Origin: Blasia pusilla | Lineage: Eukaryota | DNA: 64,000 nucleotides | Assembly: GCA_050084515.1 (NCBI GenBank) | Contig: CM114271.1 | Span: 9,982,001 to 10,046,000 of the forward strand | Reading direction: 5' to 3' | Part shown: positions 1 to 64,000 of the stretch, piece by piece | Layout: each line of letters begins with the position of its first letter | How positions within the stretch are numbered: the stretch's first letter is position 1 | Program-made: the position numbers and the translations under genes | The notes under the pieces: generated by a model | What the model was told of the DNA's origin: nothing | Databases searched by the model: none | The model's input: the letters and a program-made list of their open reading frames with translations, nothing else

Positions 1-1109
1 TCACTTTACAGCAATTTCCGCTTATTATTTCATCAGTGGTATATGGGAGCTCTGAGCATGGAACTTTGAAGTGCTTCTTCCACCTGACAACTATACAATT
101 AAGACAACATGATTCTTCCTGCAAGAGGAAGATCTCTCTTTTCTGTGCAGTTAAGCCTTCTACAATTGAATAGGGCCAATGCATCTTCTTTGCTTTTTGG
201 GGCATGTTTATAATATGTCAAGATTATTTGAAGAAATTTCTACCAATGCATCGCATGTGGATCCATGTGCTAGTAATGCCCTTTTAGTGCAAACTTCCCA
301 GCTTGGGGCCATCACTACTGTCCAGAAAACACAAGATTTTCACTTTGCACTCCGATGTTTTCATATTACACCATACAACCACTCTGTCCAGATCCTTAAG
401 ACTCCAGAATATAGTGAATGAATCTCTCAACAGTAGTCAAGGGACACCGAAATGAGGAGCCAGAATTGTCAATGGAGAGACTTTGTATGACACAGAAGAT
501 AGTGCACTGTTACTTAGCACGGATGGCAATACAAATATGGAAGAAATAAGAATGCCCACGAAAAACTCCAGTGCCAATCAGCATGAGAGGGCTGAGAACA
601 GGGCATCTGCACCGCTAATTAGGATTAGAAGAATGACAAGCGCCACAATTACATGCAATAAAGTGGACTTGCTCAGACTTCCAGGAAGACAGAAAACCTT
701 TGTGCAGCAGAAAACGCGCCAAGATACAATAACTAATTGCTGGTTCATCCAGCAGTTCTTCTGCTCCTGATTTCACATTGCCAAACTGAGAAATTGTTTG
801 AAAGGCAGCAACACCTGTTTATATTAAGTCCATAAGCATATGGGGTGATTTGAAGTTACTAATCAACGACAGGTAGGGGCACATAGGAAAATATGGCTCC
901 TGACATAATACAATTTGTGGGTGAAGAAACCTCAATAAAGTTTCAAAAAAGGGATCAATTGTGAGATTGGAGACCTCTATGTTTAGGTCGTTGAGATTAA
1001 AGCACAAAGTTCTTTCACCAAGAAGTGTATTTATATCCATGATACTCAAAACCAAGGAACCCCTGTACACAGATGATGAAAAATCTGCTAGTAAGGAAGA
1101 GATTCATAC

Positions 1110-4100
1110 GTTCGTGTGGTAGATGGATCAGCTTGAACAAAACTGTCAAACACTGTTTCCCACTTGCTAGGATCAATACCTGCCACAAGAAATTGTTGAA
1201 CAGTAATCTACTCAGTACACATTTCCTTTACTTTCACAATTATAGCAGACAAGCCAAAAGTGCTTATGTTCTCCAGCATAAATGGAAGAGAGCCATGCAT
1301 AAAAAGAGAGTGGGGGATCAACCTATCAAGGAAGACAAAGGAGATTTCAACTAGTTGATCAAAGGGGCTACAAGACACAGTAATGGAGCTCAAGGAGAAG
1401 TCCAAGAAGAACCAGAACATTCACTAATTTCTTTTCATGCAGCTAGTCCTCACATAGTGAAGTGATTTAGTGGCCATACCACAGCCTGTGTCATCAACTT
1501 CAAACCATAAGCAAAACTTTCCAGAATCTTGAACCCCCTCATCACATTCTGCACTCTCCAATTTTGATGTCCACGCCTTATTTCCATATTTTCCAACTAA
1601 AGCTCCATTCTTTCCATGACACGCAGAATCAACCCATCCTCGCACTAGAACATGCCCCGCTGCTCCCAAGCATGAAGTGTTAGAAGAGCTTTCTGAAGTC
1701 TACATAGCTTTTTGTTTAGAGAGAGTTTCATGAATGAAAGGAACGGAACATCTTGGCAATCTAAAGGATTCAGATCTGTACCTTTTAAACCTTCTGAGTC
1801 ATAATGCAAAGGGTTTGTATCCTTACACAAAGTGAACTTTATAGAATTCGCAATTAGATTCGCAAATATTTGCACAGTCCGGGCTGAGTCGCCTCTCAAA
1901 ACACGGGGTACATCATCTTTGACAACAGCAACAGTTATGTCAGGAAAGCCGACCCTGAACCCCAAGAGTACACCTTGTTATGCACCCAGTACATGAATGA
2001 ATGAAACAAAATCATTACTACCCACTCATTAATTCCTGTTACTTCCTGGCTTACTGACACAAACATACTTTTTCAGTTTGGGTATGGATAGGCCCTGGTT
2101 ACTACTCACCCGCTAAGTCAAGAACAATTTCCACGCTGTGATCAACACATTGAACAGAAAACATGTCCACAAGTCCCTCGAGCTCACGCCGAAGATCAAA
2201 ATCTGCTTCTTCTAAGACAAGTTTCCCAGACTCCACCTGCAGATACGATCCAGAAGAAGTCGGACAAGTATCAGGATGATGAAAAGAAGTCACGAGACAT
2301 TTAAAAGGAAACATTACAAGATCGCCAGTCTGGCAAATGCTTATCTTAGTCAAGTTTTAGCAGGGGACAATGATACGGTAAGAAGATTCCCGCTCACGAG
2401 ACAAAGCTGTACCTTAGAAGGGTAGTGATCTTATAGCTTACCTTACTCAAATCAAGAATGTTGTTCAGCAGGCGAAGCAAGGCAGTGGAGCAGTCCCGTA
2501 TTTGAGACACCATTGCGACTTGCTCTGAGGTCATATATTCATCGCAGAGTAGTATATCTAGAAGTCCGATGACGGCAGCCATGGGAGTCCGGAGTTCATG
2601 ACTGCACCGTGACAAGGATGACGAAGTATCACAAATAGCTCACAGCAAGAAGAAAGTTTGATAACAAGAGATCCAAGAGCGCAACAATCTTAAACTTTCC
2701 TTCAAGGACTCCGGCACATCTACCTGCCTGTTTCACCCTAAAGAATGAGGGCAGAGCAGATGACGTCTTACAGAAGGGTATCAGAGTACGATACTCAACT
2801 TCAACTGCTCGACTTTTTCTTGAGGCAAGCGAGAGTCTCAAAATGGATAGACGAATGAATACCGGCGCCGACAGAAACTAACCTCATGTTGGCAAGAAAT
2901 TGGCTCTTGTAGTTGCTTGATGCTTCCGCCCGTCTTCGTGCGTCAAGGTGATCAATGAGCTCTGATCGCAATTTCATTTCATTTGAAACACCTGTGGTGA
3001 AGATAAGCGTGAACAAACATCCCGCGACGAGTATACACACAGATATTGAAATTAGAATCGCGAGGGTGGCATGCCCTCTCCGATCAACGGCCCCCATAAC
3101 GAAAGATCTTGGCGTTATAATGACACCGACCTGTGCAAAGGTGATGGTAAAATATCAGTTTCACCGCCCGTCCAAGACCTCACCCATTCAGATTTCAAGG
3201 TATTACAGTCGCCGGTTTCTTAAAATGCCGGAATCCAAAACTCATGACATGTGCAAAAGTCTACCGAGCTCCCCCACCAATCGGAGCTGCACAAAGACAA
3301 ATATTTAGCACTAGTGGATTCGAACTGCCTTCTTACCAAGGGCAATTTGGTCAAGTTCAGAAAAAATGTATCTATATAGTATCTTTTGCCGAGCAGCACA
3401 ACATCCTCTTCGTGCAGGGCTTGCAGGTTCTCAAACTTCGTCCCGTACAAATTGCTCAACCATGTTGCACCAGCTCTTATCACAGAATCGGTTGACTCGT
3501 CTGCCCGGATAAGTGAAGGACCACTCGACGTATTCTTCAACAACGGAGTGGATGTTGAAGACGCGAGCAACCAGCCTTCAGAGTTGGTCAGGTAAATGGT
3601 TCCAGCGTGCAATGTTACAAGCTCTTCCATCAGTTGACTTACGCTTCTCAGTGTTTGAGTAACCCCTGCTACAGCCAAGACTTCTCCCGTCTCCGGGTGC
3701 CTCACAGGAGAACCTGATGCGAGGAAAGGACTGTCACCAGACCTGTGAACCGTCACACGCCAGGAATTATCGCCATCTTTTAATAGCGCTGTTCCACCTA
3801 AGTCTTGAGTGAGATTGTAAGGTCGTTCCGGGATTTCTGGGCCGATCCCCTGCCCTGTCAAATAATCCACCGGTTCCTTGTACCATGTAAACTTACCACC
3901 CATGTCTACAGGTACGAAATCACCCAAGACTCCACCCTGCGAATCAGATGGGGCCGAATTGAAGGCATCAAGTGGAGACTCCGCATGACCTCTAGTGTTT
4001 ATAGGAACAGAATGACAGTAAAACTCCTCCTTGGTTATGGAATCCCTCTCGTAGCGTTGTGTGACGCCATTGCTATAAACTATCGTCAGGGCATTCACTG

Positions 4101-5569
4101 CCTTGCGGCTTGTGAATATAGCCCAAGTAACATTTCGCATCACAGCATATAACTGCTGAACAAGAAAACAACGACGCCGGAAACAAGTAAGAAACCACAA
4201 CGTCATGCTCACCAAGCAGTGATAACAGCAGCCATTCAGCACAAACGATGCCAAGGGTGTCTAGCAGTTAACCTCCTCACTTGCGATTACCATAACTACT
4301 TAATCCTTATATCCACACTGCTTCTAAACCACGTTACTTCCAGTTACATTTCGAACTAATCGTATCTCCATTCAAGTCTGGTGACAAAAACTGTCTTCCT
4401 ACGATTTGAACGACGGAGGGAGAAAATAGTACCTGATCCTGACCATCAGGACTAATAGGGAGATTATATTGTCCAACCACATATCTAGAAAGATTGACAT
4501 GTGTGACCGTGGTATCCAAAGTGGCATTTAAGAGATTCCACATCCGCGCTATCGGGCGCTGAAGTAGCTCTGTTCGCAAGCTAAAAGCAAGTGTCTTAAT
4601 TGATCGGGTTGTGTAAACGGTGGTGAAATGCCACGTCAATATAGTGAGTAACCCTATTAGAATTGTCAACATGACCTGCACGAATCAAAACACTAATAGC
4701 AAAAATTAGTCAAAATTGATAAGAGCGACTTAACTTGACAACGGTTTGAAAGCAAGGAGCGAATTCAGAACACGATGGCACTTTTGGTAGAACTCTGCGC
4801 AACCCCGAGATTCTCGATCGGTACCATGTCTGCATTGAGTAAGAACTAAGTAGATCCCAGTAAAACTAAGACTTCGATGTCTGTCAAGTTAAGATTTGAA
4901 GGAAGAAAACAGACGTTTGGACGGGTAGGTGGTTAACTCTCAGCAGTTGATGCTTCCGAGATGGCAACCAAAAACCTGCGATAAACAATTGGTCTATGTA
5001 AAACCACGGAGCGATCCTCCAAACCGAATGTCAGGATTACAGCTCACATGCAGCCCTTTTGAAGTTTATTCTCAGAAATTGCCATCAACTCAGCTGGTCT
5101 CGTAACGAGCGCCTTAGTTTTGACGCTGGTCCATGGCGGATGAAACTTCACGCTCGGTTACGTCCAATGTGTAGGCATATCCATGGGGAACCCACGGATA
5201 TGCCTATAATTGGCATGTAATCGCGGAGGTCAAACAATGTCGAGCTTCTATCTGACAGTCTCTCAAGTTGAGATTGAAATGCGGCAATCACAACCTCCTA
5301 AGCTAACAAACAACCACAATAAAAATTGTGTCCTCACTCGCGGCGGAGACCTGATCCTGTTAAGTCACTCACATGGTATGTCTAGTATGAGACCACAGCT
5401 TCAGCGTTGAGACGACGGGCGACCAAAGGAAATTACTTTTCTTTCTGTGAAAATCGGATTCCCAAGATTTGCAAATCCTCTTTACACTTCCCAAAAGAGT
5501 CAAAAGATCATCTCTCTCTCTCCGTGGTCAATAAATTTATTCATTCATTCTCCCTCTTGCAAGGTTCTT

Positions 5570-5604
<35 letters not shown>

Positions 5605-6004
5605 ATCTACTCTCCGTTTGTTTTTCTCACAGGAAAGTCGGGCTCACCATAATTGCTAGTCGGGCTGCAAAGACGCTGTATGTCGCCCGCTTCTTGGGTG
5701 GCACGAAGGATGTGTCCATATCTGAAAGGTCTCCATCCCCGATACTTCTATTCCCCACAACCGATTCTGAATCTCCATGTGGTGCCCAAAACTGCATTCT
5801 TCCTATTCTACCACATCGCCGATTGCAACTCCACCACCTGCCGCACCCTGAAGATCGTCCATTCGTTGGAAGTTCCAGCGATCCCTTCAGTCCAGTAAAT
5901 AATCTACAAGGTTGAGCTCTTTCTTTAGGAAACAGTCTCGGCACTCCCCTGCAATCGCAAAGCATGTAAGATGACAATCTGCTGCAACTGGACGTAGATC
6001 TCAT
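1110..6004 (-). CDS. AHK1: AHK1/ATHK1-like membrane sensor histidine kinase, spliced; 3' part continues beyond the window start
   Basis: Exons with GT-AG borders at about 6004-5648, 4675-4433, ~4155-3337, 3130-2883, 2601-2442, 2236-2110, 1916-1827, 1659-1480 and 1179-1110. They give the AHK1-like TM1 'YSVFAARLAIMVMLTILIGLLTILTWHFT', the H-box 'FLANMSHELRTPMAAVIGLL', the N-box 'QIFANLIANSIKFT', G1 'FEVDDTGCGID' and the F-box 'VFDSFVQADPSTTR'. The G2 box and receiver domain were not found in the window. The start codon is uncertain. Confidence 0.9.
5573..5601. repeat. (CT)n microsatellite in intron 1 of the kinase gene
   Basis: Directly visible CT dinucleotide run. Confidence 0.9.
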
Positions 6005-7989
6005 GAGCAACCTGTGACACTTTCGAGGCAAGCACTAGATAAGATGGCCTTCAACATGGTTATGAAACACAGCTAGGTGGAACAAGGCCGGCGCAACGAT
6101 CACGCGTCGAGCACGATAGGGAGAGAGAAAATTCGGGCTGGCACGGTAACACGGTCATCGAAAAAGTCAACTTCCTCGATACGGCTTTTCTCGTAAACGA
6201 CAGAAACGACTTTAAAGCGTAAGACGCATGAGGACCTTAGAATTACGAAGATAAAAGTAGCCATCGGCCACCTTGGCTAAACATGCCGATATTACGGGAA
6301 GAATACCGAGCGTGAGGAATGGATCCTCGAGCCAGCCGCTCTTGTGGTCTTGCCTATCATCAATCGCTGCTTTTCCTGTAGGCAAGATACAAAGTCAAGA
6401 ATGATGAACGTTTCGTCACTGTAGCTTTCGCGACAAAATGATGCAAGAACACAGGTAGATTTGAGAGTGACGAAATCGTCCTTCAACGGCATCCGCACGC
6501 ACGATAAATGCCCGACTCAGATATTGGTTTGCCATACTGCCTATCACTCCATGTGGAAATGGTGGGGAGGCATGTTAGCCACAATTCATTCCAACTTATC
6601 TTCAGGGAAAAGCAGTCAGACACTCTCTAAGGTCACCGGGAAAGTCCATCGTGGAAGGCGAAGGGAGGACTTATATACGGAGACGAATAAAAATAGTAGA
6701 TTCTTTGCTGATGAAACTGCTGATTTTATCGGAAGCGTGGCCCTGGGAGTCCGAAAGAAACTTTAAAAGCGGAGAGCAAATTCATGGCGATTATATGAGA
6801 GAGACACGTATACAGGAAGCTTCATAAAGGTCTGTAGCGTAGTCCAAGCGGCAACCTGCGAGCTGAACGTTTTCTGTCACTGGTTCCCTAGCATCTCTGA
6901 CACATGCACTACCAAAGTTACCGAGCCCGAGGTTGTGTCTGCATGCCGCGACATGCAACTCTCGATTTGTGCGGAGGACGCAGGAGAAGTGCGCACAAAG
7001 GCAGTCTGCCGGTTTGCGCGGGGAGCGTGCCGGACAGGCCGGAATGGGTTCAGTTCGTTGCGGAAGAATGGACCACGCGAAAGAACTGTGCTTTTCAACG
7101 GACATTAGAGGAGCACGCTAACTGGAGCGTAGTGAACGTGGGAAGATGGAGAGGCGAAGTCCTGAACCTGAGATGCAAGAAGTGTACAAGAAGTTGGCAA
7201 TACTTGAGTATGTATTAGCATGAACTCTTGAATTGTGTTGGGATCTCCCATTTTCTGACACACGGAGAAGTTGCATGGCATCGACTAGAGTAAAACGTAA
7301 GGAATTAGGAGTGATGCTGCTGGACTACGGAAGGTGCTCTCCACTCCCCCCCACTGTGTCTCCAAATACAGACCGACCTCTTCTAATTGTTCTGGGCTCT
7401 CAATCTGATCTGAAATTGGCTCAGAAGATTAGGATGGCCGGCTTTGTAATTGGTCCGAGTTAAGTGTATCAATTGTCGCATTGTTGACCTGGCTAAAATG
7501 CGTTCATAGTTCGGGGTCGGTTTGCTTCTTATCACGGCTACACTTAAAAAAGTCGCGAGATGTAAGACAACAAAATTCTGCCACCGGACAGATATGTGGG
7601 TTAAGTTATGAGTGAATGGAATGCCCAATCTCAGTAAAAGGGTTCTTAATACCAAGAACACAAGGAAACAGGAAAATTTATTTTCTGACGCGTGTGGAGT
7701 CAAAATTTCTGTAGGGACTTCGAATAGAGGCATGGAATTTGAACCTTTAGCGCAAAGTTTAGAACAACACCTTTCCGTATACGCGCTATTATGTCCACTA
7801 TCTGTTGGAAATGGATTCCCCTCTCGATCTGCCTTCATGACGGTTACACCGCTGCTTCAAATTACTGTTCGGCAGAGAGCTTACTCTCCTCTCTCCTACC
7901 ATAGCAGCCCTAGACAATGGTGAACCATAGTGTGGTGATCCGATAGTGTAGTGGTCATTGAATGTTCTCAGCCAGGGTCACACCCGGTG

Positions 7990-10900
7990 GGACACTACCA
8001 CTTACTACACCACACCGAGAGGACGATGCACTTCGATAAAAACGAGTGATGGAAAACCCATCGGAAGTACAAAAGAGGGGGACTCAAAGGGTCAAAACCT
8101 GAAGGCCACAAAAGACCATAAAAGGAAGAAGGGGGCATTCCCCACCTAAACGAAACTCACCAACAGCAGAGACAATATCAGCAACAACAAGAGAGCTATG
8201 ACTACTACTAAGTTGGCCTCTAGCGCCGGCGTCTCCCACAGCTTGAGCCTGCCGCAAAAGCCCATTAGCCTGGGCACGCTGCAACGCTATGGAGACCCGC
8301 TGCCTACAATACAGAATCGCAGTAGTTAAGGACAACCCATTTCTCGAGTGGAGATGATGGGCGCAGTTAAATGAACGCAGTCGAACCTCTCCCCCATAGC
8401 CCCATACATCTCTATGGCGAGGGGATGAAGATGTGTCCTCGTGAAGTCGACTGTAGATATGTGTCTTATTCACCGCCGCCGCCGCCGCCGCTCCTTGTAG
8501 CATTCGCCCTTGGGCCACCACTTGGGCTCGCACTGCCTCCCGCGTAGGATCTTTGACTACCACGTCCGCCGCCACCACCTTAGCCTCTCGTGTCATGTAG
8601 AGATCAGCACGAATAAGGGAATCCCGCATGGAGTAGTGCCTCTCTCTCTGCACATGGAAGCCACTCTCCCGAGCACATCGAACATGATATCCCGCCTTCG
8701 CATCGTGAGTGGCTATCCTCTCACCCCAACCGGGACGGCGTCCCAAATGCACACCAAGTGGATCAGGCTCGCGACACTCGCGGTGTGTCGAACCAACCAC
8801 CGATGGTTGGGGAGGCCAGCGGAACCACATCATTTGTGGTATAGGTAAGTGGTGCGTCACGGAAAGCATGGAGAAGGGCGCGCCCCTACCCATGAGCCTG
8901 CCCCCTTTCTCGAGCAAGAGCGAATCACGGGCCCTAACCTCCATGGGGATATTCCGTCGGACATAGTGCCTCTAAAACTGCCTCAAAGTGGGCTTCCATC
9001 AAGGAAGATTGGAGCCAGAGGCCCGACCGGAGGTAACTAAGGAGGAGACAGTGTGGGAGAACGGCTCTGGCCTCAACTCGAAGGAATCTCTACAAGTGTG
9101 AGTGAAGGCGAAGTGGGAAAGAGCCATCCTCAACCTGGGAGACGTAGTGTAGAAGGAGCGGTCTATCTCTAACCAAAAATCGGGAGCAAAGGAGGGGTGC
9201 CACTGTGGCCCAACTCCCTAAAAAAGCGGAGGGCGCCATTAACTCGATCGAGAGAAGACCTACTTCACCAAAAGAAATCGGCCAAGAGGCATGTCTACGA
9301 GCTAACTCCCCCATGGGGCACTCTAAGGAGCCGGGTCCTAGAAGATCCCCAAACACCTGCATGAGCTTCCTATCAAAGGATCTATATAGGGAAGAAAGGT
9401 GACTAGATGTCCACACAGTTCTAGTGAGGTAACCAGGTCTACGAGCAAAACAAGAAGAGAGAATGCCGAAGGCGACTTGAGGGTCACCAATCCTCGTAAG
9501 ATCATCAACGTGGAGAAGATCCTCGGTAAGAGTCGCTGCCACGAAACTCGATACAAAGTCCTGGCTCCCGAGCGGGACTCCCAAGACTCGAAGCCCTCCG
9601 ACAGGTCGCAAGAAGCCGTCGGGTAAATGTAGATCATCACGTAGGCCTGATGGAGACCAAGCCTTGCACTTCCCCACCTTCACCGCCAGGCCGACACGTG
9701 CCAAGCTGTGTCTTTGAAAAGTGCTCGAATGCGAGGGACAACCAGATCTCGGGACCAACAATATGAGTATCATCGCGTGAAGGGAACATGCAACCCGGGA
9801 AAGCCTCCACCGTAGAAAGAACCGCTTGGTAATGAGCCACAGCAAACAACGCGCCACCCAGAGGGTCACCCTGACGAGTCCGGGTAGCAGACTCAAAGAC
9901 CGTGACCTCCTCCTCGAATCGACCATGGTGGAAATAGAGGGCCGAAGGGGCCCCATAGAAAGCCTGCGCAAAGGGAATGAGGCTCGCCATGGGGCCACCC
10001 GCGTCCCTCAACTCTGTGAATATAGTAGCCCGAGATACTGAGTTGAAGGCGTTCTCCACATCCACTTGGAGAACCACCCACTCTGGATGTACATCTAGAC
10101 AAGCCCTCAAACCTAAGGCAACCATCTCACATCCGGTTGGCGTGGCAACTCCAAACTGATGCGGACTAAGATGTGACTGGAAAGCCTCACGGAATTGCAA
10201 AGCGAGAGTACGACTCACCAACCGCAAGAGCACCTCACCTATGGCAATCGGACGGATACCACCACCCTCCTTCGACAACGCCAAAAGTCGCCCCGCCCCT
10301 AATACTTGGGCCACTGCTGTTGGCACTCTCCCCTGAACTAGGTGAGAGGCAACCTAAAGCAACTCGGAGAAGCCGCTAGCGGTGTCCTCGGAAGGAAAGC
10401 AATCACGAAGGTGTTCGTACATCATACCAGACAAACCTCCGGCCGCAATCCTCGGAGAACGTCCGAGTGCCCGTGCAAAGAGGGACGGGTCAAGGCATAT
10501 AGCCGTGTCAGGATGGAAGTCACGTGCAAAAGCTGGAATGTCAACCGTTGGACGAGGATGTAGCCTCAGGAGGGCATCGATGGTAAGAGCTGAAGAAGGA
10601 GCCATGTCTATCGGGCGAAGAGCACGTGCAGCTCGCGAGTACTCACAGGCTCGCCCCAGTGTCCTACATCGTCGCAACCTGGCTGCTCCAAGATCGTCCG
10701 CCGGGGAACCAGATGAACTACTACCTCTGGCGAATGCCACAAACTCACTCTGCAGAGACTCCCAATCACCTCCTCGAAAGCGTCTCAGACGTGCCATAAC
10801 CTCTCTATGACCGGCCTTCCCTCCCCGAGTGTAACGAAGACACCATCGTGGAAGGAGAAGTAGTAGGTACCAAGAGAGCTCATCCATAGGATCAAGGGCG

Positions 10901-11400
10901 ATCCTAGCTAGGGGAAGGAGGAATGCGTGGCGGAGGTCGTCCCGAATAGCATGGGGGATCCTATGAAACAACCTCGGGCACGGAAAACAGGTCTCGAAGA
11001 GACCTATAATGCTGCCCTGGTGGGACCTCAACCACTCCCATGCCTCAGGAGGGGGCGATGATGCGGGAAGCACCGGAGAGCATCCATGGTCGATAGGAGG
11101 GACCACCCATCCAAATCTATCAAAGTCAAGATGTTTAGCCGCTAAGTGGTTCCGAATTCCTGAACGAGTGAAGAATTCGGGACAACATGGGCATTTAGTA
11201 TCCCGGCTAGACGACCCACGGGTCCCCACACGGGGAGCCAATGCGGGTCGAGGCATGGATGCAACTCACCAAGAAGAGGACATGGCCACCTCCAATAAAA
11301 TCGTGCAACAATCCCCCGCCAATAACAGTCCTATCATCCCCATTCGAACGAGCGGTCCTGGCAAACAACTCTCTTTCCGTCCACGGTAATGCTCCCTCTA
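7990..11400 (-). mobile_element. Non-LTR retrotransposon with a single ORF and C-terminal restriction-like endonuclease (CRE-like), frameshifted
   Basis: Four consecutive minus-strand ORFs (10354-11256, 9637-10326, 9090-9998, 8084-8944). N-terminal C2H2 finger 'CPCCPEFFTRSGIRNHLAAKH'. RT motifs 'GGIRPIAIGEVLLRLVSR', 'QFGVATPTGCE', 'DVENAFNSVSR', 'RQGDPLGGALF' and a degenerate xxDD 'SRDDTHIVG'. Thumb 'VLGVPLGS'. C-terminal 'RADLY...AADVVVKDP...K..Y' and 'RVSIALQRAQA', typical of RLE. No APE domain. Ends are approximate. Confidence 0.8.
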
Positions 11401-11939
11401 ACATAAACTCTCACCTACCGACATCACCTACGACTTCTAGTCCCAACCCCCTCCCAAAAATGAACTCATGAATACGTAGAGTTGCTAAGAGTGTGAAAAG
11501 ATCATAGGCCCTCCGAGATAAAATAGATGGGAAGAAAAGTGTATGTACGGGAGGGATAACAAATACAAACGTGAATCGAACCAAAATGAGAAGCACATAC
11601 GACAAATGCGACAAACAAGAAAGGACTTGGGAAAGGAGGGGAAGGGTGGGTGAATAGAGGACGTTACCTTGGGAAATTTCTCCAAATGACAATAAGCAAA
11701 ACCCTAATACTCACATTAGGAACCCTAATATAAACCAAATTCTAAAAAGATGAATAAAAATAAAAATACTTCATACCATGCAGCAAGGTCCGGATCAAAA
11801 CGAAGCCCTCGTCACGCTCTCCGTTTCAATATGTAGCACGGCCTTTTTCATCCCCGACGCCCACCGTTCTTCCTCCCGCCATTCCCGTCCATGCCTCCCG
11901 CCGTCCCCGCCCAAAATCGTCAAAGTCGAGGTGACGTCG

Positions 11940-12210
11940 GAAGCACCACACCGATGGGGCTTCCCCCAACCATTGATGGTTGGTACAACATGTTTTGAGT
12001 GTCTCCAGAGTCTTCGTTCAACATTTTGTGCAATTGGGGATGAGAGTATTGTTAGTCATGATGTTGTCACGGATACCATGTTCAGTGTAGTTCACGAGAG
12101 TGGCTTCCACGTGCAGAGATTCCCTTATCCATATTGATCTTTATATGACACGAGAGGTTAAAATGGTGGTGGCGGATCCTACGCATGAGGCTGTACTAGC
12201 CCAAGTGGTT
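11940..12210 (+). mobile_element. Inverted, diverged fragment of the same non-LTR element's endonuclease region
   Basis: Reads like the reverse complement of ~8517-8850, e.g. 'gagagtggcttccacgtgcagaga', 'gatctttatatgacacgagagg' and 'gatcctacgcatgaggctgtactagcccaagtggt'. Confidence 0.75.
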
Positions 12211-13472
12211 AGTTTTTTTCCAAAATGGACATATAAGTACTACTAAAATACCACTTAGTTTTTTTCCAAAATAAAATTATTCCAATAATTTTATTTTGGA
12301 AAAAAACTATAGTTTTCAAACTTGATTGGGAGTGATTTTGGAGTAAATTTTGGAAACTAAACATCGGATCTAAAATATTAATCTAATCATGGTATTATGG
12401 GCGTTGACTCATTTTGAGAAGCTTTAAATAAGCGCCACGTACAAGGTTTTTTGTGGACAAAGTTTCTATTCGTTAAAATGTCCATGTTCGTAGACTAAAC
12501 CCTAAACCCTTATCCATGCCCCTCATTCCCCTTCTTTTTTATCTCTCCCACTTGGTTCCATGTTCTACACTTTCCCATTTCTAATTATTGAAACCTTCCC
12601 CTTGTTCTACTTTTCAACTTAGTATAGAATAAAATTAAGAGAAGCCTTCATTATTTGGCTGTAGGGACAAATTTAACAAGTGTCTCTCATTCATTGTCCT
12701 AAAGATTGAGCTAACACCTTTAATAGTATGATTTTTATTATTTAAAATTTTTTATTTGTAAATAATAATTCTAATATTCAAATTTCTAGCTTACCTTGGA
12801 GGAGAAATAACATGTTATTTTCGGAAAACTAGAAAGGTTACTCACGGAACAGTAGAAAAATAAATCTTCCGAAAGGATGAAAGTGATTCTAAATTTATTT
12901 ATTTTTCCAAAGCTTAGATGGGAGGGAAATTCAAACCATATTTTGAAAAAAAAGGATGAAAATAGGTAATTTCTTTCCCTTAGTGGGAGATCATCAGGGA
13001 TAGAAAAATCTATGATAACTTATTTCATCCAAAATTAATAAATAAAATTCTTTCTCTTGAAGTAAATTAATTTTTTATGATTATTTTAATTTCCTTAAAT
13101 CTAATCGAGTGCATGGAAAAAAAAAGTAGTATTTAATAATTATGTTATATTCCCCTTTGTAAGGCCTTTTTATTTCCATCCAATATCACATGCAACAAAT
13201 TACCAAGTCTTCATATTTGCAAGATAGGGTCACAAACAAGCTATAACTACTTCTTTTTTTATGAGGGAGATGAGATTTTTATCCCTCAATTTTCATGATA
13301 TTGCACTTATATACATTCAACATGCCTCTAAGAGTTTCACTATATATATCCTCCATTGATGGGCTTTTTTGGTTTCCACCCCTCTAAGCAAGTGCATCGT
13401 ATGGAGCAACAAATTACTAGTAGAGAAAATATTTCAAATTTGCAACAAATTTTGCAAGTTAAATACTCTAAA

Positions 13473-13676
13473 GTATGTCCACGGAAGTTGTTTGAATTTA
13501 ACCCATTGGAGAGATCCTAGACTCCTTATATTATAGTAAAGCATTGTAAGAAATTGCATTTGAATGGAATTTGAGCTAGTCCAAGGTCTTCATCAATTCA
13601 AGGGATCATCTTGTTTAGCCAATTGTTGTTTGAATGTCTCCGATGGATTAAATTCTAACAACTTCCGTGGATACTC
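13473..13676. repeat. Imperfect inverted repeat with ~45-bp arms
   Basis: 'tccacggaagttgtttgaatttaacccattggaga' (~13478-13512) matches the reverse complement of 'tctccgatggattaaattctaacaacttccgtgga' (~13637-13671). Confidence 0.7.
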
Positions 13677-14081
13677 ATGTGTGTGTGCAAGGTTGCAATG
13701 GTGGGTGTTGGAAAGGGTTCCGAATAAAGAAAGAACTAAGCCTCCAATAGTTTTTATAAGAGAAAGGACATTGATATACCAAAGAAGAACAAAACTGCAC
13801 ATGAGTGCTAATGTTTTTTCATAGATAATCCTATCCAAAGTGATCATCTCCATGTTGTCCTTCCTCTGGGTGGGATTATTATTACTAGTCATTCTAGCAA
13901 GAAATAGTAGTCTTTCCATAGAGATAAGCAAGACAGGTGCTGGCCCGCGTAGCTACAGGATGTAGGGATGGGGATGAGTTTGGAGGTCAACATGACAATG
14001 GGTTACTTGGGAGGTGAGCATGCAATTACTAGGGGCTGTTGGCAAGAGCCCATGATTGGGCAAGCTGACTACCATATGTCA

Positions 14082-14262
14082 ATTTGCCAAGAGTAATGCA
14101 GGTGGTGGGTCAGTGGACAATGGTATTTGTCGATGACCACCATAACCAAGAGAACGCATGTTTGGCCAATCTGACCACCATATATCCATTTGCCAAGAGT
14201 AACACAGGTGGTGGGTCAATTGGCAATGGACAATGGTATTTGTTGATGGCCACCATATCAAA
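14082..14262. repeat. Two-copy direct repeat with a ~105-bp period
   Basis: 'tttgccaagagtaa..caggtggtgggtca..tggacaatggtatttgt.gatg.ccaccata' occurs twice. Confidence 0.75.
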
Positions 14263-14613
14263 CGGAATCCCCAGAATTGCTTTACTTAGATTTTGATTGG
14301 AATGACCATGTAACCTCCCTTCGCTTTTCTTTACGCATCGATTCGCGTTCTACCTTCACATACTGGATGGTTGTAACCATGTGAGTGGTAGCAGGATACT
14401 TACATTTGCGACCTCAAACTTCAAACCTTGTGGCCACCTTCAGAACTATTTTGATGAATTGGACAGGGATACCCAACTTCGTTACTGAGCTTGGCAAGAA
14501 CTCTGACTTGTTGCGGCTAAATGCTATTGACTTGATTCACTATTGGATCTGATAAGATGATACTTTTCAACCAGTCAAGTGAACATTAGAGGCACCGACT
14601 AGGATAAGTCATA

Positions 14614-17591
14614 TTAGGCTGATGAGGGGATGGGAAGGGTTGGTACAATCGGAAGCCCTTGACGGTTTAGCCAAGTCTGTCGTGGGTCTATGAAGAACGT
14701 GGACAGGAATGGTTCTGCTTCAGCTTCTCCCAAAGTTCGAGCCCAAGGTACCCGCTTGGTGATGACACTTCCAGGACCTGAACATCTGCAGCATGACAAA
14801 TTTAACGTTCTCAGGTTGTAGATCATAAACATAAATAAATTCATGGATACCCCCATTCACAGGGACAATCACTTCAAACATGGCCCAAAGAGGAAACATA
14901 ATCCCTTCTAAAATTAACCTTCAGGAACCTAGGAGATCATAGAAATATTGACAACAGATTCAAATTCAGATCCCTTGTTGAGTTTCTCCAGAATTTGACA
15001 TATGATATCTCAAAGCAGAATTATCACTTTTGTCATCTTCCTTCAAGCTCATAGAACTAAGATAATGGTGAGTAAAGGACTATTGATAGAATACTTCCAA
15101 AAGAATCTCAAGAACACAGACCACATCATTAAATCCTACCGGTATTCATAGAATGCTGCCGTCCTTTCATTGTCAGGATTATTCCAATTATTCCATCCTT
15201 CAGGGTTGATGCACCGGTCCAGCCATGTGTATGCAAACACCACTCTTGCATGAGATCCCCAAGGACGGCCCAGGTACATGTAAGGTTTACTCTCTCCAGT
15301 TCCAGTGATCACACACCTGGCCAATGATGTTAGTTCTCATCAAAATAAAAAACAATTCTTAAGAAATCAATATCTCTTTCACACCACCTAATTTACTACT
15401 TGGAGAAAATGATACAACTAGTTTCTGTTCTACAATTATGCACCTCATATGTATGTGTTCACGTCTTAACTCTAGAGAAAAGCCTTTTGCCTTTTGTGCC
15501 TTCTCCGCTAGACAGACACAACTTTCCTATCAACCATCAAGCACCTTTCCAATCTCTACCCATTTTTTAATTCATCTCAATATTATGCCATCTGGGTCAG
15601 CATATTTGATTTAGCGTTTTAGAAATTTCCTGTTCTTTCGGTTGTGAGGAATAACATTCCACTCTTGAGATTGTAGACTGAACTCTTATGAGGCCCACAA
15701 ACAGAAAAAAAGTCATGGCCTCACTTTGCAGAAAGAAATTACATCTGCATTATTTACTTCATACAATGAATGTTAAGCACACAAGTTGACCCTAGTGTGC
15801 CAAAACTTAGTTCCTGCTGTAAGGAGCCTGGTGGAATTATTTTATAGGAAGAGAAGGATATTTGATTGTTGGAACCAAGCACTAGATTCTCGCTTAGTTT
15901 GAGAGTTTCTTGGTATGAGGTCCAATAGCAGGCTATTCAGGTTCTGAAAGATATTTCGGTTGAGCCCTTTGTAACCAGGTTATTCATCACTTAGATCAAG
16001 AAAGAGCACGACCGTGACATCAACATGAACTCAAGCGCAGCCCACCAACCTGAGGAACACATAACCAGTGGTTTCGTCTGCAGTTTGCCGCTGTTGAGCA
16101 GTAATGAAGCCCTTGGACTTACAGTGAATATGACAGTGCTCGAGAAGGACAGTAGAATTGCCAAAAATGAAGTCCACGCTGCCTTCGATGAAGCAGTCCT
16201 TGAAATAATGCCTACCATAATGGAGATAAGCAGTGTCCTGCACAAATAAACCAAACGGCCATCTCTGGAGTCAAGTTCTCCACTCGGAATAACTTGGATC
16301 AATATCCAACAAAATCTCCAGTCTTGTAACAACTGATTCGTTCTTCTACTTTGCCATTTAAGCAGAGTCGTGTCATCCAACTTAGAAGTGCAATCGGTTT
16401 CTGCTGGTAGGCTCCCGGAGTCTCCAGGAGCCTGCCAATTAAATATAATTTTGCTCAAATTTCAACCCTACACGTGACTCTGAAGTTCAATCAATACATA
16501 CTCCTCAGCGCTTAAAATCACAGCAGATAGAAACCTTTTCCTCCTTTTCACCGTGGCAAAACACCATTCAAGTTGTTAGAGGACAGTACCTGCCAACCTA
16601 GAAATCGGCAGTTGTAAAATGCGCAACGATCTGCTGTGACTCGAATGGCCACGGCCTGCTGAGAGCCCTGCTCAAGTCACCACCCTATGTTTCAATTTCT
16701 ACAGCTAAGAGCAATTGTAAACTAACTCTAATGCACTGCATTCATTGAGTACATGAAGGCTCAGAGCGTAAATCTGTCTGACAATTTTCTCACAGTGATC
16801 GGCAAAGACTAGTTATCCCAATTCAAAAAAGCCATACATCCTATTTCAGTTCAGTAGACTCTTCTGAATGACTTGACCTTTGTTCATTATTCATGCCTAC
16901 CCAGAGGTCGAATTGGACAACAACATCAGTCAAATAACATCGCCAAACACAACTCCTGATTTCCACTTGTTTTCTTACTTCTTAAAGTACGTCTTTCGTC
17001 CCAAATTGCGATCAGTTTTTCAACATGTTGAGATAGCAATGATTGCATCCAAGACCATATCTCCTCTTCTCGCTCTGCAAACCCTAACAAGAAGAAAGAG
17101 GTAGACAGGTGTGCATGCCTGAGGTGCAGTATTTTCGAAGGTGATGCCTTCTGCAATAAAATCCTCTCCCTCAACTATGATGCTACCACACCCAAAAGTA
17201 CCGGTCCCGATGACCGATGCTTCCTGCACTCGACAACCGCTTTCTAGCTCAGGTGCAATTCAGTTCAAAAAACCTCTCCAATCCACATGCGGCGAGTTTC
17301 ATCATGACGACGCGAACAAGATAAGGGAACCCATGCCTCGTGATGCTGAATGTTTTTGGCGGTATTGTTCCAGCTCAGGCAAGTTCGCTCAGGATCGCTC
17401 CCTTGGAGAGTGATGAAGTCTTTGGTTTTGGGTATGTAAACTGGTTGAATGTAGAGCCCTGGGGCAATTCTGATAATGACTCTCTGCCTGTTCAGTAAAG
17501 GCACCGCATCAATTGCTTCCTGCACCGTCGTGTACTGCCCGCTTCCATACCGCGCAACGAGCATCTCCCTTCGCTGCGGCCCTCTTGACAT
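14614..17591 (-). CDS. PME31: Pectinesterase (pectin methylesterase), PME31-like, no PMEI pro-domain; six exons
   Basis: Exons 17591-17337, 17223-17119, 16667-16590, 16237-16050, 15316-15140 and 14785-14614 join in frame. Motifs: 'GSGQYTTVQEAIDAVP', 'IAPGLY', '[27 protein letters not shown]', 'GSVDFIFG', 'YLGRPW', 'GWNNW', 'FYEYRCSGPGS'. No stops seen. Confidence 0.9.
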
Positions 17592-17688
17592 ATTTCTACC
17601 TCTCCGCTACAAGTTCACCTGCAATCTACCACAACTGATTGGACCGGGATGTCCAACCCTTCTTCTTTCTATCCCCAAGGGCCTATAA

Positions 17689-17729
17689 GGTCGCGGAAAT
17701 AAGGTCGCCGCGACCTTATTTCCGCGACC
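17689..17729. promoter_or_regulatory. Perfect 19-bp inverted repeat with a 3-nt loop, ~100 bp upstream of the PME start codon
   Basis: ggtcgcggaaataaggtcg-ccg-cgaccttatttccgcgacc. The palindrome is seen directly; a regulatory role is only inferred from position. Confidence 0.5.
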
Positions 17730-19959
17730 ATTTGTATTTCGGTAAGACAAACCAATCTATCTATAAAATCTATCTATATTATTATTGGAGTGCCTTCTTA
17801 ATGTGCAAACACTCCATCTCCTTACAACTGGACTTTTAGGCAAATGGAGACAACGGGCGGGTACTTGGGGTCTGACGGCTTCTTAGGCATGTTTCTCGCC
17901 GCCGTTTTAGGGTGCTCACGGATGCTGCATTTTAGGGTTTCGGGATATTTGCCGCATTAGTTTCAAACGGTTTTTTTTTCGTTTTCAAATTTATGTCCTT
18001 AAGGTAGTTACAATCTCTTGGAGAAGGATGGTCCGTCGATTTAACTGACCTCTCACTCAACATAGACTTGCGGACAAAGCAAGAGGGCATATAGAGGAAA
18101 GACAATATTTATTGCTTCATCCAAATTACATCTCCCCACCGCTCGCGACAATCAGGTGAGGTCAGCTTTTGAGCATCCATTCAGGCTGTGAGCGTTTTGA
18201 GGTGTATTATTGATCTGAATCAAGTTGTAGTATAGTCTCCATTGCTATTGTTGCTTCACTGCTCTCCTAGCTCTACCGATCTACTATATTTTTTTATTCT
18301 AATAGTATCCAGTGCTTCCTAAAATACAGGATTGAGCTACAGTGAGCTCCGACCTAAGCCCCATCTCCAACTCCAGCTTCGTCTTCAGCTCCAACTCCAG
18401 CTCCGACTTCAACGCCGCCCCGACTTCTTTCCCAACGTGGCCTGGGTTACAACTCCAAAAAGGGTCGAGTTACTTTCGAGAGCGCTCTTGCGATGAGACT
18501 CCCAGACCTGCATTTTGAGCAAAAGGTGCAAAACAATAGCACCTACCCAAACATTACAAACAAGATTACAATGAAAAAGTCCACATAGGGGAAGGGAAAT
18601 AGCGTATCCATGGCGACATTGTCAAAGAGGCATTACGGAGTTAAGTCACTTGATATTCAACCACTGGAAAGCTCCAAGTGGTCTCCAATATCGCAAGAGG
18701 ACCTCATGCGTTTGAGCGAGTGGAAAAAGACACATTGTCCCAGTGCGACTTGGGGAGAGAGGCTCACCCCCGAACATGTACCGGGCTTCGAAAATCATGT
18801 CAAGGATTCACTCTCGGTTGGAGCATACCCTGCGTCGCCAGACAAGGGTATTATCCAAATCCATTCGAAGGTCTGGGAAAAAACGTCTTCATGGAAGTCC
18901 AAGGGACCCCCCCTTATCAACTTAGGAGGCCCAACAATGAACGAGAAACGAGGGAGCAGGCATCTTCGAAGAAACGGCAGATATTTCCATACCCCCTAGT
19001 AGAACAACAACACTCACCTTCTCATAGGAGGTCCCCAATTTACGTGAAAAGACCTACATGTACCCCAGAACCACAGGAGACTAAGAAGTCACCTTAGAGA
19101 GCAGAAAATGGAAAGAACGTAGTAGTGAATATTCAGATCTGAAGTTGAAGAGCTACGGTCAAAAGAGACACACGTGTAAGTTATCTTTGATAATGCATGG
19201 TGGTTAAGTTGTTAGCTAGATCCCATGTCTGTTTGTAGAGCATGAATGCCTCTTAACTCTCTGCCCGTCCCTAGCTTTGAGTACTCAACTCAAGTACTCT
19301 TTGGCCGAATATAGCTCTGGCCAAACAGACCTACAATGGGCTCCAAGTAATCTCTGGCCGAACATATTATAGGGCGAATAGACCTAAACTCTTAGAGCTA
19401 CTCTCATACCTGCAGACTCTCGGTGAAGGACACTCCCTTCCAATTGAGGACTACACAGTCACTCCAAAGCCAAATCCGAACCCAAATCGAGCGTGGCCAC
19501 AGCAGGCCTTGCACATGAGGAAATTCAGAACCCGAGCGAGAGATTAGTGCAAGAGTAGCTAGCTGCTAGGGGGAAAGTCAAAACCGGGGGGACAAATCCA
19601 GAGCAAAACCGCTCCAAATACAATCGAACAAAATGGTAAACACATTTATACCCCAAGCCGCACGCCGCGCACATGAGAAATTGGATGCCCGTTTGAGTAC
19701 AGCGTGGGAAGCTAACACCCTACAGAGGATCACGCTTATTTTTGTGCAGAAAGCTTTTTGGGTCATGATGTTGGCTCCCTCAGGAACGGTGAAAGTAGGT
19801 GTGGGATCTGAACTTGGAGAGGAATCCCCTCGAGTATAGACATGACATCGCCTAGCTGAAATGGCGAAGGTAGCTGACCGAAGGACGCTCACAGTAGAAA
19901 AGCCAAAAAAGCTCCCGGAGGACGCTCACAGTAGAACAGCGTGGAGGAAGCCATGGAAA

Positions 19960-20655
19960 TTTCTAACCTCTTTCCTTAGTGCATCTCCTGAACAAGCAAA
20001 ACTAAAGAACTTCGGTGCGAAGAACTTCCTATCCTGTCTTTACGAAAGACTCCTATCATATCTTTGCAAAGACTCTACTTCTTTTGCTGCTGCCTCAAAG
20101 AAGTCCTCCTCGCAACTTTCCTTCAATCCGCTTTCTTCAAAGCATTATGTCTCTTTCCATTCCTACTCTTTATACACTTTTCCGCTTTCTGAAGACCCTC
20201 TAATTCCTTCTTCTTCTTTCTTCAGCTTCTTTGCTTTCTTAGTCTTCACTCTTTGGTCTTCGGTCTTCGTTCTTTGTTCACAGTCTTCGCACAAAGACTC
20301 CTTTGGATCCTCTGCTGCAAAGAAGAAGAATTTTAGAGGTCTTCGTTGACAATCTTTGCCATCTTCTCATACTGCAGTCTTCCCTACGAAGCATCCGTGC
20401 CTCTTACTCTTACTTCTTTCCAACTCTTTTCTTACTCTTACACAGTTCTCACTCCTCCAAGACAGTCCTAAAATTTTTTTACTCTTTTTTGTCCTTTCAA
20501 CATAGCTCTTCCATTCCATGCTTCCACAAAATTTCTGTAAAGTATACCTCTTTACTTCCAGTATTGAGTCTTTAATCTTCACTCGATGAAGACTTCACTA
20601 TATTCTGTACAAAAAATGACCTTCCTATGAAAATTCCAAAAATGTGGGCACTTCA
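19960..20655 (-). mobile_element. Partial LTR of family B, truncating the RT of the DNMT-bearing element
   Basis: On the minus strand it starts 'TGAAGTGCCCACATTTTTGG', like the LTRs at 38794 and 49779. Similarity is traceable for ~700 bp; the far end was not identified. Confidence 0.75.
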
Positions 20656-21349
20656 GTTGGTAATCTCCACACATCCGCCTATCCATCCAGTTGCCATGCA
20701 TATCCTTCTTGTTGGGCATGACAGTGGTAGATGCATACTCTCCATGCGACATCTCCACTAGTCCTACTCCAACCAAGTCATGGCTCCTACTCTGAATCAG
20801 AGCCCTCTCCACGTCAGTATATTTGTAGGATCGTCAAAAGATCGGCGTGTCGCTAGACAACTCGATGCAGATCCTTGGACCCTTCAGCAAACCCAAATCA
20901 TGCATATTAAATGCAAAATAGCTCATGTAACTCCTCAAGAACTGATGTATCCGACGCCGCTCTCCTCTTGTCAACTTAAGGCCCATATCTGCCTCCCAAG
21001 TCTCCATCGTGACTATGGTAGGACTCTCTGCCGCGGGTATTGGTGGTTGCTATGGTGAAACCCCGTCTGGGAAAATGACACTCGATTGCTCCCCTGCAAC
21101 CAATTGCAACATCTCATCTCCTCCATATGCAGTACCCAGAACCACGCTCAATGCTGTGGGTGCCATCGCTCGGCGTACCTGCAAAACATCCCAAGAAGTC
21201 CAAGGGTGTCTCTCCCAATCATCCATGGTGTGTCGATCTCCTCGAGTCTTGCCCCCAGCCAGTGCCTCAATCGTCTCGGTAGGCATGGGGCTCACCAACG
21301 CAACAACTGTGATTTGTCGCATCCTCAAACGACATTGCTCAACTACTCC

Positions 21350-22276
21350 TAAGCTGAAAATCCATGTCAAGCAGTTCAGGTCTATTTCCTGACCCAAGAC
21401 ATGACGTCGTGATGCCTCTTATAGTGATGGTAATGCCGTCATTCCGCTCATCGGAGCTGGGTTCCACCAACCGCTGTATTTGGTCATCCCAAACCAAGCC
21501 AGGTTCGGCCTCCTTGGATGCATAGGAAGCGGGAAAACTCACCAATATGGGAAAGGCTCCCCGTGGCATGCCAATCTTGTTGACCACTATCAATAGAGGT
21601 CGATCATCGTATTGTATTGCTTATGACCGACAATCTGGATCCATAATAGAACCACCAACATATGGGAGGGGCGGTCCACTCTCGCATACACCCTCCATAA
21701 CACCTCATGTGGCACCAAGTTGGTCCACCAAAAATGCGGGAGATGTGCTCGTGAACCTACACTCGCTGCATCTAACAACATTTCCGGGCCGATCCATGCA
21801 CGTACATGATGTGCACTCGTCACCACGCGGGTCATCAAATTGCCCAAACCCGGCACATTCTCTAGAATATATGTCGGAGAACGAGATTGATGCTCCTGCA
21901 AGTGTCGCAAGATCCGCATCATCTCCCAAAATAACCTAGATCGAGTGTCAGCCAACCTACTAACTCATCTAGCACTCTACTGGCCCTAACATGGCCAACC
22001 AGCAATGACCAAATCTATGGCCCCTACCCACTCCAAGTCATGCGCCCCCAGCAATGAAATGTCACTCGGTAGGGAACCCTAGTACCCCTGGACGGTGGAC
22101 GCAGACAACAAGTAGAGAAATCGAAGGCGTAATTGTGCCACATGGTGAAGTGAAGCGCATCTCGCTACATCATGAATCTCAACATATAGGTACTGCTGCA
22201 CGCGCACTCCTGCCTGCAAAATAACAGCTAAGCCATTATTGATCCCTCCACAGAGATCCAACATCCGAATACCCTC
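21350..22276 (-). pseudogene. DNMT3-like DNA (cytosine-5) methyltransferase domain inside the retrotransposon pol
   Basis: Motifs in canonical order: I 'IRMLDLCGGING'-like (MLDLCGGINNG), II 'YLYVEI', III 'SDISLL', IV 'IDLVIAGWPC*G' (~22018-21983), 'RSRLFWEMMRIL', VI 'YILENV', VIII 'DAASVGSRAHLPHFWWTNL' and X-like 'LGQEIDLNCLTWIF'. Confidence 0.85.
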
Positions 22277-23427
22277 ATTTGGGATGCACCACACAATTGG
22301 TGTGGTGTCCAAGGGTGTCATCATAGCACTCATGGCTACCTCGGGTTCCTCTGACCCGACATGCTCTGGTGCAAATGCTTCACTCCACGCCGTCTGCACG
22401 TGCTCATCAGCTAAGCGTCAAAGCTCCTCACTCAAGCCCCACAGCGGCACCTCTCCTCCACGGAATGATGCGGCTACCATAACACTCCTCTCCCTAGAAG
22501 TGTCAAGTGCGGGTGTGTCCTTTGCATGGATATGCCCCTCAATCAAGTCACAAGGCCACGTGATGGCGCTGTTGAATGCTGCTATTATCGCCATCTCTCC
22601 TGGTTGTCGCTCGATCACTCCACCGGTGAATCAAGCGGGTAATGAGCTAAGTTTCCCATCACCTGACTGCCATCCTAGTCTATAGGACGTTGACTCCTCT
22701 AGGTAATCCAAGGAAAACCCCATCGAATACAACTCTGCTCCACCAACCAAGACGTTGTAGGACTCAGCATCAGTCACTATCGCCTTGGCTCACATCACGG
22801 ATTCATTTGTAGGATGTCTTGGGTGAATCCTCACCACGACCTCGTATTGGGTGATAAATTGTGTGGTACTCACTCCACCCAAAGATGTCTGTATCTTGAA
22901 TGGACAACCCTCCACATCGGCTCTCGTGAGGCCCAAACCCGTGAATGCCGCTTTCCCCAACATCAAGGGTTGCACTCCCGAATCTAACAAGACGCGCTGC
23001 GGAAAAAATAATCTACCTGCTGGACTCACCAACTGGAAGATCTCTCCCTGGTTTTCCAACAACACACCACTTGGAGCAACCATGGCACACTCTATCGCGA
23101 GTCTAGCGGGCATTTCCGCCATCCTAGCAACCGCAACCTGCCATGAATATGAAGTGGACGGCCCAAGTTCCAAGGGCAGGTCCTTCACCTCCTTTGCAAT
23201 CACCTTTGAACGTTATGCAGGAATACCATCTCCATGCTCACGTAGCGTAGCGGCCAGCTAGAACACCTTGGCGGGCGTACCTCCCAACGCCATAACATCC
23301 GAAGCACAAAACAAAGGAGCACGGTATACCATTGTGGCCGCCCCCAACATCATACTCAACATATGCTCCTCTCGAGCATTAGCAATAGGAGTCATCGCAC
23401 TCACTTCTCCCATTGCCCTTTGTGCCT

Positions 23428-24647
23428 TGTAATGTACAAGAGTTTCTATTTTACAGTCGTTTTAATAAGTTCGATCCCCAAGAGGATCATTGTTTGATGA
23501 AAAGAGAGTTCGGAATTACAATTCTGTTGTAATAGTTGTATTTAAATGTGTGAGTTATATTCTATGTCTTATCAATATCTTATGATCTTTCTTAGTACCA
23601 AAGGATCTTTTCTCGATTCTCTCTAGTGGACTTGACATCATGTTCAAGTAGATTTTTCTCTCGACATCAAGAAACCTCACAGAGATCTCAACACGAAAGC
23701 TGGTTTCTCCTACTTTCGGAACTCAATCCGTCTCGGCAGGCTACTCTCTGTCAAACAGATTTCCTACAACTTAGGTTGATTATTTCACTGATGAGAAAGG
23801 TTCGCCTGATTCACTCTTCACTCTATAGACCCAAAAAAGAATACTCAGACATAAGCATCGCACATCAGAATGAATGAATGATTGCTTTACTACTCCATCA
23901 AGAACGAGAAAGCTTCAAAGTGTATACAAGCTCAAGAGGGTACTACTCTCTTGCTCGGATCATTCCTACAGCATAAGGACTTCGTAAGAGAATGATGATT
24001 ATGGCTTCTGTCTTGCTTCTTAAATACTCGCTGGAGTAGGAGTGATCCAAAGATTCGAAGCGTTCTTGATGAAGATGGTGTCTCTTCAGCATTTGTAACT
24101 ACATAGATCTATGGTTCTCTTAGTTTTTCCTACGATCCCTGTGAATCCGCGGCACAAAACTGTCCTAACTACCAATTTGATACAAAGGGTGGCGCCCCTT
24201 CCTAGTCTAACTGTTCTAACGTGCGTCGCTTGAAATCACAGTCCTTCTTAGCTTTGCTTCGCTGTACTTCATGAGGACAAAGCACTTCATGATTCTTTCT
24301 TATTTCAGGTGCTTTGTGCTTCGCACTTCGTACAAGAGCGAAGTACTTCTTTCTCTTCCTCTTCATGCTTTGTTCAGGAGTGAAGCACTTCATAAAAAGG
24401 TTCTTAACAGTGCTTCGTTGTCTTTTCCAAGCTTCGCGTTGGGTCTTTAGACTTTGTTATTGCATTTCCCTCTCCTCTAAGGCAAATCCTTGATCTTCCA
24501 TCTCTCTGCCTTGTCCCAAGAGCTTCGTAATTCACTCATTCTTCCTCATAATAATAAATAATCAAAATCAAAATCATAATGTATATACAAGTCTTCTTTG
24601 AATAAAAAGATGTATTTCTTCAAAAGTACAAAATTGTGGGTATCACA
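23428..24647 (-). mobile_element. Solo LTR, family A (copy A1)
   Basis: TG...CA termini (tgtaatgtac...gggtatcaca) with the 5-bp TSD TGCCT on both sides. Homologous to 42421-43677, 47609-48874 and 59491-60343. Confidence 0.9.
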
Positions 24648-27600
24648 TGCCTAGACACCAACAACATCAACTCTCCGAGAGCTTTGATCAGGACCCATCG
24701 ATGGGGTCCTCATCGCCTCGGCTAACGTGAAAGACTGAGGACGTTTGTTTTATGGCTTCCCCTCTCTGTGGATCCAACTCTACGGTGGCTCCACGTGTAA
24801 CAATAGCGGGTGCCTCCAAGTGGACAATCGCGCACATCCAGCCAAGATCCTCCATATCTCCATCTCTTCCATAAGACGTCGATGCCGCAGATCCGACATG
24901 AGGTAACCTCAATGCCATAGCGGCAATCTACCACTGTAATTTCCGTATCTGAGCAGCCATCAGAGCCTCACGCCCGACATCTCCCTCGACACGTCTAGGT
25001 GGTGGAACTCTACCTCCTTCACAGGCAACTCCACCACCCTATCGGGAAAATCCAACTCCTCGTCCCCCAACGGGACCACTTGATGCACGACCTCTAGGCC
25101 CACCCGGACCGGCAACTCACTCTGGCCCTCAATCTGGACATAACTCAAGGTGTAGGCTGAGAAACCTGGCGCGTGTATGACCATACCTTTGGGAATAGTC
25201 ACACTGATAAATTCCTGGTGTAGCATCATCTCCTCCTCCATGTTGAGGCACGCGTCCACCACCGTGACGGATGCAATGGCGCTAGTGATGGGCTCCACTA
25301 TATGCCCAACAAATAATCGCATGCAACTAGTACTGAGCCGCAAATGAAGGCGCATGTCTCTGTGGCAGGGCCTCCTGGTATCCACCCTAAGCTCGTGGTG
25401 CCGCATACCTCTCTCAAAATCCATGTTGCTGTACTGGTGGTGAAGGAAATCGTAACTGCTCTCGCCCGGAACCCATGGTGGCTACGCTCTCCTCCGCCAT
25501 ATTGCGCTCAATATTCTTGCAGGTTGTAAAAACATCTCTCAACGTAGGTGAGGTGTGCCTAAGAAGTACTCCATCCCTCACCCATTTCCCCAGGTCTCGG
25601 TTCAACATCGCGTACCATGCCTGGATAGCCTAGGACTCTACCATCCCCTGAGTAATGCTAATCAACCGGTGTAAGCGAGTGTAGGCCTCACGCAAACTCT
25701 CATCCGGGCGCCTTTGGAAGTCATGGATGCTCCGCAACTTCTACGTATGTACCCCTTGGTAGCTCATCCGCAACTCAGCAAAGAACTCAACGACGGGGTT
25801 GAACTTGAGACGAACCCGACTGGACGATGCAATTACTCCAGTTCGAGTTACCCCTCCTAAAACATCACTGATGGAAGAAGAAGTAGCCTCTCCTAACTCC
25901 TCCTCCTCATCTGGAAACGGCTCAGTCCATGATTCATAATATGGGTCATAGTAGAATCTCCATGCCTCAATCTCTTGGGCATATCTGTGGGAGAACTCAT
26001 GGTAATCGTCCAAGGCGCCCCCTCTAAATGCTGGAACATTCCGTTCCATGTTGTCAACAGGTTGAACTCTCTAGAGTTCCTAGCCCGTTGTGAGTCACAA
26101 AAACTCCTTAACTCTGCAATAAAGTCATGCATCTCTATCGTGCCTCTAGCATCCAAAAACCTACGCGGTCCTCTACCTCGGTCGTCCATCTCGTACGCCC
26201 AACTGGTAGGACCACTCAATGTGTGCGGTGAATCACTAACATAATCCTCTACAGTGTCCCCCTTGTCTAAAGACAACACATAAGGAGGTTGAGGCGGTCC
26301 CTCATGTGGAGAACCTCAAAACCTTGAGCTACTCCACGTAAAACCTCTAGAGCTACTCTCAGGCCATCACCTCGCCTCTCCAAAGTCTCGAAAGGCCCCT
26401 TGGATGCCCCTCGTGCCCCTCTAACGCGATTACTTTCAATCCCATGAGAAATCACTCAATCATTCAAACTAAACATACAACACTCAATCTACACTCTCTC
26501 TCTCTGAGACGTGTGTTGTGCGGCAACAAGCGGCGTGGTGCGGAAAATCAGTTACTGTCCTATCAACTCATCGACAAAACACACCTTCAACTCTGGACAG
26601 TCCACACAGATCTATGTCCCCTAAACCACATACATCAATGATGCTCTCAACATCTGCACGAAACCCAATATCCCAAATAACTGCCCAGTACCCGAAATTC
26701 CCTCACACGTGCAGGGCAAAAGACTAGAATGGGTAACCTGACAACAATATCAATGTCGCTCCTCAGAAACTACAAACCTTGACCCCAAATTGATCATGAA
26801 AAAAAACTCCTCCAATTCACAAGTCGTACTCCTCTGGTACTGACGATGCTCAAATCTCTTCAATGTACGGTGCAGCAATGGCGGCACTGAATGGCTACAA
26901 ATGGCACGACACTCGGGAATGGGTGCAGCACTCAGCGGCATACCCTCCTCAACAACAACATATACTCTACTCCCAATGATGGTGCGGCTCCACAATTGAG
27001 ATGGTGCGGTGCAGCCATGAGCGGCACGACATCGCAATTGTCGGCACGTTGCGACTACGGGCGTAAGGGCACTGTACTCGATTGTCAACAAGCGGCTACC
27101 ACCTCACGACATAGCAAAGCGGAAAGCAAACTGCAACCCCATCAATCCAAAAAGGGCACCCATCGTCAGCGCTAGACAGTGCTTGCATACGCTCTGTGTG
27201 CAAATGGATGAAAAACTGCAGAACGTGAAGATGGCGCCCAAGAAAGAGTGCATGGCGGTGTAGAACTTTGGCGAGTCGATAGTGGTAAATCACAACCATC
27301 GGCTAAGTAGCGAAAATTGAAGGGCTAATGGGCTAATTGACGGATTGCTAAGCCTGACGAGTTGATGGCCACTTGACGGGTTGACGGCCATCGGCAGACG
27401 GATGGCAAGTGACAATGGCGACCTGGACGGACGGGATCAGCCGGATCGTAGTGGTTTGGCCATAGAGACAACAGGTTGGCCGCGGTCCTACGCAGGCCGA
27501 ACGGCGCAGCAGGCGGGATGGATAAGGCGGACAGAACCTAGCCGCGGGAATCTCGGAGGCAGGCTGGCTCACCCTACCTCGGCGACCCACGCGTTTAGGA

Positions 27601-28339
27601 TCAGAAGTGCAGCGCCAGAAGCGGCGCCAGAGCACAGGCACGGTGCAGCCGCGAACTCGGCTGTGGGGAAGAGCGACTGGTCCAGGGTCCACGGAGTTTT
27701 TTTTAAACATTCGTATGATTACTGGTATTTTAGTATGCATCCCGGAATTTCCTAAGAGGTAACCGTTCACGTCTGGGAAAATTAATTTAAGCCAATAAAA
27801 AACTGGGGTTATCTTTAGCATTCGGTTCATATCCGAAATTCAAAATGTGGGACGATTATTTTCTTGGTTGTTTTCAATTTCTGACAGTCATTTTCCGGTT
27901 CATTCTCCAGGAGGCATAAAATTTCCGGCAGTTTTAACTTGTGCTGGTAAATTTACAAGCCTCATTGTGATAGGGGATAGGGCATGGATTTATTCTCCGC
28001 TTCCTTTATTTTTCGTTGTGCAAAAACACTATGGTGTGGAAGGAGTTAAGAGAACAAATTTTGTAGTTCTCATGGCCAAAGGCCATAGGAAGGATTTTTG
28101 TCCTTCACATCTCTGTAGTGTCACTCTCCTCTTTGGCCCATGCTATTGCAAGAAAGCATCATAGCAGCATGACTTGTCCCTATCTCTTCTTTACTTGATG
28201 CAAGAAAGGAAGAAAGAAAGTCCCTTAGACCCTTACTGGACTCTATCGCATCCTTGGAAGGAGTCGAGCATGGCCATGCTTCCCAACCAGTTGGGAACCA
28301 ATGATCTTGCCCCTCTACATCCTATAAAACAAACTCACT

Positions 28340-30016
28340 TCAAGTGGACATGTCTAGGGATGGGGCATCAAACTGCACGTCAGCTTGAGAATTCATGTAC
28401 CTATCAAGATTAGCATACAAGTATCTGAAATGTGCACCAGTTTTCCACAAAATTACAAAGTCAGCCAACATGTCATCAAAGTCATCTATAGGTCCCTCTA
28501 GAGCAATCCTCAAAACAGCATCTAGATGCTTAGTAGCCAATCTATTACGTGACAGGGTCTTTAACATATGATGTTTCTTCCAAAAAAGTAGATGCATTCA
28601 AATCTTGACTTTCCAGGACATAATTCATGGTAATAGAAGCTATCTCAGAACTAAAAATGCTACCAATAGTACTAACATCGACAAACTTGTACTGAAAGAT
28701 TTTACTCAAGTTAGCAAGGCTAGAAAGAATATCATCAAGAAAATATAATTGATAGATCATTTGGAATTATCTTAGCTTGTTGTATAAATTTGAGGCATTC
28801 CCATCATCTTCAGACAAAGGAATATCCCTGAAATATATCAATACAGACTCCAATGAATCACACAAAGTACATACAGCTTGCCACCAGCTCAACCATCTGA
28901 TCTTATGATACCTCTTCATGACTCGTTGAGAGTCATTCAACTTTTCTTGAAGTGCTGCTAAGTTGGCTTTCCTCTTGGAAGACCTTCTGAAAATCCTGCT
29001 ACAGCGTTCAGAATAGAATCGATTTCTATCGAAATTGCATTGCAATGAGATGCACTTGCAGCTATCAAAGCTGCAAGGTTCGTCCTATGGGCTACACAAT
29101 GCACCGAAAGAAGATACGGGTTCACCTTTTGCTTCAATTGTGAAGCAACCCTGGTTTGGCTCCCGACCATTGAAGAGGCACCATCGGATCCAAATGCTAC
29201 TATTTTTGAATGTTCTAGTCCTCCATCTTTGATGAACTCCAACAGAATGTTAGTGATAGCATTTGAGCATTTGGATTCACATTGAAGCAAGCCTAGAAAA
29301 AAACACTCGGCTTGACCCTCTTCAATGAAAGTTGCAAACACCACTAAATGACATGTCACAAATATATCTGTAGATTCGTCGATCATGATCCCAAAGAAAG
29401 GAGAGGCCGAAACTCTAGCTAGAGTCTTCTTCATCAAAACTTGACTTATGAAGAAACACATCTCACTACGACTTTTCTCATCTTGATACAGGTCTCTAGT
29501 GATAGGTGCATTCACAACAAGCAACAACTTACAAAGAGACTTGAATTTAAAAAAAGGCAAGGCCTCCTTTGCAAGAAAGTATGCAGACCTGAATAAAGTC
29601 AACAAAGCAACCTCACAGGTTCGGTTGGATGTAGCTATGGCCTTAGCCATAGACTTCTTACCTCCATGGGAGGCCCAAGAAAGTTTTATGTGCTCATTTG
29701 ACTTTGCATGATCTGTGAATGCCGATACCTTACAATTGATACAACCATCCCTAGAAAATACACTCTTGCCTTTACCTTTCATACAAATATTACAATGAAT
29801 CCTCCCACTTTCTCGATCAAAACTTATCCAATCGTACATAGTATACCACACGTCTCTCCAAGCTACACGATTCTTCTCACGAATCGATCCATTGTTGCCT
29901 AACGTGCTTCTGTCATCCCTCTCATCAGATGATCCAGAGAGAGCTATGATGTCATGTTGTTCCTTGGGAACCTCCTTGAATAACAGTTCATTCACTGTTC
30001 TCTGGCGTTTGGCCAT
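28340..30016 (-). mobile_element. hAT-superfamily transposase (ZNF862-like), frameshifted
   Basis: N-terminal zinc finger 'WYTMYDWISF...HCNICMK...HAKSNEH'. Catalytic-like 'IMIDESTD' and 'GSDGASSM'. CxxH motif 'HCVAHRTNL', 'IRW', and a C-terminal 'LKTLSRNRL' dimerisation-like segment. TIRs not confidently located. Confidence 0.85.
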
Positions 30017-30603
30017 GAGAACTACGAAAATGGAAGTTCTAATATACAGATAGTTTCAATCTCCTTCTACTAGCTTAGAAAAGCGACTCACAAGACTAGC
30101 AGAGGGGAATTGAGTTTAATACAAGTAAATCAGAAGCTTCCGACTAACACAGGGAAATTTCATCAGGAGCTTTGGACTAACACATGGAAAATTTGGAAGC
30201 TTGGAACCTAGGCCGTCAGGACTACGCAGCTCTTGTGAGGCATAGACCAGAGCAGCAAAAGCTGCAAGATCGGATGTTGTAGGGGTTCAAGGGAAAGATG
30301 CAGCTGAAGTGCCACGCTCAAAGCTGAGTAATTGGCATCGCAAGTTCTACTTGTGAATGTGGCAGCAATGTTACGATCATGAGCACTCAACACCAAGATA
30401 GAGATGCAGGAGCAGTCGACAGCAAGATAGAGATGCCATTGTGTGATCGCACATCTCAAAGATAGAGACGATGAGAAAAATGAAGCAACTCAAACCAACC
30501 TAATACACGGACAGTGACAAACGCGGTGACCGCATGGGAGAGGGATGCAATGACAACAAAAGACGAAAGCTGCAAAAGAGACTCGAGTGAAAATATGCAC
30601 AAT

Positions 30604-30885
30604 GCAAGATAGTAGTCGGAAGATCATAGCCGCACAATGCAAGAAACACAAAACGAAGAGCAGGAAAATGATCGTCCCTGCAAAACGGAAGTCCCCAAAT
30701 GCAAGAATCTAAAGATAAAAGCAACGGAATCCCGCGTGGGATAGGGACAGAGGGATTGCAGTGACAACAAGTTGGAAGCTGCAAATGAGACTTGAGGAGA
30801 AACCCGCAAGATAGTAGTAGCCACAATGCAAGAAAAACAAAACAAAGAGCACAAAGATGAGCGTCCCTGCAAGACGGAAGTCCCT
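30604..30885. repeat. Direct duplication upstream of the hAT transposase
   Basis: 'gcaagatagtagt...cacaatgcaagaaa.acaaaac.aagagca...gtccctgcaa.acggaagtccc' occurs twice, ~200 bp apart. Confidence 0.7.
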
Positions 30886-31593
30886 CTACTTGAGAAAATT
30901 GTTGGCAATACAATGAAAGACAAAAGTGGCATGACCCTAGACTAAAGCAAAATATAGACAACAAAGACAAGCCGGATGCCCAAGTCTATGGACTCCATTG
31001 TCTAACTCCACGAGAGTAAGCATGCTCAACACTTCGAGCATGAGGCAAGCTGGAGAGACTCCTTAGTCCGAGAAAATGAAAAAAAAACGCTTCAGCAGAG
31101 CTCGTCACCCTCAGTCCAAACTGAATAGTTTTGTCAAGAAATGAGGCGTTGAGACTTAAGACTCCGAAGTCGCACGGAGATTCAAGAAACAAAAATGAGA
31201 ATGCTAGAGAACTAGAGCTTGGGCATGGAACAGCAGCGCTACAGCACTTCGGAGTCACTTGGGAGTCGGAAGTGAAAGGCCACAAATGAGGCCTAGTTTG
31301 CATGCGGCGAGGTCTCCACTCCACCAAAGGGCCCCCTCCAAGGCGCCGTTGCGTTCCAATGGATTCTTGCCATCCGATGGAAGATCGGACGGCGAGAGTA
31401 CGAAACCTAAGTGGCAGGCCGTGGGTGGTGCATTCACCCCAAATGAAGGGCCCAGATGCACAGATGTCTCAGGCCCTTCAAATCCCATCGTCCAACACTA
31501 TCTGCCAGTTTTTCGGCAGCTAATCCTCATGTCGTCCACATTCTGTTGCCCGGAAAGAAAGGGCCGGTTGAGTACCGGAGAGAGCCTCGTGCG

Positions 31594-31615
31594 TTTAGGG
31601 GTTTAGGGTTTAGGG
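31594..31615 (+). repeat. Short interstitial plant telomere-like repeat (TTTAGGG)x3 / telo-box
   Basis: tttaggg g tttaggg tttaggg. A shorter AAACCCTAAACCCT is at ~12497. Confidence 0.6.
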
Positions 31616-32479
31616 CAGGGGAAGTCGCGGCAATGCAGAAGGCACGGCCCGGCATAATGGCCCTAAAGCGGGGAAGTGCATCCCTGGCAGGCCAGCCAGT
31701 ACGGTTTAGGGTAGGCAGGCTCTGCGGTGGCAAGGCGGACGGTTGCGGCAAACGGGACACGGCGGCAAGACTAGCAGTGCAGTCGGCGGAGGCATGACGT
31801 CGGTGGCAGACTTTTAGCAAAATGCAGTTGTGGTTGTGGTGCAGCCGCGGTTCGGTCTATCAGCCCACTATTTTGTCCTCTTACTACATCACCCCCTAAA
31901 AAACGGATCTACCTTCGAAATCTTTCCACTAACTCCACCATTGGTGGGTCAACTCCCCCAAGAATTCTTTTCACTCAACTTCACTTTGAATAAAATTTTT
32001 TCACGTGCTAGTCCTCTAGAAATAAATATCCTTTTATTTTTCTACCCCAAGTGCAGAGTTACCCTCAAGATTTTTTTTGAAATTTCACTCACACCTTGGA
32101 ACGGTGGCTATGCCAGCCCAACAAAAAGTTTCGTAACTCCACGCTCAAATGATGAAATGGTGCACCATTTCTTCCACAGCCTGTACAGCTTCTTGATCTA
32201 CAATGGAATCAATTTTTTTTTCTTCATTTGACTTTCCAATAAAAACAAAAGGGGACTGTCGTGCAACCCTTCAATCTGCACTCCTACGAAAAAATTGGCA
32301 GCGCTTCCGCGCTGATTTCACCCAAAGAAAATCGCAAACCTATAAACACAACAACCAGCAAGCTACAAGGTACTTTTGAGAGCACTGGAATGGAGCAACC
32401 TGCCCCCATACTCAATTTCCAACCAAATTTTGGCAGCGCTTTTGTGTGCCACTCTCCCACACGAAGAATCGAACAACAA

Positions 32480-33103
32480 AACAACAAATAGAGCAACTCT
32501 TGATCCCGTGAGTACTCCCATGAGCCGCTGCACAGGGAAAGCGGTCCCCAAAGTGCACCAATAGCGAGTGACCAGCAAGCTCCTCTATTGAAGCTCTCTC
32601 ACTCTCTCATTGTAAATTGATCAAATCTCACCAAGCTCTCCATGGTGTGCACTCTCGTGTCAAACCAAACCAATTCTCCTGATGAGAGGCTTGATTTACA
32701 CACACTAGGCAAGGAGGACCACAGCTCTATAGCCTCATGCCAAGAGGTTCAACAAAGAAAGAATAAGCTCTCAAGCTCTCTCTCTCTCTCTCTCTTGGAG
32801 GTATACCCCCTTCCCTTTCCCAAGCCCTCTCCATGATAACCTATGCTCGCAGGTCACCTCCTTGGCTCTTGACCTGTTGTAGCGAGTCAAGGGCCACTTC
32901 CCAAAGTGCAACGTCAACTATACTCTAAATGAAAACTTACCCAAAATAGTAATTTTCTCTATATGGCTCCAAATGAGCCAAAACGAAGGGGAACATGCTC
33001 TCTTATGTTACCTGCAGGTTATCCTCAACCTCCTGAGGCTGTCCTCCAGTATCTCCGAATGGGCTCTACTAGAGCTCATCAATCTATCCTAAAAGATGTG
33101 ACA
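32480..33103 (-). mobile_element. LTR-like dispersed repeat, family X
   Basis: Begins TGTCACATC on the minus strand at 33103. 32890-33103 matches 52618-52840 in inverted orientation, and ~32495-32630 resembles 63835-63985. The left boundary is uncertain. Confidence 0.6.
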
Positions 33104-35800
33104 CACGAGATATGGACCCCTACAAGGTTCAACCCTTTTATGGCATGGAAGGGTTTATTCGAGCACTTGGAGGGTCCTTCGATGGATGATTACATGGAGT
33201 TCTGATCGCTACACTCAGTAGAGATTGATGCCTGAAGGATGCATTGGGCTCCAGGGTATGTATCCACTAGTGTTTGCGAGGCATATTATGGAATAGTGAG
33301 GGTTGAGAGGCCTACACCATCAGCCCGGGGACTAGATGGAGCGGATGGCAGTGAGGTGGCAAAGACCTTTGGTGGTAGAGGGCCACCTAGTTTCAGTCCT
33401 ACAGTGGAGTTCTTCCAAAATTTGGGGAGGAGCCACCAAGGCATGCGGACCGACAAGCTGAAGAGTCTACAAGATTTTTGGCGGAGATCTGTTGAGAGTC
33501 TAAGAGAGGCGTTCACGCGCATGCGTAGACTGGTCATTGCAACATATGGGGTGACTAAAGCGCAGTCAGTTCAGTATTGGTACCGGGTGTTGGACTGGGA
33601 GTTACAGAGGAGAGTTCAGGATGCGATGTTGATTCACACAGCAAAGCCTACATTGAAGGTGGTCTTTGAGTTGTCTGAGCGGGGCGAGCTCAACATGAGT
33701 AAGGAGCAGGTGGTGACCATGGGATTTTCACGGGATTCGACGGGTTTGCGAGTAAGAGAAGTCCCATAGGTGACCTAGCATGTACCACTACCACGGGAGC
33801 AGGCCGGTGTGCCCAGAGAGTAGGGCGGGTATCGTGAGCCGATGAGGGAATGGCCAATACCGACATATATAAGGAGGGACCAAGGTTGACGTGTTGGACG
33901 TGTGGTGGGCCACATAGGCAGAGAGAGTGCCCACAACATGGTAGAGGGTCGAGGGTGCCTTCGAGGTGCTAAAGAGCCACCTCGGATGGCCCCACCACAA
34001 TTGCAGTGTGATCATTGTCACCAATATGGTCACACTAGGGATAGGTGTTTTGATCTTTGCTAGGAGATACATCTTGAGGTAGGTAGTGGACTTGGGGCGA
34101 GAGAGTTGGTGGAGATCAAATAGTGGATGATCATGGTGGTAGAGTTCCATCACAAGTCATAGGAGATGGAGGACGTACACCTGATGCAACACTCCTTACT
34201 CGCATCAATCAATTGGAGTAGAGGATTGCTGCCATAACGCTAATGCAGCTAGGGATAGGTACGAAGCCAAGAGTAGCTAGTGTGGCTTCAACCTCGACGT
34301 CTTTCCATGATACGAGTGAGGATTCATGTGGTATGGGATTTATGTGTAGTGCGGCTCAAGTTGAGGTTGGTGCGGTGGTGACTTGGGGTGCTTCAAGAGT
34401 AACCAAGCCATCGAGAGGTGGGGTTGAGATTGATCCATAGGAGGGGACCAATGGGCGGTGGGCCAGGGTTCCCTAGTCATTCACATTGTTGGAGGCACTT
34501 CATACACCATCGATGGTGCCTTGACGATTAGTAGTGCCCACAAGTAGGCAAGTGTGCCGATGTGACAAGGAGTTGGATAGGTGTTTTGATCTTTGTCAGG
34601 AGGTACGTCTAGAGGTAGGTAGAGGACTTGGGGCGAGGGAGTTGGTGGAGATCAAATAGTGGATGATCGTGGTGGTAGAGTTCCATCATCAATCACAGGA
34701 GATGGAGGACGTGAACCCAATGCAACATCCCTTACTTGCATCGATCAATTGGAGCAGAGGATTGCTGCCATGAGATTGATGCAGCTAGGGATAGGAACAG
34801 AGGTGAGAGTAGCTAGTGTGGCTCCATCCTCCACGTCTTACCATGATACGGGTGAGGATTCTTGTGGTATGGGATTTATGTATAGTGCGACTTAGGTTGA
34901 GGCTGTTGTGGAGGTGACTCGGGATGCTGAGAGAGTAACCAAGCCACCGAGAGGTGGAGTTGAGATTGACCCACAGGAAGGGACCGATGGATGGTAGACC
35001 ACGACTCCCTTGTCGTTCATGTTGTTAGAGGAACTTCATACACCGTTGATGGTGCCTTGACGACCAGTAGAGCCCACAAGTGAGGTAGGTGCATCGACGT
35101 CACAAGGAGTTGGAGAGACGATTCCTATGTCGGATTGAGTGGAGCCAATGTCGACCACATTGTTAAAGGTGGCAACTGGGATGAGTCAAGCTCCGTTCTT
35201 TTCTGCCATGGAGTTAGTGACAATGGGAGTCGGACCAGTGGAGGTATTTTGGCTCGTTGGCACGTTCTGTGAGCGTGGAGAGGTGACTACCTCTTGTTTA
35301 AAGGTAGTTGAAGAGGTGGTGGACTTGCCCTTGGAGCCAGTGCTCGGGACCTTGCTCAGGACGTCCCTCATTGAGTTGTGGCATGTTGCAGGGGAAAAAT
35401 TGGTAGATATGCCATCTAGGCGAGCGATAGAGCAAGCCATGATCACACCAAGTGTGGTGTTGTTGGATAATTGAGCATGAATTTTTTGCTTGGTTAGTCC
35501 CACAGGTACGGTGTACCACCCTAGCACGTCCTACTTGATTCAGAGCACAACCCTTGATGATAGGTAAGGCGGCGTGTTTGGCATTGAGGTTACGGAAAGG
35601 GGACATTGAGCGTTGTCTCTTTCAGATAGAGACCTCTATTGGGGGCGTATTGGCGTATTATCCACATAGTACATGATTTGAGAGGAGTTGGTGGTTAGAA
35701 TCCAACCAGAGCATGAGACGGATAGTGCAATGGTACACACTCACCCGATTACATCATCGGCAGAGTCGTATGATGTGTTGGTAGGGAGTACGGTGTTGTA
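33104..35800 (+). mobile_element. DNMT-Gypsy family gag-protease remnant (copy 2) with an internal ~536-bp tandem duplication
   Basis: Homologous to 57219-59490 ('FNPFMAWKGLFEHLEGPSMDDYMEF', 'KLKSLQDF..RSVESLREAFTRMRRL', protease 'VLLDS'). 34040-34575 is repeated at 34576-35111. Confidence 0.8.
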
Positions 35801-35949
35801 GGGGGCTGGTATTCTGATAGGAGAGAGGAAGAGAGGAGTGTCTCTCTTAAAAAAAAAAGGGCAGAATCCGCTTCCTCTCAGACCTTCCTGAAATTTCTTA
35901 CAATTTTCCTCTCCTTCAAATGTAAGAAATCCTTAGAAGATAGTAAGAA

Positions 35950-38900
35950 GTGGACCATATTGGGGCCAAAACTAACATTGTTGTTCGTGGCTAGGATCTG
36001 AAAACACACATACAAAGACCACTCCATACATGCTTACATCACTTAGACTATGGTGTCTATAGAATGTATTGCATCCTTATGTTTTAAAATACGAGTGGCT
36101 ACAGCGCACTCAAGGTTTAGACCTCTCAATAGATGAAAGATAATAGGCTCTTCATCCAAGGCTCCCACCCTCATACCCACTACTTTCTGAATATTTAACA
36201 CCCACTCATGATAGTCTAAGTATTAAGGAGTAATGGCAATATGAAGTTCTTTATTAAGTTGATGGGTGTTAGGCAAGTGTGGTTAAACACAAATCCTAGA
36301 AGTGAAGGAAGCCAACACAATGAAGGAAACAAGAACTCTTGCTGGGAGTTGTGAAGAATGAACAGAGTTAAGAATTCATTCCAGAAGGGAATCATAGAAG
36401 GGAAGCGTGCAACCTCTCAGAAAATTATGTGTTACCCCAGGATGTGATGAGTCGACATCGAGGTGCCAAACAACTCCGTTGATAAGAGCTCTTGGGAGTT
36501 ATCAGCCTATTATCCCCGGCGAGAAGAATGGTTTGAAGATAATGGGGGAACGAGAGGAAAGTGTGAAGGAAGCCTACCAGAATTCCTAAAAGGATGGACT
36601 CAGAGGAAAAGAGAATCAATCAAGTAGCCAACCTATTGGAATCTGACATGTTGGAGGACGTCAAAAGTAAAAAAAATGCAGAAGCACCAAATGAAGAACA
36701 AAAAAGAAAGAGAATGAAACAAATAGAAGCCTATCAACCTTACGTGAAACCTAATGGAATTCATTAGATTGCAAGACAAGGTGTAAAGCAAAAGGTATGA
36801 GAAAGTTGTCATCGGGGGCCATATGAATAAATGTGAGGGAACACAAACCCAATCAAACCTTCAACCCGTCAAAATCTGACAAGTTGTAAGAGAGTCCCGG
36901 AAGATTGGAAAATTTTAGAGACAACTCCTAGGGGGAACAAATAAAAAGAGAAGAAAAACAAATGTTTCTTCTTACAACTTGTAGGAATCCGACAAGTTGC
37001 AAACATTGTGTTTGGTTTGCAACCCGTCAGAATCTCACGGGTTGCAAGCCATTAGACCTCATTGAAGTAACCATAAGAGATAACCAGAGACCTCTTTCAC
37101 AAGTTTAAACAAGTCCTAAAGCCACCCCCTCCAAAAAATATCCCCAGTAAGACATGCAACCCGTCGGAATCTGACGGGTTGCAAAATAAAGACCGTCTAG
37201 TAGAGACCAAGAGAGAGCAGACATAGAAGCACCAAAAGTTTGAAAACACTACAAGAATGTAAAAAAACTTTGAATTCCTTTATTACAATCCAATCGCAAC
37301 TCGTAAATTTAAATTTGATTACCTAAACTATAAACTCTAGTCTATGATTTCTTCTACCTCGTCATCTAAAAATTTACTCCTAACTCTCCTCGGTTCGTGT
37401 ATAATAGAAATCTCTGCACATACGTCTAGCTCCTCTAGCCGATTGTAGAATCTCATGGGGATTGAGAATGTAGGGGAATTCAAAAGCCTTGCCCCCTAGG
37501 TACACCATATCAGTCCCATGTATCATGAGGAGAGCCCCAACGCCTTCCCCAACAATATATCTTGTATGCTTTGCAAGGTGACACACATCCAATATCAATA
37601 CGTGCTCTGCCGCTTGAAAGCACTAAATCCCAAATCTAAAATGCTTGAATTGATTGAACCCGATAAATCGATTGAACTCACCCGTCATCATCCAAGAGCT
37701 CTTCCAAAATGATTGTCGGCCTTGCCCTCTTGATTCTTGGAGTAATAGGAAGTGACGATGGTGTTACTATCAATGGCTCTACTGCAGGTTCACTTTGCTT
37801 TAGAGGCGAGTCGTAGACTCCCACTAGCCTTTCGTAGTTTTCCTTTGCCTCCTTCCAAAGATTGAATAGTTCTATCCTTCCCTCAAGGCATAGAATATTC
37901 CTTCCACTTTGCCAGACGCCTCTCATACTCACCCTTGATAATCCGACCAAGTCCAAGACCAAGTCACCTGGTCTCGAGCAGAGCTCCAGGAGCGTCTACA
38001 TCAACGCCGGTGACTTCTCCCTTCCTCCAAGCAGAGGGGTACCTTCAAGCATGAAAATTCCCGCAGGGGCGGGGGGGTAGTTAATTCTTCTATTTTATGG
38101 GGGGTTCACCGGAATGTCGGGGGGGGAAGGAATTGTAGAGGCTATCCAATGTAAACCTATCAAAGCATGTATCTACTAGATCCTGGATCTAAAACACCTA
38201 GAAATTGTGCTTCAGTCTGACAAAACAACAAACATAAGAGTGCTTGATCTATGCTTAAGACAGGTGCAAAATGATGTCAGCTTTAAGGTGGAAGAAGCAT
38301 GCAACTCGTCGGAAATTGACGAGTTCCTGTACAACTTGGACAAAATTCTAGTCGCAACCCGTTGGATTTGGACGAGTTGCTCATCAACTGAGACAACATT
38401 CTAGTTGCAACCCATCGGATTCCGACCGGTTGCTCATAAGCTTAGACAAAATTCTAGTTGCAACCCGTCGGATTCCAATGGGTTGTTCATTACCTTAGAC
38501 AGAATTCTAGTTGCAACCCGTCGGAACCCGACAGGTTCCAAATCTAGTTTTCGGGCTCGAAATGCAACCCGTCGCTGTCAGACGAGTTGCACTTCATCTC
38601 ACAACAGAATTCCTGCAACCTATCGGAATCCGACAAGTTGCATGTCTGAACTAGGAGTCTGAAACAAGGACTGAGAAAAGAAAATAGTAATTTGGGACGT
38701 ACCCGGAGTTGATTTGACGCAAATCTCAATCGGTATTCATTTTTTATCACCCAAGATTGTGCCATCTGCCTGCCTAAGGATGATGGAGTGTATTGTAGTG
38801 CCCACATTTTTGAAAATTTTGACAGAAAGAGCATTTTTTGTACAGAAGTCTTCTTTGAGTCAAGACTAAAGACTCAATACCAAAAATAAAGCTACATACT

Positions 38901-40272
38901 TTACTAAAATTGTGTGAAAACATTGACTGACAGAACTTTGATGAAAGGACAAGAGATAGTAAGAGATTAAGGACTGTCTTGGAAGAGTCAGAATTGTGTA
39001 AAAGTAGGAAAATATGAAAAAAGAAGCTAGAATAAGAGGTGCACGTACTTCGCAAGGAAGACCAAAGTGGGAATAGTGGTAAAGAATATCAACGAAGACT
39101 GGAAAAATCTTCTTTGTAAAAGAAGATAGAAGGTGATTTTTTTGCAAAGATTGGGTACAAAGAATGAAGATCGAAGACCCAAGAGCAAAGACTGAGAACT
39201 CTAAGAAGGAAGAGGAAGAAGAAGAGGAATTAAAGAGTCTTCACAAAGCGGAAAGGTGTATAGGAAATAGAAAGAATGTTTTTGAAGAAAGCGGATTGAA
39301 AGGAAATCTCAAGGAGGACTCTTTACGGTGACAGAAGGATAAGAGTCTTCACAAATATAGGATTGCAAAGAGTGCGAAGACTATGAAGACCGAACCGTCA
39401 CGGCGGTTTCGGAAGCCAAAAATGGAGCGGCGCAACTGTTCACGAGAAAGCAGAAATGAATTGCTAGGGAAAACAACCGCCTTAGGAAGATGGAGGGTTG
39501 GAGAATTTGAACCGAGGAGGTTAGGATAAGCAGTTAGAAATCTAGAGTGGGATAGGAAGATCAATCAGGGATTGTAAGAGACTATTTAAAGAGAAAATTA
39601 GAAGAAGAGGGATGATTCCCTTGTGTCTTGAATTCCCCAGTACTGTTGGTTAGAATTATTTCCTTACATCTTGAGTTTCCCAGTAGTCTTAGTGAGTTGT
39701 GTAAGGAGTTCTGTGGGAAGGATCCAAGCCGAAGAGTTTTGTACTTTTTGAAGCTTGCAATACTTTCTAGTTCTTTTCACTCTTTGATGCAATAGAAGTG
39801 TCTTCTCTCATGCTTTTTGATGTGCGGAATTGAGTGTAAAACCTTATTGGGCTGCAATACAGATGAGAGATGAGTCTTGTGATTTTGGAATTCTAGAAGA
39901 TAATCAAGAAGAGCGTAGGAAAGTTGTTAGACAGTGAGTAACCTGCCATGACACATTCAGTTTTGAAAGTGGGGTGAGCCGCCATTCTTGAGGTCTCTTT
40001 GAGGTCTTTGTTGGAGCTTTTTCATTCCATATTTGAAAGAGTCTTTGTCTGCACTTGAGAGAATCATTTTCCAATAGGGAAGAAAATCCTTTTATTCTTT
40101 TGAACTTGTAAAGACATTGTACTGGTAGTTAGTCAGTAAAGATAGTGAAGAAGGACTTATTCTTGATATTTCTTATAAAACCTCTCTTTACTCAGGAAAC
40201 AATAGTCTCTTGGGAACGAACTTAGTATTTTGCGATAGAAATAGTAATTTTTTCCTTGAGTTTTACATTACA
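35950..40272 (+). mobile_element. 3' part of a family-B Gypsy-like element: degenerate internal region, PPT-like tract and LTR (38794-40272)
   Basis: The LTR tgtagtgcccac...ttacattaca is highly similar to 49779-51258 and is preceded by the purine-rich 'aaggatgatggag'. The internal region has palindromic repeat clusters and antisense ORFs. The left boundary is approximate. Confidence 0.7.
38299..38643. repeat. Array of ~7 palindromic units with a ~52-53-bp period; 4 more units at 36858-37184
   Basis: Consensus TGCAACCCGTCGGA-W-TCCGACGGGTTGCA, with similar linkers (cttagacaaaattctagt). Confidence 0.85.
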
Positions 40273-40935
40273 TAAGGAAGTAGGTAAGGAAATTTTGGCA
40301 CGGCTGCCGAGAATAACAAGATCTCCCAAGCAAGGAGAGGTAGCGAGAGAATGGGGTATGGGAGTAGAACAAGTCTCCGGACCCCCACTTGGTGTAAGAC
40401 GGGTACTGCTGGCGGAGGATCATCATCTGCAGAGTGTACCGTTGCAATAAGCAGCTCATCCAAAGAGTCTTCATTCCCATGGAGGTGGAGCCTTGCGTGC
40501 TGGGTGAGGCGTCTCAGATCTTTGGAAGTTTTGGATGGATCGGGAAAGAAGCATTAAAACGCGTTAGCAAAGAGCCGAGCAATGAAGCAGAGAAAGAGAA
40601 GAGCGATGAGCCTAGAGATTGCTAGGGACACCTGCAAAGAATCGTTCCCATCTTCATCTGAAGCCTCTTGGGCGAAGATGAGAAAGGAGGAAGTCGCCTA
40701 TGCCTCCTGGTTCACCATCAAAGACATATCCAGAAGAGGAGTGGGATCAGTCCGACCACAACAACTTGGACAAAGAGGACAATAATAGTACCACAGGGGA
40801 CTTGCCTTCCCCATCAGATGGCGGAAGTCCTCCCAGTAGCAGAGACATTGAAGCACCGATGACACAACCACGCAAGTCGCTGCTGAGGTACCCACCTTTG
40901 CTGGAAGCAAGAGGGATGATGCTGATCACTTTATT

Positions 40936-42060
40936 TTGGAGTTTACCCATGTAGAAAAAGAGAATGGAGAAGGATCGGAGGAAGATCTTCTTAGAGTCTT
41001 TCCTCGACTCTTAAAGAAGTGTGCCAATCAGTGGTATGAGGGAATAGAAGCGGAACACCTAGAAACTTGGGAAGCCTTGCTTAAGGCATTCCTTTCTGAG
41101 TTTCGAGACCTGGAATTTGACAATCGTATACTTACAAAGCTTTGTGATCTCAAGAGGAGGAAGAAAGAGACGTTAAGAGAGTACACTCAAAGTTTTTGCA
41201 GCTTGGTTGGCAAGCTGGAGCACACCACTATGTCACAATTGGTGGATTGGTATGTGTCTGGTCTATCCAAGGAGATGGATTGCTACTGTCGTAGAGGGAA
41301 AAGACACTCCTTAGCAATGGTCATTGCCTCTGCAGAAGCCTACGAGGCCTCGGAGAGGTCTAGGAGGACGCGGAAGAAGAGGCATCAAAGGAAGCGGATG
41401 AGCTCTTCGTTAGAAGAGTCTTTGGATACCTCTCTAGGAAGTACCAGCGAAAACTCAGAGTCTGAGGACGACTCCAAGGGAAAAAGCAAGAAGAAAGCAA
41501 GATGCCCAAAATGGTCTTCATCCACAGGGAAAGAGCGTAAGGACAAGAGCGTGAAGACGGAGAGCCAAAAATCTGTGAGTCCCGGCCGCAAGACTAAGAA
41601 GGACGGGGAGAAGTCCGTCATCAGCGAATTGACGAAGCAGATGGCCAATCTAAAGGTACACCTAGCAGCCCACAAGGATCTTAGAAGAAGTCCGGGACTT
41701 ATGCAGCCTAACATATGGTGGAGTTCTTGTGGGACTCAGGGGCATACACTGCCAGAGTGCCCACTTCAACGAGATTTACGTTGGATCCAAGAAGACCCAT
41801 CTATGGAGGAGGGATGGTATCAAGTAGATCCGTGGGAGGGATGCTACACACTCTAGGCAGTTCCTGGAGCCAGTACTCCTTGTAGCTGGATTCCCAGATA
41901 TGTACCGCCCGAGTATGGAGAGCAAAGGATTTTACGTCAGATCATGGGACGCGTAGCACTCACCCCACCAATCAAGAGAAATTGCTGCTATAATTGTGGG
42001 GTAGCCAATCATTGGGCAAAAAACTATCCAAACCCAAAGAGACGAGTGGGGCTGAATCCC
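40936..42060 (+). mobile_element. Gypsy retrotransposon gag remnant of a different family
   Basis: 'FPRLLKKCANQWYEGI...TWEALLKAFLSEF', 'KETLREYTQSF', and zinc knuckles 'SCGTQGHTLPEC' and 'CYNCGVANHWAKNYP'. Confidence 0.8.
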
Positions 42061-42064
42061 CTCT

Positions 42065-43800
42065 GTGGCCCATCATCTGCCTCGCGACCACTAGTGAAAT
42101 ATACCTTGGAGCTCAATACACCCTCCAGACATCCATCTCTACTGAGTACAAAGATTGGAACTCCATGTAGTCATCCATCGAAGGACCCTCTAAATGATGG
42201 AACAAATCCTTCCACACCATGAAAGGGTTGAACCGCGTAGGGGCTCGGATCTCCTTGAAGTCGCACCATGTGTCGAACTCTTAGATGAAATCATGAAGAT
42301 CTATGGTGCCTACCGCACCTGAGAAACAACGCATGCCCCGATAGCCCATGTCGTCCATCTCTCCCCACGTGACATTGCCTCCATTTGCGATATTGTCACC
42401 AGACCTGTTGTCTAGTGATGTGTGATACCCACAATTTTGTACTCTTGAAGAATATATCTTTTTATTCAACGAAGACTCTTGTATATGATGATTTTGATTA
42501 TGATTATTTATTATTATGAATAAGAATGAGTGAATCACGAAGCTCTTGAGACAAGGCAGAGAGATGGAAGATCAAGGATTTGCCTTAGAGGAGAGGAAAA
42601 CACAATAACGAAGTCTTAAGACTCAAAACGAAGTTTAACGAAGCTTCACGAAGATGTACGAAGCTCTGTCTTTGAAGTGCTTCGCTACATAACAAAGCAT
42701 CAGAAGAAAAGAAGAAAGAAGTACTTCGCTCTTGCACGAAGCACGAAGCACCGGAAGTAAGAACGAAGCATGGAGTACTTCGTCCTCATGAAGTCCAGCG
42801 AAGCGAAGCTAGGAAGGACTGTGATTTCAAGCGACGCATAGTTAGAACAGTTAGACTAGGAAAAGGCGCAACCCTTTGTCTCAAATTGGTAGTTAGGACA
42901 GTTTTGTAATGCGGATTCACAGGGATCGTAGGAAAAGCTAAGAGAACCGTAGATCTAGGTAGTTAGAAACAATGAAGAGACACTAGCTTCATCAAGAACG
43001 TTTTGAATCTTTCAATCACTTCCACTCCAACGAATATTTAAGAAGTAAAGCAGAAGCCATAATCATCATTCTCTTACGAAGTCCTTATGTTGTAGGAATG
43101 GTCCGAGCAAGGGAGTAGTACCCTCTCGAGCTTGTATACACTTTGAAGCTTTCTCATTCTTGATGGAGTAATAAAGCAATCATTCATTCATTCTGATGTG
43201 CGATGCTTATGTCTGAGTATTCTTTTTGGGTCTGTAGAGTGAAGAGTGAACCAGGCGAACCTTTCTCATCAATGAAATAATCAACATGAGTTGTAGGAAA
43301 TCTGTTTGACAGAGAGAAGCCTGCCGAGACGGATTGAGTTCCGAAAGTATGAGAAGCCAGCTTTCTCATACTTTCGGAAAGTATGAGAAAGCTGGCTTTC
43401 TCATACTTTCCGAGGTTTCTTGGTGAGGTTTCTTGATGTCGAGAGGAAAATCTACCTGAACATGCTGTCAATTCCACTAGAGAGAATCGAGAAAAGATCC
43501 TTTGGTACTAAGAAAGATCAGAAGATATTGATAAGACATTGAATATAACTCACACACATTTAAATATAACTATTACAAGAGAATTGTAATTCCGAACTCT
43601 CTTTTCATGAAAAAATGATCCTCTTGGGGATCGAACTTATTTAAATGACTATAAAATAGAAACACTTGTACATTACATGATGACAATCTAGCCATGGATG
43701 GAAGGCAAGGTAGCTCCTCACTTCACTTCGTGTCACACCACTACTAATGCTCGCACTACCCCGTTCTTCGGCATCTTGGAATAACGCCGTGGTGACAACC
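42065..43800 (-). mobile_element. DNMT-Gypsy family 5'/gag fragment (copy 6), split by solo LTR A2
   Basis: 'MDDMGYRGMRCFSGAVGTIDLHDFI' matches the gag start at 57219. The sequence continues across the LTR and matches 57100-57200. Confidence 0.75.
42421..43677 (+). mobile_element. Solo LTR, family A (copy A2)
   Basis: tgtgataccc...gtacattaca with TSD TGATG on both sides. Confidence 0.9.
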
Positions 43801-45769
43801 CTATCTCACCCGCTCAAGCACGCAAACTCACCAAGAGTCTCCCACACTCCTCACTATCTCACCCATGCTATACATGAAAGAAGTCTACCCTCATCACCAT
43901 AACTGCACCCATTTAGCACCAACTACTACCCGACCCAACACCCTCAATGACAGAAGATAAGTGCGGGAAAAGGGACTCGAATGGTAACTTGATCACGCCC
44001 TCCAACCTACGGGCCTACGGCACCATCAACACTGACTCCTCCATGTGGTGTGGAAACCTCCGTGGCACGACACTCTCCTCGAACAATAGGTCAAACCTTC
44101 TATCAACACATGCATGATCCCGGTGTGGATCACCCATCTCAACACAGGTCTGCAAAGTGCAAGTAAATCCCAACGCAAAAACTCACAACTGTAGCGTCAA
44201 CCCCATGACCACAATACCTACCATGATCAAGGCTCAACCATAGCCTCAACCATGTCGCAGCCACAGCCTCAACCCCGTCTATGCAGCCTACTATGGTTGG
44301 CTAGACCCGACTACCATGGTTAGCCTCTTCCTACTATGTTTTACAACTCCTTACCACATCCGCACTCACATCTTCCGCCTTATCCCTCTACTACCCATAC
44401 GCCCACTGTCCGACCTTGGGCCCTCCTCTATTCCGCGACCTTGTTTAAGATTTTGAACTCCACACTAACGCCTTGGTGTGGCTCCCTGCTCCATTCAACT
44501 CGTAACCTCTCTCCAAGCCCCTCTCTGTTCGTGATCCTACCCAGCTTCCGGCTTCCAACTTGTGACGCAAGATGTCGAGCCTGTGCTTTGTCCCGTTCTT
44601 GGCTGACTCTAGGACCCGCCTTCACCTCCCATCGGACATCATCACAAATTTGAGGGGCCCTATATTTTGCATTAATTTGGTATCATTTCTAAATATGTTG
44701 ATTTAAACACTAAACTAATGAAAGATTACATCAATATAGTAAGTAAATTTGATGAGTATGCTTTATATTTATCGTATGTACTTTAAAAAAAATATTAACA
44801 TAAATGATGATGTTTGTGCATTCAAAATGATCATAGATATACAAAAATAACAATACACTTTCAATACTAATTGAGTAACACGAATGAATATCGTTTGCGC
44901 ATCATAACTTCCCAAATAAAGTAACAAGATGATTTATTATATTCTTACTTACCATGCATCGTAATGTTATCATAAACTTATGCTAATTATTTAATGAAAA
45001 TACTGCCAAATGATAAACATAATTACTATCTATTATTTGGTGATAGAACGTAATGAATCCATCTTTTACTTCCATTGCATTTGTGCTCTTCATCCATACA
45101 TGCATACTAAATTAAAATGTAATTTCTACATTGGAAGGATATTTTCATTTTACCATATGATTATCATAAATATAAATGTATAAGTAGCTTATTAATATAT
45201 GAATAACATTAAATAAAAAATTTCATATAATAATTCAGTACTTTGTATTATAAAAATATTATATTAAAAATTTTGCATTGTCATGAAATACACACTGTGA
45301 AAAATGTACATTTATTGCTTTAAAATAATTAATATATCTGCAAGAAAAGGTGTGAAGCTTCAACTAGCTACAAAAGCACTCTATTTGTAATACACAAACA
45401 TACCAAAAAATTATGATTGAACAAACCAATCTCTAGAAATCTCGGATATGCTAGCTCTATTCTTAAAGTAGCAATCGAGGCTAAACATCGGGAGATTTTA
45501 ACTTATGTTTTCCTCTTGCAGGCTTTCAACCAAACAATCCTCTCCAATAAGAAGGCCGATTGAGTGGGCACCTTTTCTGGGCAGAAGAAGACGGCTCAAC
45601 AATAAACTACAGCCTCCGATGTCAGGGCACGTGGACAGTTCCTGTAAACCTCCCACCTTGAGAACTTCTTTTGTGTCTAAAACCTAGTCACTAAATTATA
45701 GCTCAAAACCCTTGTTGCTTACTTGCGGGTGAAGAAGTAGACAGCTATTGACCAATAGTACCATTTTCT

Positions 45770-48700
45770 TTACAACATGGAGGAACTAACCAGCCGACTT
45801 GAATATCTAGTGTGTATAGGTATCGAGGCTCCGCAAGCTTGTAACAGAATTGGACCTATCCATGAGCTGAACATGTCTTTGAGTGCAGTTTTGACTTCTC
45901 CTGAACCATGTTCACAACTGATAAGCCCTGCAAGCATAGGAAAAAATCGGATGCGGTATCTCTCAAAGGATGAGTCCTTCAGGGCACTTACAGCCTGAAG
46001 TGTGGCAACTACAACAGGTTCTCCAGCCATGAGGTCCTGTCTTCTGGCTAAACCAAGAGGAACCACCCACTGAGGGGAATGACGCTTCTCATTGAAAGAT
46101 GCTATAGTTGATGTAGGGGGTGTTGTGGAAGTATGCACATACAGTCTCAGAACCTCCTTGCAAAGGTGGACCAAGTGGGTCTCTACCTCCACATCCTTGG
46201 CAAGCATTGGCTTGCTAACAGTGAGGCATTGCAACATGGTTAGATATGCATGATATGAATCTCTCTCCATATGTAACAATGGAGAGTCTGGCATCTGGGT
46301 AGCTATTCAAAGTTGTTGGAATCTCATCTATAAATTGTGGTCTCCATTGACATCATGTGCATGTCTTATAATCTTGTGAAGCATGTCCAAAAGTAGCATC
46401 ATGTGCGTGGCTCATAGCTGGGTTTCATGCATGTTGTACATCTCCGTTATGGCTCGTCACTAGCAAAGAAGTTAGATCATGAACCCTGGAAATCTAATGA
46501 TAATCAATCGTGTGCTCTTTCCTCCACCTCTAGGTGAAGCTCATGGATGAGAACCAATCCAGATAAAACTAAGCTCGTCAAGAAAAGGAGGAAAAGAATG
46601 TAAATCTCTCTACAAAATATAAAGAGAAATTTGGCGGATGGGCCCATCCTACACCAACATTCACAAACCTGCGCCAGCAGCAATTGAACTGGTATACAAC
46701 ATCTCATATCAGATATCAACATCTGTCATCAATGTGCTTGCCTGATCTCTAGTTCTACTAAGGCGGAAACATCATCTGCTTTCTGTTTGTGACTGTAAGA
46801 TAAGCCCTCTTCTGGCAGATGTGCAGCTTGAATCTCCTCTCCGCAATCCACGAGCTTTGGCATATCTGGCAAACTATGAGATGCTACATCCTTCAAACTT
46901 TCCAGCACTTCTTTCTATTTATCATATGAGAACACGCTCTCGGCATTAGTCATCAGCCGTACAAAGGCAACAACACCTATTGCAGCCAAACTCTGATGAG
47001 GCCGCTTGATAAACATGTCAGCAAGGATAAAATTCTGCCCAGCAAGGGGTTGACCACTAGATAGAATTTGACAAAAAGGTCCACCACAAGCTGCAAAGCC
47101 AATATTCATGTTTCAAACAATCATGCATCCATCTCCAGCTTAGCCTCCTCTTTCTCATGACTACCTTTGATATGGGCAGCCGGCTCAATGGCTCGTCAAA
47201 CATAATCAAAGATTGGAAACAAAAAAAATTCTAACATCTTTTCCCACAATCCCAGGGTAAAAAAGTTTCCATGATATTTTAGTGTATCAAATAGGACTTC
47301 CAAGACACTTTTTTGAATGTTTGGATGAGGATCGAATGTCAATTCGGACAATCTTGAACATTGAAGACATCATATTGTATGGTCACGATGGAAGTTTAAC
47401 TGTGACAAATGCACATGAACATGTATACCTTACAATTTCAAATTCAAACTCTAAAAATTAGTCAGATAGATAAGCCAAGTGGAGACATGATTCTATATTG
47501 AATGGCTACAACTCACCTGCAGGAGAGGGAACTAGAAATAAAGGTGGTCCTCTCTGTTTGTAAAAGTAGATAACTGAGGCTCTTCTACATCCCCAATTCT
47601 TGGTGATGTGTGATACACACAATTTTGCAATTTTGAAGATAAACACATTTTTGTATTCAACCTAAGTATAGATGTTTTCAGGAATGAAGCCTCTTTGAAG
47701 TAAAAGGCTTTCTTGAATATTATTTTTTACGTATTGGAAGAATGAGGAGTATTGGAATAGATTATGAAGCTCCTAGGATAAGGCACAGAGATGGAAAGTC
47801 AAGGATTTTCCTTGGAGGAGCGAGAAACTAGCTAATGAAGTCGGAAGACCAAGAGCAAAGCTTGGAAAAGGCAACGAAGCCCGAATAAAGAACATGTTAA
47901 TGAAGTACTTCGCTCTTCAACGAAACTGGAAGACGAGATACAAAGTACTTAGAGAAAAGACAAAGACTAAGGCACTTTGCACATGAATGAAGAGCTTCGT
48001 CTTGGAAAGAAGAAGAAGAGGTCCCGACTTCGCATTGAAGGGAAGATTGTCCAAGCTTCCAAGCGGTACACCGCTAGAGTAGTTAGGCTAGGAGGAGGAA
48101 TGCCTTTTCAGAGCAGATAGGAAGTAAGAACAGTTACTACCTGCGGATTCCTATGAATCACACAAAAAGATAAGAGAATCGTAGATCAAAGTAGTTAAAA
48201 GATCTTAGAAGATGTCTATCTAGCAAGAAACACTTCAGATCTTTAGTACCGATGCCGTTTGGAAGGATATTTAAGGATCATCAACGTAGTTATCAGCATC
48301 ATTTTCTTACAATGTCCTTATGCTGTAGGAATGGTCCGAGCGGGACAGTAGTACCCTCTCATGCTTGTATACACTTTGAAGCTTTCTTATTCTTGATGGA
48401 ATAGCACCAACCTCATTTCTTCATTCTGATGTGCGGAGCATATGTCTGAGAATTCTTATTGGGTCTGCAGAGTGAGAAATGATCCGGAGAGAAGTTTACA
48501 CTAAAATAGTAATCGATTGTGAGATGTAGGAAATCTGTTTGACAAAGAGAAGCCTGCCGCGACGGATTCAATTTCGAAAGTAGGAAGAAGCCATGAGGCA
48601 ATTGAGATCTCTAGGAGGTCCTGGTGTGTGAGGAAGCATATGCCCGAGAGTTTGTTCTATTCCACTTGAGAGAACATAAGAAAGAAAATATTGGTACTTG

Positions 48701-49165
48701 TGAGAAGTAAAATGAATAGATGAATGTTTAAAACAATCTTGCATCAACATAACTATCAATTTCATATAAATACCACACCTTAATCTTTCTTTTCGGATAA
48801 TAATGATATTCTCGGGGATCGAACCTTATAAATACTCCCAAAATGATTACTTACCATTATCCTTGTACATTACATGATGATTACGCAGACTTTCCAAATT
48901 TGTCTATTTCCTTGTTCCTTGAAGCCCCAAGCTCATCTTTAGCCAACTTCAAGGCACAAAACCTCAGGAAAGCAACGACATTCAAATTGACATCTTTATT
49001 GAATTTGCTATTTGTAAATGCAATAAAAAAGTTAACACAATCAGTGAAAGTCATTGTTTCAATCTCTGTGATACACAAGAAGTATTCTCTGACTATCTTC
49101 TCAATGGTCTCAAATGCCATCAGTAGAATGGTCTTGTGATCATTAATGGCTGCAGTTGTGAACTC
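45770..49165 (-). pseudogene. BIG-type (brefeldin A-inhibited) ARF-GEF pseudogene, C-terminal part only
   Basis: 'FTTAAINDHKTILLMAFETIEKIVREYF..FTDCVNFFIAFTNSKFNKDV', 'DHLYF*FPLLAG', 'LSELTFDP..SVLEVLFDTL', 'FPIFDYV*', 'PHQSLAAIGVVAFVRLM' and 'FFPMLAGLISCEHGSGEV...GPILL'. Several stops and frameshifts, a retained intron (GT at ~47516) and an LTR insertion in an exon. Confidence 0.85.
47609..48874 (+). mobile_element. Solo LTR, diverged family A (copy A3), inserted in a BIG exon
   Basis: tgtgatacac...gtacattaca with TSD TGATG. Removing it rejoins the BIG-like reading frame (KFGKSA*SSPRIGDVEE). Confidence 0.85.
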
Positions 49166-49169
49166 TCTG

Positions 49170-52100
49170 GCTCTTTATAGCCACCAAGCCCAAATAGGTT
49201 GACGCATGCCATCCTCCCACCAACTCCTCATCACTCTCTCCATGCCAACAAGCTCCAGTTCATCTTGCTGATTCAACCATGGGTTACGGCTCAAACCATC
49301 TGCATCCTGGTTGAACGTCCCATGTCTATGAACCACATGGAAATCATAGAGGTTGGTGAGGAGACGACAGATGGCCGAGATATTCATGAGGATGGAGTAG
49401 TCTTTGAGTACTTACGTACTGGAAACGTTGCGAGCGCAGTGGGTGCTAGAGAGCGGGATTAGATCCTACAGTGAGTTAGACGGTTCCGGTGGGAGGGGAC
49501 ACATGTGTTGCGAGTTTAGGAGGATGGTAGAGTATGTGTAGTGCCTCATCCTTCACAGAGAGCACGTTTGGTGCATCATGCCCACGAGGAGTTGGGTCAT
49601 TTTGAAATGAATTGGACGTACAAGTTGCTCCATATATAGTATTGGTGGCGAGGCATACACACTGATGTTCAACAATTTGTTGCTAGGTGCATGGTGTGTG
49701 ACTGGGTGTGGGCATCGTTCAATGGTCTGATTCCACATTTGCATCCACTTCCGATCAAAGGTTTAGGGTATGGATGGATGAAGTGCCCACGTTTTTGAAA
49801 TATTGACAGAAAGAGCATTTTTTGTACAAAAGTCTTCCTTGAGTGAAGACTAAAGACTCAATAGTTTACCGCAATTGTATGAAATCAATGACTCACAGAA
49901 CTCTGATGAGAGGACAAGAGATACGAAGGGATTAAGGACTGTCTTGGAAGAGTGAGAATTGTGTAAAAGTAGGAAAAGACGAGAAAAGAAACTAGAATAA
50001 GAGGTGCGGGTACTTTGCAAGGAAGATTGTAGTAGGAATAGTGGTGAAGACTGTCAACGAAGACTAGAAAAAGCTTCTTTGTAAAAGAAGACTGAAGGTG
50101 GTCTTTGTGCAAAGACTAAGTACAAAGAGAAAAGACGGAAGACCCAAGAGCAAATACTGAGAACTCTAAGAAGGAAGAGGAATAAGAAGAGGAATTAAAG
50201 AGTCTTCACAAAGGGGAAAGGTGTATAAAAAATAGGAAATAGAAAAAATGTTTTTTAAGAAAGCGGATTGAAAGGAAATCACAAGGAGGACTCTTCGCGG
50301 CAAGAGAAAGATAAGAGTCTTCACAAAGATATGAGCATGAAGATAGGACAGAAAAGAGCGCGAAGACTATGAAGAATGAACCGTCATGGGATTTCGGAAG
50401 CCGAAAATGGAGCGACGCAACGGTTTAGGAGGAAGCGGAAATGAATTGCCAAGGCAACCAACCAACTTAGGAAGGTAAAGGGTTGGAGAATTTGAACTTA
50501 GGAGGATAGGATTATCAGTTAGAAATCTAGAGTGGAATAGGAAAATCAATAAGGAATTGTAAAAGACTATTTAAAGAGCAAATTAGAAGAAGAAGGGATC
50601 ATTCCCTTGTGTCTTGAATTCTCCGCTACTGTGGGTGAAAGTCATTTCCTTATATCTGGAGTTTCCTAGCAGTCTTGGTGGGTTGTGTAAGGAGTTTTGT
50701 GGTGATGATTTAAGCCAAAGAGCCTTACACTTTCTGAAGCTTGCAATACTTTCTAGTTCTTTCCACTCTTTGATGCACAAGAAAAGTCTTCTCTCATGCT
50801 TCCTGATGTGCGGAGTTGGGTGTAAAATATTATTGGGTTGCAATAGGAATAAGATTTGAGTCTTGTAATTTTGAAATTCCATAAGATAATCAAGAAGAGC
50901 ATAGGAAAGTTGTTAGACAGTGAGTAACCTGCCACAATAGATTTAGTTCTAAAAGTAGGATGAGCCGCCATTCTTGAGATCTCTTTGAGGTCTTCGTTGG
51001 AACTTTGTTATCCTAGATTCGAAAGAGTCTTTGTCTGCACTTGAGAAGAGTATTTTCCAAGAGGGAAGAAAATCCTTTTATTCTTCTGTACTTGTAAAGA
51101 CAGTGTAGTTGTAGTCAGTCAGTAAAGTTAATAAAGAAGGAGTTGTTATTGTTATTTCTTATAAAACCTCTCTTTACTCAGGAAACGGTGATCTCTTGGT
51201 AACAAACTTAATACTTTTTGATTAAAGGAGTATCTTTTTCCTTGAGTTGTACATTACAATGGAGTTTTAATTTTGCACGACGTTTATCTTTGACGAAGCA
51301 CCATAGTCGTTATGTGTTGGTGATGCATGGTCTAACACTTCTTGAAGTGGGTAGATTTGGTTGTATTGCACGACAAAGCAAGTGAGGGAGTAGTGTTTGC
51401 CTTCCTAGATCGAGTGTTGAGTCATTACGGCGCACCAACTAAAGCGTTGAAACACCTGGATACAGAGTTTTGTGGGGAGGTTTGGTCCTTGTGTGATCAG
51501 GCACTAATCGACCAGCGCACCACTTTGCGAGATCATACTAAGGAGGATCGACTAGCGGAGAGGGTTGTGCAGACATTGAAGAGAGATTTTTGTGAGTATG
51601 GTTTGCAGAGAGGTCACCTAGGAGATTGGGAACTCCAGTTGCCATGGTTGGTGATGGGATGCAGTTTCAACATGCAGATATCCTTAGGGTCTTTCTCACC
51701 GTACTTGCTACTTTATGGCTGAGAGCCGGATTTACCTGCGGCCATTTGTCGAGACGTTGGTGAGGTGGTAAACCTTGATGAACCTCCTGTATGGATGCGA
51801 GCATGTTTTCAGAGGCCTGAGTTGGGTAAGAAAGTGATGCCCATGGCGTTTGAGAACTTGGCGATTGCGCAACATGGGGATACGTTGAGGTATGCAATTA
51901 TTCGGGGAGGTGGTTATCGACCAACTATCCAAAGGTTTCATCAAGGAGACTATGTCTACTTGAAGCATATGACACCCACAACGTTGGATGTGACTACAAG
52001 GCGCACTATCTTGAGGATGCGTGAGATTTTGCCATCTGGTGCTCTCTTATTAGAGGGACGTGATGGTATGGTTTGGAAGGACCATGTGCGTCACTGTGCG

Positions 52101-52612
52101 CCATGTCACCTCCCTAACATTGATGGTACAATTGATCCAAGCTTAGTTCTTGCTGGCTTGCAATGTATGTTGTGTGGTTCTATCCGTGGTACAACCACTA
52201 TGCTAATCTGTGATAGGTGTTCGAGAGGATGGCATATGGCATGTCTGGCGCCACCTCTCACTAGGGTTCCTCGAGGATGGTGGATTTGCCCCTGATGTAC
52301 ATAGAGTAGGTAGTTATAGATTTTGACTTGTGTCTATGACATGGATGACAAGAAGGTGACTAACGATAAGGCCACATGAGCACCCAACCTTTTTTCTCTT
52401 AGCATCCGAGAGATGTATGTCATGGTAGGTAGGGATAGATGGTTATCTAGAGTTAGAGGCACCTAACCACCAACTAGGGAGGCAATTTGAGATATTTTGG
52501 TACTTCTCCTCTTGTTTTTTGGATGCCATGAGGTGGCATGGGATCGTGCGTGTTTGTATGTATATTCGGTGACAGCGATATATGTTGTGTAGCGATGTTT
52601 ATGCGCACGACA
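49170..52612 (+). mobile_element. Gypsy pol 3' part: RNase H end (locally inverted), integrase with C-terminal PHD finger, PPT and short terminal repeat (probable DNMT-Gypsy copy 4)
   Basis: HHCC finger 'HHAHEELGH...YWW..DVQQFVARCMVC'. Core 'VLSHYGAP...DTEFCGE...LAERVVQTLK' and 'FSPYLLLYG'. C4HC3 PHD at 52164-52298. Purine tract 'tagggaggc' at ~52476. Confidence 0.8.
49779..51258 (+). mobile_element. Solo LTR, family B, inserted in the integrase
   Basis: tgaagtgcccac...gtacattaca with TSD ATGGA on both sides. Similar to 38794-40272. Confidence 0.9.
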
Positions 52613-53301
52613 ACTATTGTTGATTTAAGGATAAATCAACAAGATCTAGTATAGCACCTTTGGAGATACAAGAGGACAGCTTGCGGAGGTCGAGGATGAC
52701 CGGTTGAGGGCACGGGTAACCTGAGAGAGCAGGTTTCCCCTTCATTTGGGCTCATTTGGAGCCATATTGAGGAACTTTCAATTTTGGATAAATTATTATT
52801 TATGGTATAGTTGACTTTCTACTTTGGGAAGTGGCCCTTGGGAAGGAGATATTTGATTGATTTAATTAGAGATATTTTGGTACTTCTCGTGTCGTTGTTT
52901 GGATGCCATGAGTTAGCATGGGATTGTGCGTGTTTGTATGTATGTTCGGTGACAACGACGTATGTTGTGTAGCGATGTGTATGCGCATAACAACTTGCAT
53001 TATGAATATTCTTTTCTTATCTCCATTACTTATTGTGAGACTTGAGTTATCTTATAACTTGTCTTCATCACATGCACTCTACTCTTATGTATTTTGCAAG
53101 AAGGCAATATTTCTGCTACACATGTCGTATATGATCCACCAATGCCTTCTACAATTATCCCGCTATGGAAGAAGAAAAGGTGCAGAGTTTCCAAGTTTGC
53201 GCAAAGTCACAAGTTAGCGTTACCTATTCTCACGGGAAAAAGTTTTTGACCGTGGGACAGTTCCAACTCACATATACGAGGCTGCAATTGCAAATATTGA
53301 C

Positions 53302-53600
53302 ATGCTCACGTCAAAATACGATGAATCCCAACGCATTGTTGATTTTTTGAATGACCTCGTGTTATCTACGAATGAGGTTTCAGACATTCAAATTGACCAT
53401 TTAAGCGACCTACTTGATAGGTTGAAGGTTGCAAACAAGAACTTTTTGGAATTTTTCGACACTTGTGGCATATGCCTAAAGACCAAACCTGCATTTACAT
53501 TTTTTGTAGAAGTAATGACATATGTATTCAAGGGTTTGAAGAAGTAAAAATTTGCCATATGTTAATGTGCCAACCATGTCAACAGCTATCTCGTTGTTTT
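53302..53600 (+). pseudogene. Degenerate Cys-rich, RING-like coding fragment
   Basis: 'CGICLKTKPAF' followed, after a frameshift, by 'ICHMLMCQPC..SRCF'. Confidence 0.3.
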
Positions 53601-53678
53601 GTTTCAATAATTAGGACCATCTATAGTTTTTGTTTTCAGAATAATGCAAATGACTATTTCCATCCGCCTATGCCCTAT

Positions 53679-54667
53679 TGTGCGCATACACATCACTACA
53701 GAATCCACATCGCTGGTCACATCTACATACCACACAACACCGACCTTCCCCAAGATACGGATAGATCCACATATAAATGAAACATACTCACGCATATACA
53801 TTGGGACCCCAAAACATAATCAAGAGTAGTAAAAACGGCTCACCTAGCCTAAAACTCCACTCCTGAATTTAAATCAGCATATCAAACCACATCCATCCTC
53901 TGCTATGAGGGAATCCGCATGCTAGCACCCTAACTACTACACACCCATACACGTCTATACAAGAGAGGCGCTCTTAAGGCTCAACATGAGAAAGATGGCT
54001 TGGGAAAGCCATATTCCTCACTCTTATACCCTTGGGAAGAGCAAAAAGGCTTCCCCCAAAAAGCGCCCTACAAACGGTAACCTACGTGACAGACAAAAAC
54101 CAAAATAGGGAAATCGCCTTAAACAATTTTCCCGACACAACAGACTTGTCGCCAACCTCATTTGACATCTTGGGACGAAGTTACATCCAAAAAACCCATT
54201 GACTCTCTATGCCTTCGACACAATGGAACTCTACCTATATCAAAATAAGATACGACGACTATTGTGCTCATACACATCGCTACAAAACTCACATTGCTGG
54301 TCAGATCTACACACCACACAACACCGATATTCCCCAACATATGGGTAGATCCACACATAAATGAAACATACTCATGCATATACACTAGGACCCCACAACC
54401 GCCCCCCTAGCTGACAGTTGGGTCCCCCTAACTCCAGAGAGCACACACATATGTCCCCGACATGATCTCCTACCCTATACACATGTAGCACCATCGGTGT
54501 GGTTATCCCTGCAATACTGCCACACTGTAGCAACCCCCGGTGTTGATCCCTCCGAAGAGATCTAACACTCTCGTACCCTGCTCCAAACATAGACACGGCT
54601 CCACACATGCCTCACGATCTTGTCTGCACTCCACGTATCTCAACGCTCGTCCCCAACAATAATGACA
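53679..54667 (-). mobile_element. Internally deleted DNMT-Gypsy derivative (copy 5): DNMT motif I fragment joined to the PPT and duplicated terminal repeats
   Basis: 'EQGTRVLDLFGGINTG' at ~54585-54535, then PPT 'tagggggg(cggt)' and TG-start repeat 54397-54263, repeated at 53813-53679. Confidence 0.7.
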
Positions 54668-57050
54668 ATCCCTAGAAGTGGTGATGGTTTTGTCAAATTT
54701 CTTTTGCAACGTGTACCCTTTTCTTTGCTCATCATAACCAAGAAGAATACATTCTTCTGATTTTACATCTAGTTTTCTCCTTTGAGAAGAAGGAATTAGT
54801 GCAAAAGCTGTACACCCAAAAATTCTAATGTGACTAAGATCTGGAGGCTCTTTGTACCAAACCTCATATGGTGGCTTATCACCCTCCAGAGCCTTTGTTG
54901 GTGATTTGTTGTGCAAGTAGTTTGCTGTCACTATTGCTTCAACCCAATCAACCTTTTCGAGACTTGACTGTTCTAGCATTGCAAGTACAACAGATGTTAA
55001 TGTTCTATTTTTCCTTTCTACTACTCGTTTGCTGTGGAGTGTGAGGGACTAAAAACTGCCTTCTAATCCCATGCTCTTGACAATGTAAATTGAAATCAAT
55101 GGAAGTGTATTCTCCCCCATTATCACATCTTAACATTCTGATTTTTCTTCTTGTCTGATTTTCTACCAAGTTTTTGTACACTAAAAACTTCTGATATACT
55201 TCTGATTTCTGCTTCAAAAGATATATACATATATCTTGACAAATCATCTATAAAAGTCAAGAAATATCTAGCTCCATTGAATGTACATGTGCTCATTGGT
55301 CCACAATTATCAGAATGAACTAAGCCAAGAACATCTTCAACTCTCTTACCACCATCTATTGGAAATTTTTCCCTTACTTGCTTGGACTTGATGCTTGTGG
55401 TACAAAGAGGAAAGTTGTCAAAGTTTACGCCCTTCACCAAATTTTATTTTTGAAGTGCTATGAGTCTCGCTTGGCTGATGTGGCCAAGCCTCTCATGTCA
55501 CAAAACAACATTAGTTGTTGCAGAGAGAGCAGTGGTCTCCTTGCAGGTGGAATCTCTGGTTGATTGCTTAGGTGTTATGGACTCACCTAGCATATGCAAC
55601 TTGTTCTTCAACCTACAATTTGCTATTGTTACCCCAGCTTTGTTGTTCAGGGTACAACGACGATTCTTGATTGTGATCTGTTCTCCTGCTTGATCAAATT
55701 GATCCACTGAGAACAGATTCTTCTTCGGACCAGGGATATACAACACATCTGGGATGACAGTTTGTACTCCATCCAATAGCCTGATGCTTACTGACTCTAT
55801 TCCTTGAATAGGCTGGGTTGTGTCATCTCCCAAATACACCACCTGTTGCTGATCTGTATTACAAGCTTGGAAGGTCGTGAGCCATGTGCTGAGTGGCTCC
55901 GGTGACCACATACCAAGTTGTATCTGGACTATTTGAGGCAGTCAGGGCTGTTACATAGATTTTAGTCCCAACATTATTACTCTGATGTAGCTTCTGCAAT
56001 CTCTTAGGACAATTCTTCAATATGTGTCCAAATTGCTTACAATAGAAACGGCGAATTGATGTGATCGGAAGCTTCTTCCTGTAGCTTCCTCTTCCTTGAT
56101 TGAATCTTTGATTACCACCTATATAGAGTGTTATTGATGACTCAACACTCCCACCCATATTCTTTAGATGAGTTTCTTCTTGCAACAATTGAGGAATGAG
56201 AGTTTTCATGGGCTGGACCCGAATAGAAAAAAAAAAACTTATGTAACTTTGAGGCATGCTTCGCATCAGATCTAAAACCTTATCTTCTTGACTGAGGATA
56301 GCCCCAACAGTTGTCAGTGATCCAGAATGGATATCAAGCGATGAATGTGTTTTAATACACTTTCACCCTCTCTCATCTTGATTGTTGACAACTGATCTTT
56401 TAGATACATTTGTGTTACCTAGTCCTTCTTCTCGAAAAGATCGGTCATTCTTTTCTAGGCATCAACAGACGTCGAGCAGCCACTCAAGAGAGAGAATTGA
56501 TTGTTCTCTAGCGAGTTTGCAATGATAGAGGATACAAGACTATCTTTCTTGATCCATAGAGCTGCTGCAGCAGGTTCTAGGGGTTTTGTTTCTTCTCCCT
56601 CTACCATCTCCATAAGTGCTTCAGATATGAGAACCAATATCATTCTCTGTTTCCACACTTGAAAATAAGTTCCATCAAACTAAGGAATATCTGAAGCTCT
56701 AAGATGAGCCATTACTTGTTGACAAGATTCACGTGGCTTTCCTCTCAATTTCTACGCCCTCAATGGGAGTAAGATTTCAAGCACATGAAAGCAACACCCA
56801 CTTTGGGTGCGTGATTGATATCTCTCGCCAGTCACTCAGATGTCCTTCTATAGAAACACAATGCTTCTTGGACACTCTTCTAAGACAGAACTGATGAGGC
56901 ACTGCTTTTCATGACTGGTCACGGGTCCTCTATGGACTCATCACTGCAGATATTCTTTAAACCTAACTCCTAAGTTATACCACATACCACCTAGTATGTA
57001 GGGAGGATCCTTACTCCTATCCTGCTTAGCAGCTCTGATACCATGTTGAT
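54668..57050 (-). mobile_element. Ty1/Copia retrotransposon remnant (PBS-gag-protease-integrase), truncated at both ends
   Basis: PBS TGGTATCAGAGC (initiator Met tRNA) at 57043-57032. Gag 'WKQRMILVL', knuckle 'FYCKQFGHILKNC', protease-like 'WYVVTGATQHM', and integrase 'LVHSDNCGPM..YFLTFIDD', 'LRCDNGGEY', 'FGCTAFAL..KLD..CILLGYDE'. Confidence 0.9.
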
Positions 57051-57054
57051 CAAG

Positions 57055-59490
57055 CAAGTAGTCCGAACAATAGAAGTGGAGTGACACGGAGTGGATTGAG
57101 ATACCGAGGAGTTACGAGTGAGGAGCTACCTCGACATCCATCCGTGGCTGGATCGTCATCACTAGACACTGGGTCTGGTGACGAGATCGCAGACGGAGGT
57201 AGTATCACTTGGTAGGAGATGGACGATATGGGCCATCGAGGCATGCGTCGTTTCTCGGGTGCAGTGGGCACCATCAACTTAGATGATTTTATCCAGGAGT
57301 TCGACACGTGGTGCGACTTCCAAGAGATACAGACCCCGACATGGTTCAACCCTTTAATGGCATGGAAGGGGTTGTTCCAACACTTGGAGGGTCCTCCGAT
57401 GGATGATTACATGGAGTTTCAATCACTATATTTAGTAAAGATCGATGGCTAGAAGATGTATTGGGCCCTAGGGTATGTGTCCACTAGTGGTTGCGAGGCA
57501 TATAATGGGATTGCGAGGGGAGAGAGACCCACACCATCACCCCGAAGACTAGATGGAGAAGAGGGCAGTGAGACAAGCGATGTGGCAGAGACCTCTATTG
57601 GTAGAGGGCCACCCAGCTTCAGCCCCACAGTGGAGTTCTTCCGACAGTTAGGGAAGAGCTATCTGGGCGTATGCACCAACAAGCTAAAGAGTCTACAGGA
57701 TTTTCAGCGACGATTGGGTGAGAGTCTGAGAGAGGCATTCACGCGCATGAGGAGGCTGATCATTGCTACGTATGGAGTGACTGAGGCGCAGTTAGTCCAA
57801 TATTGGTATGGGGTTCTGGACCGCGAACTACGGAGGAGAGTCGGAGATGCGGTGCTGATTCACACTGCGAAGCCCACATTGAAGGTGGTCTTTGAGTTGT
57901 CTCAGCGTATTGAGCTCAACATGAGTGAGGAGCAGGTAGTGACCGCTGGGTTTTCTCGAGAGTCGACGGGTCCAGGAGCGATGATGACCCCACAGGTGCC
58001 ACTATGAGCTCCAGTACCACAGGAGCGGGCCACTGTGCCCTAAGAGCAGGGCGGGTACCGTTAGCCTATGAGGCAATGACCCGTACCTACATATGTTGCC
58101 CAACAGGGACCAATGTTGTCTTTTTGGATGTGTGGCGGGGCCCATCGACAGAGAGATTGCACACAGCATGGGAGAGGACCACGAGCACCTCTGATTGCTC
58201 AGGATCCACAAAGGATGGCCCCACCACAGCACCAGTGTGACTATTGCCACAGATATGGTCACACTAGGGATAGGTGTTTTGACCTTCGTCGAGAGGCAGG
58301 TCCAGAGGTAGGCCGAGGGCCTAGGGGCGGTCGTCTTGGAGGAGGTCGGGGAGTACTTCCTGGATGTGGTGGTAGAGGACCACCACCAGCCAGAGGAGAT
58401 GGAGCAGGAGCACCAGAGCCGACACTTCTCTCACGCAACAATCAATTGGACCATAGGATTGCTGCCATGACGATGATGCAGCTTAGGAAAGGCACGGACC
58501 TACAAGCAGCTAGTGTGACTCGAGCTTCTACCTCTTACCCTGACCCGGGTGAGGATCTCGCTAGTATGGGGTTTATATGTAGTGCAGCCTAGGTTGAGGC
58601 AGATGTAGTGGTGACTGGGGATGCTGCGAGAGGCACCAAGCCATTGAGAGGTGGAGTTGAGATTGACTCACAAGAGGGGACCGATGGGCGGCAGGCCAGG
58701 GTTCCACAGTTATTCACATTGTCAGAGGCACTTCACACACCATCGATGATGCCTCGACGAAGAGCGGTGCCTATAGCTCACGCAGGTATGTCGACATCAC
58801 AAGGAGTTGGAGTGACAACTCCTATGCTGACTTGAGTGGAGTCAGTGCCGACCATAGTGTTGGAGGTGGCCACCAAAGTGAGTCAGACTCCACTATTTTC
58901 CGCCATAGAGTTGGCGACGTTGGGAGTTGGACCAGCTAAGGTGTTCCGGGTGACACCCACGTTGTGTGAGCGTGGAGAGGTGACTGCTTCTTGTTTAGGG
59001 GTAGTTGACGAGGTGGTGGACTTGCCCTCAGAACCGGTGCTTGGGACGTTTCCCACAGAGTCATGGCATGCGGCGGAGGCGAAGTTGGTAGATATGCCAG
59101 CTCGACTGGCCATAGAGCGAGCAGTGGTGACACACGGAGTAGTGTTACTGGATAACCCAGCTGGAGTATTTTGCTTGGTTAGTCCCACAGGGACGGTATA
59201 CCACGTGCAGCGCGTCTTACTTGATTCGGGAGCGCGGCCCTTGATGTTAGGAAAGGCGGTGTGTTTAGCGTTGGGGTTACCGAAGGCCTACATTGAGCCT
59301 TGTCCCTTCGAGATACAGACCTACATTGGGGGCATGTCACCCATATAGTATATGACTCGACAGGAGATAGTTGTCATAGTCCAGCCAGAACATGCGACGG
59401 ATAGTGCTATGGTGCACACACATGCGATTACGACACCAGTTGATTCCTACGATGTGTTGGTGGGGAGTACAGTGTTATATCCCCTAGGAT
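57055..59490 (+). mobile_element. DNMT-Gypsy family gag-protease remnant (copy 3, best preserved), cut just after the protease
   Basis: Gag with knuckles 'CWMCGGAHRQRDC' (across a frameshift) and 'CDYCHRYGHTRDRC'. Protease 'QRVLLDSGARPLMLG' and 'YDVLVGSTVLYPLG' are colinear with copy 1 upstream of its DNMT. Confidence 0.85.
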
Positions 59491-62400
59491 TCTTATCAAT
59501 ATCTTCGGATCTTTCTTAGTACCAAAGTTTCTTTTCTTAATTCTCTCTAGTGGAGTTGACAGCACGCTCAGGTAGATTTCCTCTCGATATCAAGAAACCT
59601 CACAGAGACCTCAACATGAAAGTTGGCTTCTCCTACTTTCGGAACTCAATCCGTCTCGGCAGGCTACTCTCTGTCAAACAAATTTCCTACAACTCCATAT
59701 TGATTATTCCATTGATGAGAAAGGTTCGCCTGATTCACTCTTCACTCTGCAGACCCAAAAAGAATACTCAGACATAAGCATCGCATATTAGAATGAAGGA
59801 ATGAGTGATTTACTACTCCATCAAGAATGAGAAAGCTTCAAAAGTGTATACAAGCTCGAGAGGGTACTACTCCCTTGCTCGGACAATTCCTACAGCATGA
59901 GGACTTCGTAAGAGAATGATGATAATAGCTACTTTAATGTTTCTTAAATACTCTTTGAAGTAGGAATGTTCCAAAGATTTGAAGCATTTTTTATGAAGCT
60001 TGTGTCTCTTCAACATTTGTAACTACCTAGATCTATGATGCTCTTTTCTTTTCCTAAGATCCATATGAATCCGTAGAACAAAACTGTCTTAACTACTTAT
60101 CTGATACAAAGAGTTGCGCCTTTTCTTGGTGGGTCTTTAGACTTTGTTATTTTATTCTCCTCTCCTCTCAAGCAAATCCTTGATTTTCTATCTCTGTGCC
60201 TTGTTCTTGGAGCTTCGTGATTCACTTCAATCTCACTCATTCTTCTACTACGCAACCATAATATCAAAATCCTAATGTATATACAAGTCTTCTTTGAATA
60301 AAAAGGTGTAATTCTTCAAAAGTACAAAATTGTGGGTATCACATATCCCCTCCCTCAAATGTGAGCCACCCAGGGGAACACTTTATGATGTTTCTTCTTA
60401 TTCCATAAAAGTATCATCTAAACTATCAAACTCAGGTGTAGGCGCAAAACGACCATGAATAGTGGAAGGTTTGTTGATAATGTTGGGGGTGTGATTTTGC
60501 ATTCTCTCTCTCCATTTGTTAACAACGAGTGAACTTCCTAATACTTCGTTTTGGACTAAGACATCGGATGGAGTAAATAGTGGGAGTTCTTCAAGAGTAA
60601 TGGGGAGGTTGGGAACAACTTCCAAGAGAGACTTTGTATGGTTGTCAAATTGACGCTTCCAATGTTTGTTGATGTAGGCGATATCATCGCTCATCTGATG
60701 ATCAAAATTCTTGCCTACTTCGTCAACTAACTCCTTGACATCTTCCGGGTCTAACTGCACTTCGTTGAGGAGCTTCTTTTCTGCCTCCAAGACAGCGATC
60801 CTACCCGTAGCCTTTGACCACTATGCCACTAAGTCTTTGTTTGTTTCTTGATGTTCTTGAAGCAACTTTGAAGACTGAGCATGTTGTGTGGCCAATTTCT
60901 TGAACTCGTGGCTGATACGATACACTTGTTGTCGATATTGTTGAATCAGTTGCGAAGCTTCCTTGACCTGCGAAACTAATTGATCAGCCCCACACTCCAT
61001 GTTAATCGCCAAGCTCTCCCATTGGCGTGCGTTCCGTGCCTCGTACTGACTTTGGACCAAGCCGCTTTGGACCAAGTCGCTTTCGAGTTCAGAGGGTGTT
61101 TCGAAATTGACTCTACCGCGCTTTGGTCTTGGAAATTTGGTGAACTCCTCGGCCTTCCTTGAAGCGGAAGTATGCGGATGTTGCTTTGGGGTTGCTTCGC
61201 ATGGCGGGGTGACTTCGTGGCTTCCACTGGTAACCATTCCGCTCTTTCTTGGTAAGTGGACGGAGTAACTTGTGATCAGTGCAGCGCCTCATTGGCCTTT
61301 AATTCTTGCTTATGAATATACAGATTGATTAAAAAAGGAGACAGGAAGGACTTCGTGCTCGGATGAAGCGCTTCCAGCATTGCGCGTACGTGCCCGTCCA
61401 CAAAAGAAGCGAAGTCGACTCCCGGTGCTTTGGGGTCCAGGTGCTGATTCCAAAGGATATAGCACATCTTGACGAGCGTATTTGTTAGGTAGTAAGAACG
61501 AGTAGGATAAAACAAATTCATCAAATGGTTGCAAAACTGTCCAAACAATGGCGGAGACAACAAAGTAGCCTTGTAGAAATTCCTTCCAAGGCGATCAGAC
61601 ATTACACAACCGAGTGCCAACAAATATTCACGCTTCACCAAAAATTCGGTGTCATACTCATACTCTAGAGCAACCAAGAGCATATAAGTTGTTCGCCAAT
61701 CATTCGGCGTCCATTGTTGTGGCTAAGCTCGATACTGAAGACCCTTTCTTCGAAACTTGGCAATTGACGAACGAAGCTCCCCGAGGAGTTCCTTGGATGT
61801 CAAGGTCCAAATTGCTTGAAAGAAAGTCACCAAAGATCACTCCTCAAGCGCTTCGACCAATTCTGGTGACAGCTTGACCAGGGGCATGGCCGCACTTCGT
61901 AGAATGGGCGTGGAGTCTTCACGAGGCATGTTGGTAGATCAATCTGGATGAACGCCCCGCTTTGGTCTGCTACGCAACTTGGTGATGACTCCATCCATGC
62001 AAATACCCGCCCGATTAAGCAAGGACGCTTATATAGGCCCGACACTATGCGGGTTCTTGACCTTGGCGCCGGGTCTGCAATAGTCAGTTTGGCGCTTCGC
62101 TCTTCTACAAAGCTCAAATACTCTCGCGCTTTGCGCATGTGTGAAGGTCCAATACATCGCGCTTTGCTCTTCTGCAAAGCTTGAATACCCTCACGCTTTG
62201 CTCTTCTGCGAAGCTTTAGGCAGCCGCTCAACCCCCTTCCCTCCGGTTTTAGTCCGGGTAGGGTGGCGGCTCATGATACCGCGGAACATGCATCCCATTA
62301 ACACGAGTGGGAAGTGCTTCGCTCTGTAAGGTCCCCAACTGCAGTGATCCATTATCATATATGGCCAATACTCAGTAGGGTCCCATCAAGTTCAATTTTA

Positions 62401-63105
62401 ATTTCCCGGGGAACTTTATCCGACGGTTATCATACAATAGCACCAGGTTCCCAACGCTTATAGATTACGTCCGGAGATGTCGATCATATCGTTGCTTGCA
62501 TTTGTTTTGCACACATTTGGTCTGGCGTAAAGCCAACGTGCGTGCTCCCTCCAACGCAATTAAGGTCTCATTCCTTCCCTGGAAAACCTCGCCGACCGCC
62601 TCCGTTGTCGTTCCTTCCAACACTCAATAAGTGGGCAAAGCCCATTCAATAGGTGTTAAGGGATGAACGCCATAAGTGAGGAAGAACGGGGTATACTTTG
62701 TAGAAACCTTCTCGGCTGTTCGATATGCCCACACTGCAACAAAGATTTTCATATCCCAATCATAGGAATACGTAACCGTCAATCGATTCAATATCGGGCA
62801 GATCAGGCCGTTATATTTTTCAATCAACCCGTTGGCTTTAGGGTTGTAGGGCATGATCTTCCGATGCTTAATGAGAAAGTGTGACGTTAAAGACTCAATA
62901 GTCTGGTTCATAAAATGGGTGCCTCGATCGCTTACTAATTCCAACGGGCAGCCATACCGGGTGATAATTATTTCATATAAAAATTTGGCCACAGCCTCAC
63001 TATCATCTTTGCGCGTGGCCACCGCCTCCACCATCTTGGTACAATAGTCGGTAGCTATCAAAATATATTTTCGCCTTGTATGGCGGGTAGCGGGGGAAAT
63101 AGGGT
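59491..63105 (-). mobile_element. Family-A Gypsy element 3' half: integrase, extra downstream ORF, PPT and 3' LTR (60343-59491, truncated)
   Basis: Integrase 'IATDYCTKMVEA..ITRYGCPLELVSDRGTHF..PYNPKANG..WAYRT..TPFFLTYG' at 63061-62624. Sense-strand ORF remnants at 62231-60398. PPT 'gagggagggga' sits directly before TGTGATACCC. Confidence 0.85.
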
Positions 63106-64000
63106 TGTCATGACCATACGGATTATGTCATGGAGTATAGTGTGCTAGTAGAGGCCATACCTTATGTAGGGCCGTAGTGTCTAGGTAGAGATGCGGTTTC
63201 ATACATAGGGTTGGGGGTTACTCAGTTGAGGGTGACTTTTCCAGTAGGGCCTGCTCTTAGGTTGGAGGATATAGTATGGAGTGCACTCAAAGAACAGCTA
63301 GTTCTTTGAGTTGAGCCTGTTGCATTGGGAGTTAGCTTTGGTAGTGAGTAGAGCTCTTGGCTATGGTGGCTCCCGTAAGCTTCGACCTGGATTCTCCCAT
63401 CGTGGAGTGGGTTTGGCTCGATTGTATGTGATTCTATACGTGTTTTATGACAGTAGGTCTTTCACAGATTTCACTCAAAGAACTAGAGTAGATTGATGGT
63501 AGCTTCGATTGTGGATCAGTAGGATCCGGCTAGGGCTGATTGTGTATCAGCCGTGGATGTTCGTGGCTTGTGGCCTATATTGGAGGTAGGAATCTGGTGC
63601 GTGATTGATTGGGAAAGAAGCGCCTTTTTGAGAGCTTTCCAGCGCGCTTTAGATCGCCGGATTTTGTGAAGGGAGTTGGAAGTTATCAAGGATTGAAGAA
63701 TCTGGTTCGTGTTCGACGGTTTTCTGATGTGGAGAGCTTGGAGTGCGGAAGCTCTGTTGATGTTCATCCAGAGCGGGTGAGAGGTTCTTGTTGCTACTTG
63801 TATTGTGATCTCAAGCAAGAAATGACATCAAACGGATGGCTCTTGCTCCCATGAGCACTCTCGTGAGCCATGAAGTGGGGAACACTATCTCCCAACCTGC
63901 AACAAACAGCGAACACCAGCAAGCTCCTCCATCGTACCTCTCAAATCCTCATTCTCTCTTTGTAAATCAAGTAGATCTCACATCACATCTCACACCAATC
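63106..64000. mobile_element. LTR-like insertion truncating the integrase, followed by a family-X-like fragment
   Basis: Abrupt switch at tgtcatgacc. 63835-63985 resembles ~32495-32630. Confidence 0.5.

Follow-up and report, generated by a model that had tools for sequence, protein, structure and literature searches.

A decayed copy in Blasia pusilla points to a Ty3/Gypsy-type retrotransposon family with a DNMT3-like methyltransferase ahead of a conserved stop codon

Cytosine methylation is the main means by which plants silence transposons, and a transposon family with a de novo methyltransferase of its own would therefore reverse the usual roles. A locus of Blasia pusilla raises the question of whether such a family exists in land plants. 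The window, a stretch of 64,000 nucleotides (contig CM114271.1 of assembly GCA_050084515.1, positions 9,982,001 to 10,046,000; coordinates below are those of the window), had been described in an initial annotation as holding an element of Ty3/Gypsy type in which a DNMT3-like C5 cytosine methyltransferase (MTase) with non-permuted motifs lies between protease and reverse transcriptase (RT). Motifs and alignment bear this description out, and the MTase lies in the reading frame of the protease. All features of this copy, here called copy A, are on the minus strand and run from an LLDSG protease through a C5-MTase motif set to the start of a Gypsy RT:

26210->24742, minus: degenerate gag-like region, located by tblastn of the Marchantia proteins P0004-P0012 (residues ~1-480)
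23428..24660, plus: R1, a 1.2-kb LTR-like repeat inserted between the gag and protease of copy A, with similar copies at 42406-43677, 47761-48593 and 59491-60344
22700..23413, minus: aspartic protease region (LLDSG; tblastn to Marchantia and L026 ORF1)
22990-22976, minus: protease motif LLDSG, frame 23461->21590
21335..22303, minus: DNMT3-like C5 cytosine methyltransferase domain, motifs I-X (PF00145, alignment, motifs, trees, read depth)
22261-22244, minus: motif I, LDLCGG, frame 23461->21590
22000-21989, minus: motif IV, GWPC, frame 23461->21590
21943-21923, minus: RSRLFWE, frame 23461->21590
21862-21854, minus: motif VI, ENV, frame 23461->21590
21754-21716, minus: motif VIII, SRAHLPHFWWTNL, frame 23461->21590
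21620->21339, minus: second frame, covering target recognition and the first part of motif IX (EPSSDERN, 21464-21441)
21418-21374, minus: motif X, EASRRHVLGQEIDLN, third frame 21418->20579
21053..21334, minus: tail behind the MTase domain, with HPWxxWDV common to relatives
21044..21052, minus: in-frame TAG followed by CAA CCA, the ORF1/ORF2 boundary, in a type I leaky-stop context
20657..21049, minus: N-terminal part of RT, cut short (tblastn to P0008, P0009, P0011, P0013 and L026 ORF2, residues 5-137)
20055..20655: S, a further repeat, interrupting copy A within RT; its identity to 38794-39363 and 49779-50334 is 71-73%

The initial annotation had overlooked that the copy lies on the minus strand, that its coordinates were set by two insertions and that the conserved stop places the MTase in the gag-side ORF.

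Frame 23461->21590 thus holds LLDSG together with motifs I, IV, VI and VIII and RSRLFWE, while the third frame carries, besides motif X, the tail, the TAG (21052-21050) and the RT N-terminus as far as 20657. Jointly the three frames span the whole MTase domain, and an alignment with 22 type-1 and 4 type-2 domains of relatives gave the canonical order I-IV-VI-VIII-IX-X. The longest single ORF of the window MTase scored 17.6 bits against a PF00145 (DNA_methylase) cut-off of 22; the frame read through its stops passed the gathering score (30.7 bits vs 22, E 2.8e-7), and intact relatives reached 34-51 bits. Of the Pfam assignments that the initial annotation had expected, DNA_methylase was thereby recovered and RT was not: the window pieces of copy A matched no Pfam protease or RT family, nor did the gag-like region 24742..26210, read through stops, match any Pfam family. 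The protease of relatives matches Asp_protease_2 / gag-asp_proteas. Phmmer against 1.84 billion representatives returned 784 proteins with E<=1e-3, including 320 at <=1e-10 and 8 at <=1e-30, and the closest short matches were mostly metagenome proteins.

Copy A itself cannot make an enzyme, being broken by stops and frameshifts, by the 1.2-kb repeat between gag and protease, and by truncation inside RT; the activity that had been considered for this locus is accordingly unsupported. In-frame stops were found inside the MTase domain (22081, 21988, 21979, 21967; n=4), between protease and MTase (22792, 22633, 22420) and in the RT region (20836), and two frameshifts lie within the domain, near 21620-21590 and 21420-21340. 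In addition, motif I has C where relatives carry F, and motif VIII lacks two conserved arginines in the alignment. With four stops, two frameshifts and these motif losses in the domain, no open, potentially catalytic frame was found at the copy A locus. Positions 20656 and 23427, previously taken as limits of the element, turned out to be edges of foreign insertions, with gag lying further on at 26210->24742. With the raw DNA and RNA reads of the organism aligned to the window at a likeness of >=80%, R1 showed a lower DNA depth (489-773). Other copies exist without R1, as ~23419-23427 is linked directly to ~24646-24668 in numerous DNA reads and in 7+7 RNA reads. Over S the DNA depth drops to about 40-60, and at 20659 as many as 2171 DNA reads, and 112-156 RNA reads per run, run on into sequence that differs from that of the window. 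No LTR was found for copy A, whose 3' half is absent, and a motif search for a primer-binding site (PBS) gave one match, no better than expected by chance, whose strand is wrong for copy C (see below).

What copy A has lost can be read from its relatives. The order of copy A was found in 51 of 246 relative proteins, referred to as type 1, among them 15 proteins of Marchantia polymorpha and others from Calypogeia fissa, Sphagnum fallax, Closterium NIES-53/65/68 and metagenomes; public databases already list those of Marchantia, Calypogeia and Sphagnum as hypothetical proteins. Copy A retains only gag, protease, MTase and the RT N-terminus, and it is from relatives (P0166, P0171, L026, L009) that the full Ty3/Gypsy pol order PR-RT-RH-IN, with Gypsy-type RNaseH and integrase, is known. 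One type-1 protein, P0166, is a single-ORF polyprotein with CCHC, protease, DNA_methylase, RVT_1, RNaseH and integrase. By Pfam, relatives carry a PHD finger behind the integrase, at the far end of ORF2. Judged from their sequences, the family order is gag-protease-DNMT in ORF1, an in-frame UAG or UAA, and RT-RNaseH-integrase-PHD in ORF2. LTR-like direct repeats of >=300 nt, 92-94% identical and ~8.7 kb apart, flank L001 and L022; L026 and L034 showed none. The majority of the relatives found in algae and metagenomes are of a second type, RT-RH-DNMT-IN, and this type groups as a clade of its own in both the DNMT tree and the RT tree; from these arrangements the enzyme is seen to occur in at least two element lineages, at different positions. 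Pieces of further elements lie in the window:

49322..52298, plus: fragment with integrase and PHD, from a further copy of this kind of element (tblastn with L026 ORF2 residues 533-689 and 710-1034, 45-56% identity; Pfam Integrase_H2C2 46 bits, PHD 38 bits), split by an S repeat at 49779-51258
33116..35798, plus: copy B, gag-protease only, of a related subfamily (tblastn; 74-76% nucleotide identity to copy C)
57219..59492, plus: copy C, gag-protease only, with an R-type repeat (59491-60344) directly after it

The feature new to this study is a conserved in-frame UAG in a leaky-stop context, which divides gag-protease-DNMT from RT-RNaseH-integrase-PHD. In 31 of 34 metagenome loci the homologous position holds a stop followed by CAR, and Marchantia, Calypogeia and metagenome proteins terminate there. 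UAG followed by CARYYA is the type I leaky-stop motif of tobamoviruses (PMC5382211), in which UAG likewise stands between an abundant upstream product and the replicase/pol; it is exact in copy A (TAG CAA CCA, 21052-21044) and in L009, L026, L029, L045, L046 and L050, the variants CAA CCA, CAG UUA, CAA CUA and CAA UCA all fitting CARYYA. Murine leukaemia virus also separates gag from pol by readthrough (PMC5009743), with the difference that the putative readthrough site here follows protease and DNMT rather than gag. The stop might instead have no part in programmed readthrough, ORF2 being expressed by splicing, reinitiation or a subgenomic RNA, or RT and integrase being supplied by other elements. 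The gene models P0008, P0011 and P0013 (Marchantia and Sphagnum models) bypass the stop with a predicted intron, and the largest locus group (the L001 group) has CAA CCC, not YYA, behind the stop, which is often TAA (8 copies); both observations would suit such a reading. Against it, the position of the stop is homologous even across lineages whose DNMT dS is saturated (>1.7), ORF2 continues in the frame of ORF1 in every intact copy (L009, L026, L029, L045, L050), and the chance of the exact hexamer that copy A shares with those loci is ~1 in 512. Moreover, none of the RNA joints listed spans 21050, and ORF2 is constrained behind the stop, with a dN/dS of 0.12 for RT (L009/L045), indicative of purifying selection. 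We therefore consider a stop without programmed readthrough unlikely, yet still a serious alternative, and keep readthrough as the preferred reading.

Whether the domain methylates DNA is a separate matter, and here its class is informative. Among solved structures, phmmer of P0005 found DNMT3A at 1.7e-8 and the next class, M.HaeIII, at 1e-3, while profile A1 gave 1.3e-15 for DNMT3A, 1.3e-14 for 3C and 1.6e-13 for 3B vs 2.3e-7 for M.HaeIII and 6e-6 for DRM, so that DNMT3A/B/C lead the next class by 5 (phmmer) to 8 (profile) orders of magnitude in E-value. For an AF2 model (pLDDT 93.2) the PDB matches listed were all DNMT3A/B/C, with E down to 3e-20 and a TM of 0.8. By sequence and predicted fold the MTase domain is thus closest to DNMT3, a label that rests on matches to solved structures, the trees having taken in only TE-type and unnamed relatives; the ESM Atlas returned generic DNA_methylase clusters only. 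With the catalytic domain of animal DNMT3A/3B/3C, its best match in sequence and fold, it shares the motif order and the GxPC, ENV and AHRxRxxWxNL-type motifs. Identity is only 20-23%, however, the domain is embedded in a polyprotein, Pfam found neither PWWP nor ADD beside the MTase in ORF1 of relatives, and the sole PHD-type finger stands after the integrase. From its sequence we regard it as a DNMT3-like catalytic domain and not a canonical DNMT3 gene. In DRM, the DNMT3-related de novo methyltransferase of plants, the motifs are circularly permuted. They are not permuted here, and the match to DRM (PDB 4onj) is weak (E 6e-6) and covers part of the domain only.

A conserved domain need not be a DNA methyltransferase, and it might act as a structural or DNA-binding pseudo-enzyme, or as an RNA m5C MTase on element RNA or the primer tRNA. 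The Closterium/P0166 clade, in which the catalytic motif IV reads GWEC in place of GWPC, gives this idea some substance; however, the 22 type-1 sequences in the alignment show a conservation of >=70-90% for motifs I, IV (Cys), VI (ENV), VIII, IX and X, the fold and the best sequence matches are those of the DNA enzymes DNMT3A/B/C and not DNMT2, and de novo CG methylation by retrotransposon DNMTs has been reported (de Mendoza et al., 2018; PMC5890265). We accordingly assign a function other than DNA methylation a low probability.

The substitution ratios show that the DNMT domain of relatives is under purifying selection. Median DNMT dN/dS was 0.53 (177 pairs, dS 0.1-0.3), alongside 0.43 for RT, 0.39 for RH, 0.60 for PR and 0.72 for gag, and it fell to 0.18 in 36 pairs with dS>0.8 and to 0.13 over 329 codons in the intact pair L026/L029. 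Young groups, with a DNMT value of 0.53, depart from 1 only moderately, and L001/L018 reached 0.91. The purifying selection anticipated by the initial annotation was thus found, in relatives rather than in Blasia copies: selection and ORF evidence come from metagenome loci in other organisms, the window holding one DNMT-bearing copy.

In Blasia, the family amounts to roughly a thousand copy-equivalents per genome; the genome size, ~3 Gb, is itself only guessed at from a depth of 0.6x in 1,966 Mb of reads. Summed DNA depth was 1487-1752 over DNMT, 2195 over protease, 2075-2337 over RT and tail and 1200-1864 over gag, against 0-1.7 (about 0.6) over the neighbouring minus-strand host gene at 15000-17800; DNMT depth is hence 65-85% of that of its flanks and >1000x that of the host gene. 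Most reads are distant from copy A, with <90% likeness in 68631 of 81621 DNA reads, and since depth counts reads of >=80% likeness, much of the Blasia family may be as dead as copy A. Sense-strand RNA covers the MTase part, and the family is transcribed in sense: between 20614 and 23420 the RNA depth with the first mate on plus was 31-101 vs 0.3-11 on minus, the polarity also seen for the minus-strand host gene. A few copies, or read-through transcription, may account for this RNA.

These data bear on two further alternatives. The gag-protease-DNMT ORF1 units could be domesticated host genes, i.e., a TE-derived MTase used by the plant, of which the window would hold a pseudogene. Many Marchantia annotations are indeed ORF1-only proteins; we nevertheless think domestication very improbable, given the thousand or so copy-equivalents in Blasia, the in-frame RT-RH-IN downstream in the DNA of relatives, the LTR-like repeats, and the 82-100% identity to P0005 of the 15 Marchantia paralogues across the DNMT, as expected of a young TE family. 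A one-off without family significance, in which a host DNMT3 fragment or pseudogene entered a single Gypsy copy by nested insertion or assembly chimerism, is hardly credible, for although insertions (R1, S) are nested in this region and the related copies B and C have gag-protease without DNMT, the DNMT shares the reading frame of the protease, its read depth is close to that of the flanks, the same order recurs in the 51 proteins of several lineages (Marchantia, Calypogeia, Sphagnum, Closterium and metagenomes), and copies B and C, which share an end point at ~residue 725 of P0005, ahead of the DNMT, stop right behind the protease without RT and are thus truncated or non-autonomous rather than DNMT-less autonomous elements.

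Taken together, 26210->20657 on the minus strand is very probably an old, dead and truncated copy of a Ty3/Gypsy-type, DNMT3-bearing family that would work as follows. Most ribosomes would halt at the UAG and yield Gag-PR-DNMT, and a small fraction would read through and add RT-RH-IN-PHD. The MTase, being encoded upstream of the leaky UAG, would on this proposal be made at Gag-level abundance. The protease would then free it from the polyprotein, and it may methylate the new DNA of the element (cDNA or a fresh insertion) or nearby chromatin, while the PHD finger of the integrase would read histone tails. Copy A itself performs none of these steps. The broader picture, of an ancient Gypsy lineage that reaches from zygnematophyte algae to bryophytes, remains abundant and transcribed in a land plant, combines a Gag-level DNMT3-type enzyme with an integrase PHD, methylates its own DNA or landing site and so writes part of the host heterochromatin, is one we put forward tentatively, as possible rather than probable. 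If true, the element would in part write host heterochromatin instead of being only a target of silencing.

Retrotransposon DNMT3s have so far been described in dinoflagellates and one charophyte alga, Klebsormidium (PMC5890265), and the present family extends them to land plants. The initial annotation knew of no described land-plant family, and we likewise found none in the literature, the supplements of later papers lying outside the search; later papers name "streptophytes (Gypsy-DNMT3)" broadly (incl. bioRxiv 10.64898/2026.05.21.726589). KnitGypsy-Dnmt3 of Klebsormidium nitens is described as a Gypsy-type LTR element whose polyprotein ORF contains a Dnmt3-related domain, neither rearranged nor interrupted by introns, with conserved key residues and a DNMT Ka/Ks < 0.2 (PMC5890265). 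It resembles the present family in Gypsy type, DNMT3-related domain, conserved residues, purifying selection (0.13-0.18 in comparable pairs here) and a streptophyte host, whereas the hosts here are land plants (liverworts and a moss) and Closterium. Its repeats are described as DIRS-like (PMC5890265), and those of the relatives here are plain direct repeats ~8.7 kb apart. In the present family the DNMT stands between protease and RT, upstream of the conserved stop. No Klebsormidium sequence was identified among the named matches. SymbioDIRS-Dnmt3 and SymbioLINE-DNMT of Symbiodinium, which the authors consider independent acquisitions (PMC5890265), are likewise transcribed, occur in high copy number and carry a C5-MTase whose catalytic residues are conserved, but they are DIRS and LINE elements of a dinoflagellate, equipped with a tyrosine recombinase or an endonuclease. 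EpiLTRs/DAM-LTRs have a DNMT sister to DNMT4 at the 3' end of pol, with Dam and a chromodomain (bioRxiv 10.64898/2026.05.21.726589). They share with the present family the joining of a DNA MTase and a chromatin-reader domain in an LTR element; here, in contrast, a DNMT3-like MTase follows the protease, with a PHD finger as the reader.

Within the bryophyte lineage, the enzyme and gag lie on the same side of a conserved leaky stop, a placement that predicts a high dosage. Bryophyte annotations may mistake ORF1 proteins of this kind for the products of host DNA methyltransferase genes. With its young family of 15 annotated paralogues, and as a transformable model with methylation mutants, Marchantia polymorpha could offer a direct test of the benefit that a transposon draws from methylating DNA. 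Among the metagenome proteins, P0138 joins DNA_methylase and Dam.

In the initial annotation, a protease, a C5-methyltransferase motif set and the N-terminus of a Gypsy reverse transcriptase (RT) had been read in this order on one strand. This was confirmed for copy A, the minus-strand Gypsy copy, since its three frames jointly cover the entire methyltransferase (DNMT) domain in the canonical order I-IV-VI-VIII-IX-X when aligned with intact relatives, and since Pfam DNA_methylase scored 30.7 bits (E 2.8e-7; cut-off 22) on the frame with stops read through. On the longest single ORF the score was 17.6 bits, which is under the cut-off.

Features of copy A (window positions)
26210->24742, minus: gag, delimited by tblastn with Marchantia relatives
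23428-24660: R1, a 1.2-kb repeat separating gag from protease, with further copies within the window
23413->20657, minus: protease-DNMT-RT, delimited by tblastn with Marchantia relatives
23461->21590, minus: first reading frame, with ten stops, holding protease through motif VIII
22990-22976, minus: aspartic-protease motif LLDSG, first frame
22261-22244, minus: DNMT motif I, LDLCGG, first frame
22000-21989, minus: DNMT motif IV, GWPC, first frame
21943-21923, minus: RSRLFWE, first frame
21862-21854, minus: DNMT motif VI, ENV, first frame
21754-21716, minus: DNMT motif VIII, SRAHLPHFWWTNL, first frame
past a frameshift near 21620-21590, minus: second frame, with the target-recognition part and the beginning of motif IX
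past a shift near 21420-21340, minus: third frame, with motif X (EASRRHVLGQEIDLN), tail, TAG and RT N-terminus
21052-21050, minus: in-frame TAG between DNMT tail and RT, third frame
ending at 20657, minus: Gypsy-type RT N-terminus, third frame

The limits first assigned to the element, 20656-23427, are the edges of two insertions and not element ends, as R1 lies at one side and an RT broken by another repeat (S) at position 20656 lies at the other. Many raw DNA reads and 7+7 RNA reads bridge ~23419-23427 directly to ~24646-24668, showing that copies other than A lack the R1 insert, and at the RT break the sequence of 2171 DNA reads, and of 112-156 RNA reads in each run, departs from that of the window. 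No LTR for copy A was identified in the window. The DNMT domain of copy A carries four in-frame stops and two frameshifts, three further stops follow the protease ahead of this domain, and RT holds one; motif I has C for F, motif VIII has lost two arginines, and the terminal branch of the window in DNMT trees is 0.69-0.72 vs 0.14-0.23 for its nearest relatives. Copy A is a dead fragment, a relic.

A phmmer search of all PDB chains with P0005, an intact Marchantia polymorpha protein, returned DNMT3A (1.7e-8) and DNMT3B/3C (about 2-3e-7), followed by M.HaeIII (1e-3) and tobacco DRM (2.6e-3), and its motifs I, IV, VI and VIII aligned in DNMT3A order. A profile of ten proteins sharing the domain order of copy A matched DNMT3A (1.3e-15), 3C (1.3e-14) and 3B (1.6e-13), then M.HaeIII (2.3e-7), DRM (6e-6) and M.HhaI (3.8e-5); no DNMT1, DNMT2 or chromomethylase chain appeared with this profile at E<=0.01. 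The DNMT domain of L026, an intact metagenome relative, was modelled by AlphaFold2 from a 39-row alignment (pLDDT 93.2, pTM 0.91), and among the PDB matches listed by Foldseek only DNMT3A, 3B or 3C occurred (best E 3.4e-20, target TM ~0.8). Together, these PDB sequence matches and the predicted fold argue that the domain is DNMT3-like. The reading as DNMT3-like and non-permuted thus held, in contrast to DRM, in which the motifs are permuted. Pfam found no PWWP or ADD neighbours of the domain in the relatives.

A word-indexed search with the window DNMT part gave 11 long proteins. Nine of them are hypothetical proteins of Marchantia polymorpha (43-55% identity), another belongs to Sphagnum fallax and the last is a 1999-aa polyprotein. 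With the intact Marchantia DNMT domain 62 matches were obtained, including 15 Marchantia proteins (82-100% identical to P0005 across the matched domain part), Calypogeia fissa (76%) and Sphagnum fallax (51%). An exhaustive search of representative proteins gave 784 matches at E<=1e-3; by exact look-up, some of these were identified as Closterium sp. NIES-53/54/65/68, Scenedesmus sp. ('pol') and Mesostigma viride, the rest being metagenome proteins. Mapping gag/protease (PR), DNMT, RT, RNaseH (RH) and integrase (IN) segments on 246 proteins revealed two architectures. Type 1, gag-PR-DNMT-RT-RH-IN, has the order of the window and was found in 51 proteins, taking in all bryophyte and Closterium members, while type 2, RT-RH-DNMT-IN, was found in 60 and probably in 17 more, Scenedesmus among them. 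P0166 is a complete single-ORF type-1 polyprotein in which Pfam identified zf-CCHC, aspartic protease, DNA_methylase, RVT_1, RNase H and integrase. In the Closterium clade (P0172, P0166 and relatives), motif IV reads GWECQG for GWPCQG, so that the proline of the catalytic Pro-Cys is replaced by Glu. The metagenome protein P0138 (1417 aa) combines DNA_methylase (C5) and Dam (N6-adenine) Pfam domains, a pairing resembling the 'EpiLTR' elements in the accessible text of a preprint (10.64898/2026.05.21.726589).

A FastTree phylogeny with 113 DNMT domains placed every one of the 61 type-2 rows in a single clade (support 98) and grouped 22 of 25 type-1 rows with the window (support 87); the three remaining type-1 rows are long-branched and had no resolved position. 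These three were excluded from an IQ-TREE mixture-model tree of 55 rows, for which 23 of 47 full type-2 rows were sampled (22 at random and one added by hand). Here, type 2 was set apart by a branch with support 96 and type 1 by a weakly supported one (64), and the window joined Marchantia, Calypogeia, Sphagnum and two further, unnamed rows in a clade of six (100). In an RT-RNaseH tree of 49 rows, the 8 type-1 and the 41 type-2 rows likewise lay on opposite sides of one branch (96). The separation in the DNMT and RT-RNaseH trees, which hold no DNMT-less outgroups, identifies the two architectures as two element lineages, which may have arisen by one capture with relocation or by two captures.

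Locus L026 encodes a 1369-aa ORF (gag-PR-DNMT), a single stop and then a 1047-aa ORF in the same frame (RT-RH-IN). We sought this junction stop upstream of the RT match in 34 loci, and in 31 the first stop was at the homologous position and followed by CAR (TAG in 23, TAA in eight). The exceptions were L031, with TAG TAG CCA, and the two loci L025 and L043, in which a decay stop closer to RT is reached first and translations show the junction stop further upstream. The codons after the stop are CAA CCC (the largest group), CAA CCA (L009), CAA CTA (L045/46), CAG TTA (L026, L029) or CAA TCA (L050), and copy A has TAG CAA CCA at 21052-21044. Tobamoviruses, among others, have UAG followed by CARYYA as their type I leaky-stop signal (accessible text of PMC5382211). 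In Marchantia and Calypogeia, and in prokaryote-style ORF calls from metagenomes, the protein ends at the junction stop, 58-145 residues past the DNMT domain, and gene models reaching RT bypass it by a predicted intron. Since the stop is common to lineages with saturated synonymous sites and ORF2 beyond it is still constrained (RT dN/dS 0.12, L009/L045), we infer that it is a programmed readthrough site. The Closterium/P0166 clade has no in-frame stop and one continuous gag-to-integrase ORF. The otherwise variable tail between DNMT and stop holds a motif, HPW-x-x-W-D/N (window about 21190-21215), common to the window, Marchantia, Calypogeia, Sphagnum-like loci, P0207 and L009, which might serve for cleavage or for an interaction.

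DNA reads from one whole-genome run and RNA reads from three runs, all from this organism, were mapped on window 15000-27000 at >=80% likeness. Summed DNA depth was 0-1.7 per bin (mean ~0.6) over a host pectinesterase gene at 15000-17800, vs 2337 and 2075 over RT N-terminus and tail, 1682, 1487 and 1752 over DNMT bins, 2195 over protease, 1200-1864 over gag and 489-773 over R1, indicating that this genome holds roughly a thousand copy-equivalents of the family, or more. Most reads (68631 of 81621) were <90% alike to copy A and thus diverged from it. As depth over DNMT was high and reached 65-85% of that of its flanks, the domain is not a one-off capture. RNA showed a strong strand bias over the element in all three runs (first-mate-on-plus depth 31-101 vs 0.3-11 minus), with the same polarity as the minus-strand host gene, hence the family transcripts are sense; little RNA on R1 argues against DNA contamination. 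The host gene, our single-copy and strand control, is pectinesterase-like (PF01095 in its matches), has three RNA-supported introns (15314-16048, 16236-16589, 16666-17118) and is expressed in all three runs.

Selection was assessed in 60 loci from a metagenome scan, with codons cut by tblastn against the L009 ORFs, stop codons masked and dN/dS computed by Nei-Gojobori; loci were kept if >=80% of a domain lay in one HSP (DNMT 26, PR 25, RT 21, RH 19, gag 11). For pairs with dS 0.1-0.3, median dN/dS was 0.53 for DNMT (177 pairs), 0.43 for RT, 0.39 for RH, 0.60 for PR and 0.72 for gag. At dS>0.8, where dS is near saturation, DNMT gave 0.18 (36 pairs). In the stop-free pair L026/L029 the DNMT ratio was 0.13 (dN 0.033, dS 0.255, 329 codons) and that of PR 0.09, and in the stop-free pair L001/L018 the DNMT ratio was 0.91 at dS 0.057; ratios near 1 are to be expected between very young copies, since copies decay once inserted. 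Constraint on DNMT is thus about equal to that on the core enzymes, as measured in metagenome relatives and not in this genome's own copies, and it is for the family that purifying selection on the domain was established.

Retrotransposon-borne DNMTs as a kind are already known. De Mendoza et al. (2018; accessible text of PMC5890265) described KnitGypsy-Dnmt3 from Klebsormidium nitens as well as DNMT-bearing DIRS and LINE elements from Symbiodinium, reported de novo CG methylation by retrotransposon DNMTs and proposed self-methylation of retrotranscribed DNA, and the accessible text of the 2026 preprint 10.64898/2026.05.21.726589 lists 'streptophytes (Gypsy-DNMT3)'. In full-text searches covering mainly open-access journals and main texts, we found no description of this sort of family from Marchantia or other bryophytes, or from land plants in general, and the accessible parts of PMC6453930 and PMC11982613 mention none; to that extent the earlier remark that no described land-plant family was known still stands. 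New here are a land-plant and Closterium lineage with DNMT behind the protease, set apart from the RH-DNMT-IN lineage, and the high copy number and transcription of the type-1 family in a large plant genome. We also put forward as new the conserved in-frame stop, a putative leaky boundary, together with an integrase PHD finger; the accessible text of PMC5009743 mentions no case of LTR-retrotransposon readthrough.

The data show the domain order and the stop, high abundance with sense RNA, a DNMT3-like fold that keeps the catalytic motifs, and selection; the mechanism proposed as most likely goes further. In it, the main translation product would be Gag-PR-DNMT, and occasional readthrough would add RT-RH-IN-PHD, so that the methyltransferase would be made at the full Gag and protease level and RT-RH-IN from the readthrough fraction only. 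The protease may free DNMT, which could methylate the element's own cDNA, the new insertion or neighbouring chromatin, and the PHD finger may read histone tails, guiding integration. This mechanism is inapplicable to copy A, a dead copy. The family, above all in transformable Marchantia, offers a direct route to testing why a transposon carries a methyltransferase.

The PHD finger forms the C-terminal end of L026 ORF2, after integrase (40.6 bits); PF00628 also occurs in many type-2 proteins, and an integrase-PHD fragment of another copy lies in the window at 49322-49777 and 51327-52298 (PHD 38 bits). In L001 and L022, direct repeats resembling LTRs (300 nt or longer, 92-94% identity) are spaced 8.7 kb apart; L026 and L034 showed none. 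The window also contains copies B (33116-35798, plus) and C (57219-59492, plus) of a related subfamily, which consist of gag and protease alone. Both end at about residue 725 of P0005, just ahead of the expected DNMT start, and may represent a non-autonomous derivative with gag and protease. Within copy B, a 540-bp stretch is duplicated in tandem (34039-34580/34575-35117, 84.5%), and copy C is immediately followed by an R-type LTR-like repeat.

Repeat families in the window
23428-24660, 42406-43677, 47761-48593, 59491-60344: R, ~1.2 kb, LTR-like
20055-20655, 38794-40272, 49779-51258: S, ~1.5 kb

Since R at 43677->42406 lies directly ahead of a gag start (42358->42089), R probably serves the B/C subfamily as its LTR. 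S is inserted in the RT of copy A and in the integrase of another copy. At 18609-19009 RNA depth was 25-44, and nearly all RNA reads share six or more mismatches to the window and run out into loose sequence at 18622 and 18728; a paralogous locus elsewhere is the probable source of these transcripts. A 365-aa open frame (stop to stop) at 28958-30055, minus strand, appears transposase-like by eye.

Follow-up and report, generated by a model that had tools for sequence, protein, structure and literature searches.

The window analysed here, a stretch of 64,000 nucleotides of contig CM114271.1 from the liverwort Blasia pusilla (assembly GCA_050084515.1), carries on its plus strand a PHD finger of the C4HC3 type (52164-52301) that forms the C-terminal tip of a degraded retroelement integrase. 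A Pfam scan matched the finger to PF00628 with a score of 39.6 bits (E 5.5e-10; cut-off 24 bits) over profile positions 1-47 of 47, the matched part being residues 148-192 of a 193-residue translation. The codons of all eight zinc ligands are kept in the order C4-H-C3, from the first Cys at 52164-52166 to the last at 52299-52301, and a TGA (52296-52298) falls between ligands 7 and 8, directly before the last Cys. The frame to which the finger belongs (51336-52301, +) is open but for this TGA and a further one at 51720-51722, and its last 46 codons encode the peptide quoted in an earlier note on this DNA, which had assigned a PHD finger to the C-terminal end of the integrase. This assignment, for which a search with the PF00628 profile had been recommended, is borne out both by the score and by the reading frame, in which the finger continues the C-terminal portion of a Ty3/gypsy integrase. 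The span had been given as 52164 to 52298; its start stands, and its end has to be moved 3 nt further, to 52301. The guess that the stop before the last Cys arose from CGA agrees with the alignment, in which 5 of the 10 relatives reaching this column have Arg; most relatives also have Arg at the column of the first TGA (51720-51722). No chromodomain was detected by Pfam at the integrase C-terminus, where PF00628 was found instead.

Upstream of the finger, the integrase is preserved in pieces. Its core C-terminal part and its C-terminal domain occupy 51324-52163 (+), a stretch that contains the in-frame TGA at 51720-51722 and was assigned by homology: the IN-PHD read shares 68% identity over 322 residues with protein P0001, which carries both the rve (PF00665) and PHD domains (E 2.5e-152), and 56% identity with residues 710-1034 of ORF2 of L018, a nearly intact related locus. 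The 128 codons preceding the first TGA (51336-51722) matched no Pfam family, including rve, because this piece is decayed, and their assignment to the integrase is by homology to P0001 and L018. The N-terminal zinc-binding part and the start of the core were located by tblastn with relatives at 49322-49777 (+) and belong to the same decayed element; they show 45% identity to residues 533-689 of L018 ORF2 (E 4e-32), covering the H2C2 region, and 51% identity to residues 593-732 of protein P0091. Between both tblastn pieces, the integrase is interrupted by some 1.5 kb of foreign DNA (49778-51323, with no strand assigned), within which 50986-51258 is 84% like 40000-40272, a stretch lying upstream of another element's gag. 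An inverted RNase H scrap on the minus strand (49363-49155) adjoins 49322 and marks a rearrangement; it is all that the plus-strand element retains of RNase H, and gag, protease, DNMT and RT are absent from it. With two in-frame stops, a 1.5-kb interruption and its upstream genes gone, the plus-strand copy is a dead 3' fragment and not functional. In three RNA runs bearing the same species label, no read was found on 52015-52416; most of the reads obtained (59/64, 80/93 and 99/102) gave partial fits only, come from diverged copies, and say nothing firm on expression of the family.

A protein search with the IN-PHD read returned 86 near-length and 21 longer relatives in which the PHD is continuous with the integrase, the named sources being Marchantia polymorpha, Calypogeia fissa, Sphagnum fallax and, more distantly, Pleodorina starrii. 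PF00628 is listed for all 21 longer proteins and PF00145 for just one of them, and nine of the 21 (1033-1171 aa) list RT, RNase H, integrase and PHD with no DNMT. Pfam gave the order RT - RNase H - integrase - PHD for P0091 and DNMT-RT-RH-IN-PHD for P0099, and the scans placed DNMT and PHD together within single proteins in P0099, P0130, P0133 and P0135, as did the database's precomputed domains for P0134 and P0137. In every relative scanned, the PHD directly follows the integrase C-terminal domain, even where the DNMT is placed elsewhere.

Metagenome contigs were scanned with an IN-PHD alignment, and the best 80 of 527 relatives were taken. In 36 of these 80 loci, the DNA upstream of the integrase extends for 3100 nt or more. 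A DNMT3-like domain precedes RT on the same strand in 35 of the 36, the elements being arranged as gag-PR-DNMT / stop / RT-RH-IN-PHD; the sole DNMT-less locus, L006, is 5'-truncated, its sequence breaking off where RT begins. The loci are probably drawn from related samples with a small number of plant genomes, and no fewer than five pairs seem to represent one locus sampled twice (L042/L057, L040/L041, L046/L047, L060/L061 and L029/L030), so that 35/36 should be read as a family rule and not as 35 independent cases. The nearly intact L018 has an ORF1 of 1369 aa followed by a TAG and, in the same frame, an ORF2 of 1047 aa. ORF1 combines a gag-like part bearing two CCHC knuckles with a weak aspartyl-protease match and a PF00145 match of 51 bits that includes the DNMT motifs FAGIG, PCQ and ENV, and ORF2 comprises RT, RNase H, integrase and PHD; L018 combines both domains in a near-intact element, and full-length elements of this kind were what the earlier note had proposed to look for. 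Neither an ADD nor a PWWP domain was detected by Pfam in L018 ORF1, and no match to a tyrosine recombinase was obtained in L018 or P0099, in which rve and Integrase_H2C2 are present instead. The Gypsy order RT - RNase H - integrase is present in L018, P0091 and P0099, and the fragment in the window keeps the integrase part only. In the relatives, the conserved stop codon separates the gag-PR-DNMT frame from RT-RH-IN-PHD. The splitting of gene calls by this stop explains, although it does not prove, the coexistence of DNMT-less pol proteins with separate gag-PR-DNMT gene models, the latter including three from Marchantia (P0124, P0126 and P0127). The finger itself is broken in 34 of 70 loci, and the median dN/dS among intact PHDs is 0.53, a weak signal drawn from 337 non-independent pairs of 45 codons with intact fingers only.

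The finger is followed by a 3' untranslated stretch of 182 nt (52302-52483, +), which shows 71-76% identity to the same stretch in more than 30 related loci and whose end coincides with the start of repeat B1 in them. Its last 38 nt (52446-52483) constitute a purine-ended 'pre-PPT' element, which is conserved in the 3' untranslated region of the relatives and stops exactly where the first repeat starts. A resemblance to a second such stretch on the minus strand (54438-54401) had been pointed out, and indeed both are present and agree at 29 of 38 positions. The motif TAGCGATGTGTATGCGCA, said to recur in the repeats to which both stretches lead, was likewise recovered, with four occurrences at no more than one mismatch (52590 and 52970 on the plus strand, 53681 and 54265 on the minus strand) against a chance expectation of 0.02, a number reached in 0 of 100 shuffles. 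The reading of this end as a PPT followed by an LTR has to be corrected, as the region 52484-52995 is a split direct repeat, B1-A2-B2, and no plain LTR. Repeat B1 (52484-52615, +) is 89% identical to repeat B2 (52864-52995, +), which constitutes the 3' end of the element and terminates in ...GCGCA where the B2 of the relatives terminates in ...ACA. Repeat A2 (52616-52863, +) is flanked by B1 and B2, an arrangement shared with L003, L042 and L054, and a 78% copy of it is found at 33094-32888 on the minus strand.

In complete relatives, the twin of A2, referred to as A1, forms the 5' end. Of the loci, 51 continue for at least 800 nt beyond the PHD, and 21 of these show the B pair in the B1-A2-B2 layout. 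The full A1...B1-A2-B2 arrangement was found in four loci that represent three independent insertions (L003, L042=L057 and L054), all of which have A1 alone, without B, at the 5' end. These three insertions also define the termini of the element, with a 5'-TGTCATG start and an ACGACA-3' end, i.e., TG...CA, and they are flanked by 4-bp target duplications (AAGG/AAGG, CATA/CATA and AACA/AATA). Terminal repeats are absent from L018, and L017 shows one tandem pair only, probably because both contigs end inside the repeats; the layout was accordingly read from loci longer than these two.

Further remnants lie on the minus strand of the window. At 23338-20657 (-), the decayed 5' half of a family member comprises protease and DNMT (23338-21335), a TAG (21052-21050) and the start of RT (21040-20657). 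In tblastn, it matches residues 571-1259 of L018 ORF1 (E 2e-74) and residues 5-137 of ORF2 (E 3e-30), and residues 3-200 of the P0099 DNMT match this copy with an E of 1e-18; the TAG is in frame at the stop position of the family, in the context TAG CAA CCA. A second, internally deleted element is represented by a DNMT motif I remnant of about 15 codons (QGTRVLDLFGGINTG, ~54580-54536, -) and by a 3' end (54438-53675, -) composed of pre-B1 (54438-54401), B1 (54399-54259), A2 (54258-53816) and B2 (53815-53675). The layout of this 3' end is the same B1-A2-B2 as on the plus strand, with B copies that are 87% alike, and it is homologous to the 3' end following the PHD and joined to motif I through an internal deletion.

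The DNMT fragment reported earlier for the minus strand is real but tiny, being confined to these ~15 codons. Ten of 15 residues are identical to the window's own larger DNMT copy at 23338-21335 (E 0.002 in a small blastx search), blastn matches to the remnant were obtained from six metagenome loci with E values from 3e-4 to 4e-3, and the four loci with checkable tblastn coordinates (L001, L040, L041 and L043) match it at their first DNMT codons. Its juxtaposition with a 3' end holds at this site; intact relatives carry the DNMT upstream of RT instead, and the junction of motif I with the 3' end is therefore that of an internally deleted remnant. A copia-DNMT chimera was considered for the junction between a copia integrase and motif I (~54665) and rejected, since protein P0138 has the order gag-DNMT-protease-integrase and not integrase-DNMT; this junction is best explained as a scar left by a deletion.

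Although its upstream half is lost, the IN-PHD fragment very probably belongs with the DNMT family, given that four indirect lines of sequence evidence agree. These four lines behind the kinship, first suggested in the earlier note, are the tree, the 3' stretch, the PR-DNMT-stop-RT remnant and the motif I remnant in the window; the loci counts lend it further support. A quick maximum-likelihood tree of 74 IN-PHD rows combined the window with 17 proteins and 56 of the 80 loci, the 24 loci without a single long match being left out. It places the IN-PHD of the window inside a 44-row clade together with 18 DNMT-positive loci at an SH-aLRT of 99, SH-aLRT being the only measure of support and the branch of the window being long (0.4). 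Rows positive for DNMT are also found in clades outside this one (P0099, L017/L018 and L073). The 3' untranslated stretch and the repeat layout of the fragment match those of DNMT-positive loci. A search through the 80 loci for IN-PHD elements devoid of DNMT, or for DNMT elements with another integrase and 3' end, either of which the earlier note would have counted against the kinship, did not refute it.

As to the type of both domains, the DNMT is closest to DNMT3A, 3B or 3C (the 29 best of 45 solved matches). For the PHD, the 60 listed of 92 solved matches include CHD4, KMT2C/D, KAT6A/B, ATXR5 and PHF21A as well as KDM5A/B, DPF2/3, UHRF1, BAZ2A/B and AIRE, the PHDs of which we take to be readers of the unmodified H3 N-terminus (K4me0 or R2); the match to ATXR5 extends in a single stretch over the whole finger with 51.9 bits. 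None of the classic H3K4me3 readers is among these 60 matches. Readers of H3K4me3 have a cage Trp two residues before the His ligand, and the PHD in the window has Gly at this position.

It is likely, overall, that the fragment represents the dead 3' part of a Ty3/gypsy-type 'Gypsy-DNMT3' retrotransposon in which the PHD tethers integration and the DNMT acts separately. Following cleavage of the polyprotein, the PHD would remain on the integrase and could tether the integration complex to nucleosomes unmodified at H3K4, which would lead it away from active promoters; by analogy with the chromodomains of chromoviruses, steering of integration is the most likely role of the finger. The DNMT, as it precedes the stop codon, would be made in Gag-like amounts and would act on its own, methylating the new copy or its surroundings. 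In DNMT3 enzymes, the ADD domain is a Cys-rich reader of H3K4me0 tied to the DNMT3-type catalytic domain. Unlike the ADD, which is fused to the methyltransferase, the reader found here is a plain PHD on the integrase, and with the DNMT in the upstream ORF a direct coupling of reader and writer would be confined to a read-through polyprotein left uncleaved or to action in trans.

By analogy with the ADD, the PHD might alternatively serve the DNMT, as in the 'reader plus writer' of the earlier note, by guiding the DNMT3-like domain to H3K4-unmethylated chromatin, either in an uncleaved read-through polyprotein or in trans. Such a function would fit the co-occurrence of the domains in 35/36 loci and, in two domain orders, within single proteins, which suggests a lasting partnership, as well as the nearness of the finger to readers of unmodified H3. 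We nevertheless consider it unlikely: a stop codon, RT, RNase H and integrase lie between both domains in the bryophyte-type element, the PHD keeps its place right after the integrase C-terminal domain wherever the DNMT is situated, and PHD-tipped integrases without a DNMT match exist (P0102, P0105 and P0107).

Still less probable is that the fragment derives from a sister gypsy lineage with a PHD in which the DNMT was never present or was lost, the nearby DNMT remnants being a coincidence in a transposon-rich region. The missing upstream half of the fragment and the lack of a PF00145 listing for 20 of the 21 longer relatives would be compatible with such a lineage, and a Chlamydomonas element, Gypsy-7a_cRei, has a PHD with no DNMT reported in the available part of its description (PMC9940879). 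However, the one DNMT-less case among the 36 testable relatives is truncated, the tree brackets the fragment by DNMT-positive rows on both sides, the conserved stop codon accounts for the DNMT-less gene calls, and the 3' stretch and repeat layout are as in DNMT-positive loci. That the PHD derives from a host gene that happens to lie beside a transposon, as the annotation of Marchantia gene models of this region alone as 'PHD-type domain' proteins might imply, has next to no probability, given that the finger is in the integrase frame and interrupted by point stops only, that more than 100 relatives, ranging from chlorophytes to bryophytes, share the IN-PHD junction, a conserved fusion that refutes this reading, and that the conserved 3' stretch and repeats of the family come after the finger.

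The preferred reading, a Gypsy-DNMT3 element with an integration-tethering PHD, can be set beside KnitGypsy-Dnmt3 of Klebsormidium nitens, a DNMT3-bearing Gypsy element (de Mendoza et al. 2018, PMC5890265) that, in the accessible portion of a preprint, is called the 'Gypsy-DNMT3' of streptophytes (bioRxiv 10.64898/2026.05.21.726589); DNMT3 embedded in retrotransposons is also mentioned in the available part of a 2025 paper (PMC12344493). As far as the available description goes, KnitGypsy-Dnmt3 and the bryophyte family are alike in having a Gypsy-type pol and an intronless DNMT3-related methyltransferase inside the element (PMC5890265). The repeats of KnitGypsy-Dnmt3 are stated in the Fig. 4 legend of the same paper to be 'the same as that of a DIRS retrotransposon', and those of the bryophyte family are likewise split. 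In contrast, the relatives found here come from bryophytes (Marchantia, Calypogeia and Sphagnum) and metagenome contigs, and they have a conserved stop between DNMT and RT, unlike KnitGypsy-Dnmt3 as described. A PHD finger is not mentioned in the main text of PMC5890265, the figures or supplements of which may show one in KnitGypsy-Dnmt3, and the survey table of that paper, in the form available, includes Physcomitrella and Selaginella and no liverwort. The searches returned no Klebsormidium sequence, and a direct kinship with KnitGypsy-Dnmt3 is suggested by the architecture shared with its published description. The fragment is a bryophyte addition to a known DNMT-bearing gypsy kind, already described from a green alga, and does not found a new family. 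In the literature searched, no published account was found of the family in liverworts or mosses, of the pairing of a DNMT with a PHD-tipped integrase, of the conserved stop or of the target duplications.

PHD fingers are described as widespread in retrotransposons in the parts consulted of several reports (PMC6673714; bioRxiv 10.1101/2021.11.30.470311; PMC8557442). Chlamydomonas REM1 is a PHD-bearing gypsy element (Perez-Alegre et al. 2005, as cited in PMC6673714 and PMC8557442), and both REM1 and Gypsy-7a_cRei resemble the family studied here, by their descriptions alone, in being green-lineage gypsy elements with a PHD in pol (PMC9940879, Fig. 6 legend). They differ in that no DNMT is reported for them in the portions of these sources available, and in the legend for Gypsy-7a_cRei the PHD precedes INT, which may point to another position of the finger (PMC9940879). 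A volvocine protein from Pleodorina (P0102) shows 43% identity over the whole IN-PHD query. Chromoviruses are comparable in carrying a small histone-reading module with a presumed tethering role at the integrase C-terminus (Gao et al. 2008, as summarised in the part of PMC6673714 available); the module there is a chromodomain and here a zinc-binding PHD finger, and the latter would probably recognise the unmodified H3 tail in place of H3K9 methylation. The family lies outside the chromoviruses because it has no chromodomain.

With elements of the DIRS, Ngaro and PAT types, the family shares the terminal layout A1 ... B1-A2-B2. These elements have a tyrosine recombinase, whereas the family found here has a DDE integrase, TG...CA ends and 4-bp target duplications. 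A broader picture can be drawn tentatively, one that may hold in full but is rather more apt to need revision: a bryophyte gypsy lineage, widespread and in some species still transcribed, would carry a DNMT3-like writer, produced at Gag level ahead of a leaky stop, and a reader of the unmodified H3 tail on its integrase; as in DIRS/Ngaro, its ends would be restored out of an internal palindromic B1|A2 'circle-junction' copy, yet the linear DNA would be inserted by a DDE integrase. If true, this replication mode (TG-A1 ... B2-CA with 4-bp target duplications) would be one so far undescribed for integrase-bearing elements.

In the literature searched, retrotransposons carrying a cytosine methyltransferase are documented only for dinoflagellates and Klebsormidium, and the relatives found here extend the DNMT-bearing elements to land plants, as annotated gene models of Marchantia, Calypogeia and Sphagnum. 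Within the same elements, the DNMT travels with a finger on the integrase that is histone-reading by its sequence type. This raises the question of why a transposon would carry an enzyme that hosts use for transposon silencing, and also whether the PHD steers integration as chromodomains do, for which bryophytes, being transformable, offer a testable system. For genome annotation, a set of gene models labelled 'PHD-type domain', 'CCHC-type domain' and 'DNA-cytosine methylase' is explained as pieces of such transposons.

The DNMT and RT of this family are parted by an in-frame stop codon whose place is conserved in the decayed window copy (21050-21052, minus strand; TAG CAA CCA), in the related metagenome loci L018 (5083-5085) and L017 (4661-4663), and in 23 further loci. 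TAG or TAA is followed by CAACCY in 23 of 30 loci, the stop lying 39 nt ahead of the RT match, and the contexts in L017 and L018 are TAG CAATCA and TAG CAGTTA. Plant viruses employ CAR-YYA as a read-through signal, which the DNMT/RT stop context resembles. This context suggests programmed read-through at the stop.

Aside from this arrangement, the DNMT occupies other positions in retroelement proteins. In a second architecture, RT-RH-DNMT-IN-PHD, it is found between RNase H and integrase (P0130, P0131, P0132, P0133, and P0135), and therefore within PHD-tipped gypsy elements the DNMT has either moved or been captured twice. In the copia-type polyprotein P0138, a DNMT of this kind, with 34% identity to the DNMT of L018, sits between gag and protease, and the domains run CCHC, DNMT, Pol_BBD, gag_pre-integrase, rve, SH3. 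The proteins P0100 and P0101, members of a distant subgroup, go on beyond the PHD finger with a weak, below-threshold Tudor-like match and a further domain of some 200 residues, whose DPWCGAG sequence resembles methyltransferase motif I. Adenine methyltransferases in LTR elements are reported in a 2026 preprint.

Complete elements (L003, 1676-10805; L042, 2705-11908, the same insertion as L057; and L054, 2541-11858) have the repeat order A1...B1-A2-B2 with TG...CA termini and 4-bp target duplications, joining DIRS-like repeats to DDE-type insertion. Their internal B1/A2 junction is palindromic (..ACGACA GC TGTCATG..), reminiscent of a circle junction. RNA reads from sequencing runs labelled with the same species match the window in short conserved stretches only (52985 and 51833-51875), and one read set passes from the B end into an A-like start (..CGACA GT TGTCACG..). 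Because reads cross this boundary, diverged family copies appear to be transcribed across a B/A junction.

Within the window, two family members stand tail to tail, with B2 at 52995 (plus strand) and B2 at 53675 (minus strand) separated by about 680 bp (52996-53674), which may reflect chance in a transposon-rich region or a shared target preference. A Ty1/copia element is represented by its 5′ half at 54665-56679 on the minus strand, which comprises gag, a Pol_BBD protease region, and an integrase with SH3_retrovirus (78.8 bits) and stops where the DNMT-motif remnant starts. An exon-like frame at 45770-46306 (minus strand) scores 72.7 bits against PF20252, the C-terminal domain of BIG2, and probably belongs to a host ARF-GEF gene amid transposons. 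On the same strand, a 365-aa frame at 28958-30055 matches zf-C17orf113 (46.9 bits) and, weakly, DUF4371, and looks like a relative of hAT-type transposases. Further retroelement pieces comprise gag and protease with 23-33% identity to ORF1 of L018 (57207-59492, plus), Retrotrans_gag with a CCHC knuckle (40852-42222, plus), an RT (9637-10353, minus), and an rve core (62624-63127, minus).
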